Below, in pieces: positions 1 through 64,000 of a DNA stretch of 64,000 nt. The position numbers and the translations under genes were made by a program. Position 1 is the first letter of the stretch. Each line of letters begins with the position of its first letter. The notes under the pieces were generated by a model. It was not told the DNA's origin and did no database searches. It worked only from the letters and a program-made list of their open reading frames with translations. Origin of the DNA: Pyrinomonadaceae bacterium (GTDB taxonomy: Bacteria > Acidobacteriota > Blastocatellia > Pyrinomonadales > Pyrinomonadaceae); contig DATIPD010000006.1 of the NCBI GenBank assembly GCA_035472495.1, positions 37,312-101,311 on the forward strand, given 5' to 3'.

Positions 1-50
1 ACCTCTCCCCGGGCGACACGATGCTTGATTCCCAAGTCCATCGAACCTCC

Positions 51-602
51 TTACTGAGTTTGGCTCGCTGCCTCAAGGCAAGCAGCAACTAGTTCTCCCG
101 GATCGGCGTTCTGCAAAACCCTTGCGCCTGTTTTTTTCGAAAACTTTCCGAGCAGGTAATCAACTTCATCCGCAACGCCTCCAGTTCCAGTGAGACATCC
201 GATGACCTTGCCCTCATCGTGCGCAATTGTGAATTCGTTGAGCGAACCCATCGCTCCGGCGATGAATAAGACGATTTCGCAGGAGCGGACGAGAACTACG
301 TTACGTCCTTTCAACCCGAAGCCGGTGTAAACAATTAGATCGCAGGCGTCGAGTGGCAGTTTGAATTGTTCGACGTGTTCGCGCTGATTGCTGGCCGGAG
401 AAATACCGACGTGCAATGCTCCGGCGTCATGTGCCGCTTTACCGACGACGTAAATGATTCCTGTCGTCGCCCCGGTTAAGAGCAGCAGCTTGCGTTCAGC
501 GATCGCCAAAGCCAACGCGTTTGCCTTGTCGGCGAGAGTCTCTTTGTTGATTGGTCCGGGTGAGTCGCCCGCCGAGCCCATGACTCCGACAGCGATGTTC
601 AT
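51..602 (-). CDS. TIGR00725/LOG-like (SLOG superfamily) Rossmann-fold protein
   Basis: 183-aa ORF. Glycine-rich N-terminus (GVMGSAGD), GATTGIIY and C-terminal GTGGVADE motifs typical of the lysine-decarboxylase-like/LOG fold. 4-nt overlap with the upstream membrane ORF. Confidence 0.6.
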   Translation of the reverse strand: MNIAVGVMGSAGDSPGPINKETLADKANALALAIAERKLLLLTGATTGIIYVVGKAAHDAGALHVGISPASNQREHVEQFKLPLDACDLIVYTGFGLKGRNVVLVRSCEIVLFIAGAMGSLNEFTIAHDEGKVIGCLTGTGGVADEVDYLLGKFSKKTGARVLQNADPGELVAACLEAASQTQ

Positions 603-1039
603 CTGCGCGTTCTAAACCACTGATTAGAATTCCTGGTGAAGAGTTGGTAAGTACCGAGTATTTGCAACACAGAGATGACAATGCCCAGCGTCCCCAAAAA
701 CTTATTGGTCTTGAGATCCTGTAGGTACGCCGGGAGGGCAGAAGGAAACAGAATCAGCGTTACCGGGATGGAAAGAATAAGTATCGCGACAATCACCAGG
801 ATCGTAATCCTGGCCCAGTTGCGGCCTGCCAGGACTTGCGTGACCCCGAAAAACAAAACCGCAAAGAATGCAATGACCACGATGCTGGCAACGATTAGCG
901 TGGTGCCTGAAGTTCTTTGCGTCAGGTTAACAATTCCCCTGACCACCCCCAGCCCCAACGAAGCGCTGAGGAATAGAGCTCCTCTGGTGACTTCTTTCGG
1001 GCGAGGGGCATTTGTTTGGGGATCAATTGTGGCTTCCAT
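599..1039 (-). CDS. small integral membrane protein, function unknown
   Basis: 146-aa ORF with about 4 hydrophobic helices. Its stop overlaps the start of the downstream LOG-like ORF. Confidence 0.45.
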   Translation of the reverse strand: MEATIDPQTNAPRPKEVTRGALFLSASLGLGVVRGIVNLTQRTSGTTLIVASIVVIAFFAVLFFGVTQVLAGRNWARITILVIVAILILSIPVTLILFPSALPAYLQDLKTNKFLGTLGIVISVLQILGTYQLFTRNSNQWFRTRR

Positions 1040-1061
1040 TTCGTAACTCCTTCAGCAAAGT

Positions 1062-2417
1062 TCAATCGCTCGGCGCAATGACACTGACGGCTTCGGTGAT
1101 TTGCTCGTTTTGTTCTTTGTCCCACCACTTCTGCGTAAAGAACCAGGTCAAACCCGGTAACAGGAAAAACGATCCGATCGCTATCGCGACAGTACGCGGC
1201 GAGAATTTAAAACGATCCAGTAGTTCGCCGGTGACATAATTTGAAATGGCCATCGTCAGTGTAAGCAATGCCAGCTCGGCAGCAAAGACGCGCCCGCGAA
1301 AGTTGTCTTCTACGCCGCGCTGCAACAATACCGTCGAGAAGACCCAAAGAATGCTGCCGCCTGTATGGGCTAACCCCAGGACTACGAGGGCGAGAACGAA
1401 GCTGGTGGCTGCGCCAAACGCGATGTAAAAGGCGCCGCCGATCAGGAAAGCAATTCCGATCGAGGCTTGCATGCGCTGCTTACCTTCGCCTGCGATTCGT
1501 CTGGCCACGATTGGACCAACGGCCGTCCCGATACCACGTGCCGCGAAGAGCACGCCTATTCCTGTTGCCGGGCTCTTGCCTACCGGAAAAATGTTTCCGC
1601 CGAAAACAGCCAGCAACGTCAAGATTCCGCCACCTAATCCCCACGCGGGCTTAACCAGTAGTAGCGCCAAGACGCGCGTTCGTCGCTTCACATAGCGCAC
1701 GCCGTCGATTGTTTCCCGAATTCCCAGGGCCCGGTTAATCGTAAGTTTTACTTTCTCGTTTCGCGGGCGTTTGGGCATATGCACGCTACTTATCAAAGCA
1801 GCCGAGACGAGGTAGGTAAGCGCGTCGAGAATGAATGCGACATCGGTCCCAAACCAACCTGTGATTACCCCACCGATTGCGGCGCCGAGCGTGAGCATGG
1901 CAGACCAGGTTACTGAGGAAAGCGCGTTTGCGGGAACCAGCTCGCGATCCGAAACAATCGAAGGGATCACCGCGGTTTTGGCCGGCTCGAAAAAAGTGGA
2001 AAAGGCCAGTTGGAAAACTGTCAAAACATAGATTAGCCACAACTGATTCGCACTCCGCACAAACAAGAAGCCAAGCACTACTGCGGCGCGTAACAGGTCG
2101 GAAACGATCATGATTGATCGTCGACTGAAGCGATCGGCGATCACGCCGGAAAGCGGACCAAAGACAAAGCTCGGCACAAAACGCGTTACCAGCAAGAGTC
2201 CGATGGCGCGCTTCGAATCAGTCAGATTCTGAATGATTGTGTAAAGGGCAATCGTGTTGAACCAGTCACCCATCTGGCTGACAACTTGTCCCAACCAGAT
2301 CTGGCGGAAGCTGCGATTATTTTTTAGCAGCTCAATGTATCCAGCCGAGCGCGTTGGTTCTAAAGGTTTGGCGACTGTTTCTGCCACTAGTTCACCGAAG
2401 TGGGTTGCGATCTGCAA
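1062..2417 (-). CDS. MFS transporter
   Basis: 451-aa ORF with about 12 predicted TM helices. MFS-type loop motifs (GVIADRFSRR) and EntS/MFS_3-like organisation. Confidence 0.8.
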   Translation of the reverse strand: MQIATHFGELVAETVAKPLEPTRSAGYIELLKNNRSFRQIWLGQVVSQMGDWFNTIALYTIIQNLTDSKRAIGLLLVTRFVPSFVFGPLSGVIADRFSRRSIMIVSDLLRAAVVLGFLFVRSANQLWLIYVLTVFQLAFSTFFEPAKTAVIPSIVSDRELVPANALSSVTWSAMLTLGAAIGGVITGWFGTDVAFILDALTYLVSAALISSVHMPKRPRNEKVKLTINRALGIRETIDGVRYVKRRTRVLALLLVKPAWGLGGGILTLLAVFGGNIFPVGKSPATGIGVLFAARGIGTAVGPIVARRIAGEGKQRMQASIGIAFLIGGAFYIAFGAATSFVLALVVLGLAHTGGSILWVFSTVLLQRGVEDNFRGRVFAAELALLTLTMAISNYVTGELLDRFKFSPRTVAIAIGSFFLLPGLTWFFTQKWWDKEQNEQITEAVSVIAPSD

Positions 2418-3005
2418 CCGCTACAAAACTTCTCTGATTGTCGGGTCGTGATAAAGATGAGGGTGCCCGCTGGCGCAAACGTTTGTCAACCAGCGTGAAC
2501 TTGTCCAAAACATGTCGATCTAAAATGCAGATTGACTGAAGTTTCAATCTGACCTGTCAGAATGATTTTGTTTTCATTGAAGTAGCGCACACCTTTGCGA
2601 CCATTGCATTCATTCTCGCGACAATGTGCGTCATTTCACTTCCAGGAAACGCGCGGCACGGCAATTGAAAAAGAGAATCGCGCGGTTTGGAAGCTCACGC
2701 TTCACGGGCTCTCCGCACGGAGCTCGGCGCCGCCAAAAATTTTCCGAGATCGAATGACAGAACGTGAATGACATTCGATTTTGAAAGGACTCTCACCCAG
2801 CCAGGCAGGCCACAGGGCTTGCCCGCTTGCCCCGAACTAAGCCGGAAGTAAAGCTGATTGCCCCAGCTTTGCTTCCGGCTCAGACTTTTCTGGAGTCTAA
2901 AATCGGTGGCGCGCGAGAAAAATTGGAAGTGAGGCCCGACTAGTTTTTTAGACCCAGCAGTAAGTTGAGCAGTGTGCGCGAGGGCCCACTCAACCGAACG
3001 AAAAT

Positions 3006-4958
3006 ATGGAACGGGACATCCACTTCAAACCGCAGCGGCTTTTTGTACTGGCTGGCTTAGGACTCATCGCCGCGCTGCTGACTTATCAGGCGTTTGCTTT
3101 GGCTCTGTTCAGCTTGCTGACATTGGCAATTGCGCAGGGGCTGTATATTTCCTGGCTGCGTATTAACGCCAAGAACGGTGAGATCGAAGAGATAAGCCGG
3201 ATTCATTTCGCCACTGCCGAGGCGTTGGCGACCGCGATCGATGCCAAAGATCAAACAACGCATTGTCATGTGCGACGCGTGCAAATCTATGCTGCTGGTT
3301 TGGGAGAGGTCATTGGACTCCCCAGCTCTGAGATAGCGGCCTTGAGAGCTGGCGCACTGCTTCATGACATTGGCAAGTTGGCGGTGCCTGCGCACATCAT
3401 CAACAAACCCGGCAGGCTGACTCAGGCTGAGTTCGAAAAAATCAAGATACATACTACGGTTGGCGCGCAAATTCTCAGTCGCGTCGAATTTCCTTATCCC
3501 GTCACTCCGATTGTCCGCCATCATCATGAGCAGTGGGACGGCATGGGTTACCCTGACGGCTTAAAGGGCGAACAGATTCCGATTACTGCCCGTATCATTT
3601 CAGTGGTCGACTGTTTTGACTCCGTCAGAGAAGATCGCCCTTTTCGCCGCGGCATGACACGAGATGAGGCGATCGCTCTTCTGTGGCGCGGCTCTGGAAA
3701 TCATTTCGACCCGAACATAGTCGATTTATTCATTGAACACTTACCAAAGTTCGAGGAACAAATTAGGGCCGCGAGTCTGCAGCAACAGTCGCCGGCAAAC
3801 GAAGACCACGAACCTCTGTCGCTTGCCGAGATGGATCTGGCTCAGACTCGAGAACGCGGCTCTTTCATGGCCTACGATCAAATCAAGAGCGCGCATCAAG
3901 AGGTCCATGCTCTTTACGAAATCGCGCGCACCTTCGGCTCGTCCCTCGACGTGCGCAATACCGTCGAGATTCTGGTTGATAAAGTTGGACACGTCGTTCC
4001 GTTTCAAACGTGCGTAGTTTATCTGTTTGACGATCGGAAAGGTTACGCGAGCCCCGCTCACGTTGCCGGACTGAACGCCCAAACATTGGCGACCAGGCAT
4101 GTAGCTCTGGGTGAGGGCGTGACCGGATTTGCGCTGGCAAATCGCTGCGCAGTTAATCAACTTCACCCCAGCCTCGATTTCCCCGGCCTGGATTGCGCCA
4201 CGGAATATCGCTCGATGGCGTCACTGCCTTTGTTCAAGGACGAAATCCTGCTCGGTGCTCTGTCGGTCTATTCAACAGAACTCAGTCAGTATTCAGACGA
4301 CCACATGCGTTTGCTCGAAACGGTCACCCGTCTGGCCTCAGATGCATTGTCCAATGCGGTCCAGCATGCGCAGGCTGAATCAAACGCCCTGACTGATCCG
4401 CTAACAGGATTACCAAATGCGCGTTACCTCGCGTTGCGCTTCGACGAAGAAGCTGCCCGAGCGCGCCGCAATTCGCGACCGTTCCAGGTAGTGATGCTTG
4501 ATCTGGACGACTTCAAGATAGTTAACGACACTTTCGGACACAAAGTGGGCGATAAGATGTTGCGCGAGATGGGCCGGATTATTCAGACACAGCTCCGTGA
4601 GTACGATTTTCTCGCGCGTTACGCGGGTGATGAATTCGTGGCTATCGTGCAGGAGCTGGTTGGCAATCAGGTGGAGGATCTGCGTCAGCGCATTGAGACT
4701 GCCGTATCGCAGTTTTCATTGCGCGTGCGCAAGGGTGATCGGGCTCGCGTCGGCATTAGCGTGGGCACGGCTACTTTCGATAGCGATGGCGATACTCTCG
4801 ATCAACTCTTGGTGGCTGCAGATCAGGCGATGTACCGCGCGAAGTCGGAGCACAAGATCGCGAAACTATCCCCCGGAGCCGGCAAGGCTGCTTCCTCGTT
4901 CGATGGCGACAAGCTGGTAGAAGTCGACCACGACAATCTCCTCGTCTCCGTCAATTAA
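3006..4958 (+). CDS. membrane-anchored HD-GYP / GAF / GGDEF composite c-di-GMP signalling protein
   Basis: 650 aa with two N-terminal TM helices. HD-GYP motifs (HDIGKLAVP, HHHEQWDGMGYPDGL), a GAF-like middle region, and a C-terminal GGDEF domain with an AGDEF variant and an RxxD I-site (REYD) 5 residues upstream. Confidence 0.85.
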   Translation: MERDIHFKPQRLFVLAGLGLIAALLTYQAFALALFSLLTLAIAQGLYISWLRINAKNGEIEEISRIHFATAEALATAIDAKDQTTHCHVRRVQIYAAGLGEVIGLPSSEIAALRAGALLHDIGKLAVPAHIINKPGRLTQAEFEKIKIHTTVGAQILSRVEFPYPVTPIVRHHHEQWDGMGYPDGLKGEQIPITARIISVVDCFDSVREDRPFRRGMTRDEAIALLWRGSGNHFDPNIVDLFIEHLPKFEEQIRAASLQQQSPANEDHEPLSLAEMDLAQTRERGSFMAYDQIKSAHQEVHALYEIARTFGSSLDVRNTVEILVDKVGHVVPFQTCVVYLFDDRKGYASPAHVAGLNAQTLATRHVALGEGVTGFALANRCAVNQLHPSLDFPGLDCATEYRSMASLPLFKDEILLGALSVYSTELSQYSDDHMRLLETVTRLASDALSNAVQHAQAESNALTDPLTGLPNARYLALRFDEEAARARRNSRPFQVVMLDLDDFKIVNDTFGHKVGDKMLREMGRIIQTQLREYDFLARYAGDEFVAIVQELVGNQVEDLRQRIETAVSQFSLRVRKGDRARVGISVGTATFDSDGDTLDQLLVAADQAMYRAKSEHKIAKLSPGAGKAASSFDGDKLVEVDHDNLLVSVN

Positions 4959-4984
4959 GTCTCTAAAGTATCGAATGTATGAAG

Positions 4985-5014
4985 GGTGCACCTCGGGGTG
5001 CGCCTTTTTGTTTT
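4985..5014 (+). terminator. Rho-independent terminator after the HD-GYP/GGDEF gene
   Basis: 8-bp GC-rich stem GGTGCACC/GGTGCGCC (one G:U), loop TCGG, followed by TTTTTGTTTT. Confidence 0.75.
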
Positions 5015-5157
5015 CGCGCGGCGCCGATTCACTATCTTGACATTCCTTTTCGCATCGCTTTCAATCGAGGATAGTGTTCTGCCTCCGCTGGTCGAAGCAG
5101 AGCAACGTTCTGCGGCTGAAAGCCTCCCGACGAAGCCAGCGTGTTTCAGGATTGAGC

Positions 5158-7212
5158 ATGCCATCTCCTACTAACCCCCAAACAAGTCCTGCAGTTCTCG
5201 TAATTCAGGAGGACACCGTCGAGAGAGAGCAACTTCTCAAGGCTTTCGCAAACGCCGGTTATCGTGCCTTCAGCGTCGCTGACTCTACCAGCGCCTTCCG
5301 TTTGCTGCAGAAGGAACCATGCGATCTAGTGGTGATCGATCTGGCGCTGCCCGGAGTCGATGGACTCGCACTTTGCAAACTCCTTCGCGCCCAGGAAGCG
5401 ACTAACAAACTTCCCGTAATCATCCTGTCGGAAAAAGACGTTGATCAGCAGAGGCTGGCTGCTTTTGAAGCTGGCGCGGATGACTGCATGCCGCGGGCTT
5501 CTTCGGCTGCTGAAGTTCTATCGCGATCCACATCACATTTGAGAGCGGCGCAAAGAGCGTGGGAGTTGATCGGCAGCAATCGCGAGTTGCGATTCCTGGC
5601 TGACCTCGGGCGTGGACTTTTGCGCACCCTGGAACCCGATCAGTTAGTGCGGCGGGTTGCCGGCGCCACCTACGAAGGAACGAGTGCCGCGATGTGCGCG
5701 GCCGTCGTCAACCCGGGTTTGAAGGGTGAGGCTGTGTGCGTCTTCGATCGCGAAGGAAGTGCCGAAGGCGCCGCGCTTCTGCGGCTCGATCGTTTAGAGA
5801 GTTGGTTGACGGCATCGTCATCATCGAGCGTTTCACCTTTGCTAATCAGCGACGCGTCGAAGTTCATGTTATGCGATGAGCACCATTCAGTGGAATACAC
5901 CTCGCCGCTTAACTTCGGCGGTCGGTCTCAGGGTGCGTTGGTCGTGGCGTTTGATAAACGAGAAGACTGTGACGATACAGTGCGACGTCTGGTGGATGCC
6001 GCGGCTCAACAGGCGGCTTTGGCCGTGCACATTTCCAATCTTTACCAGGCGGCGCGAGACGCTTCCGCAAATTTGACGATCGAAGTTGAGCGACGCACGG
6101 CGGAAGTGCGTGCTCAGGAGCGGTTCATTGAAGCAATTGTGGATAGTCTCCCGTTATCGCTTTACGCCATCGATCGGAAGTTCGAAATTGTTGCCTGGAA
6201 CCGCAACCGTGAACAGGGCGAACTGGGTATCCCGCGTGGATCGGTACTGGGAAAGAACATTTTTCGCGTCTTGACGCGGCAAAAACGCGAACTCCTGGAA
6301 GGCGAATTCAAACGGGTTTTCGAAAGCGGCGAGATCCAGCGTTTGGAACATGCCACAGCGTCGCCTAACGGAGAAGTGAAGCATTGGCTGATCAGTAAGA
6401 TCCCAATGTGGATTGACAAAAGCGGTGAGGTCTCGCACGTGATTGCGATCGGCGAAGACATCACCGCTCGCGTTGAAGCAAATCGAGCGGTGGCACGCGC
6501 AGAGAAGCTGGCGGCAATTGGCCGGTTGGCCGCCGGCGTAGTTCACGAAATCAACAATCCGCTGGCGACTATTTCAGCGTGCGCGGAGGCTCTGGAATCA
6601 CGAGTTAGTGGTGGTGAGTTTCAGCAATCGCCGGCCCTCGATGATCTACGCGAGTATCTTGGGTTGATCCGCAACGAAGCCTTTCGCTGTAAGACGATCA
6701 CCAACGGCCTGCTCGACTTCAGTCGCACGCGTGCTACTGAGCACAGCGCGGTGAATCTCGGGGACGTCATTGCTTCGGCTGCGCGTTTGTTGTCGCACCA
6801 GCAGCGTGCTGACGATGTCAAAATAGAAATTGAAACTGCCGCTAACATCCCCGCAGTGTCGGGCGATGCGGGGCAATTGCAACAGGCGGTGATCGCGCTG
6901 GCGACTAATGGGATCGACGCTATGCCCGATGGCGGCGTTTTGAAAATTGCCAGTCGCGTCGATGATCTCACCGTGTTGATTGAAGTGAGCGATACCGGCG
7001 TTGGCATCCCGCAGGCGAACATCACCAGAATCTTCGAGCCGTTCTTCACCACCAAAGAAATTGGGAAAGGCACGGGTCTTGGACTAGCAGTTTGTTATGG
7101 TATCTTAACGGAGCACGGCGGTAGCCTTGATGTGCAATCGACACCGGGAGCCGGCACAGTTTTTACTATCTCGCTTCCGGCAATTAGCAACGACGGAGAA
7201 CCGCAAATTTGA
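5158..7212 (+). CDS. hybrid sensor histidine kinase (REC-GAF/PAS-HisKA-HATPase)
   Basis: N-terminal receiver (DLVVIDLALPG), PAS-like region, H-box VHEINNPLA, and N/G boxes (DTGVGIP, GTGLGLAV). The ATG at 5158 is preferred over the track start at 5074. Confidence 0.85.
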   Translation: MPSPTNPQTSPAVLVIQEDTVEREQLLKAFANAGYRAFSVADSTSAFRLLQKEPCDLVVIDLALPGVDGLALCKLLRAQEATNKLPVIILSEKDVDQQRLAAFEAGADDCMPRASSAAEVLSRSTSHLRAAQRAWELIGSNRELRFLADLGRGLLRTLEPDQLVRRVAGATYEGTSAAMCAAVVNPGLKGEAVCVFDREGSAEGAALLRLDRLESWLTASSSSSVSPLLISDASKFMLCDEHHSVEYTSPLNFGGRSQGALVVAFDKREDCDDTVRRLVDAAAQQAALAVHISNLYQAARDASANLTIEVERRTAEVRAQERFIEAIVDSLPLSLYAIDRKFEIVAWNRNREQGELGIPRGSVLGKNIFRVLTRQKRELLEGEFKRVFESGEIQRLEHATASPNGEVKHWLISKIPMWIDKSGEVSHVIAIGEDITARVEANRAVARAEKLAAIGRLAAGVVHEINNPLATISACAEALESRVSGGEFQQSPALDDLREYLGLIRNEAFRCKTITNGLLDFSRTRATEHSAVNLGDVIASAARLLSHQQRADDVKIEIETAANIPAVSGDAGQLQQAVIALATNGIDAMPDGGVLKIASRVDDLTVLIEVSDTGVGIPQANITRIFEPFFTTKEIGKGTGLGLAVCYGILTEHGGSLDVQSTPGAGTVFTISLPAISNDGEPQI

Positions 7213-8636
7213 GCGAGCAAAAAGCAGCGCGAATTCTGATAGCCGAAGACGAAGCGAATCTTCGTCTCGTGTTGGAGAAAGAATTGGAGCGGCTTGGCTA
7301 TCGCGTGCAGGCAGCGCCGGACGGTGAGGCCGCACTCCGGAAATTGGAAGAGAGTAATGTGGATGTCTTGCTGTGCGACATCAACATGCCGCGCATCGAT
7401 GGCATGGAAGTTTTGCGGCGCGTCCACGAGCGTCCCAACCCTCCTGAAGTGATCATGCTTACCGGGCAGGCAACTGTGGAAACCGCAGTTGAGGCGATGA
7501 AGCTCGGCGCCTACGACTACTTAACCAAACCCTACAGCATTACTGAACTTGACGTGCGCGTGAAACAGGCGGCGGAGAAGCGCCGTCTGCGCGTAGATAA
7601 CCTGCGCCTCCGTGAACAACTTGCACGACAGTCGGGCTTGCCGGAAATTGTTTCGGTATCAGCGGCGATGCGAGAAGTGGTGCGGCTCATTGAACGTGTG
7701 GCGCCGTCGGAAGCGTCGGTATTGATAACCGGAGAATCGGGGACTGGCAAAGAACTGGTCGCCCACGCGATTCATCGCTTGTCGTCGCGTGCGGATGGTT
7801 CGTTCATCGATATTAACTGCGCTGCTTTTCAGGAGTCGCTACTGGAGTCGGAACTTTTTGGCTACGAGGCGGGAGCATTTTCGGGAGCCAAAGGTCGCAA
7901 ACTTGGACTGATTGAACTTGCAGACGGCGGTACGTTGTTCCTCGACGAAGTCACCGAACTGCCGGCGCAATTGCAGGCGAAGTTATTGCGTGCAATTGAA
8001 ACCAGAACGTTCTTCAGAGTTGGTGGCGTACGCAAGGTCGAAGTGAACGTGCGAATCGTCGCCGCTACGAATCGCAACCTCGAGTCAGTAGTTTCGAATG
8101 AATCCTTCCGCTCAGATTTGCTCTACCGCATTAACGGTTTTCAGATCGATCTGGCGCCACTGCGCGAACGACCTGAAGACATTGAGCCGTTGGCGCGTCA
8201 TCTTTTAGGCAGAGTTGGTGGCACGACGCCAACTGAATTAGATGAAACGGCATTGGCCGCGTTGCAAACTTACGCTTGGCCAGGAAACGTAAGACAACTA
8301 AAGAATTGTCTTGAGCGTGCGGTAATCCTTTCGAACAACGGGCGTATCACCGTTAGCGAATTGCCACCAGAAGTGGTGCGCCCAGTGATGCCGGCAGCCG
8401 CATTTTCTCCGGCGGCAAATCAGACGGGCGCCGAGGCGGGGGCAACTTCATCCGCGTTTGTTCCAGGCAGTGCGTCTTCACCGACGTCATTGCGCGATGT
8501 CGAACGACAACAGATTCTCTCGGCACTCGAACAAACCGGTTGGCATCGCGGCAAGACTGCCGAAATTCTCGGCATCTCACCTTCAACACTCTACCGCCGT
8601 CTCCGTGATTACGACCTCGAACGCAGGAACGGATAA
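7209..8636 (+). CDS. sigma-54-dependent response regulator (NtrC family)
   Basis: REC domain, AAA+ Walker A GESGTGKE, GAFSGA (GAFTGA-like) sigma54 contact loop, and a C-terminal Fis-type HTH. 4-nt overlap with the kinase gene. Confidence 0.9.
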   Translation: MSEQKAARILIAEDEANLRLVLEKELERLGYRVQAAPDGEAALRKLEESNVDVLLCDINMPRIDGMEVLRRVHERPNPPEVIMLTGQATVETAVEAMKLGAYDYLTKPYSITELDVRVKQAAEKRRLRVDNLRLREQLARQSGLPEIVSVSAAMREVVRLIERVAPSEASVLITGESGTGKELVAHAIHRLSSRADGSFIDINCAAFQESLLESELFGYEAGAFSGAKGRKLGLIELADGGTLFLDEVTELPAQLQAKLLRAIETRTFFRVGGVRKVEVNVRIVAATNRNLESVVSNESFRSDLLYRINGFQIDLAPLRERPEDIEPLARHLLGRVGGTTPTELDETALAALQTYAWPGNVRQLKNCLERAVILSNNGRITVSELPPEVVRPVMPAAAFSPAANQTGAEAGATSSAFVPGSASSPTSLRDVERQQILSALEQTGWHRGKTAEILGISPSTLYRRLRDYDLERRNG

Positions 8637-8703
8637 GAAAAAAGCCGCGGAGCGACGCGGATAAGCGCAGATCTGAACCTTAACTAATTAAAAGCAGTCA
8701 ATA

Positions 8704-8732
8704 AAAAGGCGGCCCCTCCGAGGCTGCCTTTT
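8704..8732. terminator. bidirectional intrinsic terminator between convergent genes
   Basis: 10-bp stem AAAGGCGGCC/GGCTGCCTTT with loop CCTCCGA. An A-run lies upstream and a T-run downstream, between the NtrC-like (+) and peptidase (-) gene ends. Confidence 0.6.
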
Positions 8733-8777
8733 CAGATTCGAGTATCCGCGAAATCCCCGGCTATTAATTACCTTTCC

Positions 8778-10496
8778 TCAATTTCCGGATAGCTGCTTCA
8801 CTGCGTTTCGTTGGTAAGGCGATGTTGGTAACCATGCCGGCATCGCTTCCGTGTTGGCAACGCGCAGACCAATCACCATCCCCACCTTCGCCAGTGTTTG
8901 TGGCCCAGTCCAGTTCCAGTCAGGTTTGATCGTGTCGCTGGGCGAGTGGTAATCCGTTTGCAACCACTTTTGTGCGCGCGGAATCCAGACCGAAACATCT
9001 CCTTCCGGTCCGCCAAGCAGCATCAACGCCGGCACGCCCTTCCGCACAAACGAATAATGATCGGAACGCGTGAAGGCTTTTTCCTCCGGCATCGGATCGG
9101 GCGTGACGATAGTTCCGGTAGCGGCGGCGACATCGTCAAATACTGCTCCCAAATCTGAAAACTCGGCGCCAAAACCCACGACGCGTTTTACCGGACCATA
9201 GATTTCCGTACCGATGCCATCGAAGTTGATATCGGCAGCGATTTTGTCCAGCGGCCAGGTTGGATGGGCCACGAAACTCTCAGCGCCGAGTAGTCCATAC
9301 TCTTCACCGGTAACGGCCAAGAAAATAATCGAACGTTTCGGACGTAACGCGGGTTTAGGGAAAGTTTTCTGCAAGGCCTCGGCGATTGCGGTGATCGTAC
9401 CGACGCCGAGCGCGTTATCTGCAGCGCCGGGAAAGATGCGCCCATCGCTTTCAATTCCGTAAGCGTCATAGTGAGCGGAAAAAACGACAGCTTCTTCTTT
9501 CAACTTCGGATCGGAACCCTCAAACACCCCGGCCACGTTGCTGCTGGTTGTTTCTTCGCGCTTGATTCGCAGCGCGACGTTTGCAGTCTTTCCTAAATCA
9601 CGCGAAACAACCGCGCCGGACTTCGCCTTCGTGAAAGTGTCCGCGTAAGTTTGCCCGGTGCCGGTAAAGATTTTTTCCATAGCCGCATCGCTAACAAGCA
9701 GAACGGGCGGCAATGTAAACGGCATCCCCGATGGAGCAGCCGCAAGGCTAACGCGGCGTCGGGAAAGATAATTAGCGATCATGGAATATGGTTGCGCAGC
9801 CGAACCCGCGTTCCCCACAATCATCGCCGCTGCGCCTTTACCGAAAATGTTCATGCCGCGCACCTGTGGACTGGTAGCCCGTTTCCAGGCAGTTGCATCA
9901 ACGCCGTCGGGTTGACCATTAATGAGCACCACCACCTTGCCCTTCAAATCGAGTCCGGCGAGGTCGTCGCGTTTAAGATCGGGTGACACGACGCCATACC
10001 CGACAAAGACAATGCCGCCGTTCGCGTTAGCTTGATCGTAATTGAATGGCGGTAAGATGACGTAGTCAGAGCCGTGCTTAAGCGAGGTGTCGCCAACAGT
10101 CACTGAAGTTTCCGCCGAAACCTGCGAGGCCTTGAACTTGATCGCTTGCAGGAAGGTGCCGTTTTCACCAGCCGGCTTCAGGCCAATCTTGGCAAATTGT
10201 TCGGCAATATACTGGGCTGCTCTATCCGCGCCTGGCTGTCCCGTGCCCCTGCCTTCAAACTGCGGAGAACTCAACGAAGCGGTCGTGTCGCGGATGGTTT
10301 CAAGTTTGATGCGACCGGCTGCTTTGGTTTCAGTGGGAGTTAGGGTCGCAGAACTTTTAGCTGGGACGGGCGCGGTCTTCGTGCCCTGTTGGGCGAACGC
10401 AGACGACGACAACAATGCTGTTGAAAGAAAAAGTGCGATTAGCGCAGATGAAACGCCGCGTGGCCGATCAGAATTACGGGAAAATGGATGCATCAA
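8778..10496 (-). CDS. secreted M28-family aminopeptidase with PA domain
   Basis: Signal peptide plus M28 metal-ligand motifs (HYDAYG, GAADNALG, GEEYGLLG, DYHSPSD). Confidence 0.8.
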   Translation of the reverse strand: MMHPFSRNSDRPRGVSSALIALFLSTALLSSSAFAQQGTKTAPVPAKSSATLTPTETKAAGRIKLETIRDTTASLSSPQFEGRGTGQPGADRAAQYIAEQFAKIGLKPAGENGTFLQAIKFKASQVSAETSVTVGDTSLKHGSDYVILPPFNYDQANANGGIVFVGYGVVSPDLKRDDLAGLDLKGKVVVLINGQPDGVDATAWKRATSPQVRGMNIFGKGAAAMIVGNAGSAAQPYSMIANYLSRRRVSLAAAPSGMPFTLPPVLLVSDAAMEKIFTGTGQTYADTFTKAKSGAVVSRDLGKTANVALRIKREETTSSNVAGVFEGSDPKLKEEAVVFSAHYDAYGIESDGRIFPGAADNALGVGTITAIAEALQKTFPKPALRPKRSIIFLAVTGEEYGLLGAESFVAHPTWPLDKIAADINFDGIGTEIYGPVKRVVGFGAEFSDLGAVFDDVAAATGTIVTPDPMPEEKAFTRSDHYSFVRKGVPALMLLGGPEGDVSVWIPRAQKWLQTDYHSPSDTIKPDWNWTGPQTLAKVGMVIGLRVANTEAMPAWLPTSPYQRNAVKQLSGN

Positions 10497-10660
10497 GTTG
10501 GCTCCTAAGTTGATTCGTCTAAACGTGGGAAGAGTATACGCTGCGAAGCGGAAGATGGTTTAACCGTGCAACAGAAGACTCAAGCAGTTTAGAGTTTAAT
10601 CTTTAGCTTGTCCGTACCTAACGACACAACCTGAAGGTTGAACCCCGAACTCTTTGACGA

Positions 10661-12364
10661 TTATTCCTGCTTGAGTTGTTTACGGTCGATTTTGCCGCGG
10701 TCGTTTTTCGGCAGCGACTCAACGAATTCGAACCAGCGTGGGTATTTGTAAGGCGCAAGGCGAGCTTTTACAAAATTCCTAAGATCCTCAGCCAATCCCT
10801 CGCCCTCGATGGCCCCACTATCGACACCACTCGAACTTTGGACTTTGGACATTGGACTTTGGACACTTTTTCGTAAGACAACGAAGGCCTTCGGCTTAAC
10901 CAGTCCGTCGCCGCCGTCATGTCCGATGACGGCGCACTCAAGTACAGCATCGTGTTGCAGCAAACAGTTTTCGATCTCCGCTGGCGCGACAAAAATTCCC
11001 GAGACCTTCAACATGTCGTCGGTGCGGCCGTGATACCAGTAGTAACCTTCTTCATCTACATGAAACTGATCTCCAGTGGTGCACCAATCGCCTGCGAAAG
11101 TCTCCTTCGATTTTTCCTGAGCATTCCAGTAACACAGCGCCGCTGAGTCGCCTTTGATTTTCAATGTGCCCATGTCGTTGACTGCAACCTGGTTTCCGTC
11201 AGCAGCAACGATGCGCGCTTCGTAGCCTTCAACAAGTCGACCGAGGCTTCCCGGTTTCACATCACCCGGCCGATTTGTAATGTAGATGTGAAACATTTCG
11301 GCGGAGCCAATGCCATCACAAATCTCCACCGCCAAACTTTTCTTCCAGCGTTCGTATAACTCGACCGGTAACGCTTCGCCGGCTGAATAACAAAAGCGCA
11401 GGCTTGACAAATCGCGAGCCGCAGCGTCTGGTGCATTCAGCATCGAATTGATCATGGTTGGCACCGTGGTAAGGATCGTCGGGCGATAACGCTCAATCAC
11501 TTCGAAAAGCTTTTCCGGCGTCGAGCGCTCGGAAAAGAGTGCGGTGGCTCCGCCGACCGCGAAAGGGAACAACAAATTCGTTCCAGTGGCATAGCCGAAG
11601 AAGAGCTTGGGAACCGAAACTGTCAAATCGTTTTCATTCACGCCCATGGTTCGCTTGGCGAATACTTCGGTGTTGAAAGGCAGATCATGTTGCAGATGGA
11701 CCGCGCCCTTCGGATGGCCGGTAGACCCGGACGTGAATAACCAGATCGCGATGTCGTCACGATGAGTGTCGGCGGGCGAGCATTCATCATCGGCGGAAAG
11801 AAGGGCACCGGCGAATGATTCCCAGATCAATGAGTCATTGGTGAAGGTTTTTGTCCTCTCCCTTTGGGAGGGGATTGAGGGCAGGGCCTGTCGTCGTCCA
11901 CTAAAACCCTCTCCCCGGCCCTCTCCCAGAGGGAAAGAGGGGTCCTTTTCACCAACGAACACGACAGCGGTTAAATAACGCGCCTCACTTGCTGCCTCAC
12001 TGAATGTGTTCAGCAGCGACTCGTGCACAACAGCCACCTTCGCACGCGTGTACTCGAGGTAGTACTTGTAATCTTCCGCGGGCAGCAGCGGGTTGACCAT
12101 CGTGATGACAGCCCCAATCCGTGCTGCGCCGAACCAGCTCCACACGAACTCCGGACAGTCTGGCAACACCAACAGAACGCGATCCTCGATCTCCACGCCA
12201 AGTTCGCGCAACGTGTTGCCGACGCGGTTAGACATTCGCGCCGTCTGGCCGTAGGTAAAAGTCTGATCTTGAAAGTAAAGGCAGGTTTTGTTTTCGCGCC
12301 CTTCCTCCAGGTTGTGGTAGAGGAAGTAGTCCGCCATGTTGAAGCGCTCTGGAAAGTCAGTCAC
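10661..12364 (-). CDS. benzoate/2-aminobenzoate-CoA ligase family (aryl-CoA ligase)
   Basis: AMP-binding motif TSGSTGHPKG, benzoate-CoA-ligase-like N-terminus, C-terminal PKNDRGKIDRK. Sits next to kynA/kynU. Carries two in-frame repeat-derived inserts. Confidence 0.8.
   Translation of the reverse strand: MTDFPERFNMADYFLYHNLEEGRENKTCLYFQDQTFTYGQTARMSNRVGNTLRELGVEIEDRVLLVLPDCPEFVWSWFGAARIGAVITMVNPLLPAEDYKYYLEYTRAKVAVVHESLLNTFSEAASEARYLTAVVFVGEKDPSFPLGEGRGEGFSGRRQALPSIPSQRERTKTFTNDSLIWESFAGALLSADDECSPADTHRDDIAIWLFTSGSTGHPKGAVHLQHDLPFNTEVFAKRTMGVNENDLTVSVPKLFFGYATGTNLLFPFAVGGATALFSERSTPEKLFEVIERYRPTILTTVPTMINSMLNAPDAAARDLSSLRFCYSAGEALPVELYERWKKSLAVEICDGIGSAEMFHIYITNRPGDVKPGSLGRLVEGYEARIVAADGNQVAVNDMGTLKIKGDSAALCYWNAQEKSKETFAGDWCTTGDQFHVDEEGYYWYHGRTDDMLKVSGIFVAPAEIENCLLQHDAVLECAVIGHDGGDGLVKPKAFVVLRKSVQSPMSKVQSSSGVDSGAIEGEGLAEDLRNFVKARLAPYKYPRWFEFVESLPKNDRGKIDRKQLKQE
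10835..10866. repeat. Fam-A (GTCCAAAG-type) half element inside the CoA-ligase CDS
   Basis: Tandem ACTTTGG/ACATTGG units, the same word family as the hairpins in the tRNA array. Translated in frame as ...SPMSKVQSS... Confidence 0.7.
11855..11942. repeat. Fam-B (CCCTCTCCC...GGGAGAGGG) element inside the CoA-ligase CDS
   Basis: About 88 nt, collinear with the copy at 19231-19316 and with the inverted copy at 58540-58616. Translated in frame as FPLGEGRGEGFSGRRQALPSIPSQRE. Confidence 0.75.
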
Positions 12365-12506
12365 TCGGAGTAAAGACTCCTCTTAGCTCAGTCGTAAAAT
12401 TCACTTCGATGGGCTATCGTTATTATCGTACTTCTTGAGCGACGTCGTCGATTTCGTAGCCTATCCGCCAATCACCGGCACGAATGACGACTAAGCGATC
12501 AGATTC

Positions 12507-12899
12507 CTAAGCGCCCTCAGCTGCCAGACGTTCTTCAATGAAGCGTGTCAAAAGCAACTCGTCAGCGACTTCCATAAAAACAAACAGCGCCGCAAAACCG
12601 ATCTCGTTGGCAAAATCAACTACCTCAGCCACGATAGTAATTGTTTCGTTGTTGGGCAAGGTAACCTGCAGGCGGACTGGCTCTTTGAGTTTTACGCGGC
12701 CACCACTCAGCACGAAGCATCCGTTAAGACTGAGGCTCGTGATCGTAGCTGCACGATTAGTACGATTGCGTTCCCAGCGAACCGGGAGATTCACTTTGAC
12801 GCGCGCCGCTTCTCGGCGGTCTTTGAATGATACAGTTTTGCTCTTGTCGTCCAGCTTCATGGCCGCCAGCTTCTCGAGGCAGTTTTTGAGGATCGTCAC
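12507..12899 (-). CDS. PilZ-domain protein (c-di-GMP receptor candidate)
   Basis: 130 aa with an RRxxxR-like motif (RREAARVKV) followed by D/NxSxxG-like SLSLNG. Confidence 0.6.
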   Translation of the reverse strand: MTILKNCLEKLAAMKLDDKSKTVSFKDRREAARVKVNLPVRWERNRTNRAATITSLSLNGCFVLSGGRVKLKEPVRLQVTLPNNETITIVAEVVDFANEIGFAALFVFMEVADELLLTRFIEERLAAEGA

Positions 12900-12940
12900 T
12901 CACACGAACGAAGTAACTTTGCCGCCGCGGTTCAGCCGAT

Positions 12941-13798
12941 TCACTCCCCCGCGAACGGGCAACCAGCTGCGCCGTGGTTGAAGTCAAGATAGGTTCGCGC
13001 TTCCCACAGCTCCGGAAAAAACTTTTTATCTAAGGTCGTGCGCAGGTAACCCACACCTTCTGATCCGCCGGTGCCCCGTTTTGTGCCGACCATGCGTTCC
13101 ACCATCTTGATGTGATGCGAGCGCCAAAGCGAAAAATACTCATCATGTTCGAGTAGGGCTTCGGTCAACTGAAACTCTTCGAAACGTGCTTCAAAATGCG
13201 TGAGGATTTCAACTATAGCCTGAGTGCGTTTTCCATAGGCCTTTAGTTGCTCGCGTTCCGCGGCTGAACTTTCAACGACTGGCGCATCGAGCCCGCGACG
13301 TCGGAGTGCTGCGTAGTAGGCATCGTTCAACGAGGGAGCGGAAAACCGTTTTTGCAACCGTTCATGGGCAAACTCATCTTGCTTAAACTCGCGCAACAAA
13401 CCTTCGTGCTTGAGACCGGAAACAAACTCGATCTCGCGAAACTGCATGGATTGAAATCCGCTAGCCGGATTTAGCTGATCCCGAAAGCCCAGGAAACTGA
13501 TGGGCGACATAGTTTCCAGAATGTGAATTTGATTGACGAGCAGTTTTTCGATTTCGACGACGCGGCGCAAAGTGCGTGACGCTTGTCTGAGCTGGTCGTT
13601 ATCAAGGAAGTCGACTGCCGCATCCAGCTCGTGAAGTATTTGTTTGAACCAGAGCTCGTAAGCCTGGTGGATGGTGATGAACAGCAGTTCGTCATGGTGC
13701 ACTGGATCGGAAAGACAGTCTTGCAACGCGATCAGATCGGCGACCCGCAGGTATTTGTTGTAAGAAAGCAGGGAGTTTTTGCCGTAATCGTTGGTCAT
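12941..13798 (-). CDS. kynA: tryptophan 2,3-dioxygenase
   Basis: 285 aa with typical TDO motifs: YNKYLRVADLIALQ..., HDELLFITIHQAYELWFKQILHELD, and a GTGGS C-terminal region. Confidence 0.9.
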   Translation of the reverse strand: MTNDYGKNSLLSYNKYLRVADLIALQDCLSDPVHHDELLFITIHQAYELWFKQILHELDAAVDFLDNDQLRQASRTLRRVVEIEKLLVNQIHILETMSPISFLGFRDQLNPASGFQSMQFREIEFVSGLKHEGLLREFKQDEFAHERLQKRFSAPSLNDAYYAALRRRGLDAPVVESSAAEREQLKAYGKRTQAIVEILTHFEARFEEFQLTEALLEHDEYFSLWRSHHIKMVERMVGTKRGTGGSEGVGYLRTTLDKKFFPELWEARTYLDFNHGAAGCPFAGE

Positions 13799-13804
13799 AA
13801 GCCT

Positions 13805-13875
13805 AAGGATAAAGGATGAGGCATGAAGGATGAGCAGAAGACGTTTTCATCCCTCCGCCTTCATCCTTCAGCCTT
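13805..13875. repeat. Fam-C (GGATGAAG-type) palindromic hairpin
   Basis: Arm AAGGATAAAGGATGAGGCATGAAGGATGAGC and inverted arm TCATCCCTCCGCCTTCATCCTTCAGCC, filling the kynA-kynU spacer. Confidence 0.7.
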
Positions 13876-13876
13876 T

Positions 13877-15064
13877 TCAGAATGCCGCCCCAGCGGTCTC
13901 ATGCACTGCGAAAGCGCGTGTGTCTCTGATCGTTTTCATTTCCTGGATCACGAGTTCCAGTTCTTCGTCGGTCGTGTAAAAGTGGGGCGAGATGCGTACG
14001 CCGGCGCCAGGGCGAAAGTCTACGATGAACTCGCGCCTGATCAACTCGCTGGTGATCGCAGCCGCGTCAGGATGTCCCACAGTGATGGTGCCGCCGCGAT
14101 TGCCTGCGTCCTTCGGACTTGTCACTTCGAAACCCGCGGCTTCGGCAAGTTCGATCAAACGCGTGGTCTGCCGCACGCTCTTGTCACGAATTCTTTCGAC
14201 GCCGATCTCATTGATTATTCGGTAACCCGACTGGGCGGCGTAGAGCGCGGGAATCGCGGGTGAACCGTGCAGAAAACGGGTGATGCCAGCGGCGTAACGC
14301 AACTCAGTCTCGAAGGCGAAAGGCGCGTCGTGCGCCATCCAGCCGGTAGTCTTTGGCTGCAGTTGTTGTTGCAGATCGGGCCGCACGTAAAGATAACCAG
14401 CACCGGGCCCGCCGCACAGCCACTTCACCGAGCCACCGGTCGCAAAATCGACATTCAGCTCGGTTACGTCAAAGGGAACAGTGCCCGCTGATTGATAAGC
14501 ATCGAGCACCACAATGGCGCCAACTTCGTGCGCGCGTTCCGTAATTGCTTTGGCGTTTTGCAAAAAGCCACTCTTGAAGAGAACGTGCGAAAAGGGAACC
14601 AGTAACGTCTCTTCATCAATCGCCGCGAGAAAGCGCTCGAGTGGAATCGTTATGCCGTCGTCTGAGGCAACGGTCTCGATTCTTAGCTTGCCATCGCGCG
14701 CATGCGCTTCGTAAACATACATGACCGACGGGAAGTTCAGTTCTGAATAAACGATTTTGTTTCGCTTGGGCGTCGGCTCGAAGCAGGAAAGAATCAGCGA
14801 CTGGCAGATGGAAACATTTTGGTGCATCACGACGCTGCCGGGCGGCGCCCCGATGATGCGGCCGACCTCGTCGCCGACGGTCACGGGCATGTTCCACCAG
14901 CCTTCCGCCCAGGCGCGCACACCGCGCGTGGCCCATGTTTCAGCGTAATCGTTAAGGCGTGAAAAAGTTTCCCGGGGCATCGCGCCAAGACTATGTGAAA
15001 TCAAGTAAACAGTCTTGTCCAGAATAGGAAACTCGCTACGCCACTTAAGAAGCTCGTCAGTCAA
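13877..15064 (-). CDS. kynU: kynureninase-like class-V PLP enzyme
   Basis: 395 aa with a class-V aminotransferase fold and a kynureninase-like SVKWLCGGPGAGYLYV segment. Lies immediately downstream of kynA. Confidence 0.65.
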   Translation of the reverse strand: MTDELLKWRSEFPILDKTVYLISHSLGAMPRETFSRLNDYAETWATRGVRAWAEGWWNMPVTVGDEVGRIIGAPPGSVVMHQNVSICQSLILSCFEPTPKRNKIVYSELNFPSVMYVYEAHARDGKLRIETVASDDGITIPLERFLAAIDEETLLVPFSHVLFKSGFLQNAKAITERAHEVGAIVVLDAYQSAGTVPFDVTELNVDFATGGSVKWLCGGPGAGYLYVRPDLQQQLQPKTTGWMAHDAPFAFETELRYAAGITRFLHGSPAIPALYAAQSGYRIINEIGVERIRDKSVRQTTRLIELAEAAGFEVTSPKDAGNRGGTITVGHPDAAAITSELIRREFIVDFRPGAGVRISPHFYTTDEELELVIQEMKTIRDTRAFAVHETAGAAF

Positions 15065-15302
15065 AAAGGTTTCTCCGCTCAGTTCCTAAGATTGCTTTAA
15101 TCTATCATACCAACTGACGATCTTTCTTGCTCATCAAAGCCATCCGCAGATTACGGAGAAGACGAAACAAAAGGCAGGAGACAAGGCGAAATATGTCTCC
15201 GTTAAACTCCGAGCGTTTCTGTGTAATCGGCGTAATCTGTGGATGCCTGTTACTACTAGTCAGTGGCTGAACATTGAGGCATGGTAAAGTTAGTCCCGCC
15301 AC

Positions 15303-16775
15303 ATGTGGAAATTTAAGAACCCAATTCGCCATTCGATTCCTGAAACGGCCTGGCCCTCATCAGCCGAAGCGTCGCAGTCGTTGCTTTATCAATCAATCAA
15401 TATTGGCAATTTGCGGGCAAGCAGCCGCACCTGGGTCCCGGCAATGGTGCCCTGGCGCGCCACTGAAGATGGGTTCGTTACGCAGGAGAATCTCGATTGG
15501 TATCGGCGGTTTGCCGCCGGGCACCCGGGAGTTCTGGTAGTCGAAGCGACGGGCGTTCGCGACATACCGAGTGGGCCGCTGTTGCGCATTGGACACGATC
15601 GGTTTGTTCCGGGTTTGAAAAAACTGGTGCAGGCAGTGCGCGAAGCCAGCGACGGCGAGACGAAACTCTTCATTCAAATCATTGACTTCCTCGCGGTGAA
15701 ACGCCGGCCGGAGCCGGAGAAGTTTTTCACGCGCTTCCTGCAAATAAGCGATCGCCAGCGCGACGCGCTCGCGAGTCTCACCAGCGATCCGACCTGGCGA
15801 GAGCGTGACGAAGTTGACATCAGAGAGTTCCTTACCAAGACAAATGACGAGACACTCGATCAAGTGCTAGATCAGCGCGAGTTGGAATCGCTGCGTTTCG
15901 GTTATCGCGAGCACGTGACTGATGTACACCTGCCGCACGTGCAGGAGTTGCCTCAAGTCTTGCCAAACATTTTTGCGGAAGCTGCAGGTCGCGCTCGCGC
16001 TGCGGGTTTCGACGGCGTCGAGTTGCACTACGCCCATGCCTACACGATGGCCGGTTTCCTCAGTGCGCTCAACAACCGTGAAGACGGCTACGGCGGATCG
16101 CGCGAGAACAGAATTCGCTTGCCGCTCGAAGTGTTTCAGTCAGTGCGATCGGTGGTGGGCGATGACTACGTTGTGGGTGTGCGGTTTCTGGCGGACGAAG
16201 TAATTGCCGGTGGAAGTCGCGTGGCTGATGCGAATTACTTCGGAGTTGAATTTGCGCGCGCGGGTTTCGATTTTCTCTCGCTTTCCAAAGGCGGAAAATT
16301 TGAAGACGCGCAGCAGCCAAAGATCGGTCAGGCAGTTTATCCCTACACCGGACAAAGCGGTTATGAATGCATGCCGACGGTGCTTTCGGATGCAACCGGG
16401 CCGTTTGGTCGTAGCGTTCCTCTGGTTTCGAAAATCAAACGAGCTGTAACTGAAGCCGGATTCACCACGCCAGTGGTCGCGACCGGAGGGATTACAACTT
16501 TCGAACAGGCCGAAGCGATCTTGCAGGAAAAACAGGCCGACATCGTGGGTCTAGCGCGTCAGGCACTCGCCGATCCGGATTGGTTCATCAAAGTGAAATT
16601 AGGCCGCGGCGCTGATGTGAGACGCTGCACTTACACGAACTATTGTGAAGCACTCGATCAGGCGCATCGCGCCGTTACCTGCAAGCTCTGGGACCGACTT
16701 GATTTGCAGGAGCCAGGAATTGCGACGGTGGATGAAGGACGACGACGATTGCTCGCACCGGAATGGCAGCGCTAG
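15303..16775 (+). CDS. Old-Yellow-Enzyme-family NADH:flavin oxidoreductase (candidate reductase half of anthraniloyl-CoA monooxygenase/reductase)
   Basis: 490 aa with an OYE TIM-barrel signature (VPAMVPW...EDG, VVEATGV, GFDGVELHYAHAY, ATGGI). The start is uncertain. Confidence 0.8.
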   Translation: MWKFKNPIRHSIPETAWPSSAEASQSLLYQSINIGNLRASSRTWVPAMVPWRATEDGFVTQENLDWYRRFAAGHPGVLVVEATGVRDIPSGPLLRIGHDRFVPGLKKLVQAVREASDGETKLFIQIIDFLAVKRRPEPEKFFTRFLQISDRQRDALASLTSDPTWRERDEVDIREFLTKTNDETLDQVLDQRELESLRFGYREHVTDVHLPHVQELPQVLPNIFAEAAGRARAAGFDGVELHYAHAYTMAGFLSALNNREDGYGGSRENRIRLPLEVFQSVRSVVGDDYVVGVRFLADEVIAGGSRVADANYFGVEFARAGFDFLSLSKGGKFEDAQQPKIGQAVYPYTGQSGYECMPTVLSDATGPFGRSVPLVSKIKRAVTEAGFTTPVVATGGITTFEQAEAILQEKQADIVGLARQALADPDWFIKVKLGRGADVRRCTYTNYCEALDQAHRAVTCKLWDRLDLQEPGIATVDEGRRRLLAPEWQR

Positions 16776-17899
16776 ACCTTCGCCGCCTCATACTCTGCCA
16801 TAAATGCCGGATCTCTCCGCCGCAGATCATCATCACTAACGCGCCCACTTCTGGTCATTAGCACATAAGCAAGCTGCAGCGGCGAGAGGTTCATGTAGTC
16901 TTTTGCATTTTCAAACCACAGCATGCTGTCGTACGCCGCAGACTGATACTCTGCAATCACTGGTTTGCGAGTTGTCTCGAATGCCGGCAGCGCGTCCGTG
17001 ACCGCTGAGTTCTTCTGGAAGCACTCAAAGAGCGCGATGGAATCTTCCAGCGCCAGCTTAGTTCCTGAGCCAATAGAAAAGTGCGCGGTGTGCAGTGCGT
17101 CACCGAGCATGACGGTCTGATCAAAAAACCAGTTGTCGTTTTTTACCAGCAGGAAGTTAATCCATTTCGAATTATTTGAGCGCAGTTGGTGGCCTTCGAG
17201 GTCTAGCGCAAAAACTTCTTCGAGATACCTGCGAGTATCCGCCTCATTCATCTCAGCAAAGCCGGCCGCCTCCCACGTGTTTTGATCGCATTCAATAATG
17301 AATGTGCTGGTGGTTTGGTTGAACTTGTAAGAGTGCGCGGCGAACACACCGGCAGCGCTTTCGCGGAAAGTCAGTGTCAGACCATGGAAGAGTTTGTTGG
17401 TCCCGAACCAGATGTAACGGTTCGGGCGAACATCAAGAGTTGGGTGAAAGTTGTCCGCATACTGTTTCCGGGCCGTGCTATTGACGCCGTCGGCGGCCAC
17501 AAATAGATCGCAGTCGACCCGCAACTGCTCAAGATCGTTTACTTCTGTTTTGAAAAGCAGCCGCGCGCCCAGTTCTTCGCAACGTCGCTGCAGTATCTTG
17601 AGCAACTGCAGGCGCGAGATGCCAGAAAAGCTGTTGCCACGAATAGAAATCTTGCTGTCACGATGAACTACATCGACGTTGTCCCACGCTGCGAATGATG
17701 AGGTGATCGCAGCGTGTGACTCTTCATCCGCCGCGCGCAGATTTGCCAGGGTCTTTCCCGAAAAGACCACGCCCCAACCGAACGTATCATCGGGGCCATT
17801 GCGCTCGTAGACTGTAATGTCATGCGCGGGGTTCGCCCGTCGCATGAGAATGGCGAAATACATTCCCGCCGGCCCGCCACCGATGATGTTGATCTTCAT
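16772..17899 (-). CDS. FAD-dependent aromatic monooxygenase (candidate monooxygenase half of anthraniloyl-CoA monooxygenase/reductase)
   Basis: 375 aa with the dinucleotide fold MKINIIGGGPAGMYFA, DTFGWGVVFS and a GDALHTAHFSIGSG motif. Convergent with the OYE gene, with a 4-nt overlap. Confidence 0.8.
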   Translation of the reverse strand: MKINIIGGGPAGMYFAILMRRANPAHDITVYERNGPDDTFGWGVVFSGKTLANLRAADEESHAAITSSFAAWDNVDVVHRDSKISIRGNSFSGISRLQLLKILQRRCEELGARLLFKTEVNDLEQLRVDCDLFVAADGVNSTARKQYADNFHPTLDVRPNRYIWFGTNKLFHGLTLTFRESAAGVFAAHSYKFNQTTSTFIIECDQNTWEAAGFAEMNEADTRRYLEEVFALDLEGHQLRSNNSKWINFLLVKNDNWFFDQTVMLGDALHTAHFSIGSGTKLALEDSIALFECFQKNSAVTDALPAFETTRKPVIAEYQSAAYDSMLWFENAKDYMNLSPLQLAYVLMTRSGRVSDDDLRRRDPAFMAEYEAAKV

Positions 17900-18031
17900 T
17901 TCTTACTTACGTGTCTTCGCCGGCCCCCTTCCTTTGCATCAGTTCAAATTGAATTCGTTGAGCACCGATTGAGGTGTTTGCTGACAATGGCTTCATGTAT
18001 CACCTTCTAAGATGACAACGGTGTGTTCAGG

Positions 18032-19228
18032 TCAGTCCTTCAGTAGTTGGTTGGCAATAATTAGTTTCTGTATCTCGGAAGTGCCTTCGTAGATTCTGAG
18101 GGCGCGGACGTCACGATAAAGTCGCTCAACGACACTGCCGCGGACGAGTCCTGCACCGCCGTGAATCTGCACTGCCTGATCGACAATGCGGCAGGCTGCT
18201 TCCGTCGCGAAGAGTTTTGCTTCGCTGGCCTCGCGCGTCACGCGCCCGTTGCCGGTGTCCCTCAAGTGCGCGGCACGGTAAACCAGCAGCCGAGCCGCAT
18301 CGAGTTCCGTGATCATGTCGGCAAGTTTTTCCTGGACCAGCTGATGTTCGGCAAGGAAGCGACCAAACTGTTTTCGGGTCACCGCGTGACGCACCGACTC
18401 GTCCAGCGCGCGGCGCGCCATGCCACAGGCCGCCGCGCCCACGCTTGCGCGGAAAGTGTCCATCGTCCGCATGGCCAGCACAAATCCATCGCCTTCAGCT
18501 CCAACCATGTTCTCCGCGGGCACGCGACAACTCTGAAACTCAATTTCGCCGATCGGGTGCGCGGCAATCATCGCCGTTCGCTCAAGCACATTGAAGCCCG
18601 GCATCTTTGCCCCAACGATAAACGCCGACAAAGCCGCGCGCCCGTTGGCATCAGTTCCGGTGCGCGCAAACACGGTGTAGAAATCTGCCACGCCGGCGTT
18701 AGAGATAAACCGCTTCCGGCCGTCGATTACGTAAGCATCGCCGTCTAACTTTGCCGTGGTTTTGATAGCAGCGACGTCAGAACCGGCGTCTGGTTCGGTC
18801 AGGGCAAACGCGGCGATTGCTTTGCCCTCAACCGCGCGCGCCAGCCAAAAATCGCGCACGTGTTCCGGGGCCGCCTGACTAATTGCATACGTTCCCAGAC
18901 CCTGCATAACGAACGCCAAGTCAGCGAGCGCAGAAGAGTAGGAAAGCGCTTCACGCACCAGACAAAGCGCGCGCACGTCCAGCTTTGAACCGGGCGAAGC
19001 AACGGCGTAGCGCAACGCATCGGCATTCGCGAGCGTCGTTACAAACTCGCGCAGTTGGGCTTCGACGTCGCGTTCCTCGGCTGCGCGTGACTCGATGTCG
19101 CTTTCGATCAGCGTTTGTAAATCGGCTGCCAGCTCGCGATGCTCGGCAGTGAAGAAGGGAAGTTGTTCTATAAACTTGTCCATAATCATAAAGACGAACG
19201 TTGGATCTCGTACCTCATTTGTTTTCAC
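18032..19228 (-). CDS. acyl-CoA dehydrogenase
   Basis: 398 aa with ACAD motifs ([10 protein letters not shown], the [10 protein letters not shown]-terminal signature). Confidence 0.9.
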
Positions 19229-19230
19229 TT

Positions 19231-19316
19231 TCCCGTCCCTTTGGGAAGGGGATTGAGGGGAAGGGTTTGGTGCGTGCTAAACCCTCTCCCCCACTCTCTC
19301 CCAGGGGGAGAGGGAG
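19231..19316. repeat. Fam-B (CCCTCTCCC...GGGAGAGGG) intergenic element
   Basis: CCCGTCCCTTTGGGAAGGGGATTGAGGGG...AAACCCTCTCCCCCACTCTCTCCCAGGGGGAGAGGG, between the ACAD start and the hydratase stop. Confidence 0.75.
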
Positions 19317-19322
19317 CAAGGT

Positions 19323-20117
19323 CTACTTGAATTTGGCGGCACGTTTAGCAACAAACGCCTCGTACGCTTCGCGATAATCGGAATGCTGCATACAGATCGC
19401 CTGGGCTTGTGCTTCGCATTCCAGCGCTGCCTCCAGGCCCATATCTGCTTCGCGGTCTAACATCTCTTTTGTTTTGGCGAGCGCAAAGCCCGGACCCTTT
19501 GCGAGTCGCTCGGCAAACTCTCGAGTGGTTGCCGCCAGTTGATCGCCAGGAACCACGCGGTTGTAAAGTCCGATTCGCTCAGCCTCTGCAGCAGAAATGA
19601 AGTCGCCGGTATAGAGCAACTCGGTTGCCTTGGCTAGCCCGACGGTGCGCGGCAACAGGTAGGCGGCGCCCATGTCCGCACCGGAAAGCCCAACTTTCAC
19701 AAAGAGAAAAGCAATCTTTGCCGTGTCAGACGCGATGCGAATGTCAGAGGCCAGCGCAATACAGGCACCGGCGCCGGCGGTCGTACCGTTAAGACTGGCG
19801 ATGACCGGCTTTCGCAAAGCGCGCATGTTCTGGATGAGCTCGCAAGTCATGCGTGTGAACTCAAGCAAACCTGACATGTCACACTTGAATAGTTCGCCGA
19901 TGATGTCGTGCACGTCGCCGCCAGAACAAAAAGCCCGTCCTGCTCCCGTCAGCACAACTACCCGCGCGCCGGCTTCCTCTCGCAACGCCGCAAACGTGTC
20001 GGTGAGTTCGCGATAAACTTCAAACGTTAAGGCGTTAAGCCGGTCGGGACGGTTGAGCGTGATGGTGACCACGCCGTCTTCGCTCTGTTCGTACAGAAAA
20101 CTTTTCGGTTTGTTCAT
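19323..20117 (-). CDS. enoyl-CoA hydratase/isomerase family protein
   Basis: 264 aa with the crotonase fold (VVVLTGAGRAFCSGGD, NGTTAGAGA). Confidence 0.9.
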   Translation of the reverse strand: MNKPKSFLYEQSEDGVVTITLNRPDRLNALTFEVYRELTDTFAALREEAGARVVVLTGAGRAFCSGGDVHDIIGELFKCDMSGLLEFTRMTCELIQNMRALRKPVIASLNGTTAGAGACIALASDIRIASDTAKIAFLFVKVGLSGADMGAAYLLPRTVGLAKATELLYTGDFISAAEAERIGLYNRVVPGDQLAATTREFAERLAKGPGFALAKTKEMLDREADMGLEAALECEAQAQAICMQHSDYREAYEAFVAKRAAKFK

Positions 20118-20127
20118 GCGCGAACGA

Positions 20128-20928
20128 CTAGTTGTTGCCTTCTTCGATTATTTTAACTTTAGGGAGCGCACCAGATTTCAAGATCAAAGCAATATCTTCC
20201 GCTGACTGCCTGGTGAAGCGTCCGGAGATCTCGCCCTGATCGTTTATTTGGCTTTTGATAAAGGCGACGGATTTGATCTCGCCGTTGTAGATCACCGCGA
20301 CATATTCACTAATGTGCGCGCCGGTCCAGGCGCCAAACTTTTCCGCTCCTTCTGGTCTTAACGAAAACGCGATGGTGTACTCGTCGGGATTGGAACCAGC
20401 AACGGCAGTGGCGTTGCGCAAGTCGCCGCTCGCAACAATTGCGGGAGCTTCAACAACTCCCCAACGCCGTTCTCTGGCGTCGGCCGGCGCGTGCTGTCGT
20501 TCAGTGTAGGGCAGTACTAGCCGATTCGGGAGAGGCTTGCCACCGAACGAAGCGAGTGCCGCTTCTTTCGAGTCATACAATTTGGCCGGCGCTGGACTTG
20601 GAGGACTTACCAGATGACTGATTTCCAGCTGTCCCTCAGAACTCAACAGGCTTTTCAAACGTTCGCGGTCTGAAACGTTGGGAAGGCTAACTAATATCCG
20701 CCCGTTCGGGAGCGGCTTCACGTCATAATTAGAAAGACCAAGCGCGCTCAAACGGCTATCCAGTGTTGTGACCGCGTGATTTGTTGCCGCCTCACGATCT
20801 GGAACTTCCTGGTCGATCTCCAGAGTGACGTGCCAATCAAACGGTTGATGACGGTGTAACAACGTGCAGGCCATAACCGGGACGGCCAGGAATACGAGCG
20901 CCGCATGAGTGAGCGGTCTGAGCTTCAT
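20128..20928 (-). CDS. secreted protein resembling the SecD periplasmic P1-head domain (no TM core)
   Basis: Signal/anchor helix, then LDSRLSALGLSNYDVKPLPNGRILVSLPNV and VAVIYNGEIKSVAFIKSQINDQGEISGRFTRQSAEDIALILKSGALP. Both mirror SecD P1 motifs. Confidence 0.5.
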   Translation of the reverse strand: MKLRPLTHAALVFLAVPVMACTLLHRHQPFDWHVTLEIDQEVPDREAATNHAVTTLDSRLSALGLSNYDVKPLPNGRILVSLPNVSDRERLKSLLSSEGQLEISHLVSPPSPAPAKLYDSKEAALASFGGKPLPNRLVLPYTERQHAPADARERRWGVVEAPAIVASGDLRNATAVAGSNPDEYTIAFSLRPEGAEKFGAWTGAHISEYVAVIYNGEIKSVAFIKSQINDQGEISGRFTRQSAEDIALILKSGALPKVKIIEEGNN

Positions 20929-21329
20929 CAGTCGAGTACAGCCACTGCTTCAATTTCCACTTGAGCGTTGTCGTCCACCAAAGCTTTCACTTCAACCAGC
21001 GCCATGGCGGGAAAGTGTTTTCCCATGTGCGCGCGATAACACTGGCCCACTTCATCGCGTCGGGACACGTAAGCCTGTTTGTTTGTCACATAGATAGTCA
21101 GGCGCGCAATCTGATCAGGACGACCGCCGGCGGCGGTTACCACGGTGACGACGTTAGCAAGCGTGCGATCGAATTGCGCGACAAAATCGTTACTGACAAC
21201 GATGCGGTTTTCATCCCACGCGATTTGGCCGGCTACGAAAAGCAGCTTGCCGCCTGGCTCAGCTAGCACGCCGTTGGAGTAACCGCGTGGTGCGCCCAGC
21301 GACTCCGGGTTGATTAGTTTGAAAGTCAT
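20928..21329 (-). CDS. RidA (YjgF/L-PSP) family enamine/imine deaminase
   Basis: 133 aa with a RidA-family pattern (GYSNGV, VAGQIAWD, PAMALVEV). Confidence 0.85.
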   Translation of the reverse strand: MTFKLINPESLGAPRGYSNGVLAEPGGKLLFVAGQIAWDENRIVVSNDFVAQFDRTLANVVTVVTAAGGRPDQIARLTIYVTNKQAYVSRRDEVGQCYRAHMGKHFPAMALVEVKALVDDNAQVEIEAVAVLD

Positions 21330-21361
21330 TTTGATTTGAGAAGTAGATTACTTCCGAAACC

Positions 21362-21532
21362 GCCAAGACGCCAAGAACGCCAAGAGATTATCCGCAGATT
21401 ACACCGATTATAGGAATTTCAAACAGCAAAGGAGCTAGCGGAAAACCAGGCCGCAAGAATACCGGCAAGATTAACTTTGCTGTCGATCTGAGTAATCTGC
21501 GAATAATCTCCTGGCGCTGATGGCGTCTTGGC
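21362..21532. repeat. Fam-J large inverted repeat (GCCAAGA/GCAGATTA words)
   Basis: Arm GCCAAGACGCCAAGAACGCCAAGAGATTATCCGCAGATTAC and inverted arm GTAATCTGCGAATAATCTCCTGGCGCTGATGGCGTCTTGGC, separated by about 90 nt. Confidence 0.65.
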
Positions 21533-21540
21533 AATTAGCA

Positions 21541-21574
21541 AAACAAAAAGGGCCGCCGTCAGCAACGGTGGCCC
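21541..21574 (-). terminator. Rho-independent terminator of the TlpA-like gene
   Basis: 10-bp stem GGGCCGCCGT/ACGGTGGCCC. On the minus strand it is followed by TTTTTGTTT. Confidence 0.7.
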
Positions 21575-21598
21575 TTTGAGTCAAGCTTGAGTCAAGAA

Positions 21599-22129
21599 TT
21601 AATCAAGCACCTGGTCGAGTCGAGAAGCGAGCTGGCCGGCCAGGTTGCCGTTCGGATCGAGCCCGCCAATTGCGTCGCCGGCGTTGCCATGTTTGTCGAT
21701 GATGATGAAGGAGGGCAGCTGGTCGACGCCAAGTTTTTTGGAAGTCGTACCATCCGGATCGCGAAGCACGGTCACCTTCAGACCATACTTAGTGGCGAAC
21801 GCCCGCAGCTGGTCGTCACTCGCAAAGTTCTTCGACTTCGCGTCTTCCGATTCAGTGCTCACCCAGTAGACGACAACGCCGCGGTCGCTGTATTCGTCGG
21901 CCAATTTCCGCACGCCTTGCAACTGGGTTTTCGACAGCGGCAGCCAGGAGGCGCCAAATGCCAGCACCACAACTTCGCCGCGCAGGCTGTCAGAAGTGAT
22001 GTGCTGACCGTCGATTGAGCGCAGGGAAAACTCGACCGGCACTCCGCCGCGGTTCTGGGCCAACGCCATCGAAGTGCCCAGCAAAACCAGTAGGAACATT
22101 GCCAATAGGGATTTGGAATTTCTCAGCAT
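21599..22129 (-). CDS. TlpA/redoxin-like thioredoxin-fold protein lacking the CxxC motif
   Basis: Signal peptide and redoxin fold. The position of the usual WCxPC motif reads ASWLPLS, with no cysteines. Confidence 0.65.
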   Translation of the reverse strand: MLRNSKSLLAMFLLVLLGTSMALAQNRGGVPVEFSLRSIDGQHITSDSLRGEVVVLAFGASWLPLSKTQLQGVRKLADEYSDRGVVVYWVSTESEDAKSKNFASDDQLRAFATKYGLKVTVLRDPDGTTSKKLGVDQLPSFIIIDKHGNAGDAIGGLDPNGNLAGQLASRLDQVLD

Positions 22130-22238
22130 TTACTCTCCTTTGCCCAGATTCAAAGAACCGGGCACTGCGTTAGATGAGTGGGGCAGTGTTTTAGTTGGTC
22201 ACAGTTGCGACCGTTTCGAGGCCACCCTCGACACGTTC

Positions 22239-22928
22239 TTACGCGCTCTGAAAAGGGGAATTCGGCGGTGAAACGCCGAAAACTTCCCGGTGCAAAGCGG
22301 CGTAATCATCCCACGTGTCCATGTCGCGTGCAATCAAATTCGTTTTCACTTCAACGCGACGGACCAGCGCCTGGTGCTGGTTGAAAAAAGCTTTCAGGCC
22401 GGTATTTGGATCGAGCTGAAGCAGCTCTTCGCGGAAGCTCAGATCGACTAGCACCGGATGCCCGCCGCGTTGGTTGCACGTTGGCTTCACTAATAGCGCG
22501 CCGTTTTTCCATTCGGCAATAACTTGACGGACCACGTCTCCCGGCACTGCAGCATGGTCAACCGGATTGATGACTACGACTTTGCTCACCGCTGAAAGTG
22601 CATCGACCCCGCAGGCAATCGACGCATTCATCTCGCTGTGAGGGTCAGGATTGACGGCGAACGTCAGATCAAGATTGCGCAGTCGTTCTTTCAGTTCGGC
22701 AGCTCGCTTGTCCTGCCCGATGACGATTACGAATTGCTCAACTCCGCCGGCGCGTAGATTGTCGATGCAAGTTTCGACGACTGTTTTTGAACCAAAGGGA
22801 AGGAGGGGCTTGAACGCACCCATGCGGGACGAACGACCGGCGGCAAGGATGATGGCGGCAACGCTAAAGTCTGGAGTCGTGAGTCTGGAGTCTGGAGTCC
22901 GCGGATTTGGCAAAGGACTTTCACTCAT
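22239..22928 (-). CDS. MobA/MocA-like molybdenum cofactor nucleotidyltransferase
   Basis: AAIILAAGRSSRMGAFKPLLPFG motif (NTP_transf_3). Lies downstream of the molybdenum hydroxylase genes. Confidence 0.75.
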   Translation of the reverse strand: MSESPLPNPRTPDSRLTTPDFSVAAIILAAGRSSRMGAFKPLLPFGSKTVVETCIDNLRAGGVEQFVIVIGQDKRAAELKERLRNLDLTFAVNPDPHSEMNASIACGVDALSAVSKVVVINPVDHAAVPGDVVRQVIAEWKNGALLVKPTCNQRGGHPVLVDLSFREELLQLDPNTGLKAFFNQHQALVRRVEVKTNLIARDMDTWDDYAALHREVFGVSPPNSPFQSA

Positions 22929-22967
22929 CTTGGAAACGCTTGAACTCCATACTGGAGACTCACGACG

Positions 22968-23957
22968 CTAGACTAGTTCTTGCAGTGCTTTGATCGTGTA
23001 CTGTCTGGCCATTTGCTTGCGCCAGTTCATCACGAAGTCAGTGTTGTCGAGCGGGCGGGCTTTGATGTAGGCGGCTTCGGCGGCGGCTTGAATGTGATCA
23101 GTATCGAACGGCTGACCGATCAATGCCTGGTTCGCCTCGATGATGTTGAGCGGCGAAGGCGCAATGCCGCCGAGGATGATTTTTGCATCAGCGACGACGC
23201 GGTCGCTTCCGGTTCCGACATCCTTGATCCATGCCGCCACGCCCAGCACGGGAAAATCAAAGGCGCCCCGGCGACGCAGTTTTTGATACGACGCACGCCA
23301 GCCGTTGAGCGCGGGCAGATGAATATCGACTAGCAACTCGTCGGGTCGCTTCTTCAGGTAGTCGATCCCGTCGTCGTTGTAGAAACCGGCGGCATCGATC
23401 ATGCGTTCACCCAGAGTGGACAGCAGACGAAACTTCGCGCCAATCGCCACCATCACGGGGACTAAATCAGACGATTGCACTGCCCAGCATTTCGAGCTGC
23501 CCGGTGCTACCCAACAAACATCGCCGTCTTTTTTCAAACAGAAGTTAATGCCTTTGCGCCATTCGTAGTTCTGATCGTAGTAGTTACAGCGCGTATCGAG
23601 CAGCAGATTGCCGCCGATAGTGCCCATGTTGCGGAGGATGGGCGTCGAGATTGTGCGCGCTGCTTGAGCGATGACCGGATAGTCGCGCAGGATGATTGGG
23701 TGTTCGACGATGTCGGTGAGCGTTACGGAAGCGCCGATCCGAATTCCCGATTTGCCATCGCCAGTTATCTGGTTCAACTCCGGAACGCGCATCACGGAAA
23801 TCACTGTGCGCGGCGTCTGCTGCCGGCGCTTCATGTTGGGATAGAGATCGGTTCCCCCGGCGACAAACTGTGCGGTCGGCCCAACGTCGCCGACAATCTT
23901 CACCGCTTCCGCGATGGTGCGCGGCACGCGGTATTCAAATTTGGGCAGACGCATCAT
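22968..23957 (-). CDS. molybdenum-hydroxylase FAD-binding subunit with four-Cys insertion (4-hydroxybenzoyl-CoA reductase beta-like)
   Basis: CoxM/XdhB-type FAD domain (AGGTDLYPNMK) plus the insertion C-x15-C-x7-C-x8-C (CNYYDQNYEWRKGINFCLKKDGDVCWVAPGSSKC). Confidence 0.85.
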   Translation of the reverse strand: MMRLPKFEYRVPRTIAEAVKIVGDVGPTAQFVAGGTDLYPNMKRRQQTPRTVISVMRVPELNQITGDGKSGIRIGASVTLTDIVEHPIILRDYPVIAQAARTISTPILRNMGTIGGNLLLDTRCNYYDQNYEWRKGINFCLKKDGDVCWVAPGSSKCWAVQSSDLVPVMVAIGAKFRLLSTLGERMIDAAGFYNDDGIDYLKKRPDELLVDIHLPALNGWRASYQKLRRRGAFDFPVLGVAAWIKDVGTGSDRVVADAKIILGGIAPSPLNIIEANQALIGQPFDTDHIQAAAEAAYIKARPLDNTDFVMNWRKQMARQYTIKALQELV

Positions 23958-23990
23958 AAAGATTTTGTTTGTTCAGGACACCGACACGCG

Positions 23991-24446
23991 CTAGAGCGTT
24001 TTGTAAACTCTGCTCAGCTCGCCAAAGAATTCGGTACGGCGCATTTCGAGATCACCTTTGTAAGACTCCATTTTCTCCAAACTAATTGCCCGCGCAAGGA
24101 TCAGATCAGTTTTGTAACAGAGGATGTTCTCTCCATATTCTCTTAGAAGCTTTCGACCTGTTTCGTCCCCCAGAAGAATCAGTTTTGGTTCAGCGCTCGA
24201 CAATTGGTTGAATCCATCAGTTAGTTCTTCTCTTAGTTGCTCAAGCTTGTTATTTGCGGTTTCTTTAGTTTCCGTCGGCCATGCACGCTCGGTCCAGTTG
24301 AAGGCATATGCCCAATGCCTGAGAGCAAGTTGATGAAAAGTGGCCACTTCTAGCGACACGAGCTCCAACATTTCTCGCTGTCGCTGAAGACGCTCCTTTT
24401 CTATCGTCTGACGGTGATTGGCTCGGGTTAAGAAATAAGTCGTCAC
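23991..24446 (-). CDS. hypothetical protein
   Basis: 151-aa ORF with a GTG start and a helical, coiled-coil-like sequence. A hydrophobic segment lies just upstream in frame, so the start is uncertain. Confidence 0.35.
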   Translation of the reverse strand: MTTYFLTRANHRQTIEKERLQRQREMLELVSLEVATFHQLALRHWAYAFNWTERAWPTETKETANNKLEQLREELTDGFNQLSSAEPKLILLGDETGRKLLREYGENILCYKTDLILARAISLEKMESYKGDLEMRRTEFFGELSRVYKTL

Positions 24447-24545
24447 GCCACTGATGATCGCCCCGAGGCCAATTTGACTGCCGTGTCCAATATTTCGAGT
24501 TTAGTCACCATGCATTATTCCAAGGTCAGCGCGAAAACTGATGAG

Positions 24546-24712
24546 TCACGAATGCACAGCGACGCAGACCCATATCTTTCCCGTCGCCACCTTCCGTAGG
24601 TGTCAATACACGTAGGGTTCCGCCAGTAAACTGACGGAACAGCGCCTGGTCCAAAACGTCCGTTGCGGCTTTTTTCTGTTTAGGCAATGCAGGTAATCAG
24701 GCATATTCCTGC
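24546..24712 (-). pseudogene. degenerate duplicate of the 3' end of the Mo-subunit gene
   Basis: By eye, about 75% identical to 26040-26210 (e.g. the shared TCTTTCCCGTCGCCACCTTC). Encodes ...LRVLTPTEGGDGKDM..., then loses frame through small indels. Confidence 0.7.
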
Positions 24713-24718
24713 GTTCAT

Positions 24719-25177
24719 TCAGGCTCTTTTCTTCTCGTCAATTTTCAACTCTGGATGTCGCGCGAGAAAGCCCCCACGCTTCATCTTATATCGGCCGGGT
24801 TTGAGCATGTCATCGTCTGTCCAGCCGCGCTTTAAACCTGCGGCGTAGTCCTTTTCCGTAACGACGAGTTCAATCTCTTGCGACTTGGGTTTGGATTTCT
24901 CACTTTTCTTGTTCTTCATATGCCTTTCTTTCTGCAGATGTCGGTGGCCGCGCAGAATTATCCGAATGACGTCGCCGATTCGTTCGGCAAAGACGACGAA
25001 CAACATTCGCCTTGTGGAGTATCCGATAATGAAAAAGCGCCGGTCATTAAATGCATATTTTGCGTCTTGGCCTTCCACGGCGGTCGGGTCGTAGAAGACC
25101 TCTGTCGCCTCGCCGAAACTGACGCGGTGTTTCTTGAAGTTCGCAGTAGCCTTTCTGTCGTCCCATTCAAATCGCAA
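24719..25177 (-). CDS. BrnT-family (DUF497) toxin with about 55-aa Lys-rich C-terminal extension
   Basis: MRFEWDDRKATANFKKHRVSFGEATEVFYDP...VIRII is typical of BrnT. The ORF continues well past the usual end of the domain. Confidence 0.7.
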   Translation of the reverse strand: MRFEWDDRKATANFKKHRVSFGEATEVFYDPTAVEGQDAKYAFNDRRFFIIGYSTRRMLFVVFAERIGDVIRIILRGHRHLQKERHMKNKKSEKSKPKSQEIELVVTEKDYAAGLKRGWTDDDMLKPGRYKMKRGGFLARHPELKIDEKKRA

Positions 25178-25337
25178 ACCTTACACCCTTCATGATCTCT
25201 TCCTCACGAATCCACGGCCACGCTCGGCATGTCCGTCTCAGGCGAACGTGGATCAATCGGCCTTACCATTTATCTGATAATGATCACCACCGTCATCGAG
25301 CCCTTTGTCCGCGTCTCTTTCGTCTAGCAGTGTCAAC

Positions 25338-25451
25338 TTAGCGACGAAACTGTTTTGCGTAGATACCACGCCCGATAAATTTGAGTTTGCTCAGGTCGTA
25401 CTCTGGTCGCATTTCGTCGTCGTCCTCTGCCACCAACCGTTTCTTTTTCAT
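25338..25451 (-). pseudogene. truncated/frameshifted antitoxin-like ORF
   Basis: 37 codons (MKKKRLVAEDDDEMRPEYDLSKLKFIGRGIYAKQFRR). The RPEYDxSKxK..G.Y motif resembles small TA antitoxins. The expected continuation (LLDERDADKG...) lies in another frame. Confidence 0.35.
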
Positions 25452-25453
25452 AG

Positions 25454-26020
25454 CTAAGCGTGAACGGCAATGCCGAAGAATTTGCTTCCAACCAAAGCTT
25501 TAATCTTGATCAGTGGCTGATCGGGATGATCCGGGTTTGGTACCAGGCGAAGATTGGTGCAGTCGACCAGCAGATCGACCGTCTCCAGCACCGTTTGTCC
25601 AATCAAAACTTCCGAACCAAGCACCAGCATCTCTTCCGTGGTGCGACGTCCCATAATGTTGATGCCGACCATTTCCGAGACGCCAACTTCTTCGCGCGAG
25701 TCATTGGCGTAAACAGCACGTGCCGTTCTCACAACTTCCAATCCTAAATGCTGAAGTACCTGAACCGGCAACACGGAGCGAATCGCCCCTGTATCAACTA
25801 GCGCCGTTGTCTCGTAATAACGAATCTGATCCGACGTGAGCAGTCCTCGCCGAACCAATGCTTCGTCGGCGCCGTTGACTAGCTTCACTTGAGCTCTGAC
25901 TTCACCCATGAGCGCGTACACCTCGCTAGCATGCTTCACAATTTCGGGAATGGTCCGAATTGTGCGGACATGGCTCACAGAGCGCAATGTCGAGACTTCT
26001 AATCGCGTTTTCTTTTCCAT
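25454..26020 (-). CDS. retropepsin-like (clan AA) aspartic protease
   Basis: ALVDTGA catalytic motif and an MGEVRAQVKLVN...ALVRRGLL N-terminal pattern. The start is M22 (26020) or M59 (25909) of the track ORF. Confidence 0.6.
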   Translation of the reverse strand: MEKKTRLEVSTLRSVSHVRTIRTIPEIVKHASEVYALMGEVRAQVKLVNGADEALVRRGLLTSDQIRYYETTALVDTGAIRSVLPVQVLQHLGLEVVRTARAVYANDSREEVGVSEMVGINIMGRRTTEEMLVLGSEVLIGQTVLETVDLLVDCTNLRLVPNPDHPDQPLIKIKALVGSKFFGIAVHA

Positions 26021-26039
26021 GCAAATTCTCTGGCAGTGA

Positions 26040-28493
26040 CTACGAATGCACGGCCACGCTGGGCATCTCTTTCCCGTCGCCACCTTCAGCTGGTGTCAAC
26101 ACCCGCAGCGGCTCCGGCCAGTCGACTGACGGCACCGCGCCGGGGCCAAAGCGTCCGTCGCGGCCTTTATCTTTTTCACGTAGCGCTTTCAAAACTTTCT
26201 CAGGTGTAATCGGCACTTCATCAATGCGCACACCGACGGCGTCGTAAACCGCATTAGCCACCGCCGGCGGCACCGGCAACAACGGGCCTTGTCCAACTTC
26301 CTTCGCACCGTAGGGCCCATTCGGATCCGGATCCTCGATCAAGTACGTCTTAACGTCGCACATTTCCATCGTGGTTGGGCTCTTATACTCAAGCATCGAC
26401 GGAAACTTGTGCACTACATTTCGGTTGGCGCGGTACGTCATTTCTTCCATCAGGACTTCGCCGAGACCCATGTACACGCTGCCCTCGACCTGTCCCATCA
26501 CCAGCATCGGATTGATCGACTTGCCGATGTCGTGCGCAATCCAGATTCGTTCGACGACGACGATCCCGGTATCACGATCGACGTCGACTTCCGCGATCGC
26601 TGCCGAGTAACTGTAAGCCGGCGACGGGCCCACGCCGGCGCCTTTGAATCTTCCCGGCGAACGCGGCGGTGAATAGGAACCAACCGTTCCGATCGTGCCA
26701 AACTTTGATTCCGCCAACACAACCGCTTCGGCAAAAGAAACGGCAACTTCCGGGTTTTCGACATCGAACGCGCGGCGTTCAGCAAGGCCTACATTTTCAA
26801 CGGGTACGCCCAGCTTTTCCGCGACTGCCAGCACCAGCAATTCGCGGGCACGCTCAGCGGCCTGGATCGCTGCGTTGCCGGTCATCAGTGTGACCCGACT
26901 GGAATAACTACCAAGGTCAACCGGCGTCAGATCTGTGTCTGCAGTGATCACGCGAATGTCGAACGGATCGATGCCGAGTACTTCGGCGACGATGTAAGCG
27001 AGAATCGAATCCGAACCCTGGCCGATGTCTGTCGAACCGCACATCACACAAACGCCACCCTGACGATCAAGTCGCAACTGAACGCCGGACTGCGGCATGT
27101 TGTTCCAGTAGATCGGCAGTCCCGCGCCGCAAATGTACGAGCTGCAGGCGATGCCGATGCCTTTGCCGTCAGGAAGTTTGCGATTGTTGAAGTCCCAACC
27201 CGAAAACTTACTCTTCCAATCAGAGCCCGCGACGATTTTGTCGAGGCACGCACCCAGACCCATGCTGCCAATGCGTAAATAATTCGCCGTCACGGTATTC
27301 GGTTTGACGAGGTTCGCCCGTCGCATGGCAGCCGGATCGAGTTTTAGTTCTTCCGCGATTTTGTCGAGTTGCACTTCCAGCGCGTAACGAGGCTGCGGCG
27401 TTCCGTGTCCACGCTTTGGCCCGCACGGCGGCTTGTTAGTGAACGCGCGCAGTCCCTGGAATTTGTAGCGAGGCACTTCGTACGTCACCGTTTGCAGCGC
27501 GCCCGTGTAGAAGGTGCTGGCAACGCCGTAACTTCCATAGGCGCCGCCATCGAGGAACGACTGAAAATGCATTCCGGTGATCGCGCCGTCTTTTGTGACG
27601 CCGGTTTTGATGTTCATCAACACCGGATGGCGTCCGCGGTGGCAGTAGAAAACTTCTTCGCGGGTGAGTGTCACCTTCACCGGGCGACCGGTAATCATCG
27701 AGAGTTTGCAAACGATAACTTCGTGATTGAACGGATCGCTCTTGCCGCCAAAGCCGCCACCGTTTGGCGTAGCAATCACGCGGATGTGGCTGGCGGGCAA
27801 CTGCAAAACTTTTGCGAGCGCGCGATGAACGTAATGAGGCGTTTGGGTGGAACTCCAGAGAGTGATCTTGCCGTCGGGATCAAAATTGCCGATGGCGGCG
27901 TGTTGCTCCATCGGCAAGTGAGTGTTGCCTTCGTAGAAAAAGATGTCTTCGCGAATTAGATCGGCGGCGGCGAAACCTTCCTCGATGTTCCCAAATTCCA
28001 GCGAGACTTTCTTGTGGATGTTGGCTTCGTCGCCGTACTCGTGAATCCGTGGTTCGTCAATGAGAATGGCTTCGTCAATTGACGAGATAGTTTGCAGCGG
28101 TTCGTATTCGACTTCGATCAGATTCATCGCGTCGAAAGCGACGTCTTCATCAACGGCTGCGACCGCCGCTACCGGATCACCAATGAACCGAACCTTGTCG
28201 GTGCAGAGTGCGTGTTCGTCCTGGCTGACCGGAAGAATTCCATAGGAGATGGGGAGATCTTTGCCGGTGATAATCGCAAAAACGCCCGGCAAAGCTGCTG
28301 CTTTGGAAACATCGATGTTTTTGATGAGCGCGTGGGGCAGGTGACTGCGCAAGATCTTGCAGGCGAGCATGCGCGGCAGCACGATGTCGTCGGCAAACCT
28401 GGTTTGCCCGGTACACTTCGCGCGCGCGTCAACCTTGCGGAAAGGTTTGCCGACTACGTTAAGCGGTTTCTTGTTGTTTCCGTTCGTGGTCAT
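26040..28493 (-). CDS. molybdopterin-binding large subunit of a xanthine-dehydrogenase-family hydroxylase/reductase (HcrA-like)
   Basis: 817 aa with aldehyde oxidase/XDH a/b-hammerhead and MoCo-binding domains (GGGFGGK, AHDIGKSINP, GAKEVGQGP). Confidence 0.9.
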   Translation of the reverse strand: MTTNGNNKKPLNVVGKPFRKVDARAKCTGQTRFADDIVLPRMLACKILRSHLPHALIKNIDVSKAAALPGVFAIITGKDLPISYGILPVSQDEHALCTDKVRFIGDPVAAVAAVDEDVAFDAMNLIEVEYEPLQTISSIDEAILIDEPRIHEYGDEANIHKKVSLEFGNIEEGFAAADLIREDIFFYEGNTHLPMEQHAAIGNFDPDGKITLWSSTQTPHYVHRALAKVLQLPASHIRVIATPNGGGFGGKSDPFNHEVIVCKLSMITGRPVKVTLTREEVFYCHRGRHPVLMNIKTGVTKDGAITGMHFQSFLDGGAYGSYGVASTFYTGALQTVTYEVPRYKFQGLRAFTNKPPCGPKRGHGTPQPRYALEVQLDKIAEELKLDPAAMRRANLVKPNTVTANYLRIGSMGLGACLDKIVAGSDWKSKFSGWDFNNRKLPDGKGIGIACSSYICGAGLPIYWNNMPQSGVQLRLDRQGGVCVMCGSTDIGQGSDSILAYIVAEVLGIDPFDIRVITADTDLTPVDLGSYSSRVTLMTGNAAIQAAERARELLVLAVAEKLGVPVENVGLAERRAFDVENPEVAVSFAEAVVLAESKFGTIGTVGSYSPPRSPGRFKGAGVGPSPAYSYSAAIAEVDVDRDTGIVVVERIWIAHDIGKSINPMLVMGQVEGSVYMGLGEVLMEEMTYRANRNVVHKFPSMLEYKSPTTMEMCDVKTYLIEDPDPNGPYGAKEVGQGPLLPVPPAVANAVYDAVGVRIDEVPITPEKVLKALREKDKGRDGRFGPGAVPSVDWPEPLRVLTPAEGGDGKEMPSVAVHS

Positions 28494-28502
28494 GAAAAAT
28501 AT

Positions 28503-28592
28503 TAGCCGCGGATTTACGCGGTCAAACGCGGATCTGAAAGCTGCTAGAAAAGATCTGCGGATTCGCGGAGATCCGCGTTAATCCGCGGCTGA
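28503..28592. repeat. Fam-J (CCGCGGAT/GCGGATCT) palindromic element
   Basis: Arms TAGCCGCGGATTTACGCGGTCAAACGCGGATCTG and AGATCTGCGGATTCGCGGAGATCCGCGTTAATCCGCGGCTGA, between the Fe-S and Mo subunit genes. Confidence 0.65.
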
Positions 28593-28593
28593 T

Positions 28594-29130
28594 TTACTCC
28601 AAACCGTAAACGCTCTCGCGCGGCAGTTCGATCTCCTCACCCCGCATGCGCGCGGCGGCGAGTTCGACGGCTTCGTATATTTTTATGTAGCCGGTGCAGC
28701 GACAAAGGTTTCCTGACAACGCTTCTTTGATTACTTCGCGCGAAGGATTTGGGTTCTTTTTCAGCAACTCCTCAGCGACCAGCAAAAACCCGGGCGAACA
28801 ATAACCACACTGCGCCGCGCCGGTGTCAGCAAATGTGTGCTGCAGTGGATGAAGCTCAGCGCCATTCGCCATTCCTTCGATCGTCTTTACTTCCTGTTCC
28901 GCCGCGTCGAGTCCCAGCATCAAACACGAAAGAATTGAGCGACCATTGACCAGCACTGCGCAGGTACCACACTCACCGAGTTCACAGCCGTGCTTGGTTC
29001 CGATCAAACCCAAATCTTCACGCAACACTTCGAGCAGAGTCTTATGCGGCGCGAAGGCTACCTCGGCGGCTTCGCCATTGAGCGTGAATTTGATGAGGGT
29101 CTTTTGTTTTTGCATTTCTTCCTGTGCCAT
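28594..29130 (-). CDS. [2Fe-2S]-binding small subunit of the molybdenum hydroxylase
   Basis: Two 2Fe-2S cysteine clusters (GCELGECGTCAV; CGYCSPGF...CRCTGY). Confidence 0.9.
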   Translation of the reverse strand: MAQEEMQKQKTLIKFTLNGEAAEVAFAPHKTLLEVLREDLGLIGTKHGCELGECGTCAVLVNGRSILSCLMLGLDAAEQEVKTIEGMANGAELHPLQHTFADTGAAQCGYCSPGFLLVAEELLKKNPNPSREVIKEALSGNLCRCTGYIKIYEAVELAAARMRGEEIELPRESVYGLE

Positions 29131-29138
29131 CCTAGCGA

Positions 29139-29447
29139 TTACGAAAGCCCCTCGCGAGTCTCTTGAAATTTCGCCAAGTCCCGGGCGCCATGAATGACTG
29201 CAAGCACTTCAAGTCGATTGTCACCGATCCGATAGATTAGTCGATAGTGTTGATACAACACTTCACGAACGTTCTCGTCATTCTTTTCGGGAGCAACGCG
29301 ACCCGCATTAGGGTATTTTGCTACTCCTTCCGCAGCCAGAATAAGTTGTTGCACGAAACCGCTGGCATACACGTCAGAGTCTCTAGCTATGTAGGCGTAC
29401 AATTCGCGAAGGTCTTCAACGGCGGGTTCGGTCCAGACTATCTTCAT
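29139..29447 (-). CDS. RelE/ParE-family type II toxin
   Basis: 102 aa with a ParE-like pattern (W...A..DL..I..YI, YRLIYRI...LEVLAVIHGARD). Confidence 0.8.
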   Translation of the reverse strand: MKIVWTEPAVEDLRELYAYIARDSDVYASGFVQQLILAAEGVAKYPNAGRVAPEKNDENVREVLYQHYRLIYRIGDNRLEVLAVIHGARDLAKFQETREGLS

Positions 29448-29623
29448 TCGCGTGCAAAGAGCTCTTTCACTTCGTCGTGGGGAACAGTGCGGCTCTCATC
29501 AGCGGCCTTAATACCTTCCTCAATCTTTCGCTTAACGTATAGCCGATACATGATGTCTTCCCAGGTTGCGTCCTCAGGAAGCCGGGAAATCAACTGTAGG
29601 GCTTCGTCTTTGGTGGTACTCAT
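29444..29623 (-). CDS. type II antitoxin partner of the ParE-like toxin (59 aa, below the ORF-track cutoff)
   Basis: Hand-translated as MSTTKDEALQLISRLPEDATWEDIMYRLYVKRKIEEGIKAADESRTVPHDEVKELFARE. Its TGA overlaps the toxin ATG (ATGA). Confidence 0.6.
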   Translation of the reverse strand: MSTTKDEALQLISRLPEDATWEDIMYRLYVKRKIEEGIKAADESRTVPHDEVKELFARE

Positions 29624-29678
29624 AAAGCGTATCTACTGCTCCAAAGTGACAAGAAAAATATAGCATAAACAACTCCGC

Positions 29679-30560
29679 TTACGCCTTTGCACTTCCCGCG
29701 TCCTTCTTGACCTTATTCAACATGATGTTGTCGATCAGACGCGTTTTGCCCACAAATGCCGCAACGGCAATTAACACCTGGCGGTCGTCGATCTTGTCTA
29801 ACTTCTCGAGCGTGTCGGCATCTACGAGACTAACGTAATCCAGCCGCACTCTCGGCTCAGTCTCAATCGTTGTACGGATGACATCGGCGAGCTTGGCGGC
29901 GTGACGCTCACCGCCCTTGTAAGTCTCTTTTGCTTTTTTTAACGCACGATGAATGATCGCGGCCGACTCTTTTTCTTCGTCATCGAGGTAAAGATTCCGC
30001 GAAGAAATTGCCAGCCCGGAATCTTCGCGAACTGTCGGCAAAACGACAATCTCGGTATCAAACGCGAGGTCGCGCACCATGCGTTTTATGATCAGGGCTT
30101 GCTGGGCGTCTTTCTGTCCGAAGAACGCGAAGTCGGGTCGGATCGCGTTGAGCAGGATTGCAACGATGGTGACGACTCCGCGAAAGTGTCCCGGCCGCGA
30201 CTCGCCCTCCAGCAACTTGGAAAGTCCGCCGACGTTTACGTAAGTGGAAAAATCTTTCGGGTAAATCTCTTCCGGGTTGGGTGCGAAAATGTAATCGACG
30301 TTGTAGTCGGTCAACAGGGCAGTGTCTTTAGTGAGATTGCGCGGATAGTGTTCGTAGTCTTCGCTTGGTCCAAATTGAGTTGGATTCACGAATACTGAAA
30401 CGACGACGACATCGCACATGCGGCGAGCTTCGCGCACCAGACTCAGGTGGCCCTCATGCAGCGCCCCCATTGTTGGCACCAGCCCAATTGTTTTGTCCTG
30501 CTCGCGGCGAATTTTGCGCGACACCGAAGTCATTCGCTGCCGCCGATTGATAATTTCCAT
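29679..30560 (-). CDS. panC: pantoate--beta-alanine ligase
   Basis: GLVPTMGALHEGHLSLV and GHFRGV motifs. Confidence 0.9.
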   Translation of the reverse strand: MEIINRRQRMTSVSRKIRREQDKTIGLVPTMGALHEGHLSLVREARRMCDVVVVSVFVNPTQFGPSEDYEHYPRNLTKDTALLTDYNVDYIFAPNPEEIYPKDFSTYVNVGGLSKLLEGESRPGHFRGVVTIVAILLNAIRPDFAFFGQKDAQQALIIKRMVRDLAFDTEIVVLPTVREDSGLAISSRNLYLDDEEKESAAIIHRALKKAKETYKGGERHAAKLADVIRTTIETEPRVRLDYVSLVDADTLEKLDKIDDRQVLIAVAAFVGKTRLIDNIMLNKVKKDAGSAKA

Positions 30561-30564
30561 GACT

Positions 30565-30713
30565 AGTGAATAGTGAAATGTGAAAAGTGAAGAGTTTACG
30601 CCGTTCCTCGGAAGCGTCGTTCGGAAACTCGTATTGGAAAGAGTGATTGGTGAGTTGCCAGCACGGAGTCGTTATCCATGAACTCTTCACTATTTACCAT
30701 TTACTTTTTACTG
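30565..30713. repeat. Fam-H (AGTGAA-type) inverted repeat
   Basis: Arm AGTGAATAGTGAAATGTGAAAAGTGAAGAGTT and inverted arm AACTCTTCACTATTTACCATTTACTTTTTACT, about 85 nt apart. The right arm covers the last codons and the stop of panB. Confidence 0.65.
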
Positions 30714-31576
30714 TTCTTCCCCATTTCAAGTTCTTCTGCGGCCTCCGCCGGTAGCGCATACGACTCATTTTCGGAAGGATAGCTACCATTGCGCACGTCC
30801 TCAGCATAACGGCTGACAGCATCCGTCATCACCTGATGCAGGTTAGCGTAAGGACGAACAAAGCGCGCGAGTTTGCCAAACGACAAACCAAGCATATCGT
30901 GTAACACCAGCACTTGAATGTCGCAGCCCGCCCCGGCGCCAATGCCAATCGTGGGAATGCTGATGCTCTCAGTTATCAAACTCGCAATTTCACGCGGCAC
31001 CACTTCCAACACAATCGCAAACGCGCCCGCATCCTCGAGCGCGCGCGCATCGTCTAACAACTGACGCGCGGCTGCCGCAGTCTTGCCCTGGACACGATAC
31101 GCGCCGAGTTTATTGATCGACTGTGGCGTCAAACCGATGTGGCCCATCACCGCAATTTCTTCGTCGACCAGTCGCTTCACCAGTTGCACGCGTTTGTGAC
31201 CGCCCTCGAGTTTGATCGCCTCAGCGCCGCCTTCTTTGACCAGGCGCAATGCGTTCCTAACCGCGTCGTCAGCCCCGGTGTGAAATGAACCGTATGGCAT
31301 GTCGGCAACCAGTAGTGCCCGCTGCACCGCGCGCCGCACCGCCTTCAAGTGAATCAGAATCTCTTCCAGCGTTACCGGCACAGTATTGCCGTAGCCAAGC
31401 ACGACGTTACCGAGGCTGTCGCCAACGAGGATGATGTCGATGCCCGCCTCGTCAACAATCCGCGCGCTAGGAAAGTCGTATGCCGTCAGGCAAACGAGCT
31501 TTTCTCCGCGTTGTTTGCTGGCTTTCAGTGACGGGGCGTTTACTTTTTCGGGACGTTCAGGTTTGAGATATGGCAT
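30701..31576 (-). CDS. panB: 3-methyl-2-oxobutanoate hydroxymethyltransferase
   Basis: LTAYD, VGDSLG and KLEGG motifs. Confidence 0.9.
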   Translation of the reverse strand: MPYLKPERPEKVNAPSLKASKQRGEKLVCLTAYDFPSARIVDEAGIDIILVGDSLGNVVLGYGNTVPVTLEEILIHLKAVRRAVQRALLVADMPYGSFHTGADDAVRNALRLVKEGGAEAIKLEGGHKRVQLVKRLVDEEIAVMGHIGLTPQSINKLGAYRVQGKTAAAARQLLDDARALEDAGAFAIVLEVVPREIASLITESISIPTIGIGAGAGCDIQVLVLHDMLGLSFGKLARFVRPYANLHQVMTDAVSRYAEDVRNGSYPSENESYALPAEAAEELEMGKNSKK

Positions 31577-31815
31577 AGCTAGCCCTCATTACACGGCCGT
31601 CTTGACCAGGTTGCGCCGCATTTGATCAGGGAAGTTTTCTGATGTCCAAGGGTGTTTGCAAGTGGGGGTCATTATAGGGCGACCCGTTCCGGGTAGCAAC
31701 CAGTTGGTCTGGAGTCACGGAAATGAGAAATTCCGACTATTCTCGCCTGGATCCGGAAGGTGCACACGAGACTCCGGTGCGGAAGGCGTTCAATCTGGGA
31801 TTGTGATGCGACAGT

Positions 31816-34059
31816 TCACTTGAGATTTTGCAGGAGAATAATTTCCTGCATGTTTGCACCCCGCGTGTACGCAAGGCCGCTACCGTCGAATGACCAACCG
31901 AGCTGATGAACTTGAACGTCTTCAAAGCCTTTGATTGGTTGTGGCCCCTTCTCGTCGAGTCGTTGTCGCCAAAGGCCCTGAATCGAATCTTTATAGATCA
32001 GCGCGGTACCGTCCGGCGTCCAGCGCATTTGCTTGGCAAGATTAGTCGGCGGTCTTTGCGGAAGCGGAAATACCTTCTCGGGTTCTCCGCCGGTGAAGGG
32101 AATGATCGCTATGTGAAGTGGAACCGAGTGGGAAGATTCCAGGTAAGCGATTTGTTTTCCATCGGGCGAGACTTGGGGCCCGGTCGAGAAATTTAGTGTG
32201 AGTTGAGTTGAGTGCTCACCGTCAATCGACATACGCCAGAGCGTAGAGGTCCCTAATCGATCAGAAACGTAAAGAATCCACTTACTGTCCGGCGAAACGG
32301 AAGGTTGAGAATTGTTGCCGTTGTTCTGAGTTAACTGTTTAGGCGCGCTCCCGTCCCTGTTCGCTCGCCAGATTTCAAACCGACCTGAACGATTGGACTG
32401 AAATACTATGTAGCGATTATCGCGGGTAACGTTGATTTGACGATCGATAGAGTCTGAATTACCGCTGGTGAGTTGCCGGCGATTACTCCCATCGCTGTTC
32501 ATCTCCCAGATGGCGATGGCATCTCCCACGTATGCCGAATAGAGGAGATGTCCTTCGGGGGTCCAGGTAAGTCCGTCAACCCCTTCATATCTGGGAGCGA
32601 TGCCCTGTAGCACAAGGCGCGTTCGCTGGGGGTCGCCGTCAGGCGCCTGCCAAATCTCGGATTCCATGTGGCCCTGCAAGACTGCCAGTATGCCGTTAGA
32701 CGATAGGCTCAAAGTGTCGATCAGATACTGATTTAGGTCGTTGGTAATTTTCCGCGGCTCGCCGGCCGGGTAAGGTACGAACCATATCTCGCTTCTTCTG
32801 GCAGTCTGGCTGTTTCGCGCTGTCAAGAGCAGGCCGCTGCCATCTGCCTGCCATGCCAGATTGCCCACGGCGCCCCAATCTTGACCACTGATTTTCCTGA
32901 TGTCGCCATCAGCCACGGCGACCGCAAGTATTTCACTGCGCCGATCGTTTGCTTTGTTGGCTGCGACAGCGATGGAAAGTCCGTCGGGTGACCATGATAG
33001 ACCGCTGCTTGAAAAAGTTTCGGGCCGTTTTCGCGTGACGAGTGTGCGCTCGTTCTTGCCGTCTCTGCTATCGGCGATGATGATTGATGTCTCTTCGCCG
33101 TCGCGCCGAAGAAAGGCAAGCTGCTTTCCATCCGGAGAGAAAGTGACCGCACTGTCTACGTGCGACAGCAACTCGCTCATTATTCCGCCCACAATCGGCA
33201 TGCGCACCAGTTTGGTTGCAGAATCGGCAAACAGACCCTCGGTGAGATAGACGCTTTGGCCGTCAGGCGAAAACGTTAGTCCGTTATAGCTACGATCAGA
33301 CTGCTCGGCGATCAACACGCTGCTGTTGCTTTCGATCTGCCCTAACCATAATGACTCTTTGTCACCGATGCGCTGCCGGTAAACGACTGATTTGCCATCA
33401 GGCGAAATCGCCACTCGAAAAGGCACGCCGCCCTGCGTGGCAAATCGGCTGATGGCGACTCTGGCCCACGGGAGCGGCGCCGCTGATGTGTGATTGAGGG
33501 TCCTTGTCCAAACGCTTAAGCCTGCGATTGCCAGCACCGCGGAGCAGGTAATAAGCAGGATCAGCAGCGGCGAATTCAGTCGCTCTACTGCCCTGGCGAT
33601 CTGTGCAGCGAACGACACGAGCGGTGACTCAGTCTCTTCCTGTTCCACGGTGACTCGCGCGAAAGTTTCACGCTCGACTGTCAAACTCTCATCAAACTGG
33701 TGAACATCTGCCGTGAATCGGTAACCGCGTCCTGAGACTGTGGTGATGTAACGAGGATGGCTGGCTCGTTCGCCGAGCGCACGCCTAATCGTTGACATGT
33801 TCACTGTCAGGTTCGACTCTTCAACGATTTGATCCGGCCACACGAGTGCGAATAGCTCGTCTTTGGTCAGCAACCGGCCACGGTTGCGAATCAACACCAG
33901 CAGCATCTCAAACGCTTTTCCGTGCAGCGGGATTACCTTGCCATAGCGTACGAGTCTGCGGTCGTCAGGTTCAAGCTGGAAGTCGTCGAACTCGTAAGTC
34001 AGATGCGTTTGGACCGTCATTATCGACCTGCGGATTATTTCGGAAAATTCCTGGCCCAA
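31816..34059 (-). CDS. CadC/OmpR-type winged-helix regulator fused to a TM helix and TolB-like beta-propeller repeats
   Basis: N-terminal wHTH (LTKDELFALVWPDQIVEESNLTVNMSTIRRAL), one TM helix, then repeated FSPDG/SPDGK propeller blades. Confidence 0.75.
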   Translation of the reverse strand: MGQEFSEIIRRSIMTVQTHLTYEFDDFQLEPDDRRLVRYGKVIPLHGKAFEMLLVLIRNRGRLLTKDELFALVWPDQIVEESNLTVNMSTIRRALGERASHPRYITTVSGRGYRFTADVHQFDESLTVERETFARVTVEQEETESPLVSFAAQIARAVERLNSPLLILLITCSAVLAIAGLSVWTRTLNHTSAAPLPWARVAISRFATQGGVPFRVAISPDGKSVVYRQRIGDKESLWLGQIESNSSVLIAEQSDRSYNGLTFSPDGQSVYLTEGLFADSATKLVRMPIVGGIMSELLSHVDSAVTFSPDGKQLAFLRRDGEETSIIIADSRDGKNERTLVTRKRPETFSSSGLSWSPDGLSIAVAANKANDRRSEILAVAVADGDIRKISGQDWGAVGNLAWQADGSGLLLTARNSQTARRSEIWFVPYPAGEPRKITNDLNQYLIDTLSLSSNGILAVLQGHMESEIWQAPDGDPQRTRLVLQGIAPRYEGVDGLTWTPEGHLLYSAYVGDAIAIWEMNSDGSNRRQLTSGNSDSIDRQINVTRDNRYIVFQSNRSGRFEIWRANRDGSAPKQLTQNNGNNSQPSVSPDSKWILYVSDRLGTSTLWRMSIDGEHSTQLTLNFSTGPQVSPDGKQIAYLESSHSVPLHIAIIPFTGGEPEKVFPLPQRPPTNLAKQMRWTPDGTALIYKDSIQGLWRQRLDEKGPQPIKGFEDVQVHQLGWSFDGSGLAYTRGANMQEIILLQNLK

Positions 34060-34198
34060 TTAAAGATTTTCGGAGTGCTCTGGGCAGAAACTCTCGGCCA
34101 TTCAGGACCGCAAAATCTCCAGGCACAAGGTTTTTGGGGGATGTGACCTGGATTTTAACCCAGGCAGGAAAGAGGCCCCAAGACTTTTCGGGTTAGCC

Positions 34199-34456
34199 GT
34201 GAGACGCAAGAAAAAAACAACAATCACCTTCGAGTCGCGCGAGCGAACGACTATTCGGCACGGTGTCTTACCAGCGACTGCCTGGTGCGAATGGTGTCGA
34301 GCCGACGTTTTGCCGCTCTCGCCCAACGAAGCGGCGGCGCTTGCAGGGAGCGATATGCGCGCCATCCTTCGCGGCATTGAAGTAGGCCGCATTCATTTGA
34401 TTGAAGGCGACGAAAAAGGATTGCGGGTCTGCAGCCAGTCGATTCTTCGAAAGTAG
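34199..34456 (+). CDS. small hypothetical protein (CxxC plus HTH-like segment)
   Basis: 85-aa ORF with WCEWC and a helix-rich LSPNEAAALAGSDMRAILRGIEVGRIHL segment. Lies directly upstream of the beta-helix gene. Confidence 0.35.
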   Translation: MRRKKKTTITFESRERTTIRHGVLPATAWCEWCRADVLPLSPNEAAALAGSDMRAILRGIEVGRIHLIEGDEKGLRVCSQSILRK

Positions 34457-34480
34457 ACGCAAGCATTAAGAGAGGTTGTC

Positions 34481-37369
34481 ATGAAATTCAGAACGAACCG
34501 CATAGGAAAGCTGATCATCCTTTTCGCGCTGTCGATAGCGTGGCTAATACTGCCGCACGAAGTCCGTCGCGCAATCCAGCCAACCGCGCTCGCCGCTGCC
34601 ACAACCTTTACGGTGAACGTTACCGGTGACGGCCAGGATGCGAACCCAGGCGACGGGATTTGTCAGACTAACGTTGCCGGCAATTGTTCGCTGCGCGCCG
34701 CGATTGGAGAGGCAAATGCCAATTCAGGCAAGGACACGATCAACTTCAATATTCCCGGCGCGGGCGTACACACCATCAGTCCGAATACTCCGCTGCCTGC
34801 AATTACTCAGGGCGTGATCATCGACGGTTACAGCCAGCCGGGTGCGAGTCCAAACACTCTTCCCAGTAGTGACAACGCGGTGCTGCTGATTGAGTTGAGC
34901 GGAGCCAATATTGCGCCCGACCCCAACGGAGGGGAGAACGGACTAGAAATACTTGACGGCAACGGAACAACGATTCAGGGACTGGTGGTGAACAGCTTTG
35001 TCACCGTTGGAATTGGCGTGGAATCCGGCGCTGGACGCTCAAGCGAAACCACGATCCAGGGTAACTTCATTGGTACCGATCCTACCGGCAACCTCGCGCG
35101 GCCAAACCGCGTGGACGGAGTTTTTCTGAGTGGGAGCCTTGGCGTACAAAGCAACAACAGGGTTGGCGGCAGCACGCCCGCGGCGCGCAACGTCATATCT
35201 GGAAACGGAGACGGCCAGGCGCCACTTCTTCCGGCTGACGGCATTTTCATTGAAGGCGGTGGCCCCACTTTTGTTGAGAACAATTTCGTTGGCCTCAACG
35301 CGGCCGGGACTGCGGCCCTGCCCAACGAGGGTGATGGAGTACATGCTACTTTCTCAATCGGTGCAATCATTGGTGGCAGCGTCGCGGCGCGCAATATTAT
35401 TTCCGGCAACGGCGGTAACGGCATTTTCTTCGGCGGAGGAAACGAAGGCCACAACTTGGTGCAACAGAATTTTATCGGCACGAATCCTGACGGCACAGCG
35501 GCAATTCCTAACGCTCGGGCCGGTGTTCAGCTTAACGGCTTAACCGATGTTATCGGCAGCCCAAACGCCGGCAATCTGATCTCAGGAAACGGCGAACACG
35601 GGGTCTTTATAGATGGGGGCGAAAGCAATCAGGTTCAGGGTAACTATATCGGCACTGATTTAACCGGCACCACACCGCTGGGCAACACACTGTCCGGCGT
35701 GTCCTTAGCCGACTCCGCGAACGGCAATACGATTGGAGGCGCGATTGGTCTTGGAAATACTATTGCATTCAACGGCGATCGCGGAGTCAACGTTACCGGC
35801 GCTGACACTATCAGCAATGCCATTCTTACGAATTCGATGTTTTCAAACGGCAACCTCGGAATTGATTTGGGCGGCGCCGGGGTGACGCAGAATGATCCCG
35901 CCGACGGCGACGCAGGTCCCAACAATCTGCAGAATTTTCCAGTGCTGAATTCCGCTATCACGAGCAGCGCGACCACAATTGTAAATGGCAGCATAGACGG
36001 CACGCCCAACACCGCTATCACGGTTCAATTCTTCACCAACGCGACCTGCGACCCGTCCGGAAACGGCGAAGGTCAAACGTTTGTCGGCTCTATAAACAAA
36101 ATGACGGGCGCTGACGGGCACTTCATGTTTTCAAGCACGATGATGACAAACGTCGCTGCCGGACAGTTCATCACAACCACCGCGACCGATTCCGGCAACA
36201 ACACTTCAGAGTTTTCTCAATGTGTTCAGGTCACCGGCTCGTCTTCGAGCAAGCTTCAACTCGGCCAATCCTTCTACAGCGTTTTTGAGGATTGCACGGC
36301 CTTGACGATCACCGTCGCGCGCACGGGCGATACTGCCAACGCCGCGTCGGTTGATTACGCGAGTCAACCAGGAACAGCCAGTGATCATTCTGACTTCAAT
36401 ACGGCGGTCGGCACGCTCAACTTCGCTCCAGGCGAGACTGCAAAATCTTTCGATGTGCTAATCACCGAAGACTCTTTCGTCGAACCAACCGAGTCGTTCA
36501 CTGTTGCGCTCTCCAATTCTTCTGGCGCCACCCTTGGATCACCGGCGACTGCGACCGTACAGATCTTCGATGACTCGCCCGAATCCTCCGGCAATCCGAT
36601 CGACGCAGCCGACGATTTTGTCTGCCAGCACTATCACGACTTTCTAAACCGCGAAGATGATTCAGCTGGTCTCGACTTCTGGGCCAATCAGATCGAGGCG
36701 TGCGGCAACGATGTGCAGTGTCGCGAGGCGAAGCGAGTTAGTGTCAGCGCGGCGTTCTTCCTGTCGATTGAGTTTCAGGAGACAGGCGGTTTTGCTATTC
36801 GCGTTCAGCGCGCGGCTTTCGGAAAGAAGTCTGACGATGCTACAAAGCGACTTAATTACCTGGAGTTCATCCACGACGCACGTTTTGTTGGTGATGGTGT
36901 GGTGGTTGGCCAGCCGGGCTTCGCTGCGCACCTCGAAGCGAACAAGCAGGCCTACATCAATCAGATCGTTGCGTCGGCGGCTTTCACGTCGGGTTATCCG
37001 ACAACGATGACGGCTGCTCAATATGTCGATGCATTATTTTCTTCGGCCGCAGTGACACCGACGGCATCCGATCGTCAGGCCGCAATCAATGCATTCGCTG
37101 GTGGCGGAACGGCGGGTCGTGGAGCTGCGCTGCGGTCTGTTTCCGATTCAAATTCACTGCGTACCGCCGAGTTCAGCCCCTCGTTTGTGCTGATGCAATA
37201 CTTCGGTTACCTCCGCCGCAACCCGACTGACGCGCCGGACAACAACGACAACGGCTACCAGTTTTGGCTCACAAAGCTCAACAACTTCAACGGCGATTTT
37301 CAGAAGGCGGAGATGGTAAAGGCTTTTATCCTGTCTGGGGAATATCGCTCGCGGTTTGGTACGCCGTAA
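34481..37369 (+). CDS. large secreted parallel beta-helix protein with Calx-beta-like and DUF4214 domains
   Basis: 962 aa with a signal peptide and many N(V/I)ISGNG / G..I.GN.IG coils. Also a Calx-beta-like FAPGETAKSFDVLITEDSFVEPTESF segment and a C-terminal DFLNREDDSAGLDFWANQI (DUF4214). Confidence 0.7.
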   Translation: MKFRTNRIGKLIILFALSIAWLILPHEVRRAIQPTALAAATTFTVNVTGDGQDANPGDGICQTNVAGNCSLRAAIGEANANSGKDTINFNIPGAGVHTISPNTPLPAITQGVIIDGYSQPGASPNTLPSSDNAVLLIELSGANIAPDPNGGENGLEILDGNGTTIQGLVVNSFVTVGIGVESGAGRSSETTIQGNFIGTDPTGNLARPNRVDGVFLSGSLGVQSNNRVGGSTPAARNVISGNGDGQAPLLPADGIFIEGGGPTFVENNFVGLNAAGTAALPNEGDGVHATFSIGAIIGGSVAARNIISGNGGNGIFFGGGNEGHNLVQQNFIGTNPDGTAAIPNARAGVQLNGLTDVIGSPNAGNLISGNGEHGVFIDGGESNQVQGNYIGTDLTGTTPLGNTLSGVSLADSANGNTIGGAIGLGNTIAFNGDRGVNVTGADTISNAILTNSMFSNGNLGIDLGGAGVTQNDPADGDAGPNNLQNFPVLNSAITSSATTIVNGSIDGTPNTAITVQFFTNATCDPSGNGEGQTFVGSINKMTGADGHFMFSSTMMTNVAAGQFITTTATDSGNNTSEFSQCVQVTGSSSSKLQLGQSFYSVFEDCTALTITVARTGDTANAASVDYASQPGTASDHSDFNTAVGTLNFAPGETAKSFDVLITEDSFVEPTESFTVALSNSSGATLGSPATATVQIFDDSPESSGNPIDAADDFVCQHYHDFLNREDDSAGLDFWANQIEACGNDVQCREAKRVSVSAAFFLSIEFQETGGFAIRVQRAAFGKKSDDATKRLNYLEFIHDARFVGDGVVVGQPGFAAHLEANKQAYINQIVASAAFTSGYPTTMTAAQYVDALFSSAAVTPTASDRQAAINAFAGGGTAGRGAALRSVSDSNSLRTAEFSPSFVLMQYFGYLRRNPTDAPDNNDNGYQFWLTKLNNFNGDFQKAEMVKAFILSGEYRSRFGTP

Positions 37370-37392
37370 TCGCCATGCAGAGAGACGTACGC

Positions 37393-37899
37393 TTAACAGT
37401 CTGCCGGCAGCCAGAGTCTCACTTCGGATTTATCGGTGGATTCATGAAGTAACTCGATAATCGTTCGACGAAGGACGGGGTGCTGTGAGCGTGGGCAGAG
37501 TTCAGCAAGTGGCACGAGCACAAAGCGACGGTTATGAAACCGTGGATGAGGCAAGGTGAGAAGCTCGCTGGCCCTGATTTGCTGGCCGTAGAGAAGCAGA
37601 TCGAGGTCGATTGTCCGCGGACCATTCGGTGAATCTCGAGTGCGCCCCAACGAGTTTTCCACGCGTAGCAGGCGCCTCATCATTTCCTCAGCTCCGCAGG
37701 ATTCATCGATCCTTAACTCTGCAACCATGTTAAGAAACAGTGGCTGTGGGGGAAACGTTTCCACCGGCTCAGTTTCATAGATTTGCGATAGTCGACTAAC
37801 TTTGAGTCCAGCGTCGAGCATGCCACTGACGCCGAGCAGAAGATTACCCGCGCGGTCGCCGAGGTTAGAGCCGAGGCTGATGTAAGCAAAGGCTGGCAT
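37393..37899 (-). CDS. folK: 2-amino-4-hydroxy-6-hydroxymethyldihydropteridine diphosphokinase
   Basis: AYISLGSNLGDR and IDLDLL motifs. The start is moved to M8 (37899) because the first 7 track codons fall in a Fam-G repeat arm. Confidence 0.85.
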   Translation of the reverse strand: MPAFAYISLGSNLGDRAGNLLLGVSGMLDAGLKVSRLSQIYETEPVETFPPQPLFLNMVAELRIDESCGAEEMMRRLLRVENSLGRTRDSPNGPRTIDLDLLLYGQQIRASELLTLPHPRFHNRRFVLVPLAELCPRSQHPVLRRTIIELLHESTDKSEVRLWLPADC

Positions 37900-37907
37900 C
37901 GAGTAAG

Positions 37908-38036
37908 CAGTAATCAGCAATCAGAAATCAGCAGTCAGCGATCAGCAATCAGCAAGAATACGTTCGCGGCCGGAGAAATATCCATTCTATACTGAGACAT
38001 CCTCCAACTGATTGCTGATTGCTGATTGCTGACTGC
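37908..38036. repeat. Fam-G (AATCAGC-type) inverted repeat
   Basis: Arm of tandem (A/G)ATCAGC units and inverted arm CTGATTGCTGATTGCTGATTGCTGACTGC, in the divergent folK/membrane-gene spacer. Confidence 0.7.
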
Positions 38037-38041
38037 CACCA

Positions 38042-39736
38042 ATGTCACAACTCTTAACTCTTCTCTGGCTTAAGTGGGCGCTCTTTCGGAATTCACTCCG
38101 CAGTTCGAAAGCGATAGTCAATCGAATCGCATCGCTCCTTGGCATAGTCGTGGCGCTGGTCCTGGCGTTGTCGATCGCTTTTGGCTTAGGCATCGGGGCT
38201 TACGCCCTGACGTCGCCTGAGGTTGGTTTTCAAAAAGCGTTTGAAGCTCAACGCGCGCACGGCGAGGCAAGTATGCCGTCGGCCGAATTCATATTTTTTT
38301 CGATCTTCGCTCTGGTGTACCTCATCTGGTCGACCGTACCGCTTAGCATCGGCAGCAATCGCACTTTTGATCCGGGAAATCTGCTGCTTTACCCGATCAG
38401 TCTGCGAAAGCTTTTCGCGATCGACTTCATCAGTGAGGTTGCCGGTCTGCAGGCAATATTCGCAATACCGGCAATAATTTTTGTTGGGATAGGCGCCGGG
38501 CTGGGGAGTGGTCACCTCGTTGCCGGGATACTGCTTTCGCTGACGGCAGTATTTTTTGGGATTGCGCTTTCGAAATGGATCTCGACTTCAGTCGGATCGC
38601 TCTTGCGCAGAAAAAGAACGCGCGGAGAAACGTTACTGGCGTTAGTCGGCGCCGTGGCTGGTTTGGGTGGCGCGTTGTTTGGTCAGATCGCGCCCGTGAT
38701 TTTTCGCCACGCGGAAACAATTACTTATCTTCGCTGGACTCCGCCAGGCGCGATTGCCTATGCGCTCGCCTTTGGATTGAAAGGGAATTGGTTTGGCTAC
38801 GCGCTCGCCCTGTTGGCCATGGTCGCGTACTCGTTCCTTTTAGTTTTCGTTACCTACCGGCTGGCGCAACGCGCCCTGACCGGAAGCGGTCGAAAGCGTC
38901 GCGAACCGGCAAAGACAGCGCCGCAAACAAACGAAAGCTACACTGGGTGGGAACTCCCCCTCCTTTCACCGGCGCTGTCTGCCGTCGTTGAAAAAGAGTT
39001 GCGTTACCTGATGCGCAACGCGCAAATCAGAATGATGACAATGACGCCCTTGATTCTCATCGTGGTGCGATTCATGAACCGGCGACGATTTGGTAGTGCT
39101 GGCCCAGCGGCCCATGGCTTCGGGCATGGATTTTTTCACTACGGTGAAGGATTGATGGTGACGACCGGACTGCTTTACGTTTTTCTGATTCTTTCAGGTC
39201 TTTTCTGCAATCAGTTCGCCTTCGAAAAAGGCGGGATGCGAGCGTTGGTTCTTTCTCCGGTTTCCCGTAAGACTTTTCTACTGGGAAAGAACATCGCCAT
39301 CTCGATCGTCGCGCTAATCTTTGGCGCGGGACTGCTGATTATCAATGAACTGGTCTTTCGTGACCTGACCCCGAACGCTTTGTTGTTTGCCGTTCTCAGT
39401 TTTTTTACCTTCCTGTCGTTGATGTTAGTCATGGGGAATTCTTTTTCGTTGCGCTTTCCCAAGCGCTTGAAATTCGGCAAGCGACTTAACCTCAGCGGCG
39501 TAGTCGGCTTGCTCTTGATACCCGCGCTTATTGTGCTGGCGTTGCCACCTTTGGCCGCAACCGCAGCTGGTTACGTCGCGCAGAGTTTGCTGGTTGAGTA
39601 TGCTACACTCGGTGTTCTAGCGGCTCTGACGTTTGGACTTTACTTGTTGCTGGTTGGCCATCAAGGGGAGACGTTGCAACGACGCGAGTTGGAAATTCTT
39701 GAAGCGGTCAACGACCCGGGTAACAACAGCGATTGA
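38042..39736 (+). CDS. polytopic membrane protein (putative ABC-exporter-like permease family)
   Basis: 564 aa with at least 10 hydrophobic helices. No ATPase partner is present in the window. Confidence 0.55.
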   Translation: MSQLLTLLWLKWALFRNSLRSSKAIVNRIASLLGIVVALVLALSIAFGLGIGAYALTSPEVGFQKAFEAQRAHGEASMPSAEFIFFSIFALVYLIWSTVPLSIGSNRTFDPGNLLLYPISLRKLFAIDFISEVAGLQAIFAIPAIIFVGIGAGLGSGHLVAGILLSLTAVFFGIALSKWISTSVGSLLRRKRTRGETLLALVGAVAGLGGALFGQIAPVIFRHAETITYLRWTPPGAIAYALAFGLKGNWFGYALALLAMVAYSFLLVFVTYRLAQRALTGSGRKRREPAKTAPQTNESYTGWELPLLSPALSAVVEKELRYLMRNAQIRMMTMTPLILIVVRFMNRRRFGSAGPAAHGFGHGFFHYGEGLMVTTGLLYVFLILSGLFCNQFAFEKGGMRALVLSPVSRKTFLLGKNIAISIVALIFGAGLLIINELVFRDLTPNALLFAVLSFFTFLSLMLVMGNSFSLRFPKRLKFGKRLNLSGVVGLLLIPALIVLALPPLAATAAGYVAQSLLVEYATLGVLAALTFGLYLLLVGHQGETLQRRELEILEAVNDPGNNSD

Positions 39737-39828
39737 CGGACGGGCAGTAGTTTTGAAAACGTAATTTTCAATTCCAGTGATGTTCCCTTGCAGGACATCC
39801 GGACGGGTGGAGAACTTGGATATCAAAG

Positions 39829-39847
39829 TTGAGATCTGAGATCTCAA
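39829..39847. repeat. Fam-I near-palindrome TTGAGATCTGAGATCTCAA
   Basis: Same GAGATCT word as the 46.7-kb repeat tract. Lies 26 nt upstream of the AlbA_2-domain gene. Confidence 0.5.
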
Positions 39848-39872
39848 AAACAGCGACCCCGTCAATACACAA

Positions 39873-41180
39873 ATGGCTCGCAGAAGATTTCGCAGCAACC
39901 AGCGGCACGAACCCTCCACCGAGCGTTCTTTCCAGGAGTACTACCTCTCCACGCCCGCCCCGCAAACTTCCAGAACAGAACTTCTCCGACTAATCCGTGG
40001 GGGCGAAGATACGTTCCTCGAACTCAAAGTAAAACTCTCGAACCCCGAGAAGATCGCGCAGGAAATTGTGGCCCTCGCGAACACTGGTGGCGGTGTCATC
40101 GTGTTTGGTGTCAACGACCAACTGCGAATCGAGGGCGTCGATAATCCGGAAAGCGTGCAGGAAGAGTTGGTGCGCATTTGTCGCGAAGATATCGAACCTC
40201 CGCTCGTTCCGTTTATCGATCGCATTGCGTTTGACAGCGGACGTCGCGTAGTCGCGCTTGATATTGAAGGACGACGACGGCCATACCGCACCAGCGACGG
40301 CCGCTTTTTCCTGCGGCTCGGTTCAGAAAAGCGTGAAGCGACGCGCGAAGAACTCTCGAGTTTGATCGATGAATCGCAACCGCTCGGCTTGGAAAACTTT
40401 CCGGTTAGCGACGCGACGATGGCCGACATCGACGAAGGAAATCTGTGGAGTTTTCTGCGCGAATTTGAAGGCGACGTTTTCGAGAAACCTGGTACCAAAG
40501 GCTACCCAACAGCAGAGGTGCTCGAGCGAGATCTGTTACTGGCGACGGAACGCGCCGGCGAGTTAGTGCCAACAGTTGCGGGTCTGTTGCTGTTTGGGCG
40601 CAACGAACGAGTTAAAGAGTTATTGCCACGCGCCGCAGTAACCGCCACGAGGTTTGCCGGCGATACAAACCAGTCGCCAGTCGTTGAACGAATCAGTATC
40701 GAAGGAAATCTGCACACGCTTTACGAGAGCACGCTTCGTTTCATCAAACGCTACTGCGATCTTTGGGAGACCCGGCCGAAGGGTGCGCCCGCGACTGAGA
40801 CGGAAAATAGTCCCGTGGCCGCGCGCTCAAATTATCAGGGCGGCGCAGTCTGCGAGGCCATTGCTAATTTGTTGGTTCATCGTGATCTGGCTCTGCGCGA
40901 GCAAACGTCACGAGTCAACGTGTTTGACCACTCGATTGAGTTCGTCAACCCACGACGCACTTCCGGCTTTGCTCCTATAGCACAAAAGGCGATTCGCTAT
41001 GGCGTGCCGCAGCGTCTCAATCCGCAGACGGCCGGAATCTTTTCCAATCCGGCGTATGGATTGAAATTGCCGCATGGCGGCCTGCCCATGCTGCTGCGCT
41101 CGAGCCGCATTTTTTCTAATCGACGATCGGAGCTGAATGCGATCAACGATGAGTTTCGGCTGCGATTGCATGGGAGCTGA
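39873..41180 (+). CDS. AlbA_2 (Schlafen-like) / HATPase_c_4-type putative DNA-binding regulator
   Basis: GEDTFLELKVKLSNPEKIAQEIVALANTGGGVIVFGV is typical of the AlbA_2 divergent AAA domain. The C-terminal region is ATPase-like. Confidence 0.6.
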   Translation: MARRRFRSNQRHEPSTERSFQEYYLSTPAPQTSRTELLRLIRGGEDTFLELKVKLSNPEKIAQEIVALANTGGGVIVFGVNDQLRIEGVDNPESVQEELVRICREDIEPPLVPFIDRIAFDSGRRVVALDIEGRRRPYRTSDGRFFLRLGSEKREATREELSSLIDESQPLGLENFPVSDATMADIDEGNLWSFLREFEGDVFEKPGTKGYPTAEVLERDLLLATERAGELVPTVAGLLLFGRNERVKELLPRAAVTATRFAGDTNQSPVVERISIEGNLHTLYESTLRFIKRYCDLWETRPKGAPATETENSPVAARSNYQGGAVCEAIANLLVHRDLALREQTSRVNVFDHSIEFVNPRRTSGFAPIAQKAIRYGVPQRLNPQTAGIFSNPAYGLKLPHGGLPMLLRSSRIFSNRRSELNAINDEFRLRLHGS

Positions 41181-41188
41181 TCAGGCGG

Positions 41189-41294
41189 CACGAGCAGGAG
41201 CAGAGGCAGGAATGCGGAAAGCAGATCCGGCATTCTGCTCCAGTGCCTGTAGTTCTCTGAGCAAACAGTTGTAATCTTTGCCTGCTCCTGCCCC
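41189..41294. repeat. Fam-D (CAGGAGCAG-type) inverted repeat
   Basis: GCAGGAGCAG at 41194-41203 pairs with CTGCTCCTGC at 41282-41291, in low-complexity arms. Confidence 0.55.
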
Positions 41295-41298
41295 TTTC

Positions 41299-42480
41299 TT
41301 ACGCGCTCCGTCCTGCTGCGTGCCCCGACGCCCAGGCCCATTGAAAGTTGTAGCCGCCGAGTTGGCCGGTGACGTCAACGACTTCACCAATGAAATACAA
41401 GCCGGGAACTTTTTTGACTTCCATTGTTTGCGAACTTAGCTCGTCAGTAGAAACCCCTCCGGCAGTGACTTCCGCTTTCCTGTAGCCTTCCGTTCCAACC
41501 GGCAACACTTCCCAGTGATTTAGTTTGCGCGCGATGTCAGTGAGCTGACGCGGCGTGTAACGCTTCAACGGCTGAGATGGAAAATGCAGCGCACACCAGG
41601 CGGCGGCAAAGCGACGCGGTAGAAACTGGCTGAGGAAGTTCGCCAAACTCAGTTCCTTATTTTCCTGCTCGCGCAGCAGCTCGTCCGCAGCGACTTCCGG
41701 GAGTAGATTTACGACGATGCTCCGGCCCGGCCCCCAGTAAGAAGAAATCTGCAGAATCGCTGGTCCACTCAACCCGCGATGCGTCACCAGAATGTTTTCG
41801 CGAAACTGTGCGCCCCGACAGCTAACGGAAGCGTCAACGGAGACACCACTCAAAGGCGTCAGTGCTCGCAGTTCCTCCCGCGAAAGAGTGAAGGGAACCA
41901 GTGCCGGCCACGGCTCGCGAATCTCGATGCCGAACTGGCGGGCCAGGCGGTAACCGAAGTCCGTCGCGCCTAGTGGCGGGATCGACAAGCCACCAGTTGC
42001 TACCACAACTGTTTCCGACACAATGCTGCCGCTATTGGTTTTGATTTCGAAGCCGCCTTCGTTCGGGTTGCTTTTGTTGACGCTCTGAACGGTGGAACCA
42101 CAACGAATTTCTACGCCGGTTTCACTCGCTTCCTCTAGCAGCAACGTGATTATTTGTTGCGCGCTGCCATCGCAGAAGAGTTGGCCCAGCTTCTTTTCGT
42201 GGAAGGCGATTCGGTGTTTCTCGACCAGGGAAATGAAATCTGCAGGTGTGTAGCGAGCAAGTGCAGATTTGCAAAAGTGTGGATTGGCGGAGATGAAATT
42301 GTCGGCGCCGGTATTGAGGTTGGTGAAATTGCAGCGGCCACCGCCGGAGATTGCGATCTTTTTGCCGATGGTCGAGTTGTGTTCAAGCACGACCACCCGG
42401 CGTCCGCGTCTCCCGGCTTCGATAGCGCATAACAGACCCGCCGCGCCACCGCCGATTATTACTACGTCTTTCTCGTCCAC
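41299..42480 (-). CDS. HI0933/BaiN-family NAD(P)/FAD-dependent oxidoreductase
   Basis: VVIIGGGAAGL, GGGRCNFTN and a C-terminal GGYNFQWAWASG signature. Confidence 0.8.
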   Translation of the reverse strand: MDEKDVVIIGGGAAGLLCAIEAGRRGRRVVVLEHNSTIGKKIAISGGGRCNFTNLNTGADNFISANPHFCKSALARYTPADFISLVEKHRIAFHEKKLGQLFCDGSAQQIITLLLEEASETGVEIRCGSTVQSVNKSNPNEGGFEIKTNSGSIVSETVVVATGGLSIPPLGATDFGYRLARQFGIEIREPWPALVPFTLSREELRALTPLSGVSVDASVSCRGAQFRENILVTHRGLSGPAILQISSYWGPGRSIVVNLLPEVAADELLREQENKELSLANFLSQFLPRRFAAAWCALHFPSQPLKRYTPRQLTDIARKLNHWEVLPVGTEGYRKAEVTAGGVSTDELSSQTMEVKKVPGLYFIGEVVDVTGQLGGYNFQWAWASGHAAGRSA

Positions 42481-42500
42481 AGGCGAAGCGTAACAGAAAT

Positions 42501-42610
42501 ACAGGAGGCAGGAGCAGGGTCAGGAGGACCGTCGTTTCAAAAAGGTGAAGGGCAGCGAAACGACGCCGTTCGCTGCCCTCACATTTTCTAACTGCCCCTG
42601 CTGCTGCCCC
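42501..42610. repeat. Fam-D (CAGGAGGCAGGAGCAG) inverted repeat enclosing a terminator-like hairpin
   Basis: Arms ACAGGAGGCAGGAGCAGGGTCAGGAGG and CTGCCCCTGCTGCTGCCCC. Confidence 0.55.
42537..42580 (-). terminator. candidate intrinsic terminator of the VWA gene
   Basis: 10-bp stem GGGCAGCGAA/TTCGCTGCCC. On the minus strand a T-run (CCTTTTT) follows after 5 nt. Confidence 0.5.
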
Positions 42611-43854
42611 TACTTTGCTCCCGCCGGCTTAGGCGAGTTGTAAAACTGCCGCGCCTGAATCACATACTCTTTATCATCCACGGTGCCGTCACCATCGATG
42701 TCGACACTGACCTTGATCTTATGTTGTTTCCCATCGTGAACGTCGCCCGGGTTGAACGCCAAACTGTACTGACTCCGCAGCAGTGCGTTAATTGAACCTA
42801 AAACTTTTGGCAGCTCTCCAGGGAAAGTTACCGGGTAATAAGCGCCGCCGGTTTCCTGCGCAAAAGTTTTGAGTGTGTTCTTCGCTTGCAGGAAAGTCAT
42901 GCGACCCGGCATGCCGGTCAAATCATCGGTGGCTGGGAGCTGGCCTTCATACTTTTTGTAGAACAATTCAGCAGTGCCGATTATGTAAATTGGAATGCCC
43001 GCGTTTTGCGTTATCTTGCGTGCATCGCCGTAGTTGATCTTGCTGAAGGTGTCTATCCCGGAGGCGACGAGGATTATGGCGCGCCGGCGACCCTGGACAC
43101 TCACCAGTCCTGAGTAATCAGATTTTTCTGTTTTGGAATCGTCCAGCACTACAGAATCACCACGTCCACCGACGAGTGTGAACTTAAGCGCGTCGAATAG
43201 ATTTGTCTCGCGGAAGGCCGGGTAGTTTCGCAACAACAAATTGACTACTGCACCGATGCGTCCCGGATCGTTTGTAAAGTCGGTGAGCGTAGTCGGTCGA
43301 ATGTCGAAGGCTACGACTGAAACATAATCATCGGGTGGTTTCACAAACTGAGTAAGAAACATCGCCACCGGCCGGATCACTTCGTAAGTCCCGGGATCGT
43401 AGCCGCCCGCTCCGTAAGCGCCGAATATTTCTGACCACTTGCTGTATTCCACAACCATGGCCACGGTGATGGGCGCCTCGGGAGTTGAAAAGTTGGTTAT
43501 GTTTTGCGGCGCGCCATCAGCGAAGATCTGAAAGTTACCCTTTTTCAGACCGGTAATTATCTGGCCGCTCTTCTTGTTGTAGACCACCGCATCCACGTTC
43601 ACGATTTGCGTGCTAACGGTGATCTTCTCCGAATCCTGAGCCTTGTTGATTACATCATCCGGCACTGGTTCTTCCGGAGTCTGACCAGGTTGGGCTGGAT
43701 CGCCGGGGCGCTTGTTCTTCTTCTCCGTGGCTGGTGGTGGCACGCGTCGCGATTGGCCCAACGTGAAGTCGAGGCCAAAACTGATCAGTAGACCAAAAAC
43801 GATAGCGAGCGGAAAAACTGCGCGCGCCAACTTGGAGAGTTTCATGGAAATCAC
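42610..43854 (-). CDS. VWA-domain protein (VWFA-related acidobacterial-type)
   Basis: 414 aa with an N-terminal anchor, a VWA fold, and FAQETGGAYYPVTF and SQYSLAFNP motifs. Confidence 0.7.
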   Translation of the reverse strand: MISMKLSKLARAVFPLAIVFGLLISFGLDFTLGQSRRVPPPATEKKNKRPGDPAQPGQTPEEPVPDDVINKAQDSEKITVSTQIVNVDAVVYNKKSGQIITGLKKGNFQIFADGAPQNITNFSTPEAPITVAMVVEYSKWSEIFGAYGAGGYDPGTYEVIRPVAMFLTQFVKPPDDYVSVVAFDIRPTTLTDFTNDPGRIGAVVNLLLRNYPAFRETNLFDALKFTLVGGRGDSVVLDDSKTEKSDYSGLVSVQGRRRAIILVASGIDTFSKINYGDARKITQNAGIPIYIIGTAELFYKKYEGQLPATDDLTGMPGRMTFLQAKNTLKTFAQETGGAYYPVTFPGELPKVLGSINALLRSQYSLAFNPGDVHDGKQHKIKVSVDIDGDGTVDDKEYVIQARQFYNSPKPAGAK

Positions 43855-43985
43855 CTGTTTGAGAGAACGTTAAAACGGAGGAAGGAGTCTACTTCCGGTC
43901 CGCCCTTCAACTGCTAAACGGGCTGCTTTTGTGTGATGCTGAAAGCAAAACCCGAGTTTGCCCAGTTTCACTTTGCCCAGTTTCA

Positions 43986-44810
43986 TTAGGGGCGCGGCCC
44001 GCCAGCTTCGGCCTCAATAACAACATCATACGTTCCCGTGTTGTCTGTCAGATTGCCCTCATTTACTCCCAAAAACAGCACACCATCGCGTTGCGCGACA
44101 AAATCCCGGCGGGTGCCAATCAACAGAAAATCGTCATTGTCGTCGCCTATGACGGCGATTAGCGCCCCGGTCGCTTCGTTACGCATGAGTTTTTCGCTGT
44201 CAGCCGATCCGGTCATGCCAGATGGCGTGGAGAACCTGCCACCACCGAGCGAAACCCGTCCGGTAGCACTAATGCGGAGGCGTTGTCCCTGGCGAACGAC
44301 CAGTCCGGTGTTCGTCCAGCCGTTTGGCGCACATAATTCACCGCGTACTGCGGGCGCCGAACATTGCTTCGCATTGACGCCGACTTTGATAGTGAAAAAT
44401 GTTGGCGAAGTGCTGGGTGCAGACTGCGGGTTTGGATTCGTGCGGGGCGGAACCCGGTTCGTGTCGGCCGGCGGCTGATTGGAACGAGGGGGTTGATACG
44501 TCGGCTGCGTGTTTGAAATTGGAGGGTTGTCGTTTGCCAGGCTAGCCGCTGCTGCAGTTGTCGCCGAATCAAACTCGATCGACTCGACGTCCTCGACATA
44601 AACGATAGTCCGACTGCGGCGACCCTGCGCGCCGGAACCGACGAGCACTGTAAACTGCTGGTCCCTAAAACCAATTACCTGCCCACGAATCACATTGCCG
44701 TCCTTCAAGCGGATCGTGTCGGCAAACGTAGGGGCAAACAGAGCAAGCATCAAGGCGACGGTGCTCAGGGGGCGTAGACTTTTCTTCATAGGATTCTCCC
44801 AGGCCATCAA
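43986..44810 (-). CDS. secreted protein with C-terminal PA-IL/LecA-like beta-sandwich
   Basis: Signal peptide and a Pro-rich linker. The C-terminal segment GALIAVIGDD...GVLFLGVNEGNLTDNTGTYDVVIE resembles LecA-type lectins. Confidence 0.45.
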   Translation of the reverse strand: MMAWENPMKKSLRPLSTVALMLALFAPTFADTIRLKDGNVIRGQVIGFRDQQFTVLVGSGAQGRRSRTIVYVEDVESIEFDSATTAAAASLANDNPPISNTQPTYQPPRSNQPPADTNRVPPRTNPNPQSAPSTSPTFFTIKVGVNAKQCSAPAVRGELCAPNGWTNTGLVVRQGQRLRISATGRVSLGGGRFSTPSGMTGSADSEKLMRNEATGALIAVIGDDNDDFLLIGTRRDFVAQRDGVLFLGVNEGNLTDNTGTYDVVIEAEAGGPRP

Positions 44811-44969
44811 TTCATGCTGAGTTTTGCAAGAGTCGAATGCTTTTGCAAGCGGGAGAGGCTAACGGTAATCCATCGGATGCCCTTCTATCTGAAAAGGTTG
44901 TGGCCGTAGCCTTGTCGGCGCTTGGAGCTACTTGTAAACTCGCCAGAAAAACGATTGTGAGTCGCGGAC

Positions 44970-45374
44970 ATGCTACCGATCAAAGGTCTTTATGAAATCG
45001 CCATTCGCGTGAAAAACTTGTCTCGGGCGGAAGCGTTTTATCGGAATGTTCTGGGACTTGAAGTGGGCCTTCGTGACGAACGCAGAAACTGGCTTTTCCT
45101 TTACGCGGGAGGCACTTCCGGAATGGTCGTCCTGCAGGAAGATGATGGCGATTGGCCCAAACAGCATTTCGCATTCACCGTTGCCGATTCGGATATCAAG
45201 CAGGCTGCTGCCGACTTACAAGAAAAAGGAGTCAACGTTTCAGAGTCGGTCTTTCACGATTGGATGAATTCCGTCTCGGTTTACTTTAACGACCCTGATG
45301 GTCACAATCTTGAGCTAATCGCGCTGTGCGAAACCAAACCAAATGAGGGTGCTGCTCGCGATGCTGAAACTTAA
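44970..45374 (+). CDS. VOC (glyoxalase/bleomycin-resistance) family protein
   Basis: 134 aa with a VOC beta-alpha-beta-beta-beta pattern (YEIAIRVKNL..A..FY..VLGL, HFAF, DPDGHNLEL). Confidence 0.75.
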   Translation: MLPIKGLYEIAIRVKNLSRAEAFYRNVLGLEVGLRDERRNWLFLYAGGTSGMVVLQEDDGDWPKQHFAFTVADSDIKQAAADLQEKGVNVSESVFHDWMNSVSVYFNDPDGHNLELIALCETKPNEGAARDAET

Positions 45375-45801
45375 GCTCCTAACGTTTCCCATTTTGTTCC
45401 TCGCACTTAGCGCAGTGGCTGTTGGACAAACGACGCTTCGCGCTACCACGCCCGGCAAGAGTGTGACGGGTCATTACACGATGCGTCGGGAAGAATTTCG
45501 TAACCGGATCTTTGTGCAGCAGCTTCCCGGAGGGAAAATCAAGTTTGACCTACTCGCATTGTGGGTGAGTGCGAACAATCCCGAGAATATTCATAACGGA
45601 ACCGCCCAGGGAATCGTTGATTTAAGAGACGGCGTGGCGGTTTATGAAAACAGCAGCTGCAAGCTGACGCTGAAGTTCACCTCAGGCAAGATTCGAATTG
45701 TGCAAAGTGACGAAATAGGTGATTGCGAATTCGGCTTCAACGTCACAGCAAGTGGCTCCTACCGGAAGATTAGCAGCAGGAAACCCAGGTTTGACTTTTG
45801 A
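45343..45801 (+). CDS. hypothetical secreted protein
   Basis: 152-aa ORF with a signal-like N-terminus (LKLKLLTFPILFLALSAVAVG). An alternative start lies at 45361. Confidence 0.4.
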   Translation: MRVLLAMLKLKLLTFPILFLALSAVAVGQTTLRATTPGKSVTGHYTMRREEFRNRIFVQQLPGGKIKFDLLALWVSANNPENIHNGTAQGIVDLRDGVAVYENSSCKLTLKFTSGKIRIVQSDEIGDCEFGFNVTASGSYRKISSRKPRFDF

Positions 45802-46155
45802 AAAACGCGGAATCTGGTCCGTCTAAACTGAAAATATGTTGGCCAGTTGCGATCCGGCGAAACGCAAGTTATTATGTCGCCAACTAGATGGTTGGTGAAT
45901 CCTTCCATCCAAGTGGTTGCTGGGGTGAGGACAGTGACCACAACTAGAATAGGCGCGACGGCCCAAAAACCGTTGCGCCTTTTCGCTTTTCTGGATTTGC
46001 GCGATCGCGGGCCGGAGCCGAGCGGCCGCGGGCAATGTGATTCGTGGATCTGGAGGACCATTCGTAGTTTCTTAACTCGCGCAAAGCGAGGGCAACCAGA
46101 AACACGCTTCGCACAATCGAAGCTGCTGGGTCGCGAACTTTTTTCCAGAAAGGCC

Positions 46156-46184
46156 TTGACAGGTTCGCTGGTCTACTTTATACA
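46156..46184 (+). promoter_or_regulatory. sigma70-like promoter candidate
   Basis: TTGACA (46156-46161), 17-nt spacer, TATACA (46179-46184). Lies in ORF-poor DNA upstream of the tRNA array. Confidence 0.3.
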
Positions 46185-46458
46185 AGACAGGCTGCGCGCT
46201 GACAGTAACTGCGCACCGTGAGGACAAAACTTCAATGTTGACGAACTGGACAAATATTAAACACACCGCGAGACGGCAGAGATCCGCCGCCATGCGTGGC
46301 GTGTGTTTAAAAGTCGGTCTGGGCTTGTCACCTGTCAATAGTATTTACGGCAAACTCGGAGAACCGACGCGGTTCATAGATAGCCGTCAAATCAAGTACT
46401 AGTTAGCGGGAGCGGACTCCCGCTCCCAAATCTCAAAGAAAAATCGCGAGAATAGTAG

Positions 46459-46507
46459 GAGCGGGCAGCTTCCCTGGGAGGCCTAAAGCCCGCTCTTATT
46501 GTTTTTT
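46459..46507 (+). terminator. intrinsic-terminator-like hairpin
   Basis: Outer stem GAGCGGGC/GCCCGCTC around an inner CTTCC/GGAGG helix, followed by TTATTGTTTTTT. Confidence 0.5.
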
Positions 46508-46675
46508 GACAATCGAAATATCTTTTGCGAGAGATGAAGGCAGGGAGCCTTCGCCGGATGACGACGCTGTTGCGTTGCGAGCGTGTCGAGCGTCGCCATC
46601 CTCAGGAGAAGTGTGCCTCGAAGTGTGTTCGCGGAACGTTTCTCTCTGCCTTCATCTATTTTTTAGCACAACGAG

Positions 46676-46816
46676 ATCGGAAATCTGAAATCGCAAGTTT
46701 TGAGTTCGAGTTTTGAGATCGAGTATTGAGATTCTGATGCTTGTGATCTGAGATTGGAGATCTGAGGTTGAAATTTGAGATCTGAGATACCTGAGATCTG
46801 AGATCTGAGATCTGAA
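46676..46816. repeat. Fam-I tract of GAGATCT(G) words (tandem and inverted)
   Basis: Includes ...GATCTGAGATTGGAGATCTGAGG... and CTGAGATCTGAGATCTGAGATCTGAAG, ending 10 nt before the first tRNA. Confidence 0.65.
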
Positions 46817-46825
46817 GTTTCACTC

Positions 46826-46911
46826 GCATGCGTGGCCGAGCAGCAAAAGCACCTGACTGTAAATCAGGCGTCATCACGACTTCGTAGGTGCGAGTCCTAC
46901 CGCATGCGCCA
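46826..46911 (+). tRNA. tRNA-Tyr (GTA), long variable arm
   Basis: Acceptor GCATGCG/CGCATGC, anticodon arm CCTGA-CTGTAAA-TCAGG, T arm GTAGG-TGCGAGT-CCTAC (atypical G55), G73 and CCA encoded. The D stem is weak. Confidence 0.75.
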
Positions 46912-46917
46912 ACGGTA

Positions 46918-46993
46918 GTCCAAAGTTCAACGTCGAAAGTCCAAAGTCCGTTTGGGTTACAAGACTTTGGACTTTGGACTCGAGACATTGGAC
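46918..46993. repeat. Fam-A (GTCCAAAG) palindromic hairpin
   Basis: Arm GTCCAAAGTTCAACGTCGAAAGTCCAAAGTC and inverted arm GACTTTGGACTTTGGACTCGAGACATTGGAC, between tRNA-Tyr and tRNA-Trp. Confidence 0.8.
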
Positions 46994-47001
46994 TGGCTTT
47001 G

Positions 47002-47076
47002 AGGGATGTAGGCTAACTGGCAAACCGTCGGTCTCCAAAATCGACTTTCTCGGTTCAAATCCGGGCGTCCCTGCCA
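47002..47076 (+). tRNA. tRNA-Trp (CCA)
   Basis: Acceptor AGGGATG/CGTCCCT (one G:U), anticodon arm TCGGT-CTCCAAA-ATCGA, T arm CTCGG-TTCAAAT-CCGGG, G73 and CCA. One D-stem mismatch. Confidence 0.7.
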
Positions 47077-47089
47077 AATAAACTTTCCT

Positions 47090-47178
47090 GGAAGGCCCGA
47101 CAGTAGAGTGCGTCAAGCAGTCCCGAAAACTGCGGCGGCCAAAAGCCGTGTACGGTTCGACTCCGTAGCCTTCCGCCA
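47090..47178 (+). tRNA. tRNA-Ser (CGA), long variable arm, C33
   Basis: Acceptor GGAAGGC/GCCTTCC, anticodon arm GCAGT-CCCGAAA-ACTGC, long variable arm, T-loop TTCGACT, G73 and CCA. The D arm is atypical. Confidence 0.6.
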
Positions 47179-47181
47179 TTT

Positions 47182-47267
47182 GGAGATGTCGCCTAACTGG
47201 TAAGGCAGCGCCCCGCTAAGGCGCCGGGAGCAATCCTGTGAGCGTTCGAATCGCTCCGTCTCCGCCA
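47182..47267 (+). tRNA. tRNA-Ser (GCT), long variable arm, C33
   Basis: Acceptor GGAGATG/CGTCTCC, D stem GCCT/AGGC, anticodon arm GCGCC-CCGCTAA-GGCGC, T arm GAGCG-TTCGAAT-CGCTC, G73 and CCA. Confidence 0.7.
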
Positions 47268-47271
47268 AAAC

Positions 47272-47347
47272 GGGGTTGTAGCTCAACGTATAGAGCGCCG
47301 GTCTGCGAAGCCGGAGGCTGATGGTTAGAATCCATCCAATCCCACCA
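47272..47347 (+). tRNA. tRNA-Arg (GCG)
   Basis: Acceptor GGGGTTG/CAATCCC, D stem GCTC/GAGC, anticodon arm CCGGT-CTGCGAA-GCCGG, T arm GATGG-TTAGAAT-CCATC (A56), A73 and CCA. Confidence 0.7.
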
Positions 47348-47352
47348 CTTCT

Positions 47353-47426
47353 TCCGAGTTCGTCCAATGGCAGGACGGGTGACTTTGAATCACTAAATCG
47401 GAGTTCGAATCTCTGACTCGGAACCA
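47353..47426 (+). tRNA. tRNA-Gln (TTG)
   Basis: U1:A72 acceptor TCCGAGT/ACTCGGA, D stem GTCC/GGAC, anticodon arm GGTGA-CTTTGAA-TCACT, T arm CGGAG-TTCGAAT-CTCTG, A73 and CCA. Confidence 0.8.
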
Positions 47427-47430
47427 ATAC

Positions 47431-47546
47431 GATTGCGGATTGCAGAATGCTGGTGGATCTTCAATCCAGCTGACGACTGGTTGCTGCCCGACTATTCAAC
47501 AAGAATCGAGTCGACTGAAACAAAATCCGCATCAGCAATCACCAAT
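47431..47546. repeat. Fam-E (GATTGCGG-type) imperfect inverted repeat
   Basis: Left arm GATTGCGGATTGCAGAATGC..., right arm ...AAAATCCGCATCAGCAATCACCAATC. Confidence 0.55.
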
Positions 47547-47620
47547 CCTAAATCGCCAGCTAGAAGAGCGATCGCTTTCTAAGCGGTAGGTCAACAGTTC
47601 GAATCTGTTTAGGGTCTCCA
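47545..47620 (+). pseudogene. degenerate tRNA-Arg (TCT)-like unit
   Basis: 76 nt with good anticodon arm ATCGC-TTTCTAA-GCGGT, T arm AACAG-TTCGAAT-CTGTT and a terminal TCCA. The acceptor and D stems do not pair in the canonical register. Confidence 0.3.
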
Positions 47621-47625
47621 TCTAT

Positions 47626-47703
47626 GGCCACGTAGCCCAATCGGCATGAGGCGCCAGTCTTAGAAACTGGTCAGTGAGAGTTCGAATCTCTCCGTGGCTA
47701 CCA
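47626..47703 (+). tRNA. tRNA with Leu anticodon TAG on a short-variable-arm scaffold
   Basis: Acceptor GGCCACG/CGTGGCT, anticodon arm CCAGT-CTTAGAA-ACTGG, 5-nt variable loop, T arm GAGAG-TTCGAAT-CTCTC, A73 and CCA. Confidence 0.6.
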
Positions 47704-47707
47704 CCAT

Positions 47708-47784
47708 GCTCGCGTGATGCAATCGGCAGACATCGGAGTTTCAAAAACTCTGTTTTCTCCGTTCGAATCGGAGCGCGAGTACCA
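47708..47784 (+). tRNA. tRNA with Leu anticodon CAA on a short-variable-arm scaffold
   Basis: Acceptor GCTCGCG/CGCGAGT, anticodon arm GGAGT-TTCAAAA-ACTCT, 5-nt variable loop, T arm CTCCG-TTCGAAT-CGGAG, A73 and CCA. Confidence 0.6.
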
Positions 47785-47789
47785 ACTGC

Positions 47790-47869
47790 GGCGCGGTACG
47801 CAAATCAAGGCAAAGCGGTCTGACTTAAAATCAGATGTTATGAGAGTTCAATTCTCTCCCGCGCCACCA
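47790..47869 (+). tRNA. tRNA with Leu anticodon TAA on a short-variable-arm scaffold
   Basis: Acceptor GGCGCGG/CCGCGCC, anticodon arm TCTGA-CTTAAAA-TCAGA, 6-nt variable loop, T arm GAGAG-TTCAATT-CTCTC, A73 and CCA. Confidence 0.6.
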
Positions 47870-47875
47870 GGCTCT

Positions 47876-47952
47876 GGCGATGAATGCGAAATGGAAAGCA
47901 GGCTGATTTTCAATCAGTTGATTTGCGGGTTCGAGTCCCGTCATCGCTGCCA
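47876..47952 (+). tRNA. tRNA-Glu (TTC)
   Basis: Acceptor GGCGATG/CATCGCT, anticodon arm GCTGA-TTTTCAA-TCAGT, T arm GCGGG-TTCGAGT-CCCGT, G73 and CCA. Confidence 0.75.
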
Positions 47953-47967
47953 GTAAGCTGGCCGGGC

Positions 47968-47994
47968 GCCCGTGGTCTGGCCGAGCGGTTCTAT
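47968..47994 (+). other. orphan tRNA 5' fragment (acceptor plus class-II-type D arm)
   Basis: GTGGTCTGGCCGAGCGGTTCTA resembles the 5' third of a Ser/Leu-type tRNA. It abuts tRNA-His with no anticodon or T arm. Confidence 0.4.
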
Positions 47995-48070
47995 GTTGGC
48001 CGTGGCCGAGTGGCTGAGGCGCGTGACTGTGACTCACGCTACGAGAGTTCGATTCTCTCCGGTCAACCCA
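47995..48070 (+). tRNA. tRNA-His (GTG) with encoded G-1
   Basis: G-1 opposite C73, acceptor TTGGCCG/CGGTCAA, anticodon arm CGTGA-CTGTGAC-TCACG, T arm GAGAG-TTCGATT-CTCTC, CCA. Confidence 0.75.
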
Positions 48071-48076
48071 ATACCT

Positions 48077-48154
48077 TAGTTTCGAGTTTCAAGTTCCAGG
48101 TTTCAAGGCACAAAGTTTCTGCACTTTGAACCTCCAACTTGGAACTCGAAACTA
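48077..48154. repeat. Fam-K palindromic hairpin (GTTTCGAG/CAAGTTCC words)
   Basis: Arm TAGTTTCGAGTTTCAAGTTCCAGGTTTCAAGGC and inverted arm GCACTTTGAACCTCCAACTTGGAACTCGAAACTA. Confidence 0.7.
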
Positions 48155-48159
48155 TTCCT

Positions 48160-48234
48160 GGAACTGTGGCCGAGAGGTGAGGCACTTGGTTGTCAACCAA
48201 GCCGATGACGGTTCGAGTCCGTTCAGTTCCGCCA
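48160..48234 (+). tRNA. tRNA-Asp (GTC)
   Basis: Acceptor GGAACTG/CAGTTCC, anticodon arm CTTGG-TTGTCAA-CCAAG, T arm GACGG-TTCGAGT-CCGTT, G73 and CCA. Confidence 0.8.
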
Positions 48235-48244
48235 TCTGTCTGGA

Positions 48245-48301
48245 GAGACATTCCTGTCTGTCCGCCGTTTTTTGCGGGACAGGCAAGAATGCCTGTCCTA
48301 C
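48245..48301. repeat. Fam-F (GACAGGAATG/CCTGTCCTAC) hairpin
   Basis: CATTCCTGTCTGTCCGC pairs with GCGGGACAGGCAAGAATG. A second copy lies at 51052-51112. Confidence 0.7.
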
Positions 48302-48304
48302 CTC

Positions 48305-48380
48305 GCTTCCGTAACTTAACTGGCAAAGTGTTGGTCTCTTAAACCAGAAGATGTCGGTTCGACGCCGACCGGAAGCACCA
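48305..48380 (+). tRNA. tRNA-Lys (CTT)
   Basis: Acceptor GCTTCCG/CGGAAGC, D stem ACTT/AAGT, anticodon arm TTGGT-CTCTTAA-ACCAG, T arm GTCGG-TTCGACG-CCGAC, A73 and CCA. Confidence 0.85.
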
Positions 48381-48387
48381 AATTTTT

Positions 48388-48460
48388 TGCGGAGAGAATG
48401 GGTATTCAAGTAGGTCTCATAAACCTTCCTTCGTCAGTTCAACTCTGGCCTCCGCAACCA
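48388..48460 (+). tRNA. tRNA with CAT anticodon (elongator Met or Ile2-type), atypical D arm
   Basis: U1:A72 acceptor TGCGGAG/CTCCGCA, anticodon loop CTCATAA on a 4-bp stem, T arm GTCAG-TTCAACT-CTGGC, A73 and CCA. The D arm is non-canonical. Confidence 0.5.
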
Positions 48461-48527
48461 ATCTCGTAGCGCTGAATCCCCTCCAACGACAACGCAAATT
48501 ATCAGTTTGCGTTACAGAACGTTTTAT

Positions 48528-48604
48528 TCAAGCGACCGATGTGGGCTGTCGGTGTCCGCCTGTTAAGCGGAACGTCGTGGGTTCGAGTCCCACCGCTTGA
48601 GCCA
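48528..48604 (+). tRNA. tRNA-Asn (GTT)
   Basis: Acceptor TCAAGCG/CGCTTGA, anticodon arm TCCGC-CTGTTAA-GCGGA, T arm GTGGG-TTCGAGT-CCCAC, G73 and CCA. Two extra nt lie between the D and anticodon arms. Confidence 0.65.
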
Positions 48605-48619
48605 AAACTCCTTGTTCTT

Positions 48620-48697
48620 GCTCGCGTACCGGTCTCCGCTTCTAACGGAGTAGCCGTAACTGGAAAGATGCGGGTTCAACTCCTGCCGCGAGCACCA
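48620..48697 (+). tRNA. aberrant tRNA-Arg (TCT)-like gene with D-arm-like sequence after the anticodon arm
   Basis: Acceptor GCTCGCG/CGCGAGC, A73 and CCA, anticodon arm CTCCG-CTTCTAA-CGGAG, T arm GCGGG-TTCAACT-CCTGC. No D arm is in the normal place; TAGCCGTAACTGGAAAG sits in the variable position. Confidence 0.35.
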
Positions 48698-48701
48698 CTT
48701 T

Positions 48702-48794
48702 CTTGGCGTAGCACAAATGGCAGTGCGGCAGGCTTATACCCTGTGAGCTCCAGATTAGAGCGCGATCCAGGTTCGAATCCTGGCGCCAAGACCA
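48702..48794 (+). tRNA. tRNA with TAT anticodon (AUA reader) on a long-variable-arm scaffold
   Basis: Acceptor CTTGGCG/CGCCAAG, D stem GCAC/GTGC, anticodon arm GCAGG-CTTATAC-CCTGT, 22-nt variable arm, T arm CCAGG-TTCGAAT-CCTGG, A73 and CCA. Confidence 0.55.
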
Positions 48795-48798
48795 CAAC

Positions 48799-48877
48799 CG
48801 ATTTCGGATTGACGATTGCAGATTGCGGATTGAGGCAACTGATTAATCGGAGATCCGCGATCGCCAATTCCCAATCG
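48799..48877. repeat. Fam-E (GATTGCGG-type) palindromic hairpin
   Basis: Arm GATTTCGGATTGACGATTGCAGATTGCGGATTG and inverted arm AATCGGAGATCCGCGATCGCCAATTCCCAATCG. Confidence 0.7.
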
Positions 48878-48882
48878 TTTCG

Positions 48883-48957
48883 GCTCCTATGGCGTAACTG
48901 GCAACGTAGCGGACTTTTAATCCGCGGTTCAGAGTTCGAGTCTCTGTGGGAGCACCA
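48883..48957 (+). tRNA. tRNA-Lys (TTT)
   Basis: Acceptor GCTCCTA/TGGGAGC, anticodon arm GCGGA-CTTTTAA-TCCGC, T arm CAGAG-TTCGAGT-CTCTG, A73 and CCA. Confidence 0.85.
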
Positions 48958-49059
48958 ATTGATTGCGGCTTTCGGAATGCGGATTTCGGATTTGAAAACA
49001 AGCGAAAACTATTAAGTCTTCAACTTCGCAATCCGAGTCCCAGCAATCCGCAATCGAAA
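48958..49059. repeat. Fam-E palindromic hairpin
   Basis: Arm AATTGATTGCGGCTTTCGGAATGCGGATTTCGGATTT and inverted arm CTTCGCAATCCGAGTCCCAGCAATCCGCAATCGAAA. Confidence 0.7.
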
Positions 49060-49060
49060 C

Positions 49061-49133
49061 GGCCGCGTGATGTAACGCAACATGCTCGCCCGATTAGCGA
49101 GTCTTCCGGGTTCAAATCCTGGCGCGGCTACCA
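49061..49133 (+). tRNA. tRNA-Ile (GAT), C33
   Basis: Acceptor GGCCGCG/CGCGGCT, D stem ATGT/ACAT with a 6-nt loop, anticodon arm CTCGC-CCGATTA-GCGAG, T arm CCGGG-TTCAAAT-CCTGG, A73 and CCA. Confidence 0.6.
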
Positions 49134-49184
49134 ACAATTCGAATTCCCCAACTTTTCAACTATTCTTAAGAAAGGAGAAAGCAA

Positions 49185-50363
49185 ATGCCTTACGAAAAGC
49201 TACCTATCGGTGGCGCCCGCAACGAGATTCTCTCGTGGGCCAACCACGACTTCAGCATCGAGGAACAGTCGATGTTGCGCAACGTTTCGCGATTGCCTTG
49301 TCTGTTCAAACATGTGGCGCTGATGCCTGATGCACACTTGGGCAAAGGCAGCATGGTTGGTTCAGTCATCGCTACGAAACAAGCGGTGATTCCGGCAACG
49401 GTCGGCGTCGACATCGGCTGCGGCATGATGGCGGTGAAGACACCGTTCAAGAGCGGCATCCTCGACGGAAAGTTGAAGGAGCTGCGCCTCGCGATCGAAG
49501 AAACAATTCCGGTCGGCTTCAACGCGTACAAAGAATCGGTTGACGAGTCTTCGTACTGGGACGGCTGGAAGGAATTTGGTGAACTGCATCAGGGCGTGCA
49601 AAGTCGGAAAGTGAAAGCGATGACGCAGCTGGGCACGCTTGGTGGCGGCAATCATTTCATCGAAGTTTGTCTGGACACAGAAAACTTCGTTTGGTTGATG
49701 CTCCACTCAGGTTCACGCAATATCGGCAAGGAGTTGGCAGAACGTCACATCTCGACAGCCAAGGGCTTGTGGCAACTGAATGAACTGCCTTCACCCGATC
49801 TTGCTTACTTCGTGCAGGGCACGCCGGAATTTGCGGCGTACTGGAAAGACTTGAAGTGGGCCCAGGGTTACGCGATGAAGAATCGCGAAATCATGATGAC
49901 GCGACTGTTACAGGTCTTCAACAAGTTGTTCAATCATCGTCAGCCCTTCAAGCCGGAACTTCAGGTTAACTGCCATCACAATTACGTTGCGCTCGAGGAG
50001 CATTACGGCGAGAAAGTTTTCGTCACCCGCAAGGGCGCAATCAATGCGGACAAAGACGCATTCGGCATTATTCCCGGCTCGATGGGCGCGAAATCGTTCA
50101 TCGTGCAAGGCCGCGGACTGGCGGAGAGTTTTAATTCCTGCTCTCACGGCGCTGGTCGCAAGATGTCGCGCGGTGCAGCCAAGCGAACTTTTAATAAGGA
50201 CGACCTGGCTCGACAAACTGCGGGCGTCGAATGTCGCAAAGACGTAGGCGTGCTGGATGAAATTCCTGGCGCTTACAAAGACATCAAAGCGGTGATGCGC
50301 AACCAGAGCGATCTGGTAAAGATCATTGCCGAGATCAAACAAGTGGTGTGTGTGAAAGGCTAG
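49185..50363 (+). CDS. rtcB: RNA-splicing/repair ligase RtcB
   Basis: 392 aa with RtcB motifs GVDIGCGM, GGGNHFIE, HSGSRNIG, NCHHNY, PGSMG and SCSHGAGR. RBS AAAGGAGAAA lies upstream. Confidence 0.92.
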   Translation: MPYEKLPIGGARNEILSWANHDFSIEEQSMLRNVSRLPCLFKHVALMPDAHLGKGSMVGSVIATKQAVIPATVGVDIGCGMMAVKTPFKSGILDGKLKELRLAIEETIPVGFNAYKESVDESSYWDGWKEFGELHQGVQSRKVKAMTQLGTLGGGNHFIEVCLDTENFVWLMLHSGSRNIGKELAERHISTAKGLWQLNELPSPDLAYFVQGTPEFAAYWKDLKWAQGYAMKNREIMMTRLLQVFNKLFNHRQPFKPELQVNCHHNYVALEEHYGEKVFVTRKGAINADKDAFGIIPGSMGAKSFIVQGRGLAESFNSCSHGAGRKMSRGAAKRTFNKDDLARQTAGVECRKDVGVLDEIPGAYKDIKAVMRNQSDLVKIIAEIKQVVCVKG

Positions 50364-50430
50364 TCCAAAGTCCAACGTCCAAAGTCAGGAATCGTCAAAC
50401 AGACTTTGGACATTGGACTCGAGACTTTGG
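50363..50430. repeat. Fam-A palindromic hairpin
   Basis: Arm GTCCAAAGTCCAACGTCCAAAGTC and inverted arm GACTTTGGACATTGGACTCGAGACTTTGG. Starts at the rtcB stop codon. Confidence 0.8.
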
Positions 50431-50441
50431 GGTCTGTCTTC

Positions 50442-50515
50442 CGGGGTGTGGTGTAACGTGAGCATCCGAGTCCTGGGAACTCGTGGCGACAGTTCAATTC
50501 TGTCCTCCCCGACCA
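50442..50515 (+). tRNA. tRNA-Pro (TGG), C33
   Basis: C1:G72 acceptor CGGGGTG/CTCCCCG (one mismatch), anticodon arm CGAGT-CCTGGGA-ACTCG, T arm GACAG-TTCAATT-CTGTC, A73 and CCA. Confidence 0.65.
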
Positions 50516-50521
50516 AATCCA

Positions 50522-50579
50522 GTCCAAAGTCCAACGTCCAAAGTCAGGATCATCAAACAGATATTGGACCTTGGACTTT
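50522..50579. repeat. Fam-A palindromic hairpin
   Basis: Arm GTCCAAAGTCCAACGTCCAAAGTC and a shorter inverted arm ATATTGGACCTTGGACTTT. Confidence 0.75.
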
Positions 50580-50585
50580 CCTCCC

Positions 50586-50662
50586 GCATCGTTGGTCCAG
50601 AGGGTTCAAGACACGGCGTTGCCAACGCTGAGACACCGGTTCGAATCCGGTACGATGCTCCA
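50586..50662 (+). tRNA. tRNA-Gly (GCC)
   Basis: Acceptor GCATCGT/ACGATGC, anticodon arm CGGCG-TTGCCAA-CGCTG, T arm ACCGG-TTCGAAT-CCGGT, U73 and CCA. Confidence 0.85.
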
Positions 50663-50672
50663 ATCAATCCTC

Positions 50673-50749
50673 GTCCAAAGTCCAACGTCCAAGGTCCAAA
50701 GCCAAGAATCGATGAACAGACTTTGGACCTTGGACGTTGGACATCGGAC
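50673..50749. repeat. Fam-A palindromic hairpin
   Basis: Arm GTCCAAAGTCCAACGTCCAAGGTCCAAAGCC and inverted arm GACTTTGGACCTTGGACGTTGGACATCGGAC. Confidence 0.8.
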
Positions 50750-50755
50750 TAAGAC

Positions 50756-50832
50756 GCTTCCGTAGCTCAATTTGGAAGAGCGCGACGCTTCGAACGTCGA
50801 GGTTGTGGGTTCAAGTCCCGCCGGGAGCCCCA
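50756..50832 (+). tRNA. tRNA-Arg (TCG)
   Basis: Acceptor GCTTCCG/CGGGAGC, D stem GCTC/GAGC, anticodon arm CGACG-CTTCGAA-CGTCG, T arm GTGGG-TTCAAGT-CCCGC, C73 and CCA. Confidence 0.85.
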
Positions 50833-50836
50833 ATCC

Positions 50837-50970
50837 ATTGGCGATTTCCGATTGCCAATTGCCGATTTTCCTCACTTCAAACTTGCGTGTCCCAAAAGAA
50901 CAGCCTCACTGTTCAAACCAAAAAGAACATACACGCTAATCGGCAATTGCCAATCGGCAATCGACAATTT
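50837..50970. repeat. Fam-E (GATTGCCAATTGCCG) inverted repeat with about 65-nt loop
   Basis: Arm ATTGGCGATTTCCGATTGCCAATTGCCGATTTT and inverted arm CTAATCGGCAATTGCCAATCGGCAATCGACAATTT. Confidence 0.7.
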
Positions 50971-50973
50971 CCT

Positions 50974-51048
50974 GCGGGAGTGATGTAGCTGGCAACATGC
51001 AAGTCTTCCAAACTTGCTTCGAGAGTTCGAATCTCTCCTTCCGCTCCA
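50974..51048 (+). tRNA. tRNA-Gly (TCC)
   Basis: Acceptor GCGGGAG/CTTCCGC, anticodon arm CAAGT-CTTCCAA-ACTTG, T arm GAGAG-TTCGAAT-CTCTC, U73 and CCA. Confidence 0.85.
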
Positions 51049-51051
51049 AAT

Positions 51052-51112
51052 GTAGGACAAGCATTCCTGCCTGTCCTCTCTAACCAAAGAAGGACAGGAA
51101 TGTCTGTCCTAC
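51052..51112. repeat. Fam-F hairpin
   Basis: GTAGGACAAGCATTCCTGCCTGTCCT ... AGGACAGGAATGTCTGTCCTAC. Confidence 0.7.
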
Positions 51113-51115
51113 CTC

Positions 51116-51191
51116 GCGCGCGTCGCCAAGCGGCTAAGGCGCTGGATTGCAAATCCAGTATTCGTGAGTTCGAGTCTCACCGCGCGCTCCA
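51116..51191 (+). tRNA. tRNA-Cys (GCA)
   Basis: Acceptor GCGCGCG/CGCGCGC, anticodon arm CTGGA-TTGCAAA-TCCAG, T arm GTGAG-TTCGAGT-CTCAC, U73 and CCA. Confidence 0.85.
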
Positions 51192-51198
51192 CACTCCA

Positions 51199-51275
51199 GT
51201 CCAAAGTCCAAGGTCCAAAGTCCAAGGTCAAGAACCGCAAGACAGACTTTGGACGTTGGACGTTGGACCTTGGAC
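51199..51275. repeat. Fam-A palindromic hairpin
   Basis: Arm GTCCAAAGTCCAAGGTCCAAAGTCCAAGGTC and inverted arm GACTTTGGACGTTGGACGTTGGACCTTGGAC. Confidence 0.8.
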
Positions 51276-51299
51276 TACTCTACGAAGGGAGGTGCCGTG

Positions 51300-51878
51300 A
51301 TGGCACTTGATGGCAGAGTTCTGCTGCTAAATCAAACCTACGAGCCGCTCGGCACCGTCAGTGTGGCCCGAGCAATAGTAATGACTTTCAAGAACAGCGT
51401 CTTCGTCGAGGAATGGGACGGCGATCGCGTTCTTCATTCGGCCCGGGAGGAATTCCCGGTGCCTTCAGTAATTCGCCGACGCACTTACATCAACGTGCGG
51501 CGCCGGCGTGAACAGTCAGGGATGAAGCGACTCCGCATCTACATGCGTGACAAGTTTCGTTGTCAGTATTGCGGCGACAAGAAGACCCTGGCTGAACTAA
51601 CGCTCGATCACATTCTGCCGCGTTCGCGTGGCGGCGATAACTCGCCGCTCAACGTAGTGACAGCATGCACCGCGTGCAACAACCGCAAGTCTAACCGGAC
51701 ACCGGCGGAGGCACGCATGCCTTTGCTGACGTCGCAGTCGGCGTTGCGGGTAAAGCTCGAACGCGTTGTGCTTTGTCACTACGCCGAGGCGCGCGCTGAG
51801 TGGCGCAAGTACCTGTTCATGGACGTGCATGACGATCGCGACGTGATGGACAGGGTGGAGCGCGAAAGACGCGCGTAA
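51300..51878 (+). CDS. HNH endonuclease
   Basis: 192 aa from the ATG at 51300, with RBS GAAGGGAGG upstream. HNH motif CQYCG...LTLDHILPRSRGGDNSPLNVVTACTACNNRKSNRTP. The track start at 51249 lies inside a repeat. Confidence 0.8.
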   Translation: MALDGRVLLLNQTYEPLGTVSVARAIVMTFKNSVFVEEWDGDRVLHSAREEFPVPSVIRRRTYINVRRRREQSGMKRLRIYMRDKFRCQYCGDKKTLAELTLDHILPRSRGGDNSPLNVVTACTACNNRKSNRTPAEARMPLLTSQSALRVKLERVVLCHYAEARAEWRKYLFMDVHDDRDVMDRVERERRA

Positions 51879-51882
51879 ATTC

Positions 51883-51988
51883 ATTGCCGATTGCTGAGCG
51901 GATTGCCGATTGCCAATTGCCGGTTTCCGATTGCCTTCAATCGAACAGGCTTTTTCAAATCGGCATTTTGTACCGGGAATCGGCAATG
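51883..51988. repeat. Fam-E inverted repeat
   Basis: Arm ATTGCCGATTGCTGAGCGGATTGCCGATTGCCAATTGCCGG... and inverted arm AAATCGGCATTTTGTACCGGGAATCGGCAATG. Confidence 0.65.
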
Positions 51989-51993
51989 CGTTC

Positions 51994-52065
51994 GGTCGGA
52001 TAGCTGAGAAGGATTAGCGTGGGTCTGAAAAACCCGAGAGGTTGGTTCGATTCCAACTCCGACCG
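51994..52065 (+). tRNA. tRNA-Phe (GAA), no encoded CCA
   Basis: Acceptor GGTCGGA/TCCGACC, anticodon arm TGGGT-CTGAAAA-ACCCG, T arm GTTGG-TTCGATT-CCAAC, G73, followed by CCG. Confidence 0.75.
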
Positions 52066-52072
52066 CCGAACC

Positions 52073-52150
52073 GAAGGATGAAGGATGAAGGATGAAGGCT
52101 GAAATGAAGTGTTTTGTTTCATCCTTCATCCTTCCGCCCTCATCCTTGAT
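52073..52150. repeat. Fam-C (GGATGAAG) palindromic hairpin
   Basis: Arm GAAGGATGAAGGATGAAGGATGAAGGCTGAAATGAAG and inverted arm TTTCATCCTTCATCCTTCCGCCCTCATCCTTGAT. Confidence 0.8.
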
Positions 52151-52155
52151 TTCCC

Positions 52156-52231
52156 GCCCGAGTAGCTCAATTGATGGAGCGCTGGTCCTACAAACCAGAG
52201 GTTGAAGGTTTAAGTCCTTCCTTGGGCACCA
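52156..52231 (+). tRNA. tRNA-Val (TAC), C33
   Basis: Acceptor GCCCGAG/CTTGGGC, D stem GCTC/GAGC, anticodon arm CTGGT-CCTACAA-ACCAG, T arm GAAGG-TTTAAGT-CCTTC (T56), A73 and CCA. Confidence 0.7.
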
Positions 52232-52235
52232 AATG

Positions 52236-52304
52236 ACAGGAGGCAGGCGGCAAAGCAGGAGGCAGTAGGTTTTGCCTGTCCCTGCACCTGCCTCCTGCTC
52301 CTGA
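52236..52304. repeat. Fam-D (CAGGAGGCAG) palindromic hairpin
   Basis: GACAGGAGGCAGGCGGCAAAGCAGGAGGCAGTAGG ... CCTGTCCCTGCACCTGCCTCCTGCTCCTG. Confidence 0.7.
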
Positions 52305-52309
52305 TCTTC

Positions 52310-52392
52310 CGGGGCGTGACTCATCTCAGCAGAACGTGGACTGCCTGGGAGCGTGGAGTTAGGAGAGGCGCGCCAGCCTCACGCCCCGACCA
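52310..52392 (+). ncRNA. tRNA-sized structured element ending in A-CCA (not a canonical cloverleaf)
   Basis: 10-bp terminal helix CGGGGCGTGA/TCACGCCCCG followed by ACCA. Internal hairpins TCTCAGCAG-AACGTGGA-CTGCCTGGGA and GAGGC-GCGCCA-GCCTC. Occupies a tRNA slot between two hairpin repeats. Confidence 0.3.
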
Positions 52393-52397
52393 GTACT

Positions 52398-52478
52398 GAA
52401 GGATGAGGGATGAAGGATGAGGGATGAACCTCCAATTCCCGTACCTTCATCCCTCCGCCCTCATCCTTCATCCCTCAT
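52398..52478. repeat. Fam-C palindromic hairpin
   Basis: GAAGGATGAGGGATGAAGGATGAGGGATGAA ... TTCATCCCTCCGCCCTCATCCTTCATCCCTCAT. Confidence 0.8.
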
Positions 52479-52482
52479 TTCT

Positions 52483-52557
52483 GGGGCTATGATCTAACGG
52501 CCATGATGCCTGCCTTGCAAGCAGGACGTAGAGGTTCGACTCCTCTTAGCTCCACCA
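52483..52557 (+). tRNA. tRNA-Ala (TGC)
   Basis: Acceptor GGGGCTA/TAGCTCC with the G3:U70 identity pair, anticodon arm CCTGC-CTTGCAA-GCAGG, T arm AGAGG-TTCGACT-CCTCT, A73 and CCA. Confidence 0.85.
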
Positions 52558-52568
52558 AAATACAGAAA

Positions 52569-52656
52569 GCAGCAGGCAGGAGCAGTAGGCAGCAGTTGAG
52601 AGTCACGGTCTAGAACCAGGAACTCCCCTGCCGACTGCCGCTGCCTCCTGCTCCTG
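52569..52656. repeat. Fam-D palindromic hairpin
   Basis: GCAGCAGGCAGGAGCAGTAGGCAGCAG ... CTGCCGACTGCCGCTGCCTCCTGCTCCTG. Confidence 0.7.
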
Positions 52657-52663
52657 ACTTTTC

Positions 52664-52743
52664 GGCGATGTAGCTCAACTGGATAACAGAGCACCGGTCT
52701 TGTAAACCGAACGATAAGGGTTCGACTCCCTTCATCGCCTCCA
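52664..52743 (+). tRNA. tRNA-Thr (TGT)
   Basis: Acceptor GGCGATG/CATCGCC, D stem GCTC/GAGC with a 12-nt loop, anticodon loop CTTGTAA (first stem pair C-A mismatch), T arm AAGGG-TTCGACT-CCCTT, U73 and CCA. Confidence 0.75.
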
Positions 52744-52787
52744 CAACCGGACCTGAAGACACGGAGACGGGAGACACGTAGACGAGC

Positions 52788-53237
52788 ATGCAGCAAAAGA
52801 TATTTCGGTTGTCGTTCGACGGGCGAAGAATGCAAATCGTAAATTCATGTTCATTCGGTTTGTCAGCGGCGAAATTGATCAGGCTTCTCGTTTCGGCGGG
52901 TCTTTTCCAGGCTGCCTCCGAACTCAGGTGGCGCGACGGCCTACCTGACTACGAATTCGACGCGCTCATCGGACTGAGAGATTGGTTCAACGCTAATCTC
53001 GAATCGCCCTTTGACCACCTGCCGCGAGCGAAATGCTATGACCGAGCAATTTGCTGGTTTAAGCCTGCGGCTCGCGAACACTTGGTTCGAGCGAGAGAAC
53101 TAGTCACAATTCTTGAAAGAAACGATGTCTTGATTTGGACAATCAGATCCCGAAGGGTTGGCTACATTTATTACGAAGACGAAACACAGGTTTTGGCAGA
53201 ACCATTTAGTGATGTCAGACCAATTTGCAGGAGGTAA
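52788..53237 (+). CDS. hypothetical protein
   Basis: 149-aa ORF directly after the last tRNA. I recognise no motif. Closely followed by the DIP1984-family ORF. Confidence 0.4.
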   Translation: MQQKIFRLSFDGRRMQIVNSCSFGLSAAKLIRLLVSAGLFQAASELRWRDGLPDYEFDALIGLRDWFNANLESPFDHLPRAKCYDRAICWFKPAAREHLVRARELVTILERNDVLIWTIRSRRVGYIYYEDETQVLAEPFSDVRPICRR

Positions 53238-53242
53238 TAGAA

Positions 53243-53698
53243 ATGAAACTAGCAGAAGCTCTAATTCTACGAGCTGATTGTCAGAAGCGTTTTGCGCAAG
53301 TAAAAGCTAGGCTGCTGCTTAACGCGCGCGTCCAGGAAGGCGACCAGCCGGCAGAAGATCCGCAGAAGTTGATTACCGAAACGGAACGCCTGGCCGATGA
53401 GCTGGTTGATTTGATCAAGCGTATCAATCGCACCAACTCTGCAACAGTCGTTGACGTTGGCAAAACAATTTCTGACGTGCTTGCTGACCGTGACGTGCTC
53501 GGCTTGCGTCGTAGCGCGTACAACGAACTGGCGCAGAACGCGTCGATTGCCTACGCGCGAGTGACGCGAACGGAAATCAAATACGTTTCGACGGTGAAGG
53601 TAGTTGAGATTCAGAAGCGGGCGGATGAGCTGGCGAAGAACTATCGCGAGCTCGACGCGCAAATTCAGGAGCTCAACTGGAAGACTGAACTGCTCTAA
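53243..53698 (+). CDS. DIP1984-family (septicolysin-like) protein
   Basis: MKLAEALILRADCQKR..., INRTN and ...ELNW..EL match the DIP1984 family pattern as I recall it. RBS AGGAGG lies upstream of the ATG at 53243. Confidence 0.6.
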   Translation: MKLAEALILRADCQKRFAQVKARLLLNARVQEGDQPAEDPQKLITETERLADELVDLIKRINRTNSATVVDVGKTISDVLADRDVLGLRRSAYNELAQNASIAYARVTRTEIKYVSTVKVVEIQKRADELAKNYRELDAQIQELNWKTELL

Positions 53699-53950
53699 AC
53701 GTTCAGCGCTTGATTTAATGCAGTCGGTAGCCTGATGAACAAAAGCGAGCACAACCCGCCAACTGGGCAAGTTGGAAAAGCGCGAAAGCGCTCCACTGGT
53801 GATGTGCAGGGGCGTACATCAGCGGGTTCGATCCCCGCCGTACAACTCATGCCCAGCAAAGTGACAAGCGCAATGAGCAAAGTAAAAGTAACTACCGCGT
53901 GCTGATTTGTTTGTTTGGTGAGGGTGGGTAAGGGGAACTGCATTGCATTA

Positions 53951-54022
53951 CCAAATCCAAAGTTCAGGCCAACGTCCGAAGTTGAAAATAAGCAAACAGA
54001 CTTTGGACCCTGGACGTTGGAC
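53951..54022. repeat. Fam-A palindromic hairpin (last copy, outside the array)
   Basis: CCAAATCCAAAGTTCAGGCCAACGTCCGAAG ... GACTTTGGACCCTGGACGTTGGAC, 12 nt upstream of the AAA+ gene start. Confidence 0.7.
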
Positions 54023-54033
54023 TGAGTTTAGTT

Positions 54034-55305
54034 ATGGGCAAAGAAGATTTCATCAAGGATGCGCACTACAAACCGAACGAATACATCGCGTATTACGTTG
54101 GTCGGGAATTGTCGCGGCGACATCCGGAAAAAGCAGTTCTCGAAGGCGAAACCGGGTACTTCGACCTGGAGGCATTCGTGCGCGCCGAGAAATGCGCTGT
54201 CGTTAGCGAAGCCTCAGTCTTCAACCAAATCAAAACAGACTGGACCACGCCAGAAAAAGAGCTGCGAACCAGGATCCCAAACTCGTGGCTGAACGTTCTC
54301 TGGAAGGGCCAACTTCTTGACGTCATCTTTCTTACGTTCTCCGAAGGTTGCTACCCCACCCGTCATCATTGGATCGTTGCGGACAGCGCTGAAGTCGCCG
54401 CATCGTTTTTCACAGCGGTTTGTGAATGGTCGGCAGAGGTGCGCGGTGAAGTGCTCGTCTATGAACACGGCTTTTGGAACAAGAGCGAGGAACTTTTCAA
54501 GACGATCAAGAGTGCAACCTTTGACACTCTAATCCTGCCTGATCGTCTGAAACAGGAAATCCGGAACGACTTTGTGCAGTTTCTCGCGTCACGCGAAGTT
54601 TATGAACGCTACGGTATTCCCTGGAAACGTGGCGTTCTTCTTATTGGTCCGCCAGGAAACGGCAAGACTCACACAGTTAAAGCACTGGTGAACCAACTCG
54701 CCCAACCATGCCTTTATGTTCGCGGGTTCAAGTCGGAATATTCGACCGATCAAGAAAACATCAAGGAGGTTTTCGAACGGGCGCGCATGACAACTCCATG
54801 CATCGTGGTCCTGGAAGATCTCGACTCAATGATTGACGAAAACAGCCGCGCGTTCTTTCTAAACGAGCTCGACGGTTTTGAAACCAACAAAGGAATCGTC
54901 GTGCTCGCGACCACAAACCACCCGGAGCGTCTCGATCCGGCTATTCTTGATCGCCCCAGCCGTTTCGATCGCAAGTACTACTTCCAGCTGCCGGGAAACA
55001 ACGAACGGACTGCGTATGTCGCGCACTGGAACGAAAAGCTAAACGCGGAACTGCAACTCTCAGCGCACACCATCGAGCATGTTGTCGGAGTGACTGAGGG
55101 TTTCTCCTTCGCTTATCTGAAGGAACTGTTTTTGTCTTCGATGATGCGCTGGACCTCGACTGATCGCGTCGAATCCATGGATGAAATTGTCCGCGCACAA
55201 GTGCAGCAGCTGCGCGGCCAGATGACCAACGAGAGACGCGACGAGTCGCAGTCAGGGAAACCGAGCGGTAAGGCGGCAAAGGTGCTGCGGTTCTTGAAGC
55301 GCTAG
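54034..55305 (+). CDS. Bcs1-like AAA+ ATPase with uncharacterised N-terminal domain
   Basis: Walker A GPPGNGKTH, Walker B IVVLEDLD, SRH ATTNHPERLDPAILDRPSRFDRKYYF. The pre-ATPase segment ILPDRLKQEIRNDFVQFL...YGIPWKRGVLL resembles Bcs1. Confidence 0.8.
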   Translation: MGKEDFIKDAHYKPNEYIAYYVGRELSRRHPEKAVLEGETGYFDLEAFVRAEKCAVVSEASVFNQIKTDWTTPEKELRTRIPNSWLNVLWKGQLLDVIFLTFSEGCYPTRHHWIVADSAEVAASFFTAVCEWSAEVRGEVLVYEHGFWNKSEELFKTIKSATFDTLILPDRLKQEIRNDFVQFLASREVYERYGIPWKRGVLLIGPPGNGKTHTVKALVNQLAQPCLYVRGFKSEYSTDQENIKEVFERARMTTPCIVVLEDLDSMIDENSRAFFLNELDGFETNKGIVVLATTNHPERLDPAILDRPSRFDRKYYFQLPGNNERTAYVAHWNEKLNAELQLSAHTIEHVVGVTEGFSFAYLKELFLSSMMRWTSTDRVESMDEIVRAQVQQLRGQMTNERRDESQSGKPSGKAAKVLRFLKR

Positions 55306-55359
55306 ACCCAGCTGTACCGAATCGCATCATCGATAACCCTGCTACTGAATCGCTTCGAG

Positions 55360-55400
55360 AAAAGGCCAGTGAATGTAGTCAACGCAAAGTGGCCTTTTTT
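55360..55400 (+). terminator. candidate terminator after the AAA+ gene
   Basis: Stem AAAAGGCCA/TGGCCTTTT with a large (21-nt) loop, followed by a T-run. Confidence 0.4.
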
Positions 55401-55478
55401 CATTACTCGATGATCTCCAACCTCTTCCGGCACAATCATTGCTCAGTCTCAAGGAAATCGGGATTGAGGAGAACGAAC

Positions 55479-55745
55479 ATGGGAGTTTTTAAGAGGCTGG
55501 TTAATCCAAACGCGGAGGACAGCAGGGCAGAAGACCGTACCGACGTCAGCGAAAGAGGAGCAGCCAATGGCAGAGCAGTAGTTGACAGTGCTGATACGTA
55601 CGCAGTCAAATCCCCTGACGAAATTTCCAGAATAAGCCAGCGTTATCAAGATCCTTATGAGTATATGAGGAACTTCTTACGCGAAGTCCGACAAGTGAAG
55701 GACGCGGATAAATTTCAAGCGCGTCCGCAGTTAAGGTTTCGTTAA
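55479..55745 (+). CDS. small hypothetical protein
   Basis: 88 aa from the internal ATG, with RBS GAGGAG 8 nt upstream. The sequence is charged and low-complexity. Confidence 0.35.
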   Translation: MGVFKRLVNPNAEDSRAEDRTDVSERGAANGRAVVDSADTYAVKSPDEISRISQRYQDPYEYMRNFLREVRQVKDADKFQARPQLRFR

Positions 55746-55760
55746 AGAGAGCAAATAACT

Positions 55761-56609
55761 ATGCGATGGGCGGACCAGCGTGAAAGCGACAATGTTGAGG
55801 ATCGGCGTGGCATATCGACAGGCAGAGTCGCTGTAGGTGGCGGCCTCGGAACGCTTGTCATCGTAATCATTGCGTTGCTCCTTGGCGCTGATCCGCGCCA
55901 GCTGCTGCAGCAAGCACCCAACACTCCGGGTACTGACGTTCGCTCCGAACGCACGGTCAACCCTGAGCAGGACCAGCTCAAAAAATTTGTCTCGGTGGTG
56001 CTGGCCAAGTCGGAAGACACCTGGCAGGAAGTTTTTCGCAAAAACGGAAAGCAGTACCGTGAGCCGACGTTAGTTCTTTTTACGGATCAGGTGCAGTCGG
56101 CTTGTGGAATGAGTGGAGCGGCGGTTGGCCCGTTCTATTGTCCGGGCGACGAAAAGGTCTACATCGATCTTGCCTTTTATGAAGAGCTCCGCCGGCGTTT
56201 CAACGCGCCGGGAGATTTTGCGCAAGCCTACGTCATCGCGCACGAAGTGGGCCATCACGTCCAGAAGCTTTTGGGGATTTCCGATCGCGTCGAAGCATTG
56301 GAACGCAGGTCCAGCGAAGCAGAGGCTAATCGACTTTCAGTGCGGCTGGAGCTACAGGCAGATTTTTTTGCGGGCATCTTTGCCCGCTACGTGAAGGACC
56401 AGGGTCTGCTCGAACCCGGCGACATTGAAGAAGCGTTGCAAGCGGCGAGCGCGGTTGGCGACGACAATATTCAGCGCCAGTCGACAGGATATGTCGTGCC
56501 CGACTCCTTTACTCACGGCACGTCGGAACAGCGACTACGCTGGTTTCGCAAAGGCTACGAGACCGGTGACATGAGACAAGGCGATACTTTTAACGCAAGT
56601 GATCTCTGA
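55761..56609 (+). CDS. YpfJ-family neutral zinc metallopeptidase
   Basis: MRWADQRESDNVEDRRG N-terminus, one TM helix, and the HEVGHHVQ zinc motif. Confidence 0.85.
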   Translation: MRWADQRESDNVEDRRGISTGRVAVGGGLGTLVIVIIALLLGADPRQLLQQAPNTPGTDVRSERTVNPEQDQLKKFVSVVLAKSEDTWQEVFRKNGKQYREPTLVLFTDQVQSACGMSGAAVGPFYCPGDEKVYIDLAFYEELRRRFNAPGDFAQAYVIAHEVGHHVQKLLGISDRVEALERRSSEAEANRLSVRLELQADFFAGIFARYVKDQGLLEPGDIEEALQAASAVGDDNIQRQSTGYVVPDSFTHGTSEQRLRWFRKGYETGDMRQGDTFNASDL

Positions 56610-56833
56610 CGAACTTTCACTTATTTAGGCCACACTGCGCCACCCGTCGATAAACATCTTAATTTAGTATCTCTCGAAATCCTTCCGTTCCATTCACTCG
56701 GACTCTTCTGTCCCTCTCTAATCAACTTGAGCCCGCCGAGGGCTTTCGTGCAACCGTTATGCAAAATTTATTTACTTGTCATAAGAATGAAATGTTTGAA
56801 GGCAATTCTTGACGTAACGAAAGGAAGGATTTC

Positions 56834-57250
56834 ATGCAGAGTCAATCGTCAGCAGTTGCAGATGTGAAGAAGAGCGATAAACAGGCAATTCGACGGTTGG
56901 TCGACACCTGGCTGGAAGCAAGCAAGAAAGGCGACGTCGCATCTTTAAATAGCCTGATGGCCGACGACGTTATCTTTATCACGCCGGGCAGGGAACCCTT
57001 TGGCAAAGAGGAGTTCAGCTCAAATAGCGAGCAGATGAAGAACATCACGATGGAAACGGACATCGATATCAAGGAAATAGAAGTCGCCGGCGCCTGGGCC
57101 TGGATGCGCAGTTTTCTGAAGCTCACCATGACGCCGGCTGCTGGAAATCCGACGAAACTGTCAGGTCACATTCTTACCGTCCTGCGGAAGAATCCTGATG
57201 GAAGGTGGGTCATTGCGCGCGACGCAAATTTTGTAACGCCGGAGAAGTAA
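56834..57250 (+). CDS. SnoaL-like / DUF4440 (SgcJ/EcaC-type) NTF2-fold protein
   Basis: 138 aa with a pattern typical of DUF4440 (IRRLVDTWLEASKKGDVASLNSLMADDVIFITPG...). Confidence 0.7.
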   Translation: MQSQSSAVADVKKSDKQAIRRLVDTWLEASKKGDVASLNSLMADDVIFITPGREPFGKEEFSSNSEQMKNITMETDIDIKEIEVAGAWAWMRSFLKLTMTPAAGNPTKLSGHILTVLRKNPDGRWVIARDANFVTPEK

Positions 57251-57307
57251 TCATGATCGGGCAGGAGCGTTCTCATTCGTTATTTTCATTGAGGTTAGGA
57301 GGAAGTC

Positions 57308-58510
57308 ATGAAACGATTTATTAATTTGAAAAGTCTGGGGGGCGCGTTGTCACTAGTGCTCACGCTGGTGTTCGCCTTCGGGGCGTGCAATCGGCGCGGC
57401 AATTCGAGTTTCAAACTGGCATCAACGTCAGACCCGGGCGTCAACAATGCTCCAATCACCAACGGAGCTCCGGGAAATTCAACTGGGCCGTTCGTGTCCT
57501 ATGCGGATGTTGTAAGTCGGGTCTCGCCGGCAGTAATCACCATTCACTCAGAAATGCGGGTGCGCGCGCCGCAACAGTTTCCGTTTATGGATGACCCAAT
57601 GTTCCGGCAGTTCTTTGGAGATCGCGCGCCCCAACAGATGCCGGAACAACGTCGCAGCGGTCTTGGATCTGGCGTCATCATCAGCGCGGACGGTTACATA
57701 CTAACGAACCATCACGTAATCGACGGCGCCGAACAGATCAAAGTTGACTTGAACGACAATCGCACGCTTGACGCCAAAGTAGTCGGCTCGGATCCGCCAA
57801 GCGACCTGGCAGTCTTGAAGATCGATGCCACGAATCTACCGGTGCTAACGCTCGGCGACTCGGACAAAGTGCGCGTCGGTGATGTTGTGCTGGCGATTGG
57901 AAATCCGCTGGGCATTGGTCAAACCGTGACCATGGGAATCATTAGTGCGAAAGGCCGCCAAACGCGCTTAAGCAGCGGCAGCTTCGAAGACTTCCTACAA
58001 ACTGACGCGCCGATCAACCAGGGTAATTCCGGCGGCGCATTAGTGAGCACCAACAGCGAACTGATCGGTATCAACTCACAAATTCTTTCGCCGTCGGGAG
58101 GCAGTATCGGCATCGGCTTCGCGATTCCCTCGAACATGGCGCGCACCATTACCGAGACTCTCGTTAAAACCGGAAAAGTGCATCGGGGCCAGCTGGGAAT
58201 TACGGTCGTCAAACTTAACACCGAACCCGCAAAGCAACTTGGTATCGATGAAACCAAAGGCGTCGGTGTGGCCCAGGTACAACCTGGCAGCGCCGCTGAG
58301 CGCGCTGGCTTGAAAAAGGGCGACGTCATCACCAATTTCAACGGGACGGAAGTTACCGACCCGAACGCATTCCGCAACCTCGTGGCGAGTACCGCGCCTG
58401 ATACAGACGTAACACTCACGGTTATTCGAGACGGTCGTGAACAGCAGGTGCGTGCGAGGCTTGGTGAGTTTACTCCGCAAGTTGATCGCGAGGTGGAAGG
58501 ACAACGATAA
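57308..58510 (+). CDS. HtrA/DegP-family serine endopeptidase with one PDZ domain
   Basis: Catalytic-triad context (TNHHV, DLAVLKI, GNSGGAL) and a C-terminal PDZ domain. Confidence 0.9.
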   Translation: MKRFINLKSLGGALSLVLTLVFAFGACNRRGNSSFKLASTSDPGVNNAPITNGAPGNSTGPFVSYADVVSRVSPAVITIHSEMRVRAPQQFPFMDDPMFRQFFGDRAPQQMPEQRRSGLGSGVIISADGYILTNHHVIDGAEQIKVDLNDNRTLDAKVVGSDPPSDLAVLKIDATNLPVLTLGDSDKVRVGDVVLAIGNPLGIGQTVTMGIISAKGRQTRLSSGSFEDFLQTDAPINQGNSGGALVSTNSELIGINSQILSPSGGSIGIGFAIPSNMARTITETLVKTGKVHRGQLGITVVKLNTEPAKQLGIDETKGVGVAQVQPGSAAERAGLKKGDVITNFNGTEVTDPNAFRNLVASTAPDTDVTLTVIRDGREQQVRARLGEFTPQVDREVEGQR

Positions 58511-58539
58511 GTATCGCCCGGATCGCCTTCGTCAAATTT

Positions 58540-58616
58540 CCCTCTCCGCCTGGGAGAGGGTGGGGAGGGTTTAGCGGACTAGACCCTCTCCTTTTGTTCC
58601 TCCCATGGCGAGGGAT
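58540..58616. repeat. Fam-B element in inverted orientation
   Basis: CCCTCTCCGCCTGGGAGAGGGTGGGGAGGGTTTAGCGG...CCCTCTCC...CCCATGGCGAGGG. Its reverse complement is collinear with the 11855 and 19231 copies. Confidence 0.7.
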
Positions 58617-58789
58617 AGATTGCGCGAAAGCTGAGCCACCTTTCTCGCATACCACACGACTTTCTTGCATCACAGCGCAACTCTTTCGCATCTCACCCGT
58701 TTACACTGCTGGTCAAAAATTCCGAGCACCGGCATCCGATAATTCGGAACGTCATTAGTCATTCACCTCAAACTGGAACGGAGAAGAAC

Positions 58790-59563
58790 ATGTCAACTGC
58801 CACGTTGAAGTTCGCAACTATCGCTGCGCTGTTAGCGGTTACTTTCACGGTTACCTCGAAAGCGCAACAGGCCCAATGGTCGTGGCCGGAGAAACCGCAG
58901 AATCTGCAGGTGCTCAATAAAGACTGGCCCGGGTCCCGTTTGCGGCCGGTGATGACCGGCTTTACCAGGGCGCTCGGCGTGCGTTGCAGTTACTGCCACG
59001 TCGGGAAAGAGGGCCAACCTCTCACTACCTATGATTTTGTTTCAGATGAAAATCCCAACAAGAATCGCGCTCGTGAGATGTTGCGGATGCTGGGCGACAT
59101 CAACGTTCATTTAAAGAAACTCGAACCCAGTGGCGACCAGCGAGTAAACATGTGGTGCAACACGTGTCATCGGGGGCGGCCCAGACCGATGACACTCGAG
59201 GAAGAATTAGGAGAGCAGTATCGTTTGAAGGGAATCGATACCGCGCTGCTTCATTACCAGGATTTGAAAAAGAATTACGCTGAGAAAGGTGCTTACGATT
59301 TCTCAGAACAGTCGTTGAATAATTTTGGTTATCTGGTGTTGGAAAAGAAGGACACGCCAGCAGCGTTGCGAGTATTCACTATGAACGCGCAGGCGTTTCC
59401 CAAGTCAGCGAACGTATGGGACAGCCTGGCGGATGCTTACCTGAGGGCCGGTGACCTGAAGTCAGCAAAACGCTACTACGAAAGATCGCTGAAGCTTGAC
59501 CCGAAAAGCGAGAGCGCCCAGGAGAATCTAAAGAAGATTGCGGAACTAACGAAAAAGAAATGA
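58790..59563 (+). CDS. secreted c-type cytochrome (two CxxCH, reaction-centre cytochrome-c-like) fused to TPR repeats
   Basis: Signal peptide, CSYCH and CNTCH haem motifs in an NLQVL...LGVRCSYCH...AREMLRM...CNTCHRGRPRP context, and a C-terminal TPR-like region. Confidence 0.65.
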   Translation: MSTATLKFATIAALLAVTFTVTSKAQQAQWSWPEKPQNLQVLNKDWPGSRLRPVMTGFTRALGVRCSYCHVGKEGQPLTTYDFVSDENPNKNRAREMLRMLGDINVHLKKLEPSGDQRVNMWCNTCHRGRPRPMTLEEELGEQYRLKGIDTALLHYQDLKKNYAEKGAYDFSEQSLNNFGYLVLEKKDTPAALRVFTMNAQAFPKSANVWDSLADAYLRAGDLKSAKRYYERSLKLDPKSESAQENLKKIAELTKKK

Positions 59564-59984
59564 TCGCTTCGAACGGTGTTGCCGGGGAGCGCCACCGCTG
59601 CTGGTGCGCGCTCCACGCGGTCCGGTCCTTCCTTACCAATTTCCAGCACAACAAACGGTCCCGGTTCGTAGGCTACTTTTCCTGGAGGGGTTGGCCCGGA
59701 TGAAGCTTCGTCCGGAACACTTCTTCGTGGAGCTGGCGCGCCTTATTGGGCTTCCGAATCATGGCCGCGGCTGGCCCCCAAACTTGATTTGAAATAAATG
59801 AGTCTTTCGAGGCGAACGTCTTACCAGACTGCGTTAATCCTGCTGTTATCTAACTTCTGTTAGGCTGAAATCAAGCTGGAAAATCGACATTTGGCCGTTG
59901 CTGCGGCTCGAGCACCGAAACGCAGAGCATTGGGTGGTCTTTTGGTTAAGTTCAGATTAACCAGGAGAACCACCCCTATGTTAA

Positions 59985-61562
59985 GTGACAAGAAGAGCAA
60001 TGAAACGCAACATGATTTCGGTAGGAGTAACTATCAATAGGACCAGGTCTTTGTCTTTAGCCAGTCGCTCGGGATCAGGGATGGAAGCTGCAACGAATTT
60101 GAATCGCTGGCGACAGCAGTTAGTTGGGTTCGGGCTTAGTCTCGTATTGGGCCTTGCCGTTGTCTTTAACGATCGACACTGCGCGTACGCTCAACAGCCG
60201 GTGGCGTCACCCCAGGCGACGCCTTTTGCCGGTCCGAGTCCCGCAGTGGCTGTCCCTTCGCCGGTAACACCGGCTCCTACGGCTGCACCACCCTCGCTTC
60301 CGTTATCTATGCAAAGCGCTTCCGCTTCGGGGCTGTTAACCCTGGATGAAGCCTTACGACTTGCTAACGCAGCGTCATCAGGTTTTCAGCAGGCCGCGCT
60401 CAACGAACAAATAGCGAGCGAAGATATCAAGCAAGCACGCGCCGCCTTTCTGCCGCGCGTTTCTGCTCCGCTTAGTTACCTATACACATCTCCTGCGATG
60501 GGCTTGCCGCCGGGCACGCCACGAGCCCCGAGCTTTATCGCTAACAACGCCATCAGCGAGTACCAGGCCTATTTAGAGGTTGCTGGTGATCTCGATATCG
60601 CCGGACGTTTGCGCGCAACGCTCGCGAAGAATCAGGCCCTTTTGGAAGCAGCACATGCCGGCACCGAGGTCGCGAAGCGTGCTTTGAGACTTGCTGTGGT
60701 CGACGCTTACTACGGCCTGGCTCTGGCAACTGCGCAGCGCGAAGCCGCCGAAAAGAACCTGGTCGCGGCCGAGGAGTTTGAACGAATCACCGCATTGCTC
60801 TTTAACGGCGGCGAAGTAGCGGAAGTAGATCTGACTCGGGCACAACTGCAATCGATCGGGCGGCGCGACGAATTGGAGCGAGCTAAAGCAAGTGAAGCAG
60901 TTGCTGCTGGGTCTTTGCGCGTCCTGGTAGGTTATGAATTTACACAACCGATTAATACGACGGAACTGGCCCAGGGAGTGCCCGCTCTTTCGGCGTTCCA
61001 ACAGTTCCGGGCAGACACGATTTCCCAGCGGCCTGAGTTCACGCAATTTGAAGCTCAGCTGCGCGCGGCAAAGCAGGACATAAAAATCGCGCGCGCCGAT
61101 CGGTTGCCGCAACTGGCTTACTCGATTCTCGGCGGCTTCGATACAGACTCTTTGCGGCCAGCGCCACTCAGGGAACATACCGGAGTATCTGGTGCGATTA
61201 GTTTGACCATCCCGATATTCGATTGGGGTGCGAGCAGGAGTAAAGAACGTCAGGCGCGGTTGCGGGCCCAGGTTGCGGAGAACGAACAGAAAATTGCGCT
61301 GCGCGGTTTCACTCAGGAGTTTTACGCCGCGCAGGCACAAGTGGCTTCAGCCGCCGAGCGCATTCGTTTGGCGAATACCGGTATTACAAAAGCTGAAAGC
61401 AATCTGAGCGCGTCCATCGCGCGTTATCGCGCGGGCGAGGCCCAGATCATTGAAGTGACCGATGCAATGACGACCCTCGCTGCGCAAAGATTCGCGCTTT
61501 TCCAGGCGGTCTTCGACTATCAAACGGCCCTCGCGCGCCTGCGGCAGGCATCAGGGCGATGA
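59985..61562 (+). CDS. TolC-family outer-membrane efflux protein
   Basis: 525-aa ORF with an OEP repeat structure. The true start is probably internal (M at 60000 or 60081, before the signal-like segment). Confidence 0.8.
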   Translation: MTRRAMKRNMISVGVTINRTRSLSLASRSGSGMEAATNLNRWRQQLVGFGLSLVLGLAVVFNDRHCAYAQQPVASPQATPFAGPSPAVAVPSPVTPAPTAAPPSLPLSMQSASASGLLTLDEALRLANAASSGFQQAALNEQIASEDIKQARAAFLPRVSAPLSYLYTSPAMGLPPGTPRAPSFIANNAISEYQAYLEVAGDLDIAGRLRATLAKNQALLEAAHAGTEVAKRALRLAVVDAYYGLALATAQREAAEKNLVAAEEFERITALLFNGGEVAEVDLTRAQLQSIGRRDELERAKASEAVAAGSLRVLVGYEFTQPINTTELAQGVPALSAFQQFRADTISQRPEFTQFEAQLRAAKQDIKIARADRLPQLAYSILGGFDTDSLRPAPLREHTGVSGAISLTIPIFDWGASRSKERQARLRAQVAENEQKIALRGFTQEFYAAQAQVASAAERIRLANTGITKAESNLSASIARYRAGEAQIIEVTDAMTTLAAQRFALFQAVFDYQTALARLRQASGR

Positions 61563-61582
61563 AACAAAACCGATGAACGATC

Positions 61583-62989
61583 ATGAGTGACCTGGACAAA
61601 ACAAACCACACGCAGGATCCGCCGGAGAACGAAGCGGAGCAAAAAGTCTGGCTAGCGGTGCGATCGGAACGACTGGCCCGTGAGCGACGGCGCAATCTAA
61701 TACTCGTCGTCGCTTCAGTGGCGTTGGTCGCTTTGGTTTTGCTGGTGCTGGTGATTTGGTTGTGGCGCCGTAGTGCGACGACCACTGAGCAAGCCGCTGA
61801 AGTAGTGGTTAGCGTGAAGGTGGCAAAGGCCGAGAAAGAAACAATTTCCGCTCCGGTTTCGGCGCTAGGCACGATTTTCCCCCGTGACAAAGCAACGGTC
61901 GCAGCGAAGATCGGGGCGCAGATCAAGTCGATGGCGCTCTTGAAAAACAAGCTGGTCAGGGCGGGCGAGGTGATCGCCGTGCTCGAATCGCGCGACCTGG
62001 TGGCCCAACGCAACGAAGCCATAGCAGCGCTAAATCAGGAGCGAGCAAGCGAGCGCAGCGTGGCCACCGGTACGATTCCGCAAACAAACGCGCAGGACCA
62101 AAAGGCCTTGCGCGACGCGCAAGCCAAAGTGAACACCGCACGCGCTACCTTTGAACGCCGACAAGTGCTCTTCAATCAAGGCGGCATTTCCAAAAAAGAT
62201 CTGGAAAGTTCACAACTGGAGCTGACGACCGCCGAAACGGAATTGCGTCTGGCCGAGCAGACGGTGTCGCTACGGACAAAGTTTATTAATCCAAACGATC
62301 GTGCGCTGGCGCAAGCACGAGTTCAAGCGGCCCAGCAGCGGGTGGCCACGCTTGACGCGCAGCTGGGTTACGCCACCATCCGGGCGCCCATCACGGGCAT
62401 CGTTACGGATCAATTTCAGTACGAGGGTGAATTTGCCGCAGCCGGCGGCCAACTGGTCAGTATCGCCGATGTTAGCCAGGTGATCGTTAAGGCCCCGTTC
62501 GCCGACAACGTTACAGCGCAACTGAAGGTAGGCGACGTCGCTAAAGTTTTACCGACAGATACGACCTCTGAAGAGATGACGGGACAGGTATCGCTGATAA
62601 GCCGATCCAGCGATCCCCTTAATCGCACTGTGGAAGTGTGGGTCACGCTCGCCAATGGAGCTGGCAAACTGCGCGTCAATGGCGCGGCCCAGGTTACTGC
62701 GGAAACTCTGACGAAGGAGGACGCGATCGTAGTGCCGTTGGCCGCGGTCACGCTGGATGCGAGCAACGCCGCCGAAGGAACCGTGATGGTAGTCGACGCA
62801 ACAAATGTCGCTCGCGAGACCAAGGTGGTTATCGGGATTCGCACCCAGGACAAAGTTGAAATAACCGAGGGCCTCAAAGGTGGAGAAACCGTTGTGATTG
62901 AAGGGAACTATTCTTTGCCTGACGGCACCAGGATCGCAGTGAGTGAAGACAAGAACGACAACGAAGAAAAGAAAGCTGATGAAAAGTAA
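61583..62989 (+). CDS. RND efflux periplasmic adaptor (HlyD/MFP family)
   Basis: N-terminal TM helix, coiled-coil hairpin, lipoyl and beta-barrel motifs (IRAPITGIV). Confidence 0.85.
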   Translation: MSDLDKTNHTQDPPENEAEQKVWLAVRSERLARERRRNLILVVASVALVALVLLVLVIWLWRRSATTTEQAAEVVVSVKVAKAEKETISAPVSALGTIFPRDKATVAAKIGAQIKSMALLKNKLVRAGEVIAVLESRDLVAQRNEAIAALNQERASERSVATGTIPQTNAQDQKALRDAQAKVNTARATFERRQVLFNQGGISKKDLESSQLELTTAETELRLAEQTVSLRTKFINPNDRALAQARVQAAQQRVATLDAQLGYATIRAPITGIVTDQFQYEGEFAAAGGQLVSIADVSQVIVKAPFADNVTAQLKVGDVAKVLPTDTTSEEMTGQVSLISRSSDPLNRTVEVWVTLANGAGKLRVNGAAQVTAETLTKEDAIVVPLAAVTLDASNAAEGTVMVVDATNVARETKVVIGIRTQDKVEITEGLKGGETVVIEGNYSLPDGTRIAVSEDKNDNEEKKADEK

Positions 62990-63030
62990 ACGTGACCAGT
63001 AGTGCACGCGGTCCGAGGATGAACTGACCA

Positions 63031-64000
63031 TTGAATCTCGCTCGCTTCATTTCACAACAATCGCGCGCGGTAGTTGTCTTAATCCTGCTTCTCTCAGTCG
63101 CCGGGTTATACGCAGCCTGGCAGCTTCCGACGGCCATCTTTCCGCAAACTGACTTTCCCCGGATTGTTATCATCGTAGACGATGGCGTGGTGCCGGCGCC
63201 GCAGATGCTCGCGTCTGTTACCCGGCCGCTGGAAGAAGCGATGAACGGTATCCCCGGAATCGTGCGCATCAAGTCGACGACCTCTCGTGGCGCCTGCGAA
63301 GTCAACTTGTTTTTCGATTGGCGTGTGGACGTGATGCAGTCGATGCAGCTGGTCCAGGCGCGGCTGTCTCAGCTTTCCTCAACGCTCCCTTCAACCGCAG
63401 CCATTCGGAATGTAGACCGGCTGACTTTTGCAGTTTTCCCAGTCGCCGGTTTCAGTTTAGTTTCGGATACGCGCGATCCGGCATCCCTGCGTGACATTGG
63501 AAATTACACGATCAAACCCCGGCTGGCCCGGCTCGCCGGCGTTGCCGATGTAGCGGTTGCCGGCGGCAAGAACCGCGAATATCACGTAACGATCGATCCC
63601 GAGCGCCTGAACGCGCATGGAGTTTCAGTGCAACAGGTTGCAGACGCAGTGCGCAATTCGAATGTGGTTGAATCGCCGGGCTTGATTGAAGAGAACCATC
63701 AGCTCGAACTCACCCTGGTAAGTGGACAAGCGACCGCGCCAGACCAGTTGAATTCCATTGTCGTGGCGGTTGTGAACAATGCGCCCGTTAAAATCGCTGA
63801 AGTGGCCACGGTCGGCTCCGGTGTCGAACCGGAATACACAATCGTCACCGCCGACGGTCATCCGGCAGTACTGCTGAACATCAGACGTCAACCCGATGCA
63901 AACACGGTAACTGTAGATGACGAAGTGAAAGCTGAGTTGGCAGCCATCGCTCCACTGCTTCCCAGGGACGTAAAGATTGCTCCTTTCTACGATCAGTCAT
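63031..64000 (+). CDS. RND efflux permease (AcrB/CzcA family), 5' partial, runs off the window
   Basis: Open frame from the TTG at 63031 (absent from the ORF track). LNLARFISQQSRAVVVLILLLSVAGLYAAWQLPTAIFPQTDFPRIVIIVD... is a typical RND N-terminus. An in-frame TGA lies at 63025. Confidence 0.85.
   Translation, partial: MNLARFISQQSRAVVVLILLLSVAGLYAAWQLPTAIFPQTDFPRIVIIVDDGVVPAPQMLASVTRPLEEAMNGIPGIVRIKSTTSRGACEVNLFFDWRVDVMQSMQLVQARLSQLSSTLPSTAAIRNVDRLTFAVFPVAGFSLVSDTRDPASLRDIGNYTIKPRLARLAGVADVAVAGGKNREYHVTIDPERLNAHGVSVQQVADAVRNSNVVESPGLIEENHQLELTLVSGQATAPDQLNSIVVAVVNNAPVKIAEVATVGSGVEPEYTIVTADGHPAVLLNIRRQPDANTVTVDDEVKAELAAIAPLLPRDVKIAPFYDQS

Follow-up and report, generated by a model that had tools for sequence, protein, structure and literature searches.

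Long tRNA arrays are known in cyanobacteria, mycobacteria and phages. The association of a tRNA array with rtcB and an HNH gene has already been published for the L-arrays of cyanobacteria, of which that of Anabaena is silent, has TrcR as its repressor, is induced by ribosome-targeting antibiotics along with rtcB and all8564, an HNH gene, and has 23 of its 26 tRNAs aminoacylated in vivo (PMC8421152, PMC10272220). Here we describe an array from a soil chromosome of Pyrinomonadaceae (Acidobacteriota), located within a window of 64 kb, i.e., the whole stretch of DNA that was analysed. We lean, with some reserve, towards reading it as an L-array-type accessory tRNA operon of the chromosome that is leader-controlled, long resident in Pyrinomonadaceae and proposed to work in backup and repair.

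ARAGORN placed all of its 27 tRNA genes at 46826-52743 of the + strand (4.6 per kb over 5.9 kb) and none in the rest of the window. They are arranged as 18 tRNA genes with decayed units, rtcB, five tRNA genes, an HNH gene and four tRNA genes. Both protein-coding genes, which a preliminary description had placed inside the array, were recovered with Pfam on the strand of the tRNAs. The features were as follows:

about 46268..46680, + strand, conserved non-coding leader (blastn across family loci; metagenome motif scan)
46680..46815, + strand, heptamer repeat tract, GAGATCT-type (TRF: period 7, 10 copies)
46826..46911, + strand, tRNA-Tyr(GTA), class II (ARAGORN; Rfam 50.2 bits)
47002..47076, + strand, tRNA-Trp(CCA) (ARAGORN; Rfam 50.6 bits)
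47090..47178, + strand, tRNA-Ser(CGA), class II, weak, C33, without U8 (ARAGORN; sub-threshold Rfam tRNA; tRNA-Sec model 27.3 bits)
47182..47267, + strand, tRNA-Ser(GCT), class II, C33 (ARAGORN; Rfam 50.4 bits)
47272..47347, + strand, tRNA-Arg(GCG) (ARAGORN; Rfam 68.4 bits)
47353..47426, + strand, tRNA-Gln(TTG) (ARAGORN; Rfam 62.2 bits)
47545..47616, + strand, decayed tRNA unit, Arg-TCT-like, without CCA (Rfam partial 28.9 bits at 47558-47609; relaxed ARAGORN only)
47626..47703, + strand, tRNA-Leu(TAG), class I, Leu-type D arm, A73 (ARAGORN; Rfam 59.0 bits)
47708..47784, + strand, tRNA-Leu(CAA), class I, A73, weak (ARAGORN; without Rfam tRNA match)
47790..47869, + strand, tRNA-Leu(TAA), class I, A73 (ARAGORN; Rfam 57.1 bits)
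47876..47952, + strand, tRNA-Glu(TTC) (ARAGORN; Rfam 51.3 bits)
47995..48070, + strand, tRNA-His(GTG), including G-1 (ARAGORN 47996-48070; Rfam 55.0 bits; G-1 read from sequence)
48160..48234, + strand, tRNA-Asp(GTC) (ARAGORN; Rfam 61.8 bits)
48305..48380, + strand, tRNA-Lys(CTT) (ARAGORN; Rfam 61.7 bits)
48388..48460, + strand, tRNA with anticodon CAT, weak, not initiator-like (ARAGORN; without Rfam match)
48528..48604, + strand, tRNA-Asn(GTT), weak, without U8 (ARAGORN; Rfam partial 26.8 bits)
48619..48698, + strand, decayed or rearranged tRNA-like unit, previously called Arg-TCT (tRNA-Sec model 23.8 bits, E = 0.3)
48702..48794, + strand, five-arm tRNA-Ile(TAT) (ARAGORN; Rfam 56.8 bits)
48883..48957, + strand, tRNA-Lys(TTT) (ARAGORN; Rfam 62.5 bits)
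49061..49133, + strand, tRNA-Ile(GAT), C33, U37 (ARAGORN; Rfam 44.7 bits)
49185..50363, + strand, rtcB, 392 aa (Pfam PF01139, E = 7e-122, full length)
50442..50515, + strand, tRNA-Pro(TGG), C33 (ARAGORN; Rfam 47.0 bits)
50586..50662, + strand, tRNA-Gly(GCC) (ARAGORN; Rfam 58.2 bits)
50756..50832, + strand, tRNA-Arg(TCG) (ARAGORN; Rfam 63.6 bits)
50974..51048, + strand, tRNA-Gly(TCC) (ARAGORN; Rfam 59.5 bits)
51116..51191, + strand, tRNA-Cys(GCA) (ARAGORN; Rfam 63.6 bits)
51249..51878, + strand, HNH endonuclease gene (Pfam HNH_5, E = 2.7e-16)
51994..52067, + strand, tRNA-Phe(GAA), without encoded CCA (ARAGORN; Rfam 58.5 bits)
52156..52231, + strand, tRNA-Val(TAC), C33 (ARAGORN; Rfam 64.1 bits)
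52483..52557, + strand, tRNA-Ala(TGC) (ARAGORN; Rfam 61.5 bits)
52664..52743, + strand, tRNA-Thr(TGT), final array gene (ARAGORN; Rfam 61.5 bits)

With the gathering score of the Rfam model RF00005 (cut-off: 29 bits) as threshold, 22 array tRNAs were retained in a fast search and 23 of the 27 in a sensitive search (44.7 to 68.4 bits), so that most members score above the threshold. For the remaining four (Ser-CGA 47090, Leu-CAA 47708, CAT 48388, Asn-GTT 48528) ARAGORN drew cloverleaves with non-canonical details. By anticodon, the array covers all 20 amino acids, Met depending on the weak CAT gene, and 3' CCA is encoded in 26 of the 27 genes with Phe as the exception, both as described before. 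The earlier count of 28 cloverleaf genes on the + strand holds, with agreeing anticodons, for 27 of them but not for Arg-TCT at 48619-48698, which we class as a decayed unit: it received no default ARAGORN call, adopted a different, mismatched fold under relaxed settings, and reached only the listed tRNA-Sec score. Inspection of the sequence shows a fragment at 47960-47995 that looks like the 5' half of a tRNA, and in family loci L002, L005 and L010 a tRNA-Arg(CCT) lies 2 nt upstream of Leu-TAG, where the decayed unit at 47545-47616 sits here. The quick turnover of gene content, the four sub-threshold tRNAs and the two or three decayed units fit weak selection on individual members, and the encoded G-1 of tRNA-His (47995, facing C73), the CCA ends and the covarying stems described below may be taken as signs of selection for function.

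No decoder was found in the array for the codons UCU, UCC, UCA, AGA, and AGG, which together account for 30.8 per 1000 codons across 36 ORFs of the window; rtcB and the HNH gene themselves contain 14 such codons. The array also contains no initiator-type tRNA; its CAT tRNA has a U1-A72 pair and a shortened D arm, and its anticodon stem holds a T-T mismatch and is without the three basal G-C pairs. L014, L019, and L024 retain rtcB and the HNH gene at this site, together with the leader or flank, and have no tRNA or a single one there. The array tRNAs diverge faster than the flanking tRNA-Pro(GGG), whose mean identity over eight loci is 92% compared with 74-90% for array tRNAs at the same loci. 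Because of the missing decoders and initiator, the tRNA-poor relatives and the faster divergence, we infer that the array is accessory or supernumerary and not the housekeeping set, in line with the preliminary description. Its term "self-contained" is not tenable, since the array is unable to read all codons or to start translation.

The tRNA genes form compact blocks with gaps of 3-13 nt, interspersed with gaps of 67-250 nt that hold palindromic hairpins; the block structure noted earlier is thus present, but the hairpins are a genome-wide repeat type inserted into the array rather than its punctuation. A recently acquired mobile island, as the word "island" had implied, is disfavoured by several lines of evidence. 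The G+C content agrees with that of the surroundings, the flanks consist of ordinary chromosomal core genes shared with L003 and L004 and contain no integrase or transposase, and no close RtcB or HNH relatives were found in IMG/VR. Compared among relatives, the rtcB-HNH-tRNA block is family-wide, being present in many Pyrinomonadaceae members with 0 to 34 tRNAs; among the 35 Pyrinomonadaceae-type loci anchored on rtcB, 19 have 10 to 34 tRNAs around this gene. These loci recognisably share the order Tyr-Trp-Ser-Ser-Arg-Gln..Leu x3-Glu-His-Asp-Lys before rtcB and rtcB / Pro-Gly-Arg-Gly-Cys / HNH / Phe-Val.. from rtcB onward. Genes, gene order and block conservation are direct observations.

The rtcB product is a 3'-phosphate/5'-hydroxyl RNA ligase (AAGGAG 5' of the ATG) that is 85-94% identical to its Pyrinomonadaceae homologues. 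An alignment to Pyrococcus horikoshii RtcB shows its catalytic motifs, those for metal binding and the nucleophile, to be intact. The HNH ORF opens at TTG 51249, and its start is probably the GTG/ATG at 51297-51300, after GGGAGG. In 29 of the 35 loci the gene follows rtcB (58-91% identity), and homologues with 33-43% identity occur in or adjoining tRNA arrays of a Nostoc plasmid, a Mycolicibacterium plasmid, Synechococcus phage S-CBWM1, and Tunturiibacter phage Tunturi_5. Genes for RtcA, RtcR, and archease were not seen adjoining the operon.

The leader is conserved and tied to the operon with or without tRNAs. It comprises a palindrome H1 (GCGGGAGCGG-ACTC-CCGCTCCC, 46406-46427), a hairpin H2 (GGAGCGG...CCGCTC, 46458-46495) with a T-run after it, an invariant box TTGACAA (46506-46512), and H3, whose long closing stem (46532-46547 with 46642-46657) is followed by ATTTTTT. 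Identity across L001-L010 is 73-87% (blastn) with near-invariant blocks. In family loci the leader is always located 5' of the array or, if the locus is tRNA-free (L011, L012, L031), immediately 5' of rtcB, and H1-H2 are discernible right before the first tRNA in the distant members L013, L018, L020, L021, L024, L027, and L041, the last five of which also have heptamer hairpins in between. When soil metagenome contigs were scanned with the leader motif alone, 99 were informative, and in 85 of these a tRNA or rtcB follows on the same strand; tRNA-Tyr is the first array gene in 47 of the 76 contigs with a tRNA after the leader. A coding region is disfavoured by frame-breaking indels and hairpin insertions, and no Rfam family matched the leader. 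Its stems are invariant among the compared loci, so that covariation is unable to decide between a structured RNA and a DNA motif bound by protein. No promoter was identified for the operon, sigma-70-like matches being at chance level, and from the leader to the array end no intrinsic-terminator-like site was found on the + strand except a false match within a tRNA.

Several array tRNAs are oddly built. All three tRNA-Leu lack the long variable arm and are class I, with a variable loop of 4-5 nt in the ARAGORN cloverleaf of Leu(TAG). The five-arm tRNA-Ile(TAT), a type common among phage contigs, combines A73 and canonical acceptor, D and T arms with an anticodon hairpin (loop CUUAUAC) and a second, GAU-bearing hairpin (GCUC / CAGAUUA / GAGC) followed by a 5-nt variable loop; in the family alignment both hairpin stems covary and both loops are invariant. 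U33 is near-universal in tRNAs, from which the C33 of five of the 27 (Ser-CGA, Ser-GCT, Ile-GAT, Pro-TGG, Val-TAC) departs, and the anticodon loop of tRNA-Ile(GAT), CCGAUUA, is non-canonical at both C33 and U37. Changes in the anticodon loop are reported to let phage tRNAs escape anticodon nucleases (PMC10264068). C33 could reflect poor decoding instead of nuclease resistance.

By analogy with the Anabaena L-array, the most likely function is that of a stress-induced backup-and-repair tRNA operon, for which we infer co-transcription, stress induction and roles in both backup and repair. The leader would precede a single long same-strand unit of tRNAs, rtcB, tRNAs, the HNH gene and tRNAs, and would hold it low in normal growth, with transcription passing under translation stress. 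RNase P and 3' processing enzymes would cut the precursor transcript into tRNAs, which may supplement or substitute depleted or cut housekeeping tRNAs; many of them deviate from the standard at or near recognition sites of anticodon nucleases (C33 in five tRNAs, tRNA-Leu without long arm, the extra arm of tRNA-Ile(UAU)). RtcB from the same transcript would re-join cleaved tRNAs, and the HNH protein, a conserved companion of such arrays, may be a DNA nuclease of the homing type, serving to maintain or spread the array.

No TrcR-like gene was seen adjoining the Pyrinomonadaceae operon. Both the cyanobacterial L-arrays and the Pyrinomonadaceae array combine a tRNA array with rtcB and an HNH gene, and the long-resident chromosomal array with its control region and oddly built tRNAs appears to be new to description.

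Twenty-seven tRNA genes were called by ARAGORN between 46826 and 52743, all on the + strand, and none was called elsewhere in the 64 kb window. Against the Rfam tRNA model, with its gathering cutoff of 29 bits, 22 genes passed in the fast search and 23 in the sensitive one, the latter scoring 44.7 to 68.4 bits. The genes below the threshold (Ser-CGA, Leu-CAA, CAT, and Asn-GTT) were each called by ARAGORN and can be folded into a cloverleaf with defects such as an absent U8 or a short D arm. The tRNA array proposed in a preliminary description of this DNA is therefore real, with small corrections, and covariance scores below threshold for most members, named there as a refutation, did not occur (23 of 27 genes above the Rfam cutoff). 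The 28th gene of that description, an Arg-TCT, was supported neither by ARAGORN with default settings nor by Rfam and is a decayed unit. The array and the features within it are as follows:

46826-52743, + strand: array of 27 tRNA genes
47545-47616: decayed tRNA unit
47960-47995: decayed tRNA fragment resembling a 5' half
about 48619-48698: decayed tRNA unit, the former Arg-TCT
48702-48794: tRNA-Ile(TAT) with five arms
49185-50363, + strand: rtcB (Pfam PF01139, E = 7e-122)
51249-51878, + strand: HNH gene within the array

All 20 amino acids are covered by the anticodons assigned by ARAGORN, and tRNA-His has G-1 paired opposite C73. As had been noted before, every gene but Phe encodes CCA (26 of 27), and the Pfam scan placed rtcB and the HNH gene on the same strand inside the array. 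The density is 4.6 genes per kb (27 genes in 5918 bp, the two protein genes included), the largest gap is 251 nt with the two ORFs set aside, the anticodon order is non-repeating, and no terminator-like site on the + strand was found inside the array in the terminator scan. A tRNA array unit has been defined as a region of at least 20 tRNA genes at no fewer than 2 per kb (Tran et al., 2016, PMC4758250), and both values are exceeded here, the first by the ARAGORN as well as by the Rfam count. The common orientation, co-transcribable spacing, length, and non-periodicity of L-arrays (Santamaria-Gomez et al., 2021, PMC8421152) are also all present.

We infer that the array cannot be the only tRNA set of its genome and that its genes are supernumerary, because decoders and an initiator are missing, relatives are poor in tRNAs at this locus, and the array diverges fast. 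The codons UCU, UCC, UCA, AGA, and AGG have no decoder in the array, make up 30.8 per 1000 codons in 36 window ORFs, and are used 14 times by rtcB and HNH themselves. No initiator tRNA was found in the array, its single CAT gene not being initiator-like. In some relatives the locus has zero or one tRNA and in others only 10-15; the related locus L019 has the upstream gene, rtcB, and HNH as in the window with zero tRNAs, and the sole tRNA retained in L024 is the first one of the array. Among eight loci having both, the flanking tRNA-Pro(GGG) has a mean identity of 92% and the array tRNAs 74-90%, mostly about 78-80%. Comparison of the window with its closest relatives gave only 64-70% identity for several same-anticodon tRNA genes, with RtcB at about 90%. 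The accessory status claimed in the preliminary description is thereby supported, and the presence/absence comparison suggested there showed rtcB and HNH persisting at the locus with 0-1 tRNA. That the block is instead the main, housekeeping tRNA set organized as one long operon, as in Firmicutes, would agree with the anticodons for all 20 amino acids, the good scores of most genes, and the family-wide conservation of the block at a chromosomal site. Such a set would, however, leave five sense codons undecoded that its neighbors, rtcB, and HNH use, would lack an initiator, would be reduced to 0-1 or only 10-15 tRNAs at the same locus in relatives, would hold same-anticodon genes of 64-70% identity as against 92% for the flanking tRNA-Pro(GGG) across more distant species, and would include tRNA-Leu genes devoid of a long arm and five genes of 27 with C33, which makes this explanation highly improbable.

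Species-representative genomes were scanned with RtcB, which yielded 80 loci, 35 of them of Pyrinomonadaceae or Blastocatellia type with RtcB identities of 65-92%. In 19 of these 35 loci rtcB is surrounded by 10 to 34 tRNA genes, and in 29 an HNH gene with 58-91% identity lies downstream of it. The shared order is Tyr-Trp-Ser-Ser-Arg-Gln ... Leu-Leu-Leu-Glu-His-Asp-Lys / rtcB / Pro-Gly-Arg-Gly-Cys / HNH / Phe-Val-..., and tRNA content and order vary between species; the block CAT-Asn-Ile(TAT)-Lys(TTT)-Ile(GAT), for example, precedes rtcB in the window and is at the 3' end in four family loci (L004, L005, L007, L010). An upstream flank encoding a vWA-like protein, a PA-IL-like protein, and a glyoxalase is common to the window and the related loci L003 and L004, and in more distant members the block lies downstream of thiL and a minus-strand tRNA-Pro(GGG). 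RtcB homologs number hundreds at 85-94% identity, the named ones being from Pyrinomonadaceae or Acidobacteria, and identity declines smoothly from 94% to 65% within the family. No array was found within 10 kb of RtcB relatives outside the family, the closest of which are from Microcoleus (63-64%). The sprinkled distribution by horizontal transfer that belongs to the L-array description was thus not seen: the block is widespread in Pyrinomonadaceae and local synteny is kept.

Further genes of the surroundings are:

24719-25177, - strand: 152-aa ORF with an N-terminal BrnT ribonuclease toxin domain (residues 5-74)
39873-41180, + strand: 435-aa protein with a Schlafen/AlbA_2 domain, 5.6 kb upstream of the array
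52788-53237, + strand: protein without family match, downstream of the array
53225-53698, + strand: DIP1984/DUF6847 protein, downstream of the array
54034-55305, + strand: AAA ATPase with general similarity to IetA/IteA and FtsH-type ATPases, downstream of the array

The BrnT-type ORF exceeds the usual length of BrnT, and a fusion with its antitoxin is possible. The Schlafen protein has E45-x4-E50-x-K52 at the start of its domain, matching Ex4(E/D)xK, the reported catalytic motif of bacterial Schlafen tRNA nucleases (PMC13056530); its gene is syntenic in L004 (80% identity), and it may be a tRNA-cutting defense enzyme near the tRNA/RtcB operon. The gene at 52788-53237 also directly follows the array in the family loci L007 and L012. 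Assignment of the ATPase to the Iet/Ite anti-phage system was rejected, its NCBIfam IteA score being 69.7 bits against a cutoff of 510 and its PADLOC IetA score of about 84 bits reflecting general AAA similarity. Another AAA ATPase, all0263, belongs to the Anabaena TrcR regulon.

The RtcB domain is full length (profile positions 2-426 of the Pfam model), which places the protein in the RtcB family, and all catalytic motifs are intact, with DIGCG, GNHF, HSGSR, HHN, and SHGAGR aligning to RtcB of Pyrococcus horikoshii. Its best NCBIfam match is the model for intein-containing RtcB proteins; the window copy is intein-free. Inteins are suggested for the rtcB genes of six related loci, since these align only from the region of the active-site Cys onward (residue 79 in L028, L029, L030, and L032, 72 in L038, and 156 in L040). 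No RtcA cyclase or RtcR adjoins rtcB, and the arrangement is therefore not the Rtc RNA-repair operon (RtcR-RtcA-RtcB); the window has a single sigma-54 activator, a response regulator at a distance of 40 kb.

Relatives of the HNH protein are encoded in or beside arrays on a Nostoc plasmid (20 tRNAs) and a Mycolicibacterium plasmid (locus L087, 30 tRNAs, 37% identity), and in or beside tRNA genes in Synechococcus phage S-CBWM1 and the acidobacterial jumbo phage Tunturi_5, the latter with RtcB and a CCA-adding enzyme. Homologs with 33-36% identity are directly upstream of Nostocales plasmid arrays, and through these copies the all8564-type HNH neighbor of L-arrays is recognized here; their linkage to rtcB is matched by the rtcB gene inside the array. 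For the best HNH matches on plasmids of Acaryochloris and Tsukamurella, no tRNAs were found within 10 kb, which shows that members of this family also occur away from arrays.

The palindromes between the tRNA blocks consist of tandem heptamers, 3-10 per arm, with GTCCAAA, GAAGGAT, CAGGAGG, GAGATCT, and ATTGCCG as recurring families. Palindromes of the same kinds are present in other intergenic regions of the window, and they lie at:

10835-10864
13846-13875
21361-21532
22868-22974
28501-28593
30565-30712
37894-38038
39830-39844
42502-42527
46696-46815
gaps of the array

They also occur in distant family members. The palindromes behave as insertions of a genome-wide repeat type: relatives lack them at the corresponding junctions (the gap between Tyr and Trp measures 90 nt in the window and 8-9 nt in five relatives), and they have also entered the leader in L001, L003, L004, L006, and L009. 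The idea that these hairpins punctuate the array had to be given up, as the same repeats are found elsewhere in the window and are missing from the Tyr-Trp gap of the five relatives. They are reminiscent of the cyanobacterial STRR repeats.

Upstream of the first tRNA is a non-coding leader of about 410 nt (~46268-46680), the conservation of which roughly equals that of the rtcB coding sequence in the ten family loci L001-L010. Its elements, in order, are:

H1: palindrome GCGGGAGCGG-N-CCGCTCCC
H2: GGAGCGG, a variable inner hairpin, CCGCTCC, then a T-run
TTGACAA box: invariant, right after the H2 T-run
H3: 16-bp closing stem enclosing two inner hairpins, then ATTTTTT

In three tRNA-less relatives (L011, L012, L031) the leader directly precedes rtcB, and in distant family members H1-H2 and the TTGACAA box are discernible just before the first tRNA. 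Metagenome contigs were scanned using the H1-H2 motif alone, which gave at least 120 matches. Among the matches listed, 99 contigs had at least 400 nt downstream; a same-strand tRNA follows within 700 nt in 76 of these 99, the first tRNA being tRNA-Tyr in 47 of the 76, rtcB lies downstream of the motif in 9 of the 99, and the median distance from motif to first gene is 250 nt. The leader has four GGAGCGG/CCGCTCC segments that are mutually complementary, with alternative pairings possible, and could be a transcription attenuator gating the tRNA and RtcB operon. In the covariation analysis its stems were invariant, so covariation cannot tell an RNA switch from a protein operator.

Alternatively, the leader might encode one or two separate small RNAs ending in terminator-like hairpins, with the promoter of the array at the TTGACAA box. 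A T-run follows both H2 and H3, the invariant TTGACAA stands immediately past the former, and Y RNAs are encoded beside rtcB in enterobacteria. Against this, the Rfam search of 46300-53300 (E up to 10) returned only tRNA matches and chance microRNA-like matches on palindromes, with no family, including the Y RNA models, matching 46300-46700; no -10 box is present at a workable spacing from TTGACAA; and H1-H2 is always on the same strand as the first tRNA or rtcB, which it precedes by tens to a few hundred nt. In the sigma-70 promoter scan no promoter stood out, and promoter and terminator counts were at chance level; the leader hairpins were not called in the terminator scan because their loops are longer than the limit of the tool. 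The small-RNA explanation is thus doubtful, and the leader, with attenuation as its possible function, is a concrete candidate for a new regulatory element.

Several tRNAs of the array are unusual. All 39 tRNA-Leu genes in the arrays of the family (window 47626-47869; L002-L041) are 74-80 nt long without the long variable arm and have a variable loop of 4-5 nt, a Leu-type D arm, and A73. The tRNA-Leu genes of the Nostoc array (L086:10811-11044) and of many viral contigs (L088:588-1050; L093:15-176) share these features, and those of the Mycolicibacterium array are normal, with 85 nt. A further ARAGORN call in the Nostoc plasmid array (L086:11132-11223, 92 nt, anticodon TCC for Gly) may be an insertion-bearing or misfolded gene. 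The viral contig L093 (168 kb) has tRNAs at 15-4473, with a tmRNA (2757-3067, tag VESEFALAA) among short tRNA-Leu and several tRNA-Arg, and RtcB a few kb from the tmRNA at 8001-9131. The almost universal U33 is replaced by C33 in 5 of the 27 window tRNAs (47090, 47182, 49061, 50442, and 52156) as well as in 45 of the 407 tRNAs in the family's arrays, C33 recurring family-wide in the same isoacceptors (Val-TAC, Ala-TGC, Ile-GAT, Pro-TGG, and Ser-CGA); it may represent escape from anticodon nucleases or a decoding defect.

The tRNA-Ile(TAT) has five arms. Its anticodon hairpin with the loop CUUAUA(A/C) is followed by a second hairpin having a 7-nt loop with invariant GAU and a final A, and its 3' part comprises a normal variable loop, T arm, and A73. 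Covariation was observed in both hairpin stems in the family alignment. Members were identified in the family (window 48702-48794; L004:14470-14565; L005:14113-14205; L006:9717-9809; L007:6743-6835; L010:6349-6441; L013:11353-11440; L015:6955-7046; L029:8258-8349) and in viral or phage sequences (L092:15667-15759; L148:1512-1609; L291:146-238; L292:147-234), all with A73 except L010 (T73). In a pattern scan of viral contigs 117 of 121 matches were structurally valid five-arm tRNAs, the type being common in IMG/VR contigs, and a scan without the GAU requirement gave 31 valid UAU tRNAs with a long variable region, of which 27 had GAU in the extra loop and all 31 had A73. Searching phage genomes by blastn using the five-arm tRNA returned mostly partial T-arm matches and two full members; among cultured phages the gene is unannotated in Lactobacillus phage LpeD and annotated as tRNA-Ile in Acinetobacter phage vB_AbaS_qsb1. 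The central 40 nt of L013:11353-11440, gcgagcttatacctcgtaacgacagataatcggctgatgc, are identical to those of the vB_AbaS_qsb1 gene (L292:147-234) with differing acceptor stems, a match which suggests exchange or strong constraint across phyla.

Two other identities were considered for the TAT gene. Allo-tRNAs (Mukai et al., 2017, PMC5389517) are characterized by acceptor/T stems of 8/4 or 9/3 and a tetraloop on a long D stem; the TAT gene, with its 7/5 layout, D stem of 4 bp, and D loop of 8 nt containing GG, is not one of them. Derivation from tRNA-Leu, as in the nematode nev-tRNAs, is ruled out by its D arm, which is class I and Ile-like. In the literature searched no published description of a UAU tRNA with an extra arm was found. 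The extra GAU hairpin looks like a copy of the anticodon arm of tRNA-Ile(GAU); speculatively, it could let the ordinary isoleucyl-tRNA synthetase accept a UAU decoder without lysidine or, alternatively, could serve as a decoy for anticodon-directed enzymes. The tRNA-Leu without the long arm, the C33 loops, and the five-arm tRNA-Ile(UAU) bear on the rules of tRNA identity as well as on the escape of phage-type tRNAs from anticodon nucleases.

It is possible, though less likely than not, that the array is a domesticated, chromosomal phage-type translation kit with two undescribed parts, the palindrome-rich leader and the five-arm tRNA-Ile(UAU). An ancient phage origin of the array is conceivable. 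Had a phage translation kit reached the chromosome recently, on a mobile island or with a prophage now reduced to a remnant, this would account for an HNH family common to plasmid and phage arrays, including an acidobacterial jumbo phage with rtcB and a CCA-adding enzyme, for class I tRNA-Leu and five-arm tRNA-Ile(UAU) being frequent in viral contigs, and for the L013 five-arm tRNA having a center almost the same as in vB_AbaS_qsb1. The G+C content of the array (0.52-0.54) nevertheless equals that of its flanks in a window that is even throughout (0.50-0.58), and no integrase, transposase, conjugation, or phage structural genes were found near the array in Pfam scans of the flanking ORFs; with neither mobility genes nor deviating composition, the region lacks the marks of a genomic island or mobile element. 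Synteny of the upstream flank extends to L003 and L004, RtcB identity declines smoothly within the family, and host-type heptamer hairpins have invaded the intergenic gaps. The search of IMG/VR gave no close RtcB or HNH (best 57% and 37%, respectively), which speaks against a recent viral origin. A recent mobile origin is therefore quite unlikely, and the word island in the preliminary description does not hold in that sense, given the native composition, the absence of mobility genes nearby, the L003/L004 synteny, and the family-wide conservation. The other window genes are ordinary chromosomal ones for the kynurenine pathway, xanthine-dehydrogenase-type enzymes, panB/panC, acyl-CoA metabolism, two-component systems, and efflux.

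A cryptic array kept by drift or by a selfish HNH endonuclease, i.e., a silent relic in decay, could explain the four sub-threshold genes, the two or three decayed units, the fast gain, loss, and relocation of genes, and the frequent non-canonical C33, and L-arrays were originally described as cryptic (PMC8421152). It is hard to reconcile with a block kept across the family while RtcB diverged to 65%, with preserved identity elements (G-1/C73 in tRNA-His, A73 in tRNA-Leu and tRNA-Ile, CCA), with covarying stems, with an almost invariant leader, or with an HNH divergence tracking that of RtcB (58-91% vs. 65-92%) as expected under purifying selection, and we consider it unlikely.

The single strand, the tight spacing, the lack of internal terminator-like sites, the shared leader, and the RBS before rtcB suggest that the block forms a single regulated transcription unit. 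In Anabaena, antibiotics that target the ribosome induce the array jointly with rtcB and the HNH gene, TrcR being the repressor, and 23 of the 26 tRNAs of that array are charged (PMC8421152, PMC10272220). By analogy, stress would induce a supply of spare, partly nuclease-resistant tRNAs, and RtcB ligase from the same unit would re-join cut tRNAs; it has been reported that phage tRNAs evade anticodon nucleases when their anticodon loops are altered (PMC10264068). The prevailing view of long accessory tRNA arrays is that they spread horizontally and mostly stay silent, and only that of Anabaena has been assigned a role. Here, the array has been retained by a whole bacterial family abundant in soils; it occupies a chromosomal site, encloses rtcB and HNH, and is preceded by a near-invariant leader. 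This family-wide retention together with the leader argues for a selected, regulated function. The array would also be another, independent case for examining the idea that spare tRNAs and an RNA ligase shield translation from tRNA-cutting toxins, antibiotics, or phage defense.

In the 2021 survey Acidobacteria were placed among the phyla without L-arrays (PMC8421152) and in the 2016 survey of tRNA arrays they were not listed (PMC4758250); no paper on tRNA arrays in Acidobacteria or Pyrinomonadaceae was found in the literature searched. The cyanobacterial L-arrays (Anabaena/Nostoc sp. PCC 7120 trn operon, all8564; PMC8421152, PMC10272220), compared using the Nostoc CENA543 plasmid array, share with the window some 20-30 same-strand tRNA genes, roughly one per amino acid, in non-periodic order with pseudogenes interspersed, an HNH of the same family (33-36% identity to the Nostocales plasmid copies), a functionally linked rtcB, and short class I tRNA-Leu (75-76 nt in Nostoc CENA543). 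In contrast to those sporadic or plasmid-borne arrays, the window array is chromosomal and family-wide, has rtcB and HNH inside, and has a palindrome-rich leader as its candidate control region in place of the direct repeats for TrcR; the order of genes is unrelated, and identity between same-anticodon tRNAs is only 55-75%. The Mycobacterium/Mycolicibacterium arrays (PMC5966550, PMC6515697) likewise reach 20 or more tRNA genes at a density above 2 per kb, and L087 has the same-family HNH embedded, but they are located on plasmids or phages, are patchy among strains, and keep the long arm of tRNA-Leu, and rtcB was not seen in the inspected locus.

Tunturiibacter phage Tunturi_5 and Synechococcus phage S-CBWM1 resemble the window in tRNA genes interleaved with the same-family HNH, the former also in its RtcB ligase, and viral contigs share the short tRNA-Leu and the five-arm tRNA-Ile(UAU); the Tunturi_5 RtcB is, however, only 30% identical, the setting is a virus genome, and the leader was not seen there. 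The Acidithiobacillus array (PMC4758250) is similar in its accessory, redundant tRNA genes on a Gram-negative chromosome, but it is carried by an excising integrative conjugative element with neighboring regions non-syntenic between species, whereas the window array has no mobility genes and its flanks are syntenic in close relatives. In the enterobacterial rtcBA (rsr-yrlBA-rtcBA) operon under RtcR, thought to respond to tRNA damage (cited in PMC8421152, PMC10272220), an RtcB ligase is also encoded with tRNA-like RNAs; at the window locus RtcA, RtcR, Rsr, and Y RNA were not detected and the companions are real tRNA genes. Compared with these systems, the block is a tRNA array unit by the published definition and has most features of L-arrays without their sporadic, horizontally spread distribution, and what is new about it is its chromosomal location, its retention by the family, rtcB and HNH inside the array, and a conserved leader of its own.

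Follow-up and report, generated by a model that had tools for sequence, protein, structure and literature searches.

The trn operon of Anabaena/Nostoc sp. PCC 7120 comprises more than 20 co-oriented tRNA genes for nearly all amino acids, is associated with rtcB and a linked HNH gene, and includes a tRNA-Leu without long variable arm (PMC8421152; PMC4758250). In Anabaena, translational stress induces long arrays together with rtcB (PMC8421152), and array tRNAs are cleaved while housekeeping tRNAs are not. Acidobacteria have been placed among the phyla with accretive arrays only, lacking long ones (PMC8421152). tRNA array units are also found on mycobacterial plasmids, chromosomes and phages; these units contain an embedded, conserved HNH gene, are redundant with chromosomal tRNAs and are regarded as a putative anti-defence element (PMC5966550; PMC12803027). 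Anticodon-loop substitutions in tRNAs of cluster C1 mycobacteriophages and coliphages have been proposed as a means of escape from anticodon nucleases; they were mapped on known cleavage or recognition sites, and the main text of that study mentions neither position 33 nor the U-turn (PMC10264068). The same has been proposed for tRNAs of phage T5 against retron and PARIS (PMC11555353, PMC11464382).

Here, we analysed a window of 64,000 nucleotides (the whole stretch of DNA under study), which contains a chromosomal long tRNA array of an Acidobacteriota (Pyrinomonadaceae-like) genome (Table 1). This kind of locus is already known. The initial annotation had treated the array as phage-like, but the window is bacterial chromosome. 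By definition, a long array has 20 or more tRNA genes, with two or more per kb (Tran et al. 2015), and a single orientation is a further requirement; the array studied here holds 27 co-oriented tRNA genes in 5.9 kb, with two protein genes inside the span. These two provide the linked homing-type HNH and the RNA-repair/translation gene neighbourhood of such arrays. A search with Rfam RF00005 returned 22 tRNAs above threshold, Ile(GAU) reaching its score once filters were relaxed, and ARAGORN detected no tRNA outside the array within the window. Co-orientation, coverage of the amino acids, linked HNH, association with rtcB and a tRNA-Leu without long variable arm are shared with the Nostoc operon, whereas the position of RtcB inside the array, spacers with heptamer-repeat hairpins and an Acidobacteriota chromosome as host distinguish our locus from the long arrays of Nostoc. 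The embedded, conserved HNH gene is common to the mycobacterial units, and so, presumably, would be the redundancy with chromosomal tRNAs.

Table 1 Features of the long tRNA array (positions counted from the first letter of the window)
Feature	Position	Strand	Details
Long tRNA gene array	46826..52743	+	27 tRNA genes (ARAGORN), all 20 amino acids; encoded CCA in 26/27
Spacer hairpin, example	46912..47001	+	both arms are heptamer tandem repeats; fold z = -6.3
tRNA-Ser(CGA)	47090..47178	+	loop CCCGAAA, C33 at 47123; least canonical of the five, D loop without GG
tRNA-Ser(GCU)	47182..47267	+	loop CCGCUAA, C33 at 47214; 50.4 bits
Uncalled tRNA-like gene	48619..48697	+	lacks a D arm but has acceptor stem, T arm and ACCA end; anticodon arm resembles that of Arg(UCU), with U33
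tRNA-Ile(GAU)	49061..49133	+	loop CCGAUUA, C33 at 49091, U37 at 49095; 44.7 bits
RtcB RNA ligase gene	49185..50363	+	inside array; Pfam PF01139, E = 7e-122
tRNA-Pro(UGG)	50442..50515	+	loop CCUGGGA, C33 at 50473, G37 retained; 47.0 bits
HNH endonuclease gene	51290..51878	+	inside array; Pfam HNH_5, HNH, HNH_4
tRNA-Val(UAC)	52156..52231	+	loop CCUACAA, C33 at 52188; 64.1 bits

The RtcB-HNH-tRNA module occurs across many Pyrinomonadaceae assemblies, its flanks being common to two of the related loci only (L003 and L004). Most RtcB orthologues with 64-92% identity are encoded within or beside tRNA arrays, although the flanks of several contain no tRNA or a single non-array tRNA. HNH is kept next to RtcB in most related arrays, and its homologues adjoin arrays on plasmids of M. 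intracellulare and Nostoc. In related genomes, a housekeeping Pro(GGG) gene with U33 adjoins the array. The best phage tRNA match reaches only 77-78%.

Few nucleotides in biology are as invariant as U33, for which textbooks name no more than a couple of special exceptions. These classical cases are single special-purpose tRNAs of eukaryotes, with C33 in the tRNA-Met that initiates translation in multicellular species and G33 in tRNA-Ser(CAG) of Candida. The change described here, in contrast, affects several elongator isoacceptors of the ordinary kind, in a bacterial/phage accessory set. Reading the loop around each ARAGORN anticodon with a script, we found C33 in exactly five of the 27 array tRNAs and T33 in the other 22. 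All five form 5/5 anticodon-stem pairs around a 7-nt loop and lack the U33 expected of a canonical elongator tRNA. The initial annotation had described the same stems and loops, and covariance alignment confirmed this register: for Ser(GCU), Pro, Ile(GAU) and Val, the Rfam alignments returned the identical seven loop bases at top posterior probability, with scores (44.7-64.1 bits) above the RF00005 threshold of 29 bits, whereas Ser(CGA) stayed below it and matched the tRNA-Sec model only (27.3 bits, below threshold), with its loop unchanged. Neither ARAGORN nor the script nor the Rfam alignments offered a register that places U at position 33 in any of the five. If C33 arises at 1.7%, its frequency in a broad sample of phage tRNAs, the probability of five or more such genes among 27 is 8e-5 (2e-7 at a rate of 0.5%); a chance origin is thus excluded. 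C33 is no general property of such arrays, as it occurs in 0/44 tRNAs of the arrays of Nostoc 7120 and CENA543. The plasmid array of M. intracellulare has a C33 tRNA-Tyr (loop CCGUAAC), but differs from our locus in that C33 is limited to 1-2 of 28 tRNAs, RtcB was not seen and heptamer hairpins are lacking. We found no published description of the C33 pattern in the literature.

Among 408 tRNAs of related arrays, position 33 is C in 45, G in one and A in none. Pro(UGG) retains C33 in all nine arrays of the clade. When the window is compared with its nearest relatives, 41-48% of the four-fold degenerate sites of rtcB differ, while the C33 tRNAs for Pro and Val are 93-99% and 92-99% identical over the same divergence, ranking among the best-conserved genes of the array. 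C33 is fixed in both on trees of 2.5 and 3.85 substitutions per neutral site, for which the probability of no change is 0.08 and 0.02, respectively. Across 11 C33 tRNAs for Val from arrays and phages, 16 of 20 stem pairs co-vary with an invariant loop, i.e. the stems were rewritten in a fully compensatory way and C33 persisted. Further features are also retained in array orthologues, namely G3:U70 in Ala and G37 in Pro. Position 33 of Pro and Val is hence not drifting freely among orthologous arrays, and these comparisons give good support to the view that C33 in both appears to be held by purifying selection.

The occurrence of C33 is further tied to the anticodon. In arrays, 20 of 87 sequence clusters with a purine at position 35 have C33, compared to 4 of 116 without (p = 3e-5); the same bias was seen in RtcB-linked phages (9/78 vs 2/93, p = 0.02) and metagenomic arrays (63/274 vs 17/323, p = 2e-10), and is absent from the broad phage sample (6 vs 6). 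It agrees with the O2'(33)...N7(R35) contact within the anticodon loop (PMC5041475). C33 also recurs in phage tRNA clusters and there affects the same isoacceptors; the Ile loop CCGAUUA, for example, is found in a phage contig (L201). The complete anticodon arm of tRNA-Val(UAC), CUGGU-CCUACAA-ACCAG, is common to phage and metagenomic array tRNAs, and phage contigs encode it with C33 in 14 tRNA genes (at least seven distinct bodies) and with U33 in none. In metagenomes, 67 of the 70 clustered genes with this arm carry C33, as opposed to U33 in 14 of the 15 stand-alone ones (p = 3e-12). These stand-alone U33 genes lie on contigs of 55-74% GC (array genome: 54%) and thus appear to stem mostly or entirely from other taxa than the array genome. 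The U33 form is therefore viable, yet almost never used in arrays. Conserved orthologues, compensatory stems, the almost exclusive use of C, the tie to purine 35 and the recurrence in phages bear out the initial assertion that C33 does not reflect random decay.

But, why should spare tRNAs give up a nearly invariant nucleotide? Several enzymes read the anticodon loop: the nucleases PrrC and RloC cleave 3' of U33 (PMC2610378), and the t6A synthase TsaBCDE of E. coli is unable to modify U33C tRNA (PMC8887486). For the t6A enzymes of both bacteria and yeast, C33 acts as an anti-determinant. Colicin E5 and gamma-toxin, on the other hand, cut U33C substrates normally, and we know of no U33-requiring nuclease for Val, Pro, Ala, Ile or Ser. 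The explanation we favour, at somewhat less than even confidence, is that the array supplies functional supernumerary tRNAs linked to RtcB and HNH, in which C33 is kept by selection and alters recognition by loop-directed enzymes. C would be the sole substitute for U33 that largely keeps a U-turn-like anticodon loop, with purine 35 preserving a contact that does not depend on the base, between the 2'-OH of residue 33 and N7 of residue 35. At the same time, C33 would remove the uracil landmark used by enzymes directed to the anticodon loop, candidates being nucleases that cut next to residue 33 or enzymes that modify the loop, for instance the t6A37 synthase of bacteria. Accessory tRNAs may thereby differ from housekeeping ones in modification state or in sensitivity to tRNA toxins, and the outcome could be a hardened spare set whose cut members are resealed by RtcB. 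The sequence, its conservation, the preference for purine 35 and the difference of clustered from stand-alone genes are observations, whereas the roles of these enzymes, the resistance and the benefit are inferred.

As the initial annotation had suggested, C33 may plausibly serve to evade nucleases or reflect an unusual state of decoding or modification. The embedded and conserved RtcB, the loss of A37 in Ile(GAU) (which also has a D loop without GG) and the rejection of U33C by the t6A synthase speak for an effect on loop enzymes, whereas U33 in most array tRNAs, the cleavage of U33C by colicin E5 and gamma-toxin and the cleavage of array tRNAs in Anabaena speak against it. Compared to the escape tRNAs of phages, with which our array shares a non-canonical loop and a link to RNA repair, the near-invariant U33 itself is changed, the locus is chromosomal and the cognate nuclease is only putative. 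If C33 does change the action of loop enzymes, it would provide a sequence signature for hardened tRNAs and a direct means of tracking down the tRNA-targeting system to which they respond. A bolder version, possible but decidedly tentative, is that C33 marks widespread accessory tRNAs, in phage clusters and spare arrays alike, that were selected as invisible to an undescribed system reading U33. Such a system might, with equal reservation, be a nuclease or a toxin that modifies tRNAs, belonging to either the host or the element, and the purine-35 rule would then define the tRNAs that can afford the disguise. Whatever its function, C33 is kept, apparently by selection, in several ordinary elongator isoacceptors of a bacterial array family and of unrelated phage clusters, following a simple purine-35 rule.

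A serious rival, although we consider it rather unlikely, is a tolerated variant under relaxed selection: C33, as the gentlest change that position 33 allows, would be neutral or slightly deleterious, drift to fixation where purine 35 buffers the U-turn and have no function. In this view, the redundancy and often weak expression of the tRNAs of arrays and phages would relax purifying selection, and structural tolerance would lead one to expect the purine-35 rule. Other invariant positions deviate in arrays, too (D loop without GG in 40/408, C56 changed in 20/407), and C33 tRNAs have lower scores and more deviations at other canonical positions, the latter by a noisy measure. Among closely clustered sequences, variation at position 33 is about as frequent as in the stems (6/46). 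Near-identical orthologues for Ile, Glu, Phe, Thr and Ser differ solely by T or C at this position, with Ile(GAU) toggling among orthologues, and the nucleases tested are indifferent to U33C. Drift does not readily account, however, for Pro and Val, with C33 fixed over such neutral distances, nor for the Val arm, in which more than 80 clustered copies have C33 with one U33 exception. Since this very arm serves with U33 in housekeeping tRNAs elsewhere, a return to U33 should cost nothing or even be favoured. C33 is moreover concentrated in particular elements instead of being evenly spread, and Ser tRNAs underwent parallel changes from U33U34 to C33C34; a near-identical body of Ser(CGA) in L003 has the loop CTTGAAA. 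If C33 were only tolerated, it would define the natural limit of U-turn relaxation and the anticodon contexts permitting it, which would be useful for tRNA engineering.

Less probable still, and in our view unlikely, is a tuning of decoding, in which a more flexible loop alters wobble range, speed or frame maintenance for some codon boxes, e.g. by enabling one U34 tRNA to cover the entire four-codon box of Val, Ala or Pro in an array acting as minimal set. Val, Ala, Pro and Thr are each served in the array by a single tRNA with U34, C33 is most often carried by Val(UAC), Ala(UGC) and Pro(UGG), and position 33 contacts positions 35 and 36. Yet C33 also occurs in Ile(GAU), Ser(GCU), Ser(CGA), Thr(CGU) and Phe(GAA), where four-way wobble plays no part, and is absent from Thr(UGU) (0/41) and Leu(UAG) among array tRNAs including metagenomic ones. 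We regard it as quite improbable that C33 separates the tRNAs of the element from housekeeping ones for an enzyme of the element itself, at the DNA or RNA level, be it by making array tRNA genes immune to HNH, by sparing phage tRNAs from a nuclease directed at host tRNAs or by editing of C33 back to U. HNH is linked to most arrays, the T4 homing endonuclease SegB prefers cutting within tRNA genes (PMC8421152), and C33 does separate clustered from stand-alone Val genes. C33 genes show no preference for sites next to HNH, though, and besides HNH, Pfam searches revealed neither a deaminase nor a nuclease gene in the array or its flanks within the window, leaving this proposal purely conjectural. 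Decaying pseudogenes or mis-folded predictions, suggested by the weak score of Ser(CGA) and by U37 and the D loop of Ile(GAU), are very improbable and already largely refuted by five sets of mismatch-free stems with 7-nt loops, the high score of Val, extensive covariation, the recurrence of the Ile loop in a phage and the 92-99% identity of Pro and Val against about 45% neutral divergence.

The pattern would also be of use for annotation, even if C33 were only tolerated, because scoring models penalise C33 tRNA genes. The uncalled tRNA-like gene became apparent by folding and reaches 23.8 bits with the tRNA-Sec model. For HNH, the listed open reading frame starts with TTG at 51249, the ATG at 51290 behind GGAGG being the likelier start. 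Hairpins resembling the example in Table 1 occupy most spacers between tRNA genes up to position 52660.

ARAGORN predicts 27 tRNA genes in the array, all on the forward strand between positions 46826 and 52743 of the window. Reading the loop around the ARAGORN anticodon, we obtained a 7-nt anticodon loop with five closing pairs for 25 of these genes and four closing pairs for two (Met and Thr, both U33). Position 33, the base 5' of the anticodon, is a near-universal U in tRNAs, and exactly five of the 27 array tRNAs carry C there. This peculiarity had been proposed in the initial annotation and is borne out by both the ARAGORN loops and Rfam covariance alignments. For Ser(GCU) (50.4 bits), Pro (47.0 bits), Ile (44.7 bits) and Val (64.1 bits), the Rfam tRNA model placed the identical seven bases in the loop at maximal posterior probability; Ser(CGA), the least canonical of the five, was recovered by the tRNA-Sec model only (27.3 bits), with its loop unchanged. 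Alternative registers and shifted anticodons are ruled out, since the covariance alignments return the same 7-nt loop for all five tRNAs and offer none of them a register with U33; the triplet 33-35, read as a shifted anticodon, yielded no consistent meaning. Five of 27 is more than expected from the 1.7% at which C33 occurs in a broad, pattern-selected phage sample (12 of 689 unique tRNAs; P = 8e-5).

Features of the tRNA array and its surroundings (window coordinates)
Feature	Position	Strand	Remarks
Schlafen AlbA_2 domain ORF	39873-41180		Pfam E = 8e-21; 5.6 kb upstream of array
tRNA-Ser(CGA)	C33 at 47123	+	loop CCCGAAA
tRNA-Ser(GCU)	C33 at 47214	+	loop CCGCUAA
tRNA-like element	47558-47609		partial tRNA; Rfam 28.9 bits, model positions 9-63
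tRNA-Leu (three genes)	47626-47703, 47708-47784, 47790-47869	+	variable arm 4-5 nt; A73 kept
tRNA-His	47995-48070	+	encoded G-1 at 47995
tRNA-like element	48619-48697		fold -30.6 kcal/mol
tRNA with anticodon UAU (called Ile)	48702-48794	+	variable region ~21 nt; A73
tRNA-Ile(GAU)	C33 at 49091	+	loop CCGAUUA; U37 at 49095
RtcB RNA ligase gene	49185-50363	+	inside array; Pfam E = 7e-122
tRNA-Pro(UGG)	C33 at 50473	+	loop CCUGGGA
HNH endonuclease gene	about 51290-51878	+	inside array; Pfam
tRNA-Phe	51994-52067	+	ends GCCG
tRNA-Val(UAC)	C33 at 52188	+	loop CCUACAA
Spacer hairpins (examples)	46912-47001, 50516-50585, 52068-52155, 52396-52480		z -4.6 to -8.2 across most spacers

The flanks of the array encode a GGDEF/HD-GYP protein, a histidine kinase, a sigma-54 activator, xanthine dehydrogenase, HtrA and OEP/HlyD efflux parts. 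The window is bacterial chromosome, and these ordinary chromosomal genes rule out a phage origin. Relatives of the embedded RtcB with 64-92% identity were found in assemblies of Pyrinomonadaceae, Blastocatellia and other Acidobacteriota, most of them likewise lying inside syntenic tRNA arrays that also contain this HNH gene. With 20 or more tRNA genes in a single orientation, an HNH gene linked to them and an rtcB association, the locus matches the tRNA array unit or L-array and is thus of a kind already known; the Anabaena L-array is induced under translational stress, and 23 of its 26 tRNAs are aminoacylated (PMC4758250, PMC8421152, PMC12803027). Neither these L-array papers nor the main text of a study on phage tRNA evasion (PMC10264068) mentions position 33, and a full-text literature search returned nothing tying C33 to phage or array tRNAs. 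Within this known type of locus, a C33 that is conserved and follows a structural rule is a new feature. Recent transfer from a sampled phage is not supported, the best tRNA identity being only 77-78%. The Schlafen-type ORF upstream is kept in the related locus L004 (80%). Non-array tRNAs flanking related arrays carry U33, for example a housekeeping-type tRNA-Pro(GGG) located ~2.2 kb upstream of the array on the opposite strand in 11 related genomes (L013-L041), which could be an integration site. It is absent from the window, whose upstream flank is common only to the related loci L003 and L004.

A set of 408 array tRNAs was compiled from the window and from whichever of the 41 closest RtcB loci have tRNAs on the array strand (24 sources contribute five or more). 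Position 33 is T in 362 of these, C in 45, G in one and A in none. C33 is concentrated in certain isoacceptors, i.e. Val(UAC) (10/13), Ala(UGC) (7/11), Ile(GAU) (7/14), Pro(UGG) (9/21), Ser(CGA) (3/3) and Ser(GCU) (2/9), and was not found among the pooled Lys, Met, Gly, Arg, Asn, Asp, Cys, Gln, Trp, Thr(UGU) and Ile(UAU) tRNAs. In alignments, the Val loop CCUACAA is kept in L013 and L015 despite complete compensatory rewriting of the acceptor and anticodon stems, Ala retains its G3:U70 identity pair and Pro its G37, and near-identical Ile(GAU) orthologues toggle between U33 and C33. When a Ser anticodon changes from UGA to CGA, U33 becomes C33 as well, i.e. TT to CC at positions 33-34 (TT 9, CC 3, CT 1, TC 0; Fisher p = 0.014). 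The change from U33U34 to C33C34 is seen in parallel in two Ser bodies with near-identical U33U34 sisters, one in the window (47122-47124; sister in L003, Ser at 3915) and one in L010 (468; sister in L005, 6052); a third C33C34 body, in L004 (8421), is without such a sister. Metagenomic arrays carry C33 in 5/5 Ser(CGA), 5/13 Thr(CGU) and 0/41 Thr(UGU). Avoidance of U in the loop, as against a Cas13-like U-specific nuclease, was ruled out: a U-free loop would also be open to Gly(GCC), Arg(GCG), Cys and Trp, yet all have U33 in the window array and almost always in the pooled and metagenomic samples.

C33 occurs mostly where anticodon position 35 is a purine. Counted as sequence clusters, related arrays have it in 20 of 87 cases with purine 35 and 4 of 116 with pyrimidine 35 (P = 3e-5), and the bias recurs in RtcB-linked phage contigs (clusters; 9/78 versus 2/93, P = 0.02) and in 67 metagenomic array contigs (unique tRNAs; 63/274 versus 17/323, P = 2e-10). 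The broad phage sample shows no bias (unique tRNAs; six C33 with each). In the U-turn, N3 of U33 contacts phosphate 36, which C cannot do, and a second contact, from O2' of residue 33 to the N7 of a purine in position 35, is independent of base 33 (Grosjean and Westhof, PMC5041475). A pyrimidine-only change favouring purine 35 is what would be expected if the anticodon loop of C33 tRNAs has to remain functional.

At four-fold degenerate RtcB sites, the window differs from its closest relatives by 41-48%; over the same span tRNA-Pro(C33) is 93-99% and tRNA-Val(C33) 92-99% identical, both among the best-conserved array genes. Neighbour-joining trees built on these sites have lengths of 2.5 (nine Pro carriers) and 3.85 (ten Val carriers), and the probability that a neutral site stays unchanged is 0.08 over the Pro tree and 0.02 over the Val tree. 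When eleven C33 Val tRNAs of array and phage origin are compared, double compensatory changes appear in 16 of the 20 stem pairs, and C33 is invariant. Judged by this conservation, the C33 Pro and Val tRNAs are functional, constrained genes. The earlier suggestion that C33 does not reflect random decay is supported by the conservation in Pro and Val, the compensatory stem changes and the preference for purine 35.

We scanned metagenomes for the 17-nt anticodon arm of the window tRNA-Val(UAC), allowing C or U at position 33, and recovered 85 genuine tRNA-Val genes. Seventy carry C33; of these, 67 belong to clusters of 3-30 tRNAs and 67 encode CCA. Of the 15 U33 genes, 14 stand alone as the only tRNA of a contig (10.9 kb at most), have a canonical body and lack an encoded CCA (clustered C33 versus stand-alone U33, Fisher p = 3e-12). 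The contigs of the stand-alone genes have 55-74% GC and the window has 54%, which probably places most or all of these genes in other taxa. As these genes bear the U33 form of the same arm, that form is viable.

The C33 rate varies widely among elements: 11/211 tRNAs in RtcB-linked viral contigs (6/29 in contig L162 alone), 0/20 in the Nostoc CENA543 array, 0/24 in that of Nostoc 7120 and 1-2/28 in the M. intracellulare plasmid array. The two Nostoc arrays (0/44) rule out C33 as a general trait of long arrays. In viral contigs linked to RtcB, C33 was seen in Pro, Val, Ala, Glu, Leu(GAG) and Phe tRNAs. Within the broad phage sample, C33 tRNAs are bunched in a few contigs; RtcB linkage is not demonstrable inside these short C33-rich loci. 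Fourteen phage tRNA genes, whose bodies fall into at least seven unrelated types, contain the exact Val arm (only these tRNA matches were counted among 38, most of which fall in a conserved phage protein-coding stretch), and the viral contig scan returned no phage tRNA with its U33 version. Phage clusters with the Val arm hold further C33 tRNAs, i.e. Pro CCUGGGA and Ile CCGAUUA, identical to the window loops, as well as Thr(UGU), Lys(UUU), Asn and Tyr, which points to C33 as a characteristic of particular accessory tRNA sets.

At the level of sequence comparison, these data demonstrate a selected C33 variant of apparently working accessory tRNAs. But, what might the variant do? We tentatively suggest that C33 may alter recognition by enzymes that read the anticodon loop. 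RtcB, which seals 2',3'-cyclic-phosphate and 5'-OH ends, is embedded in the array. PrrC and RloC cleave directly 3' of U33 (PMC2610378). Moreover, E. coli TsaBCDE is unable to place t6A37 on a U33C tRNA (PMC8887486); the window Ile(GAU) also lacks A37, a loss that fits a tRNA no longer receiving t6A. Against altered recognition, colicin E5 and gamma-toxin cut U33C substrates normally, the array tRNAs of Anabaena are the cleaved ones, and no nuclease, deaminase or toxin gene adjoining the array was found in the window flanks, the embedded HNH aside. Tolerated drift under relaxed selection is a serious, though less likely, alternative. Position 33 varies in 6 of 46 clusters (at least 88% identity), roughly as stem positions do, and C33 tRNAs tend to depart from the canonical tRNA elsewhere too (e.g. 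no GG in the D loop, or no C56 in Val), a purely qualitative trend because ARAGORN bracket parsing at positions 8 and 18/19 makes the deviation score noisy. The U33 form of the Val arm is viable yet almost absent from arrays and phages, which is hard to square with pure drift. We regard a tuning of decoding as improbable and a role as self-mark or in editing as quite improbable, and consider it highly improbable that these constrained genes are pseudogenes.

The array tRNAs and their spacers are unusual in further respects. Most spacers between 46696 and 52660 form a strong hairpin, both arms of which are tandem heptamer repeats (AGTCCAA, GAAGGAT, ATTGCCG, GATTTCG, AGTTTCA, CAGGAGG and GATCTGA families). 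Period-7 rows number 20 in the 6.6-kb array region versus 9 in the remaining 57 kb of the window; they also occur in related arrays (42 each in L004 and L040) and are absent or near-absent (0-2) in Mycobacterium, Nostoc and phage arrays. The three tRNA-Leu lack the normal bacterial long variable arm, which is also short (4-9 nt, one exception) in related, Nostoc and M. intracellulare arrays. The UAU tRNA has a class II body and an uncertain amino-acid identity; its long arm (21-26 nt) is present in 9/9 related-array copies and in some phages. ARAGORN missed two tRNA-like elements, the longer of which has an acceptor stem, an Arg(UCU)-like anticodon arm, a T arm and ACCA, and no D arm. The Ile(GAU) of the window has U37 instead of the t6A-bearing A37. 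Its loop CCGAUUA, like CUGAUUA, turns up again in unrelated phage tRNA clusters (L173, L190, L195, L201), so the change represents a recurrent type rather than an isolated defect; six arrays and one phage lineage also carry an Asp(GUC) with U37 (CUGUCUA). CCA is encoded in 26 array tRNAs, tRNA-Phe being the sole exception. In tRNA-His, read by eye, the encoded G-1 lies opposite C73 as is typical for bacteria, suggesting that the array tRNAs follow bacterial identity rules.
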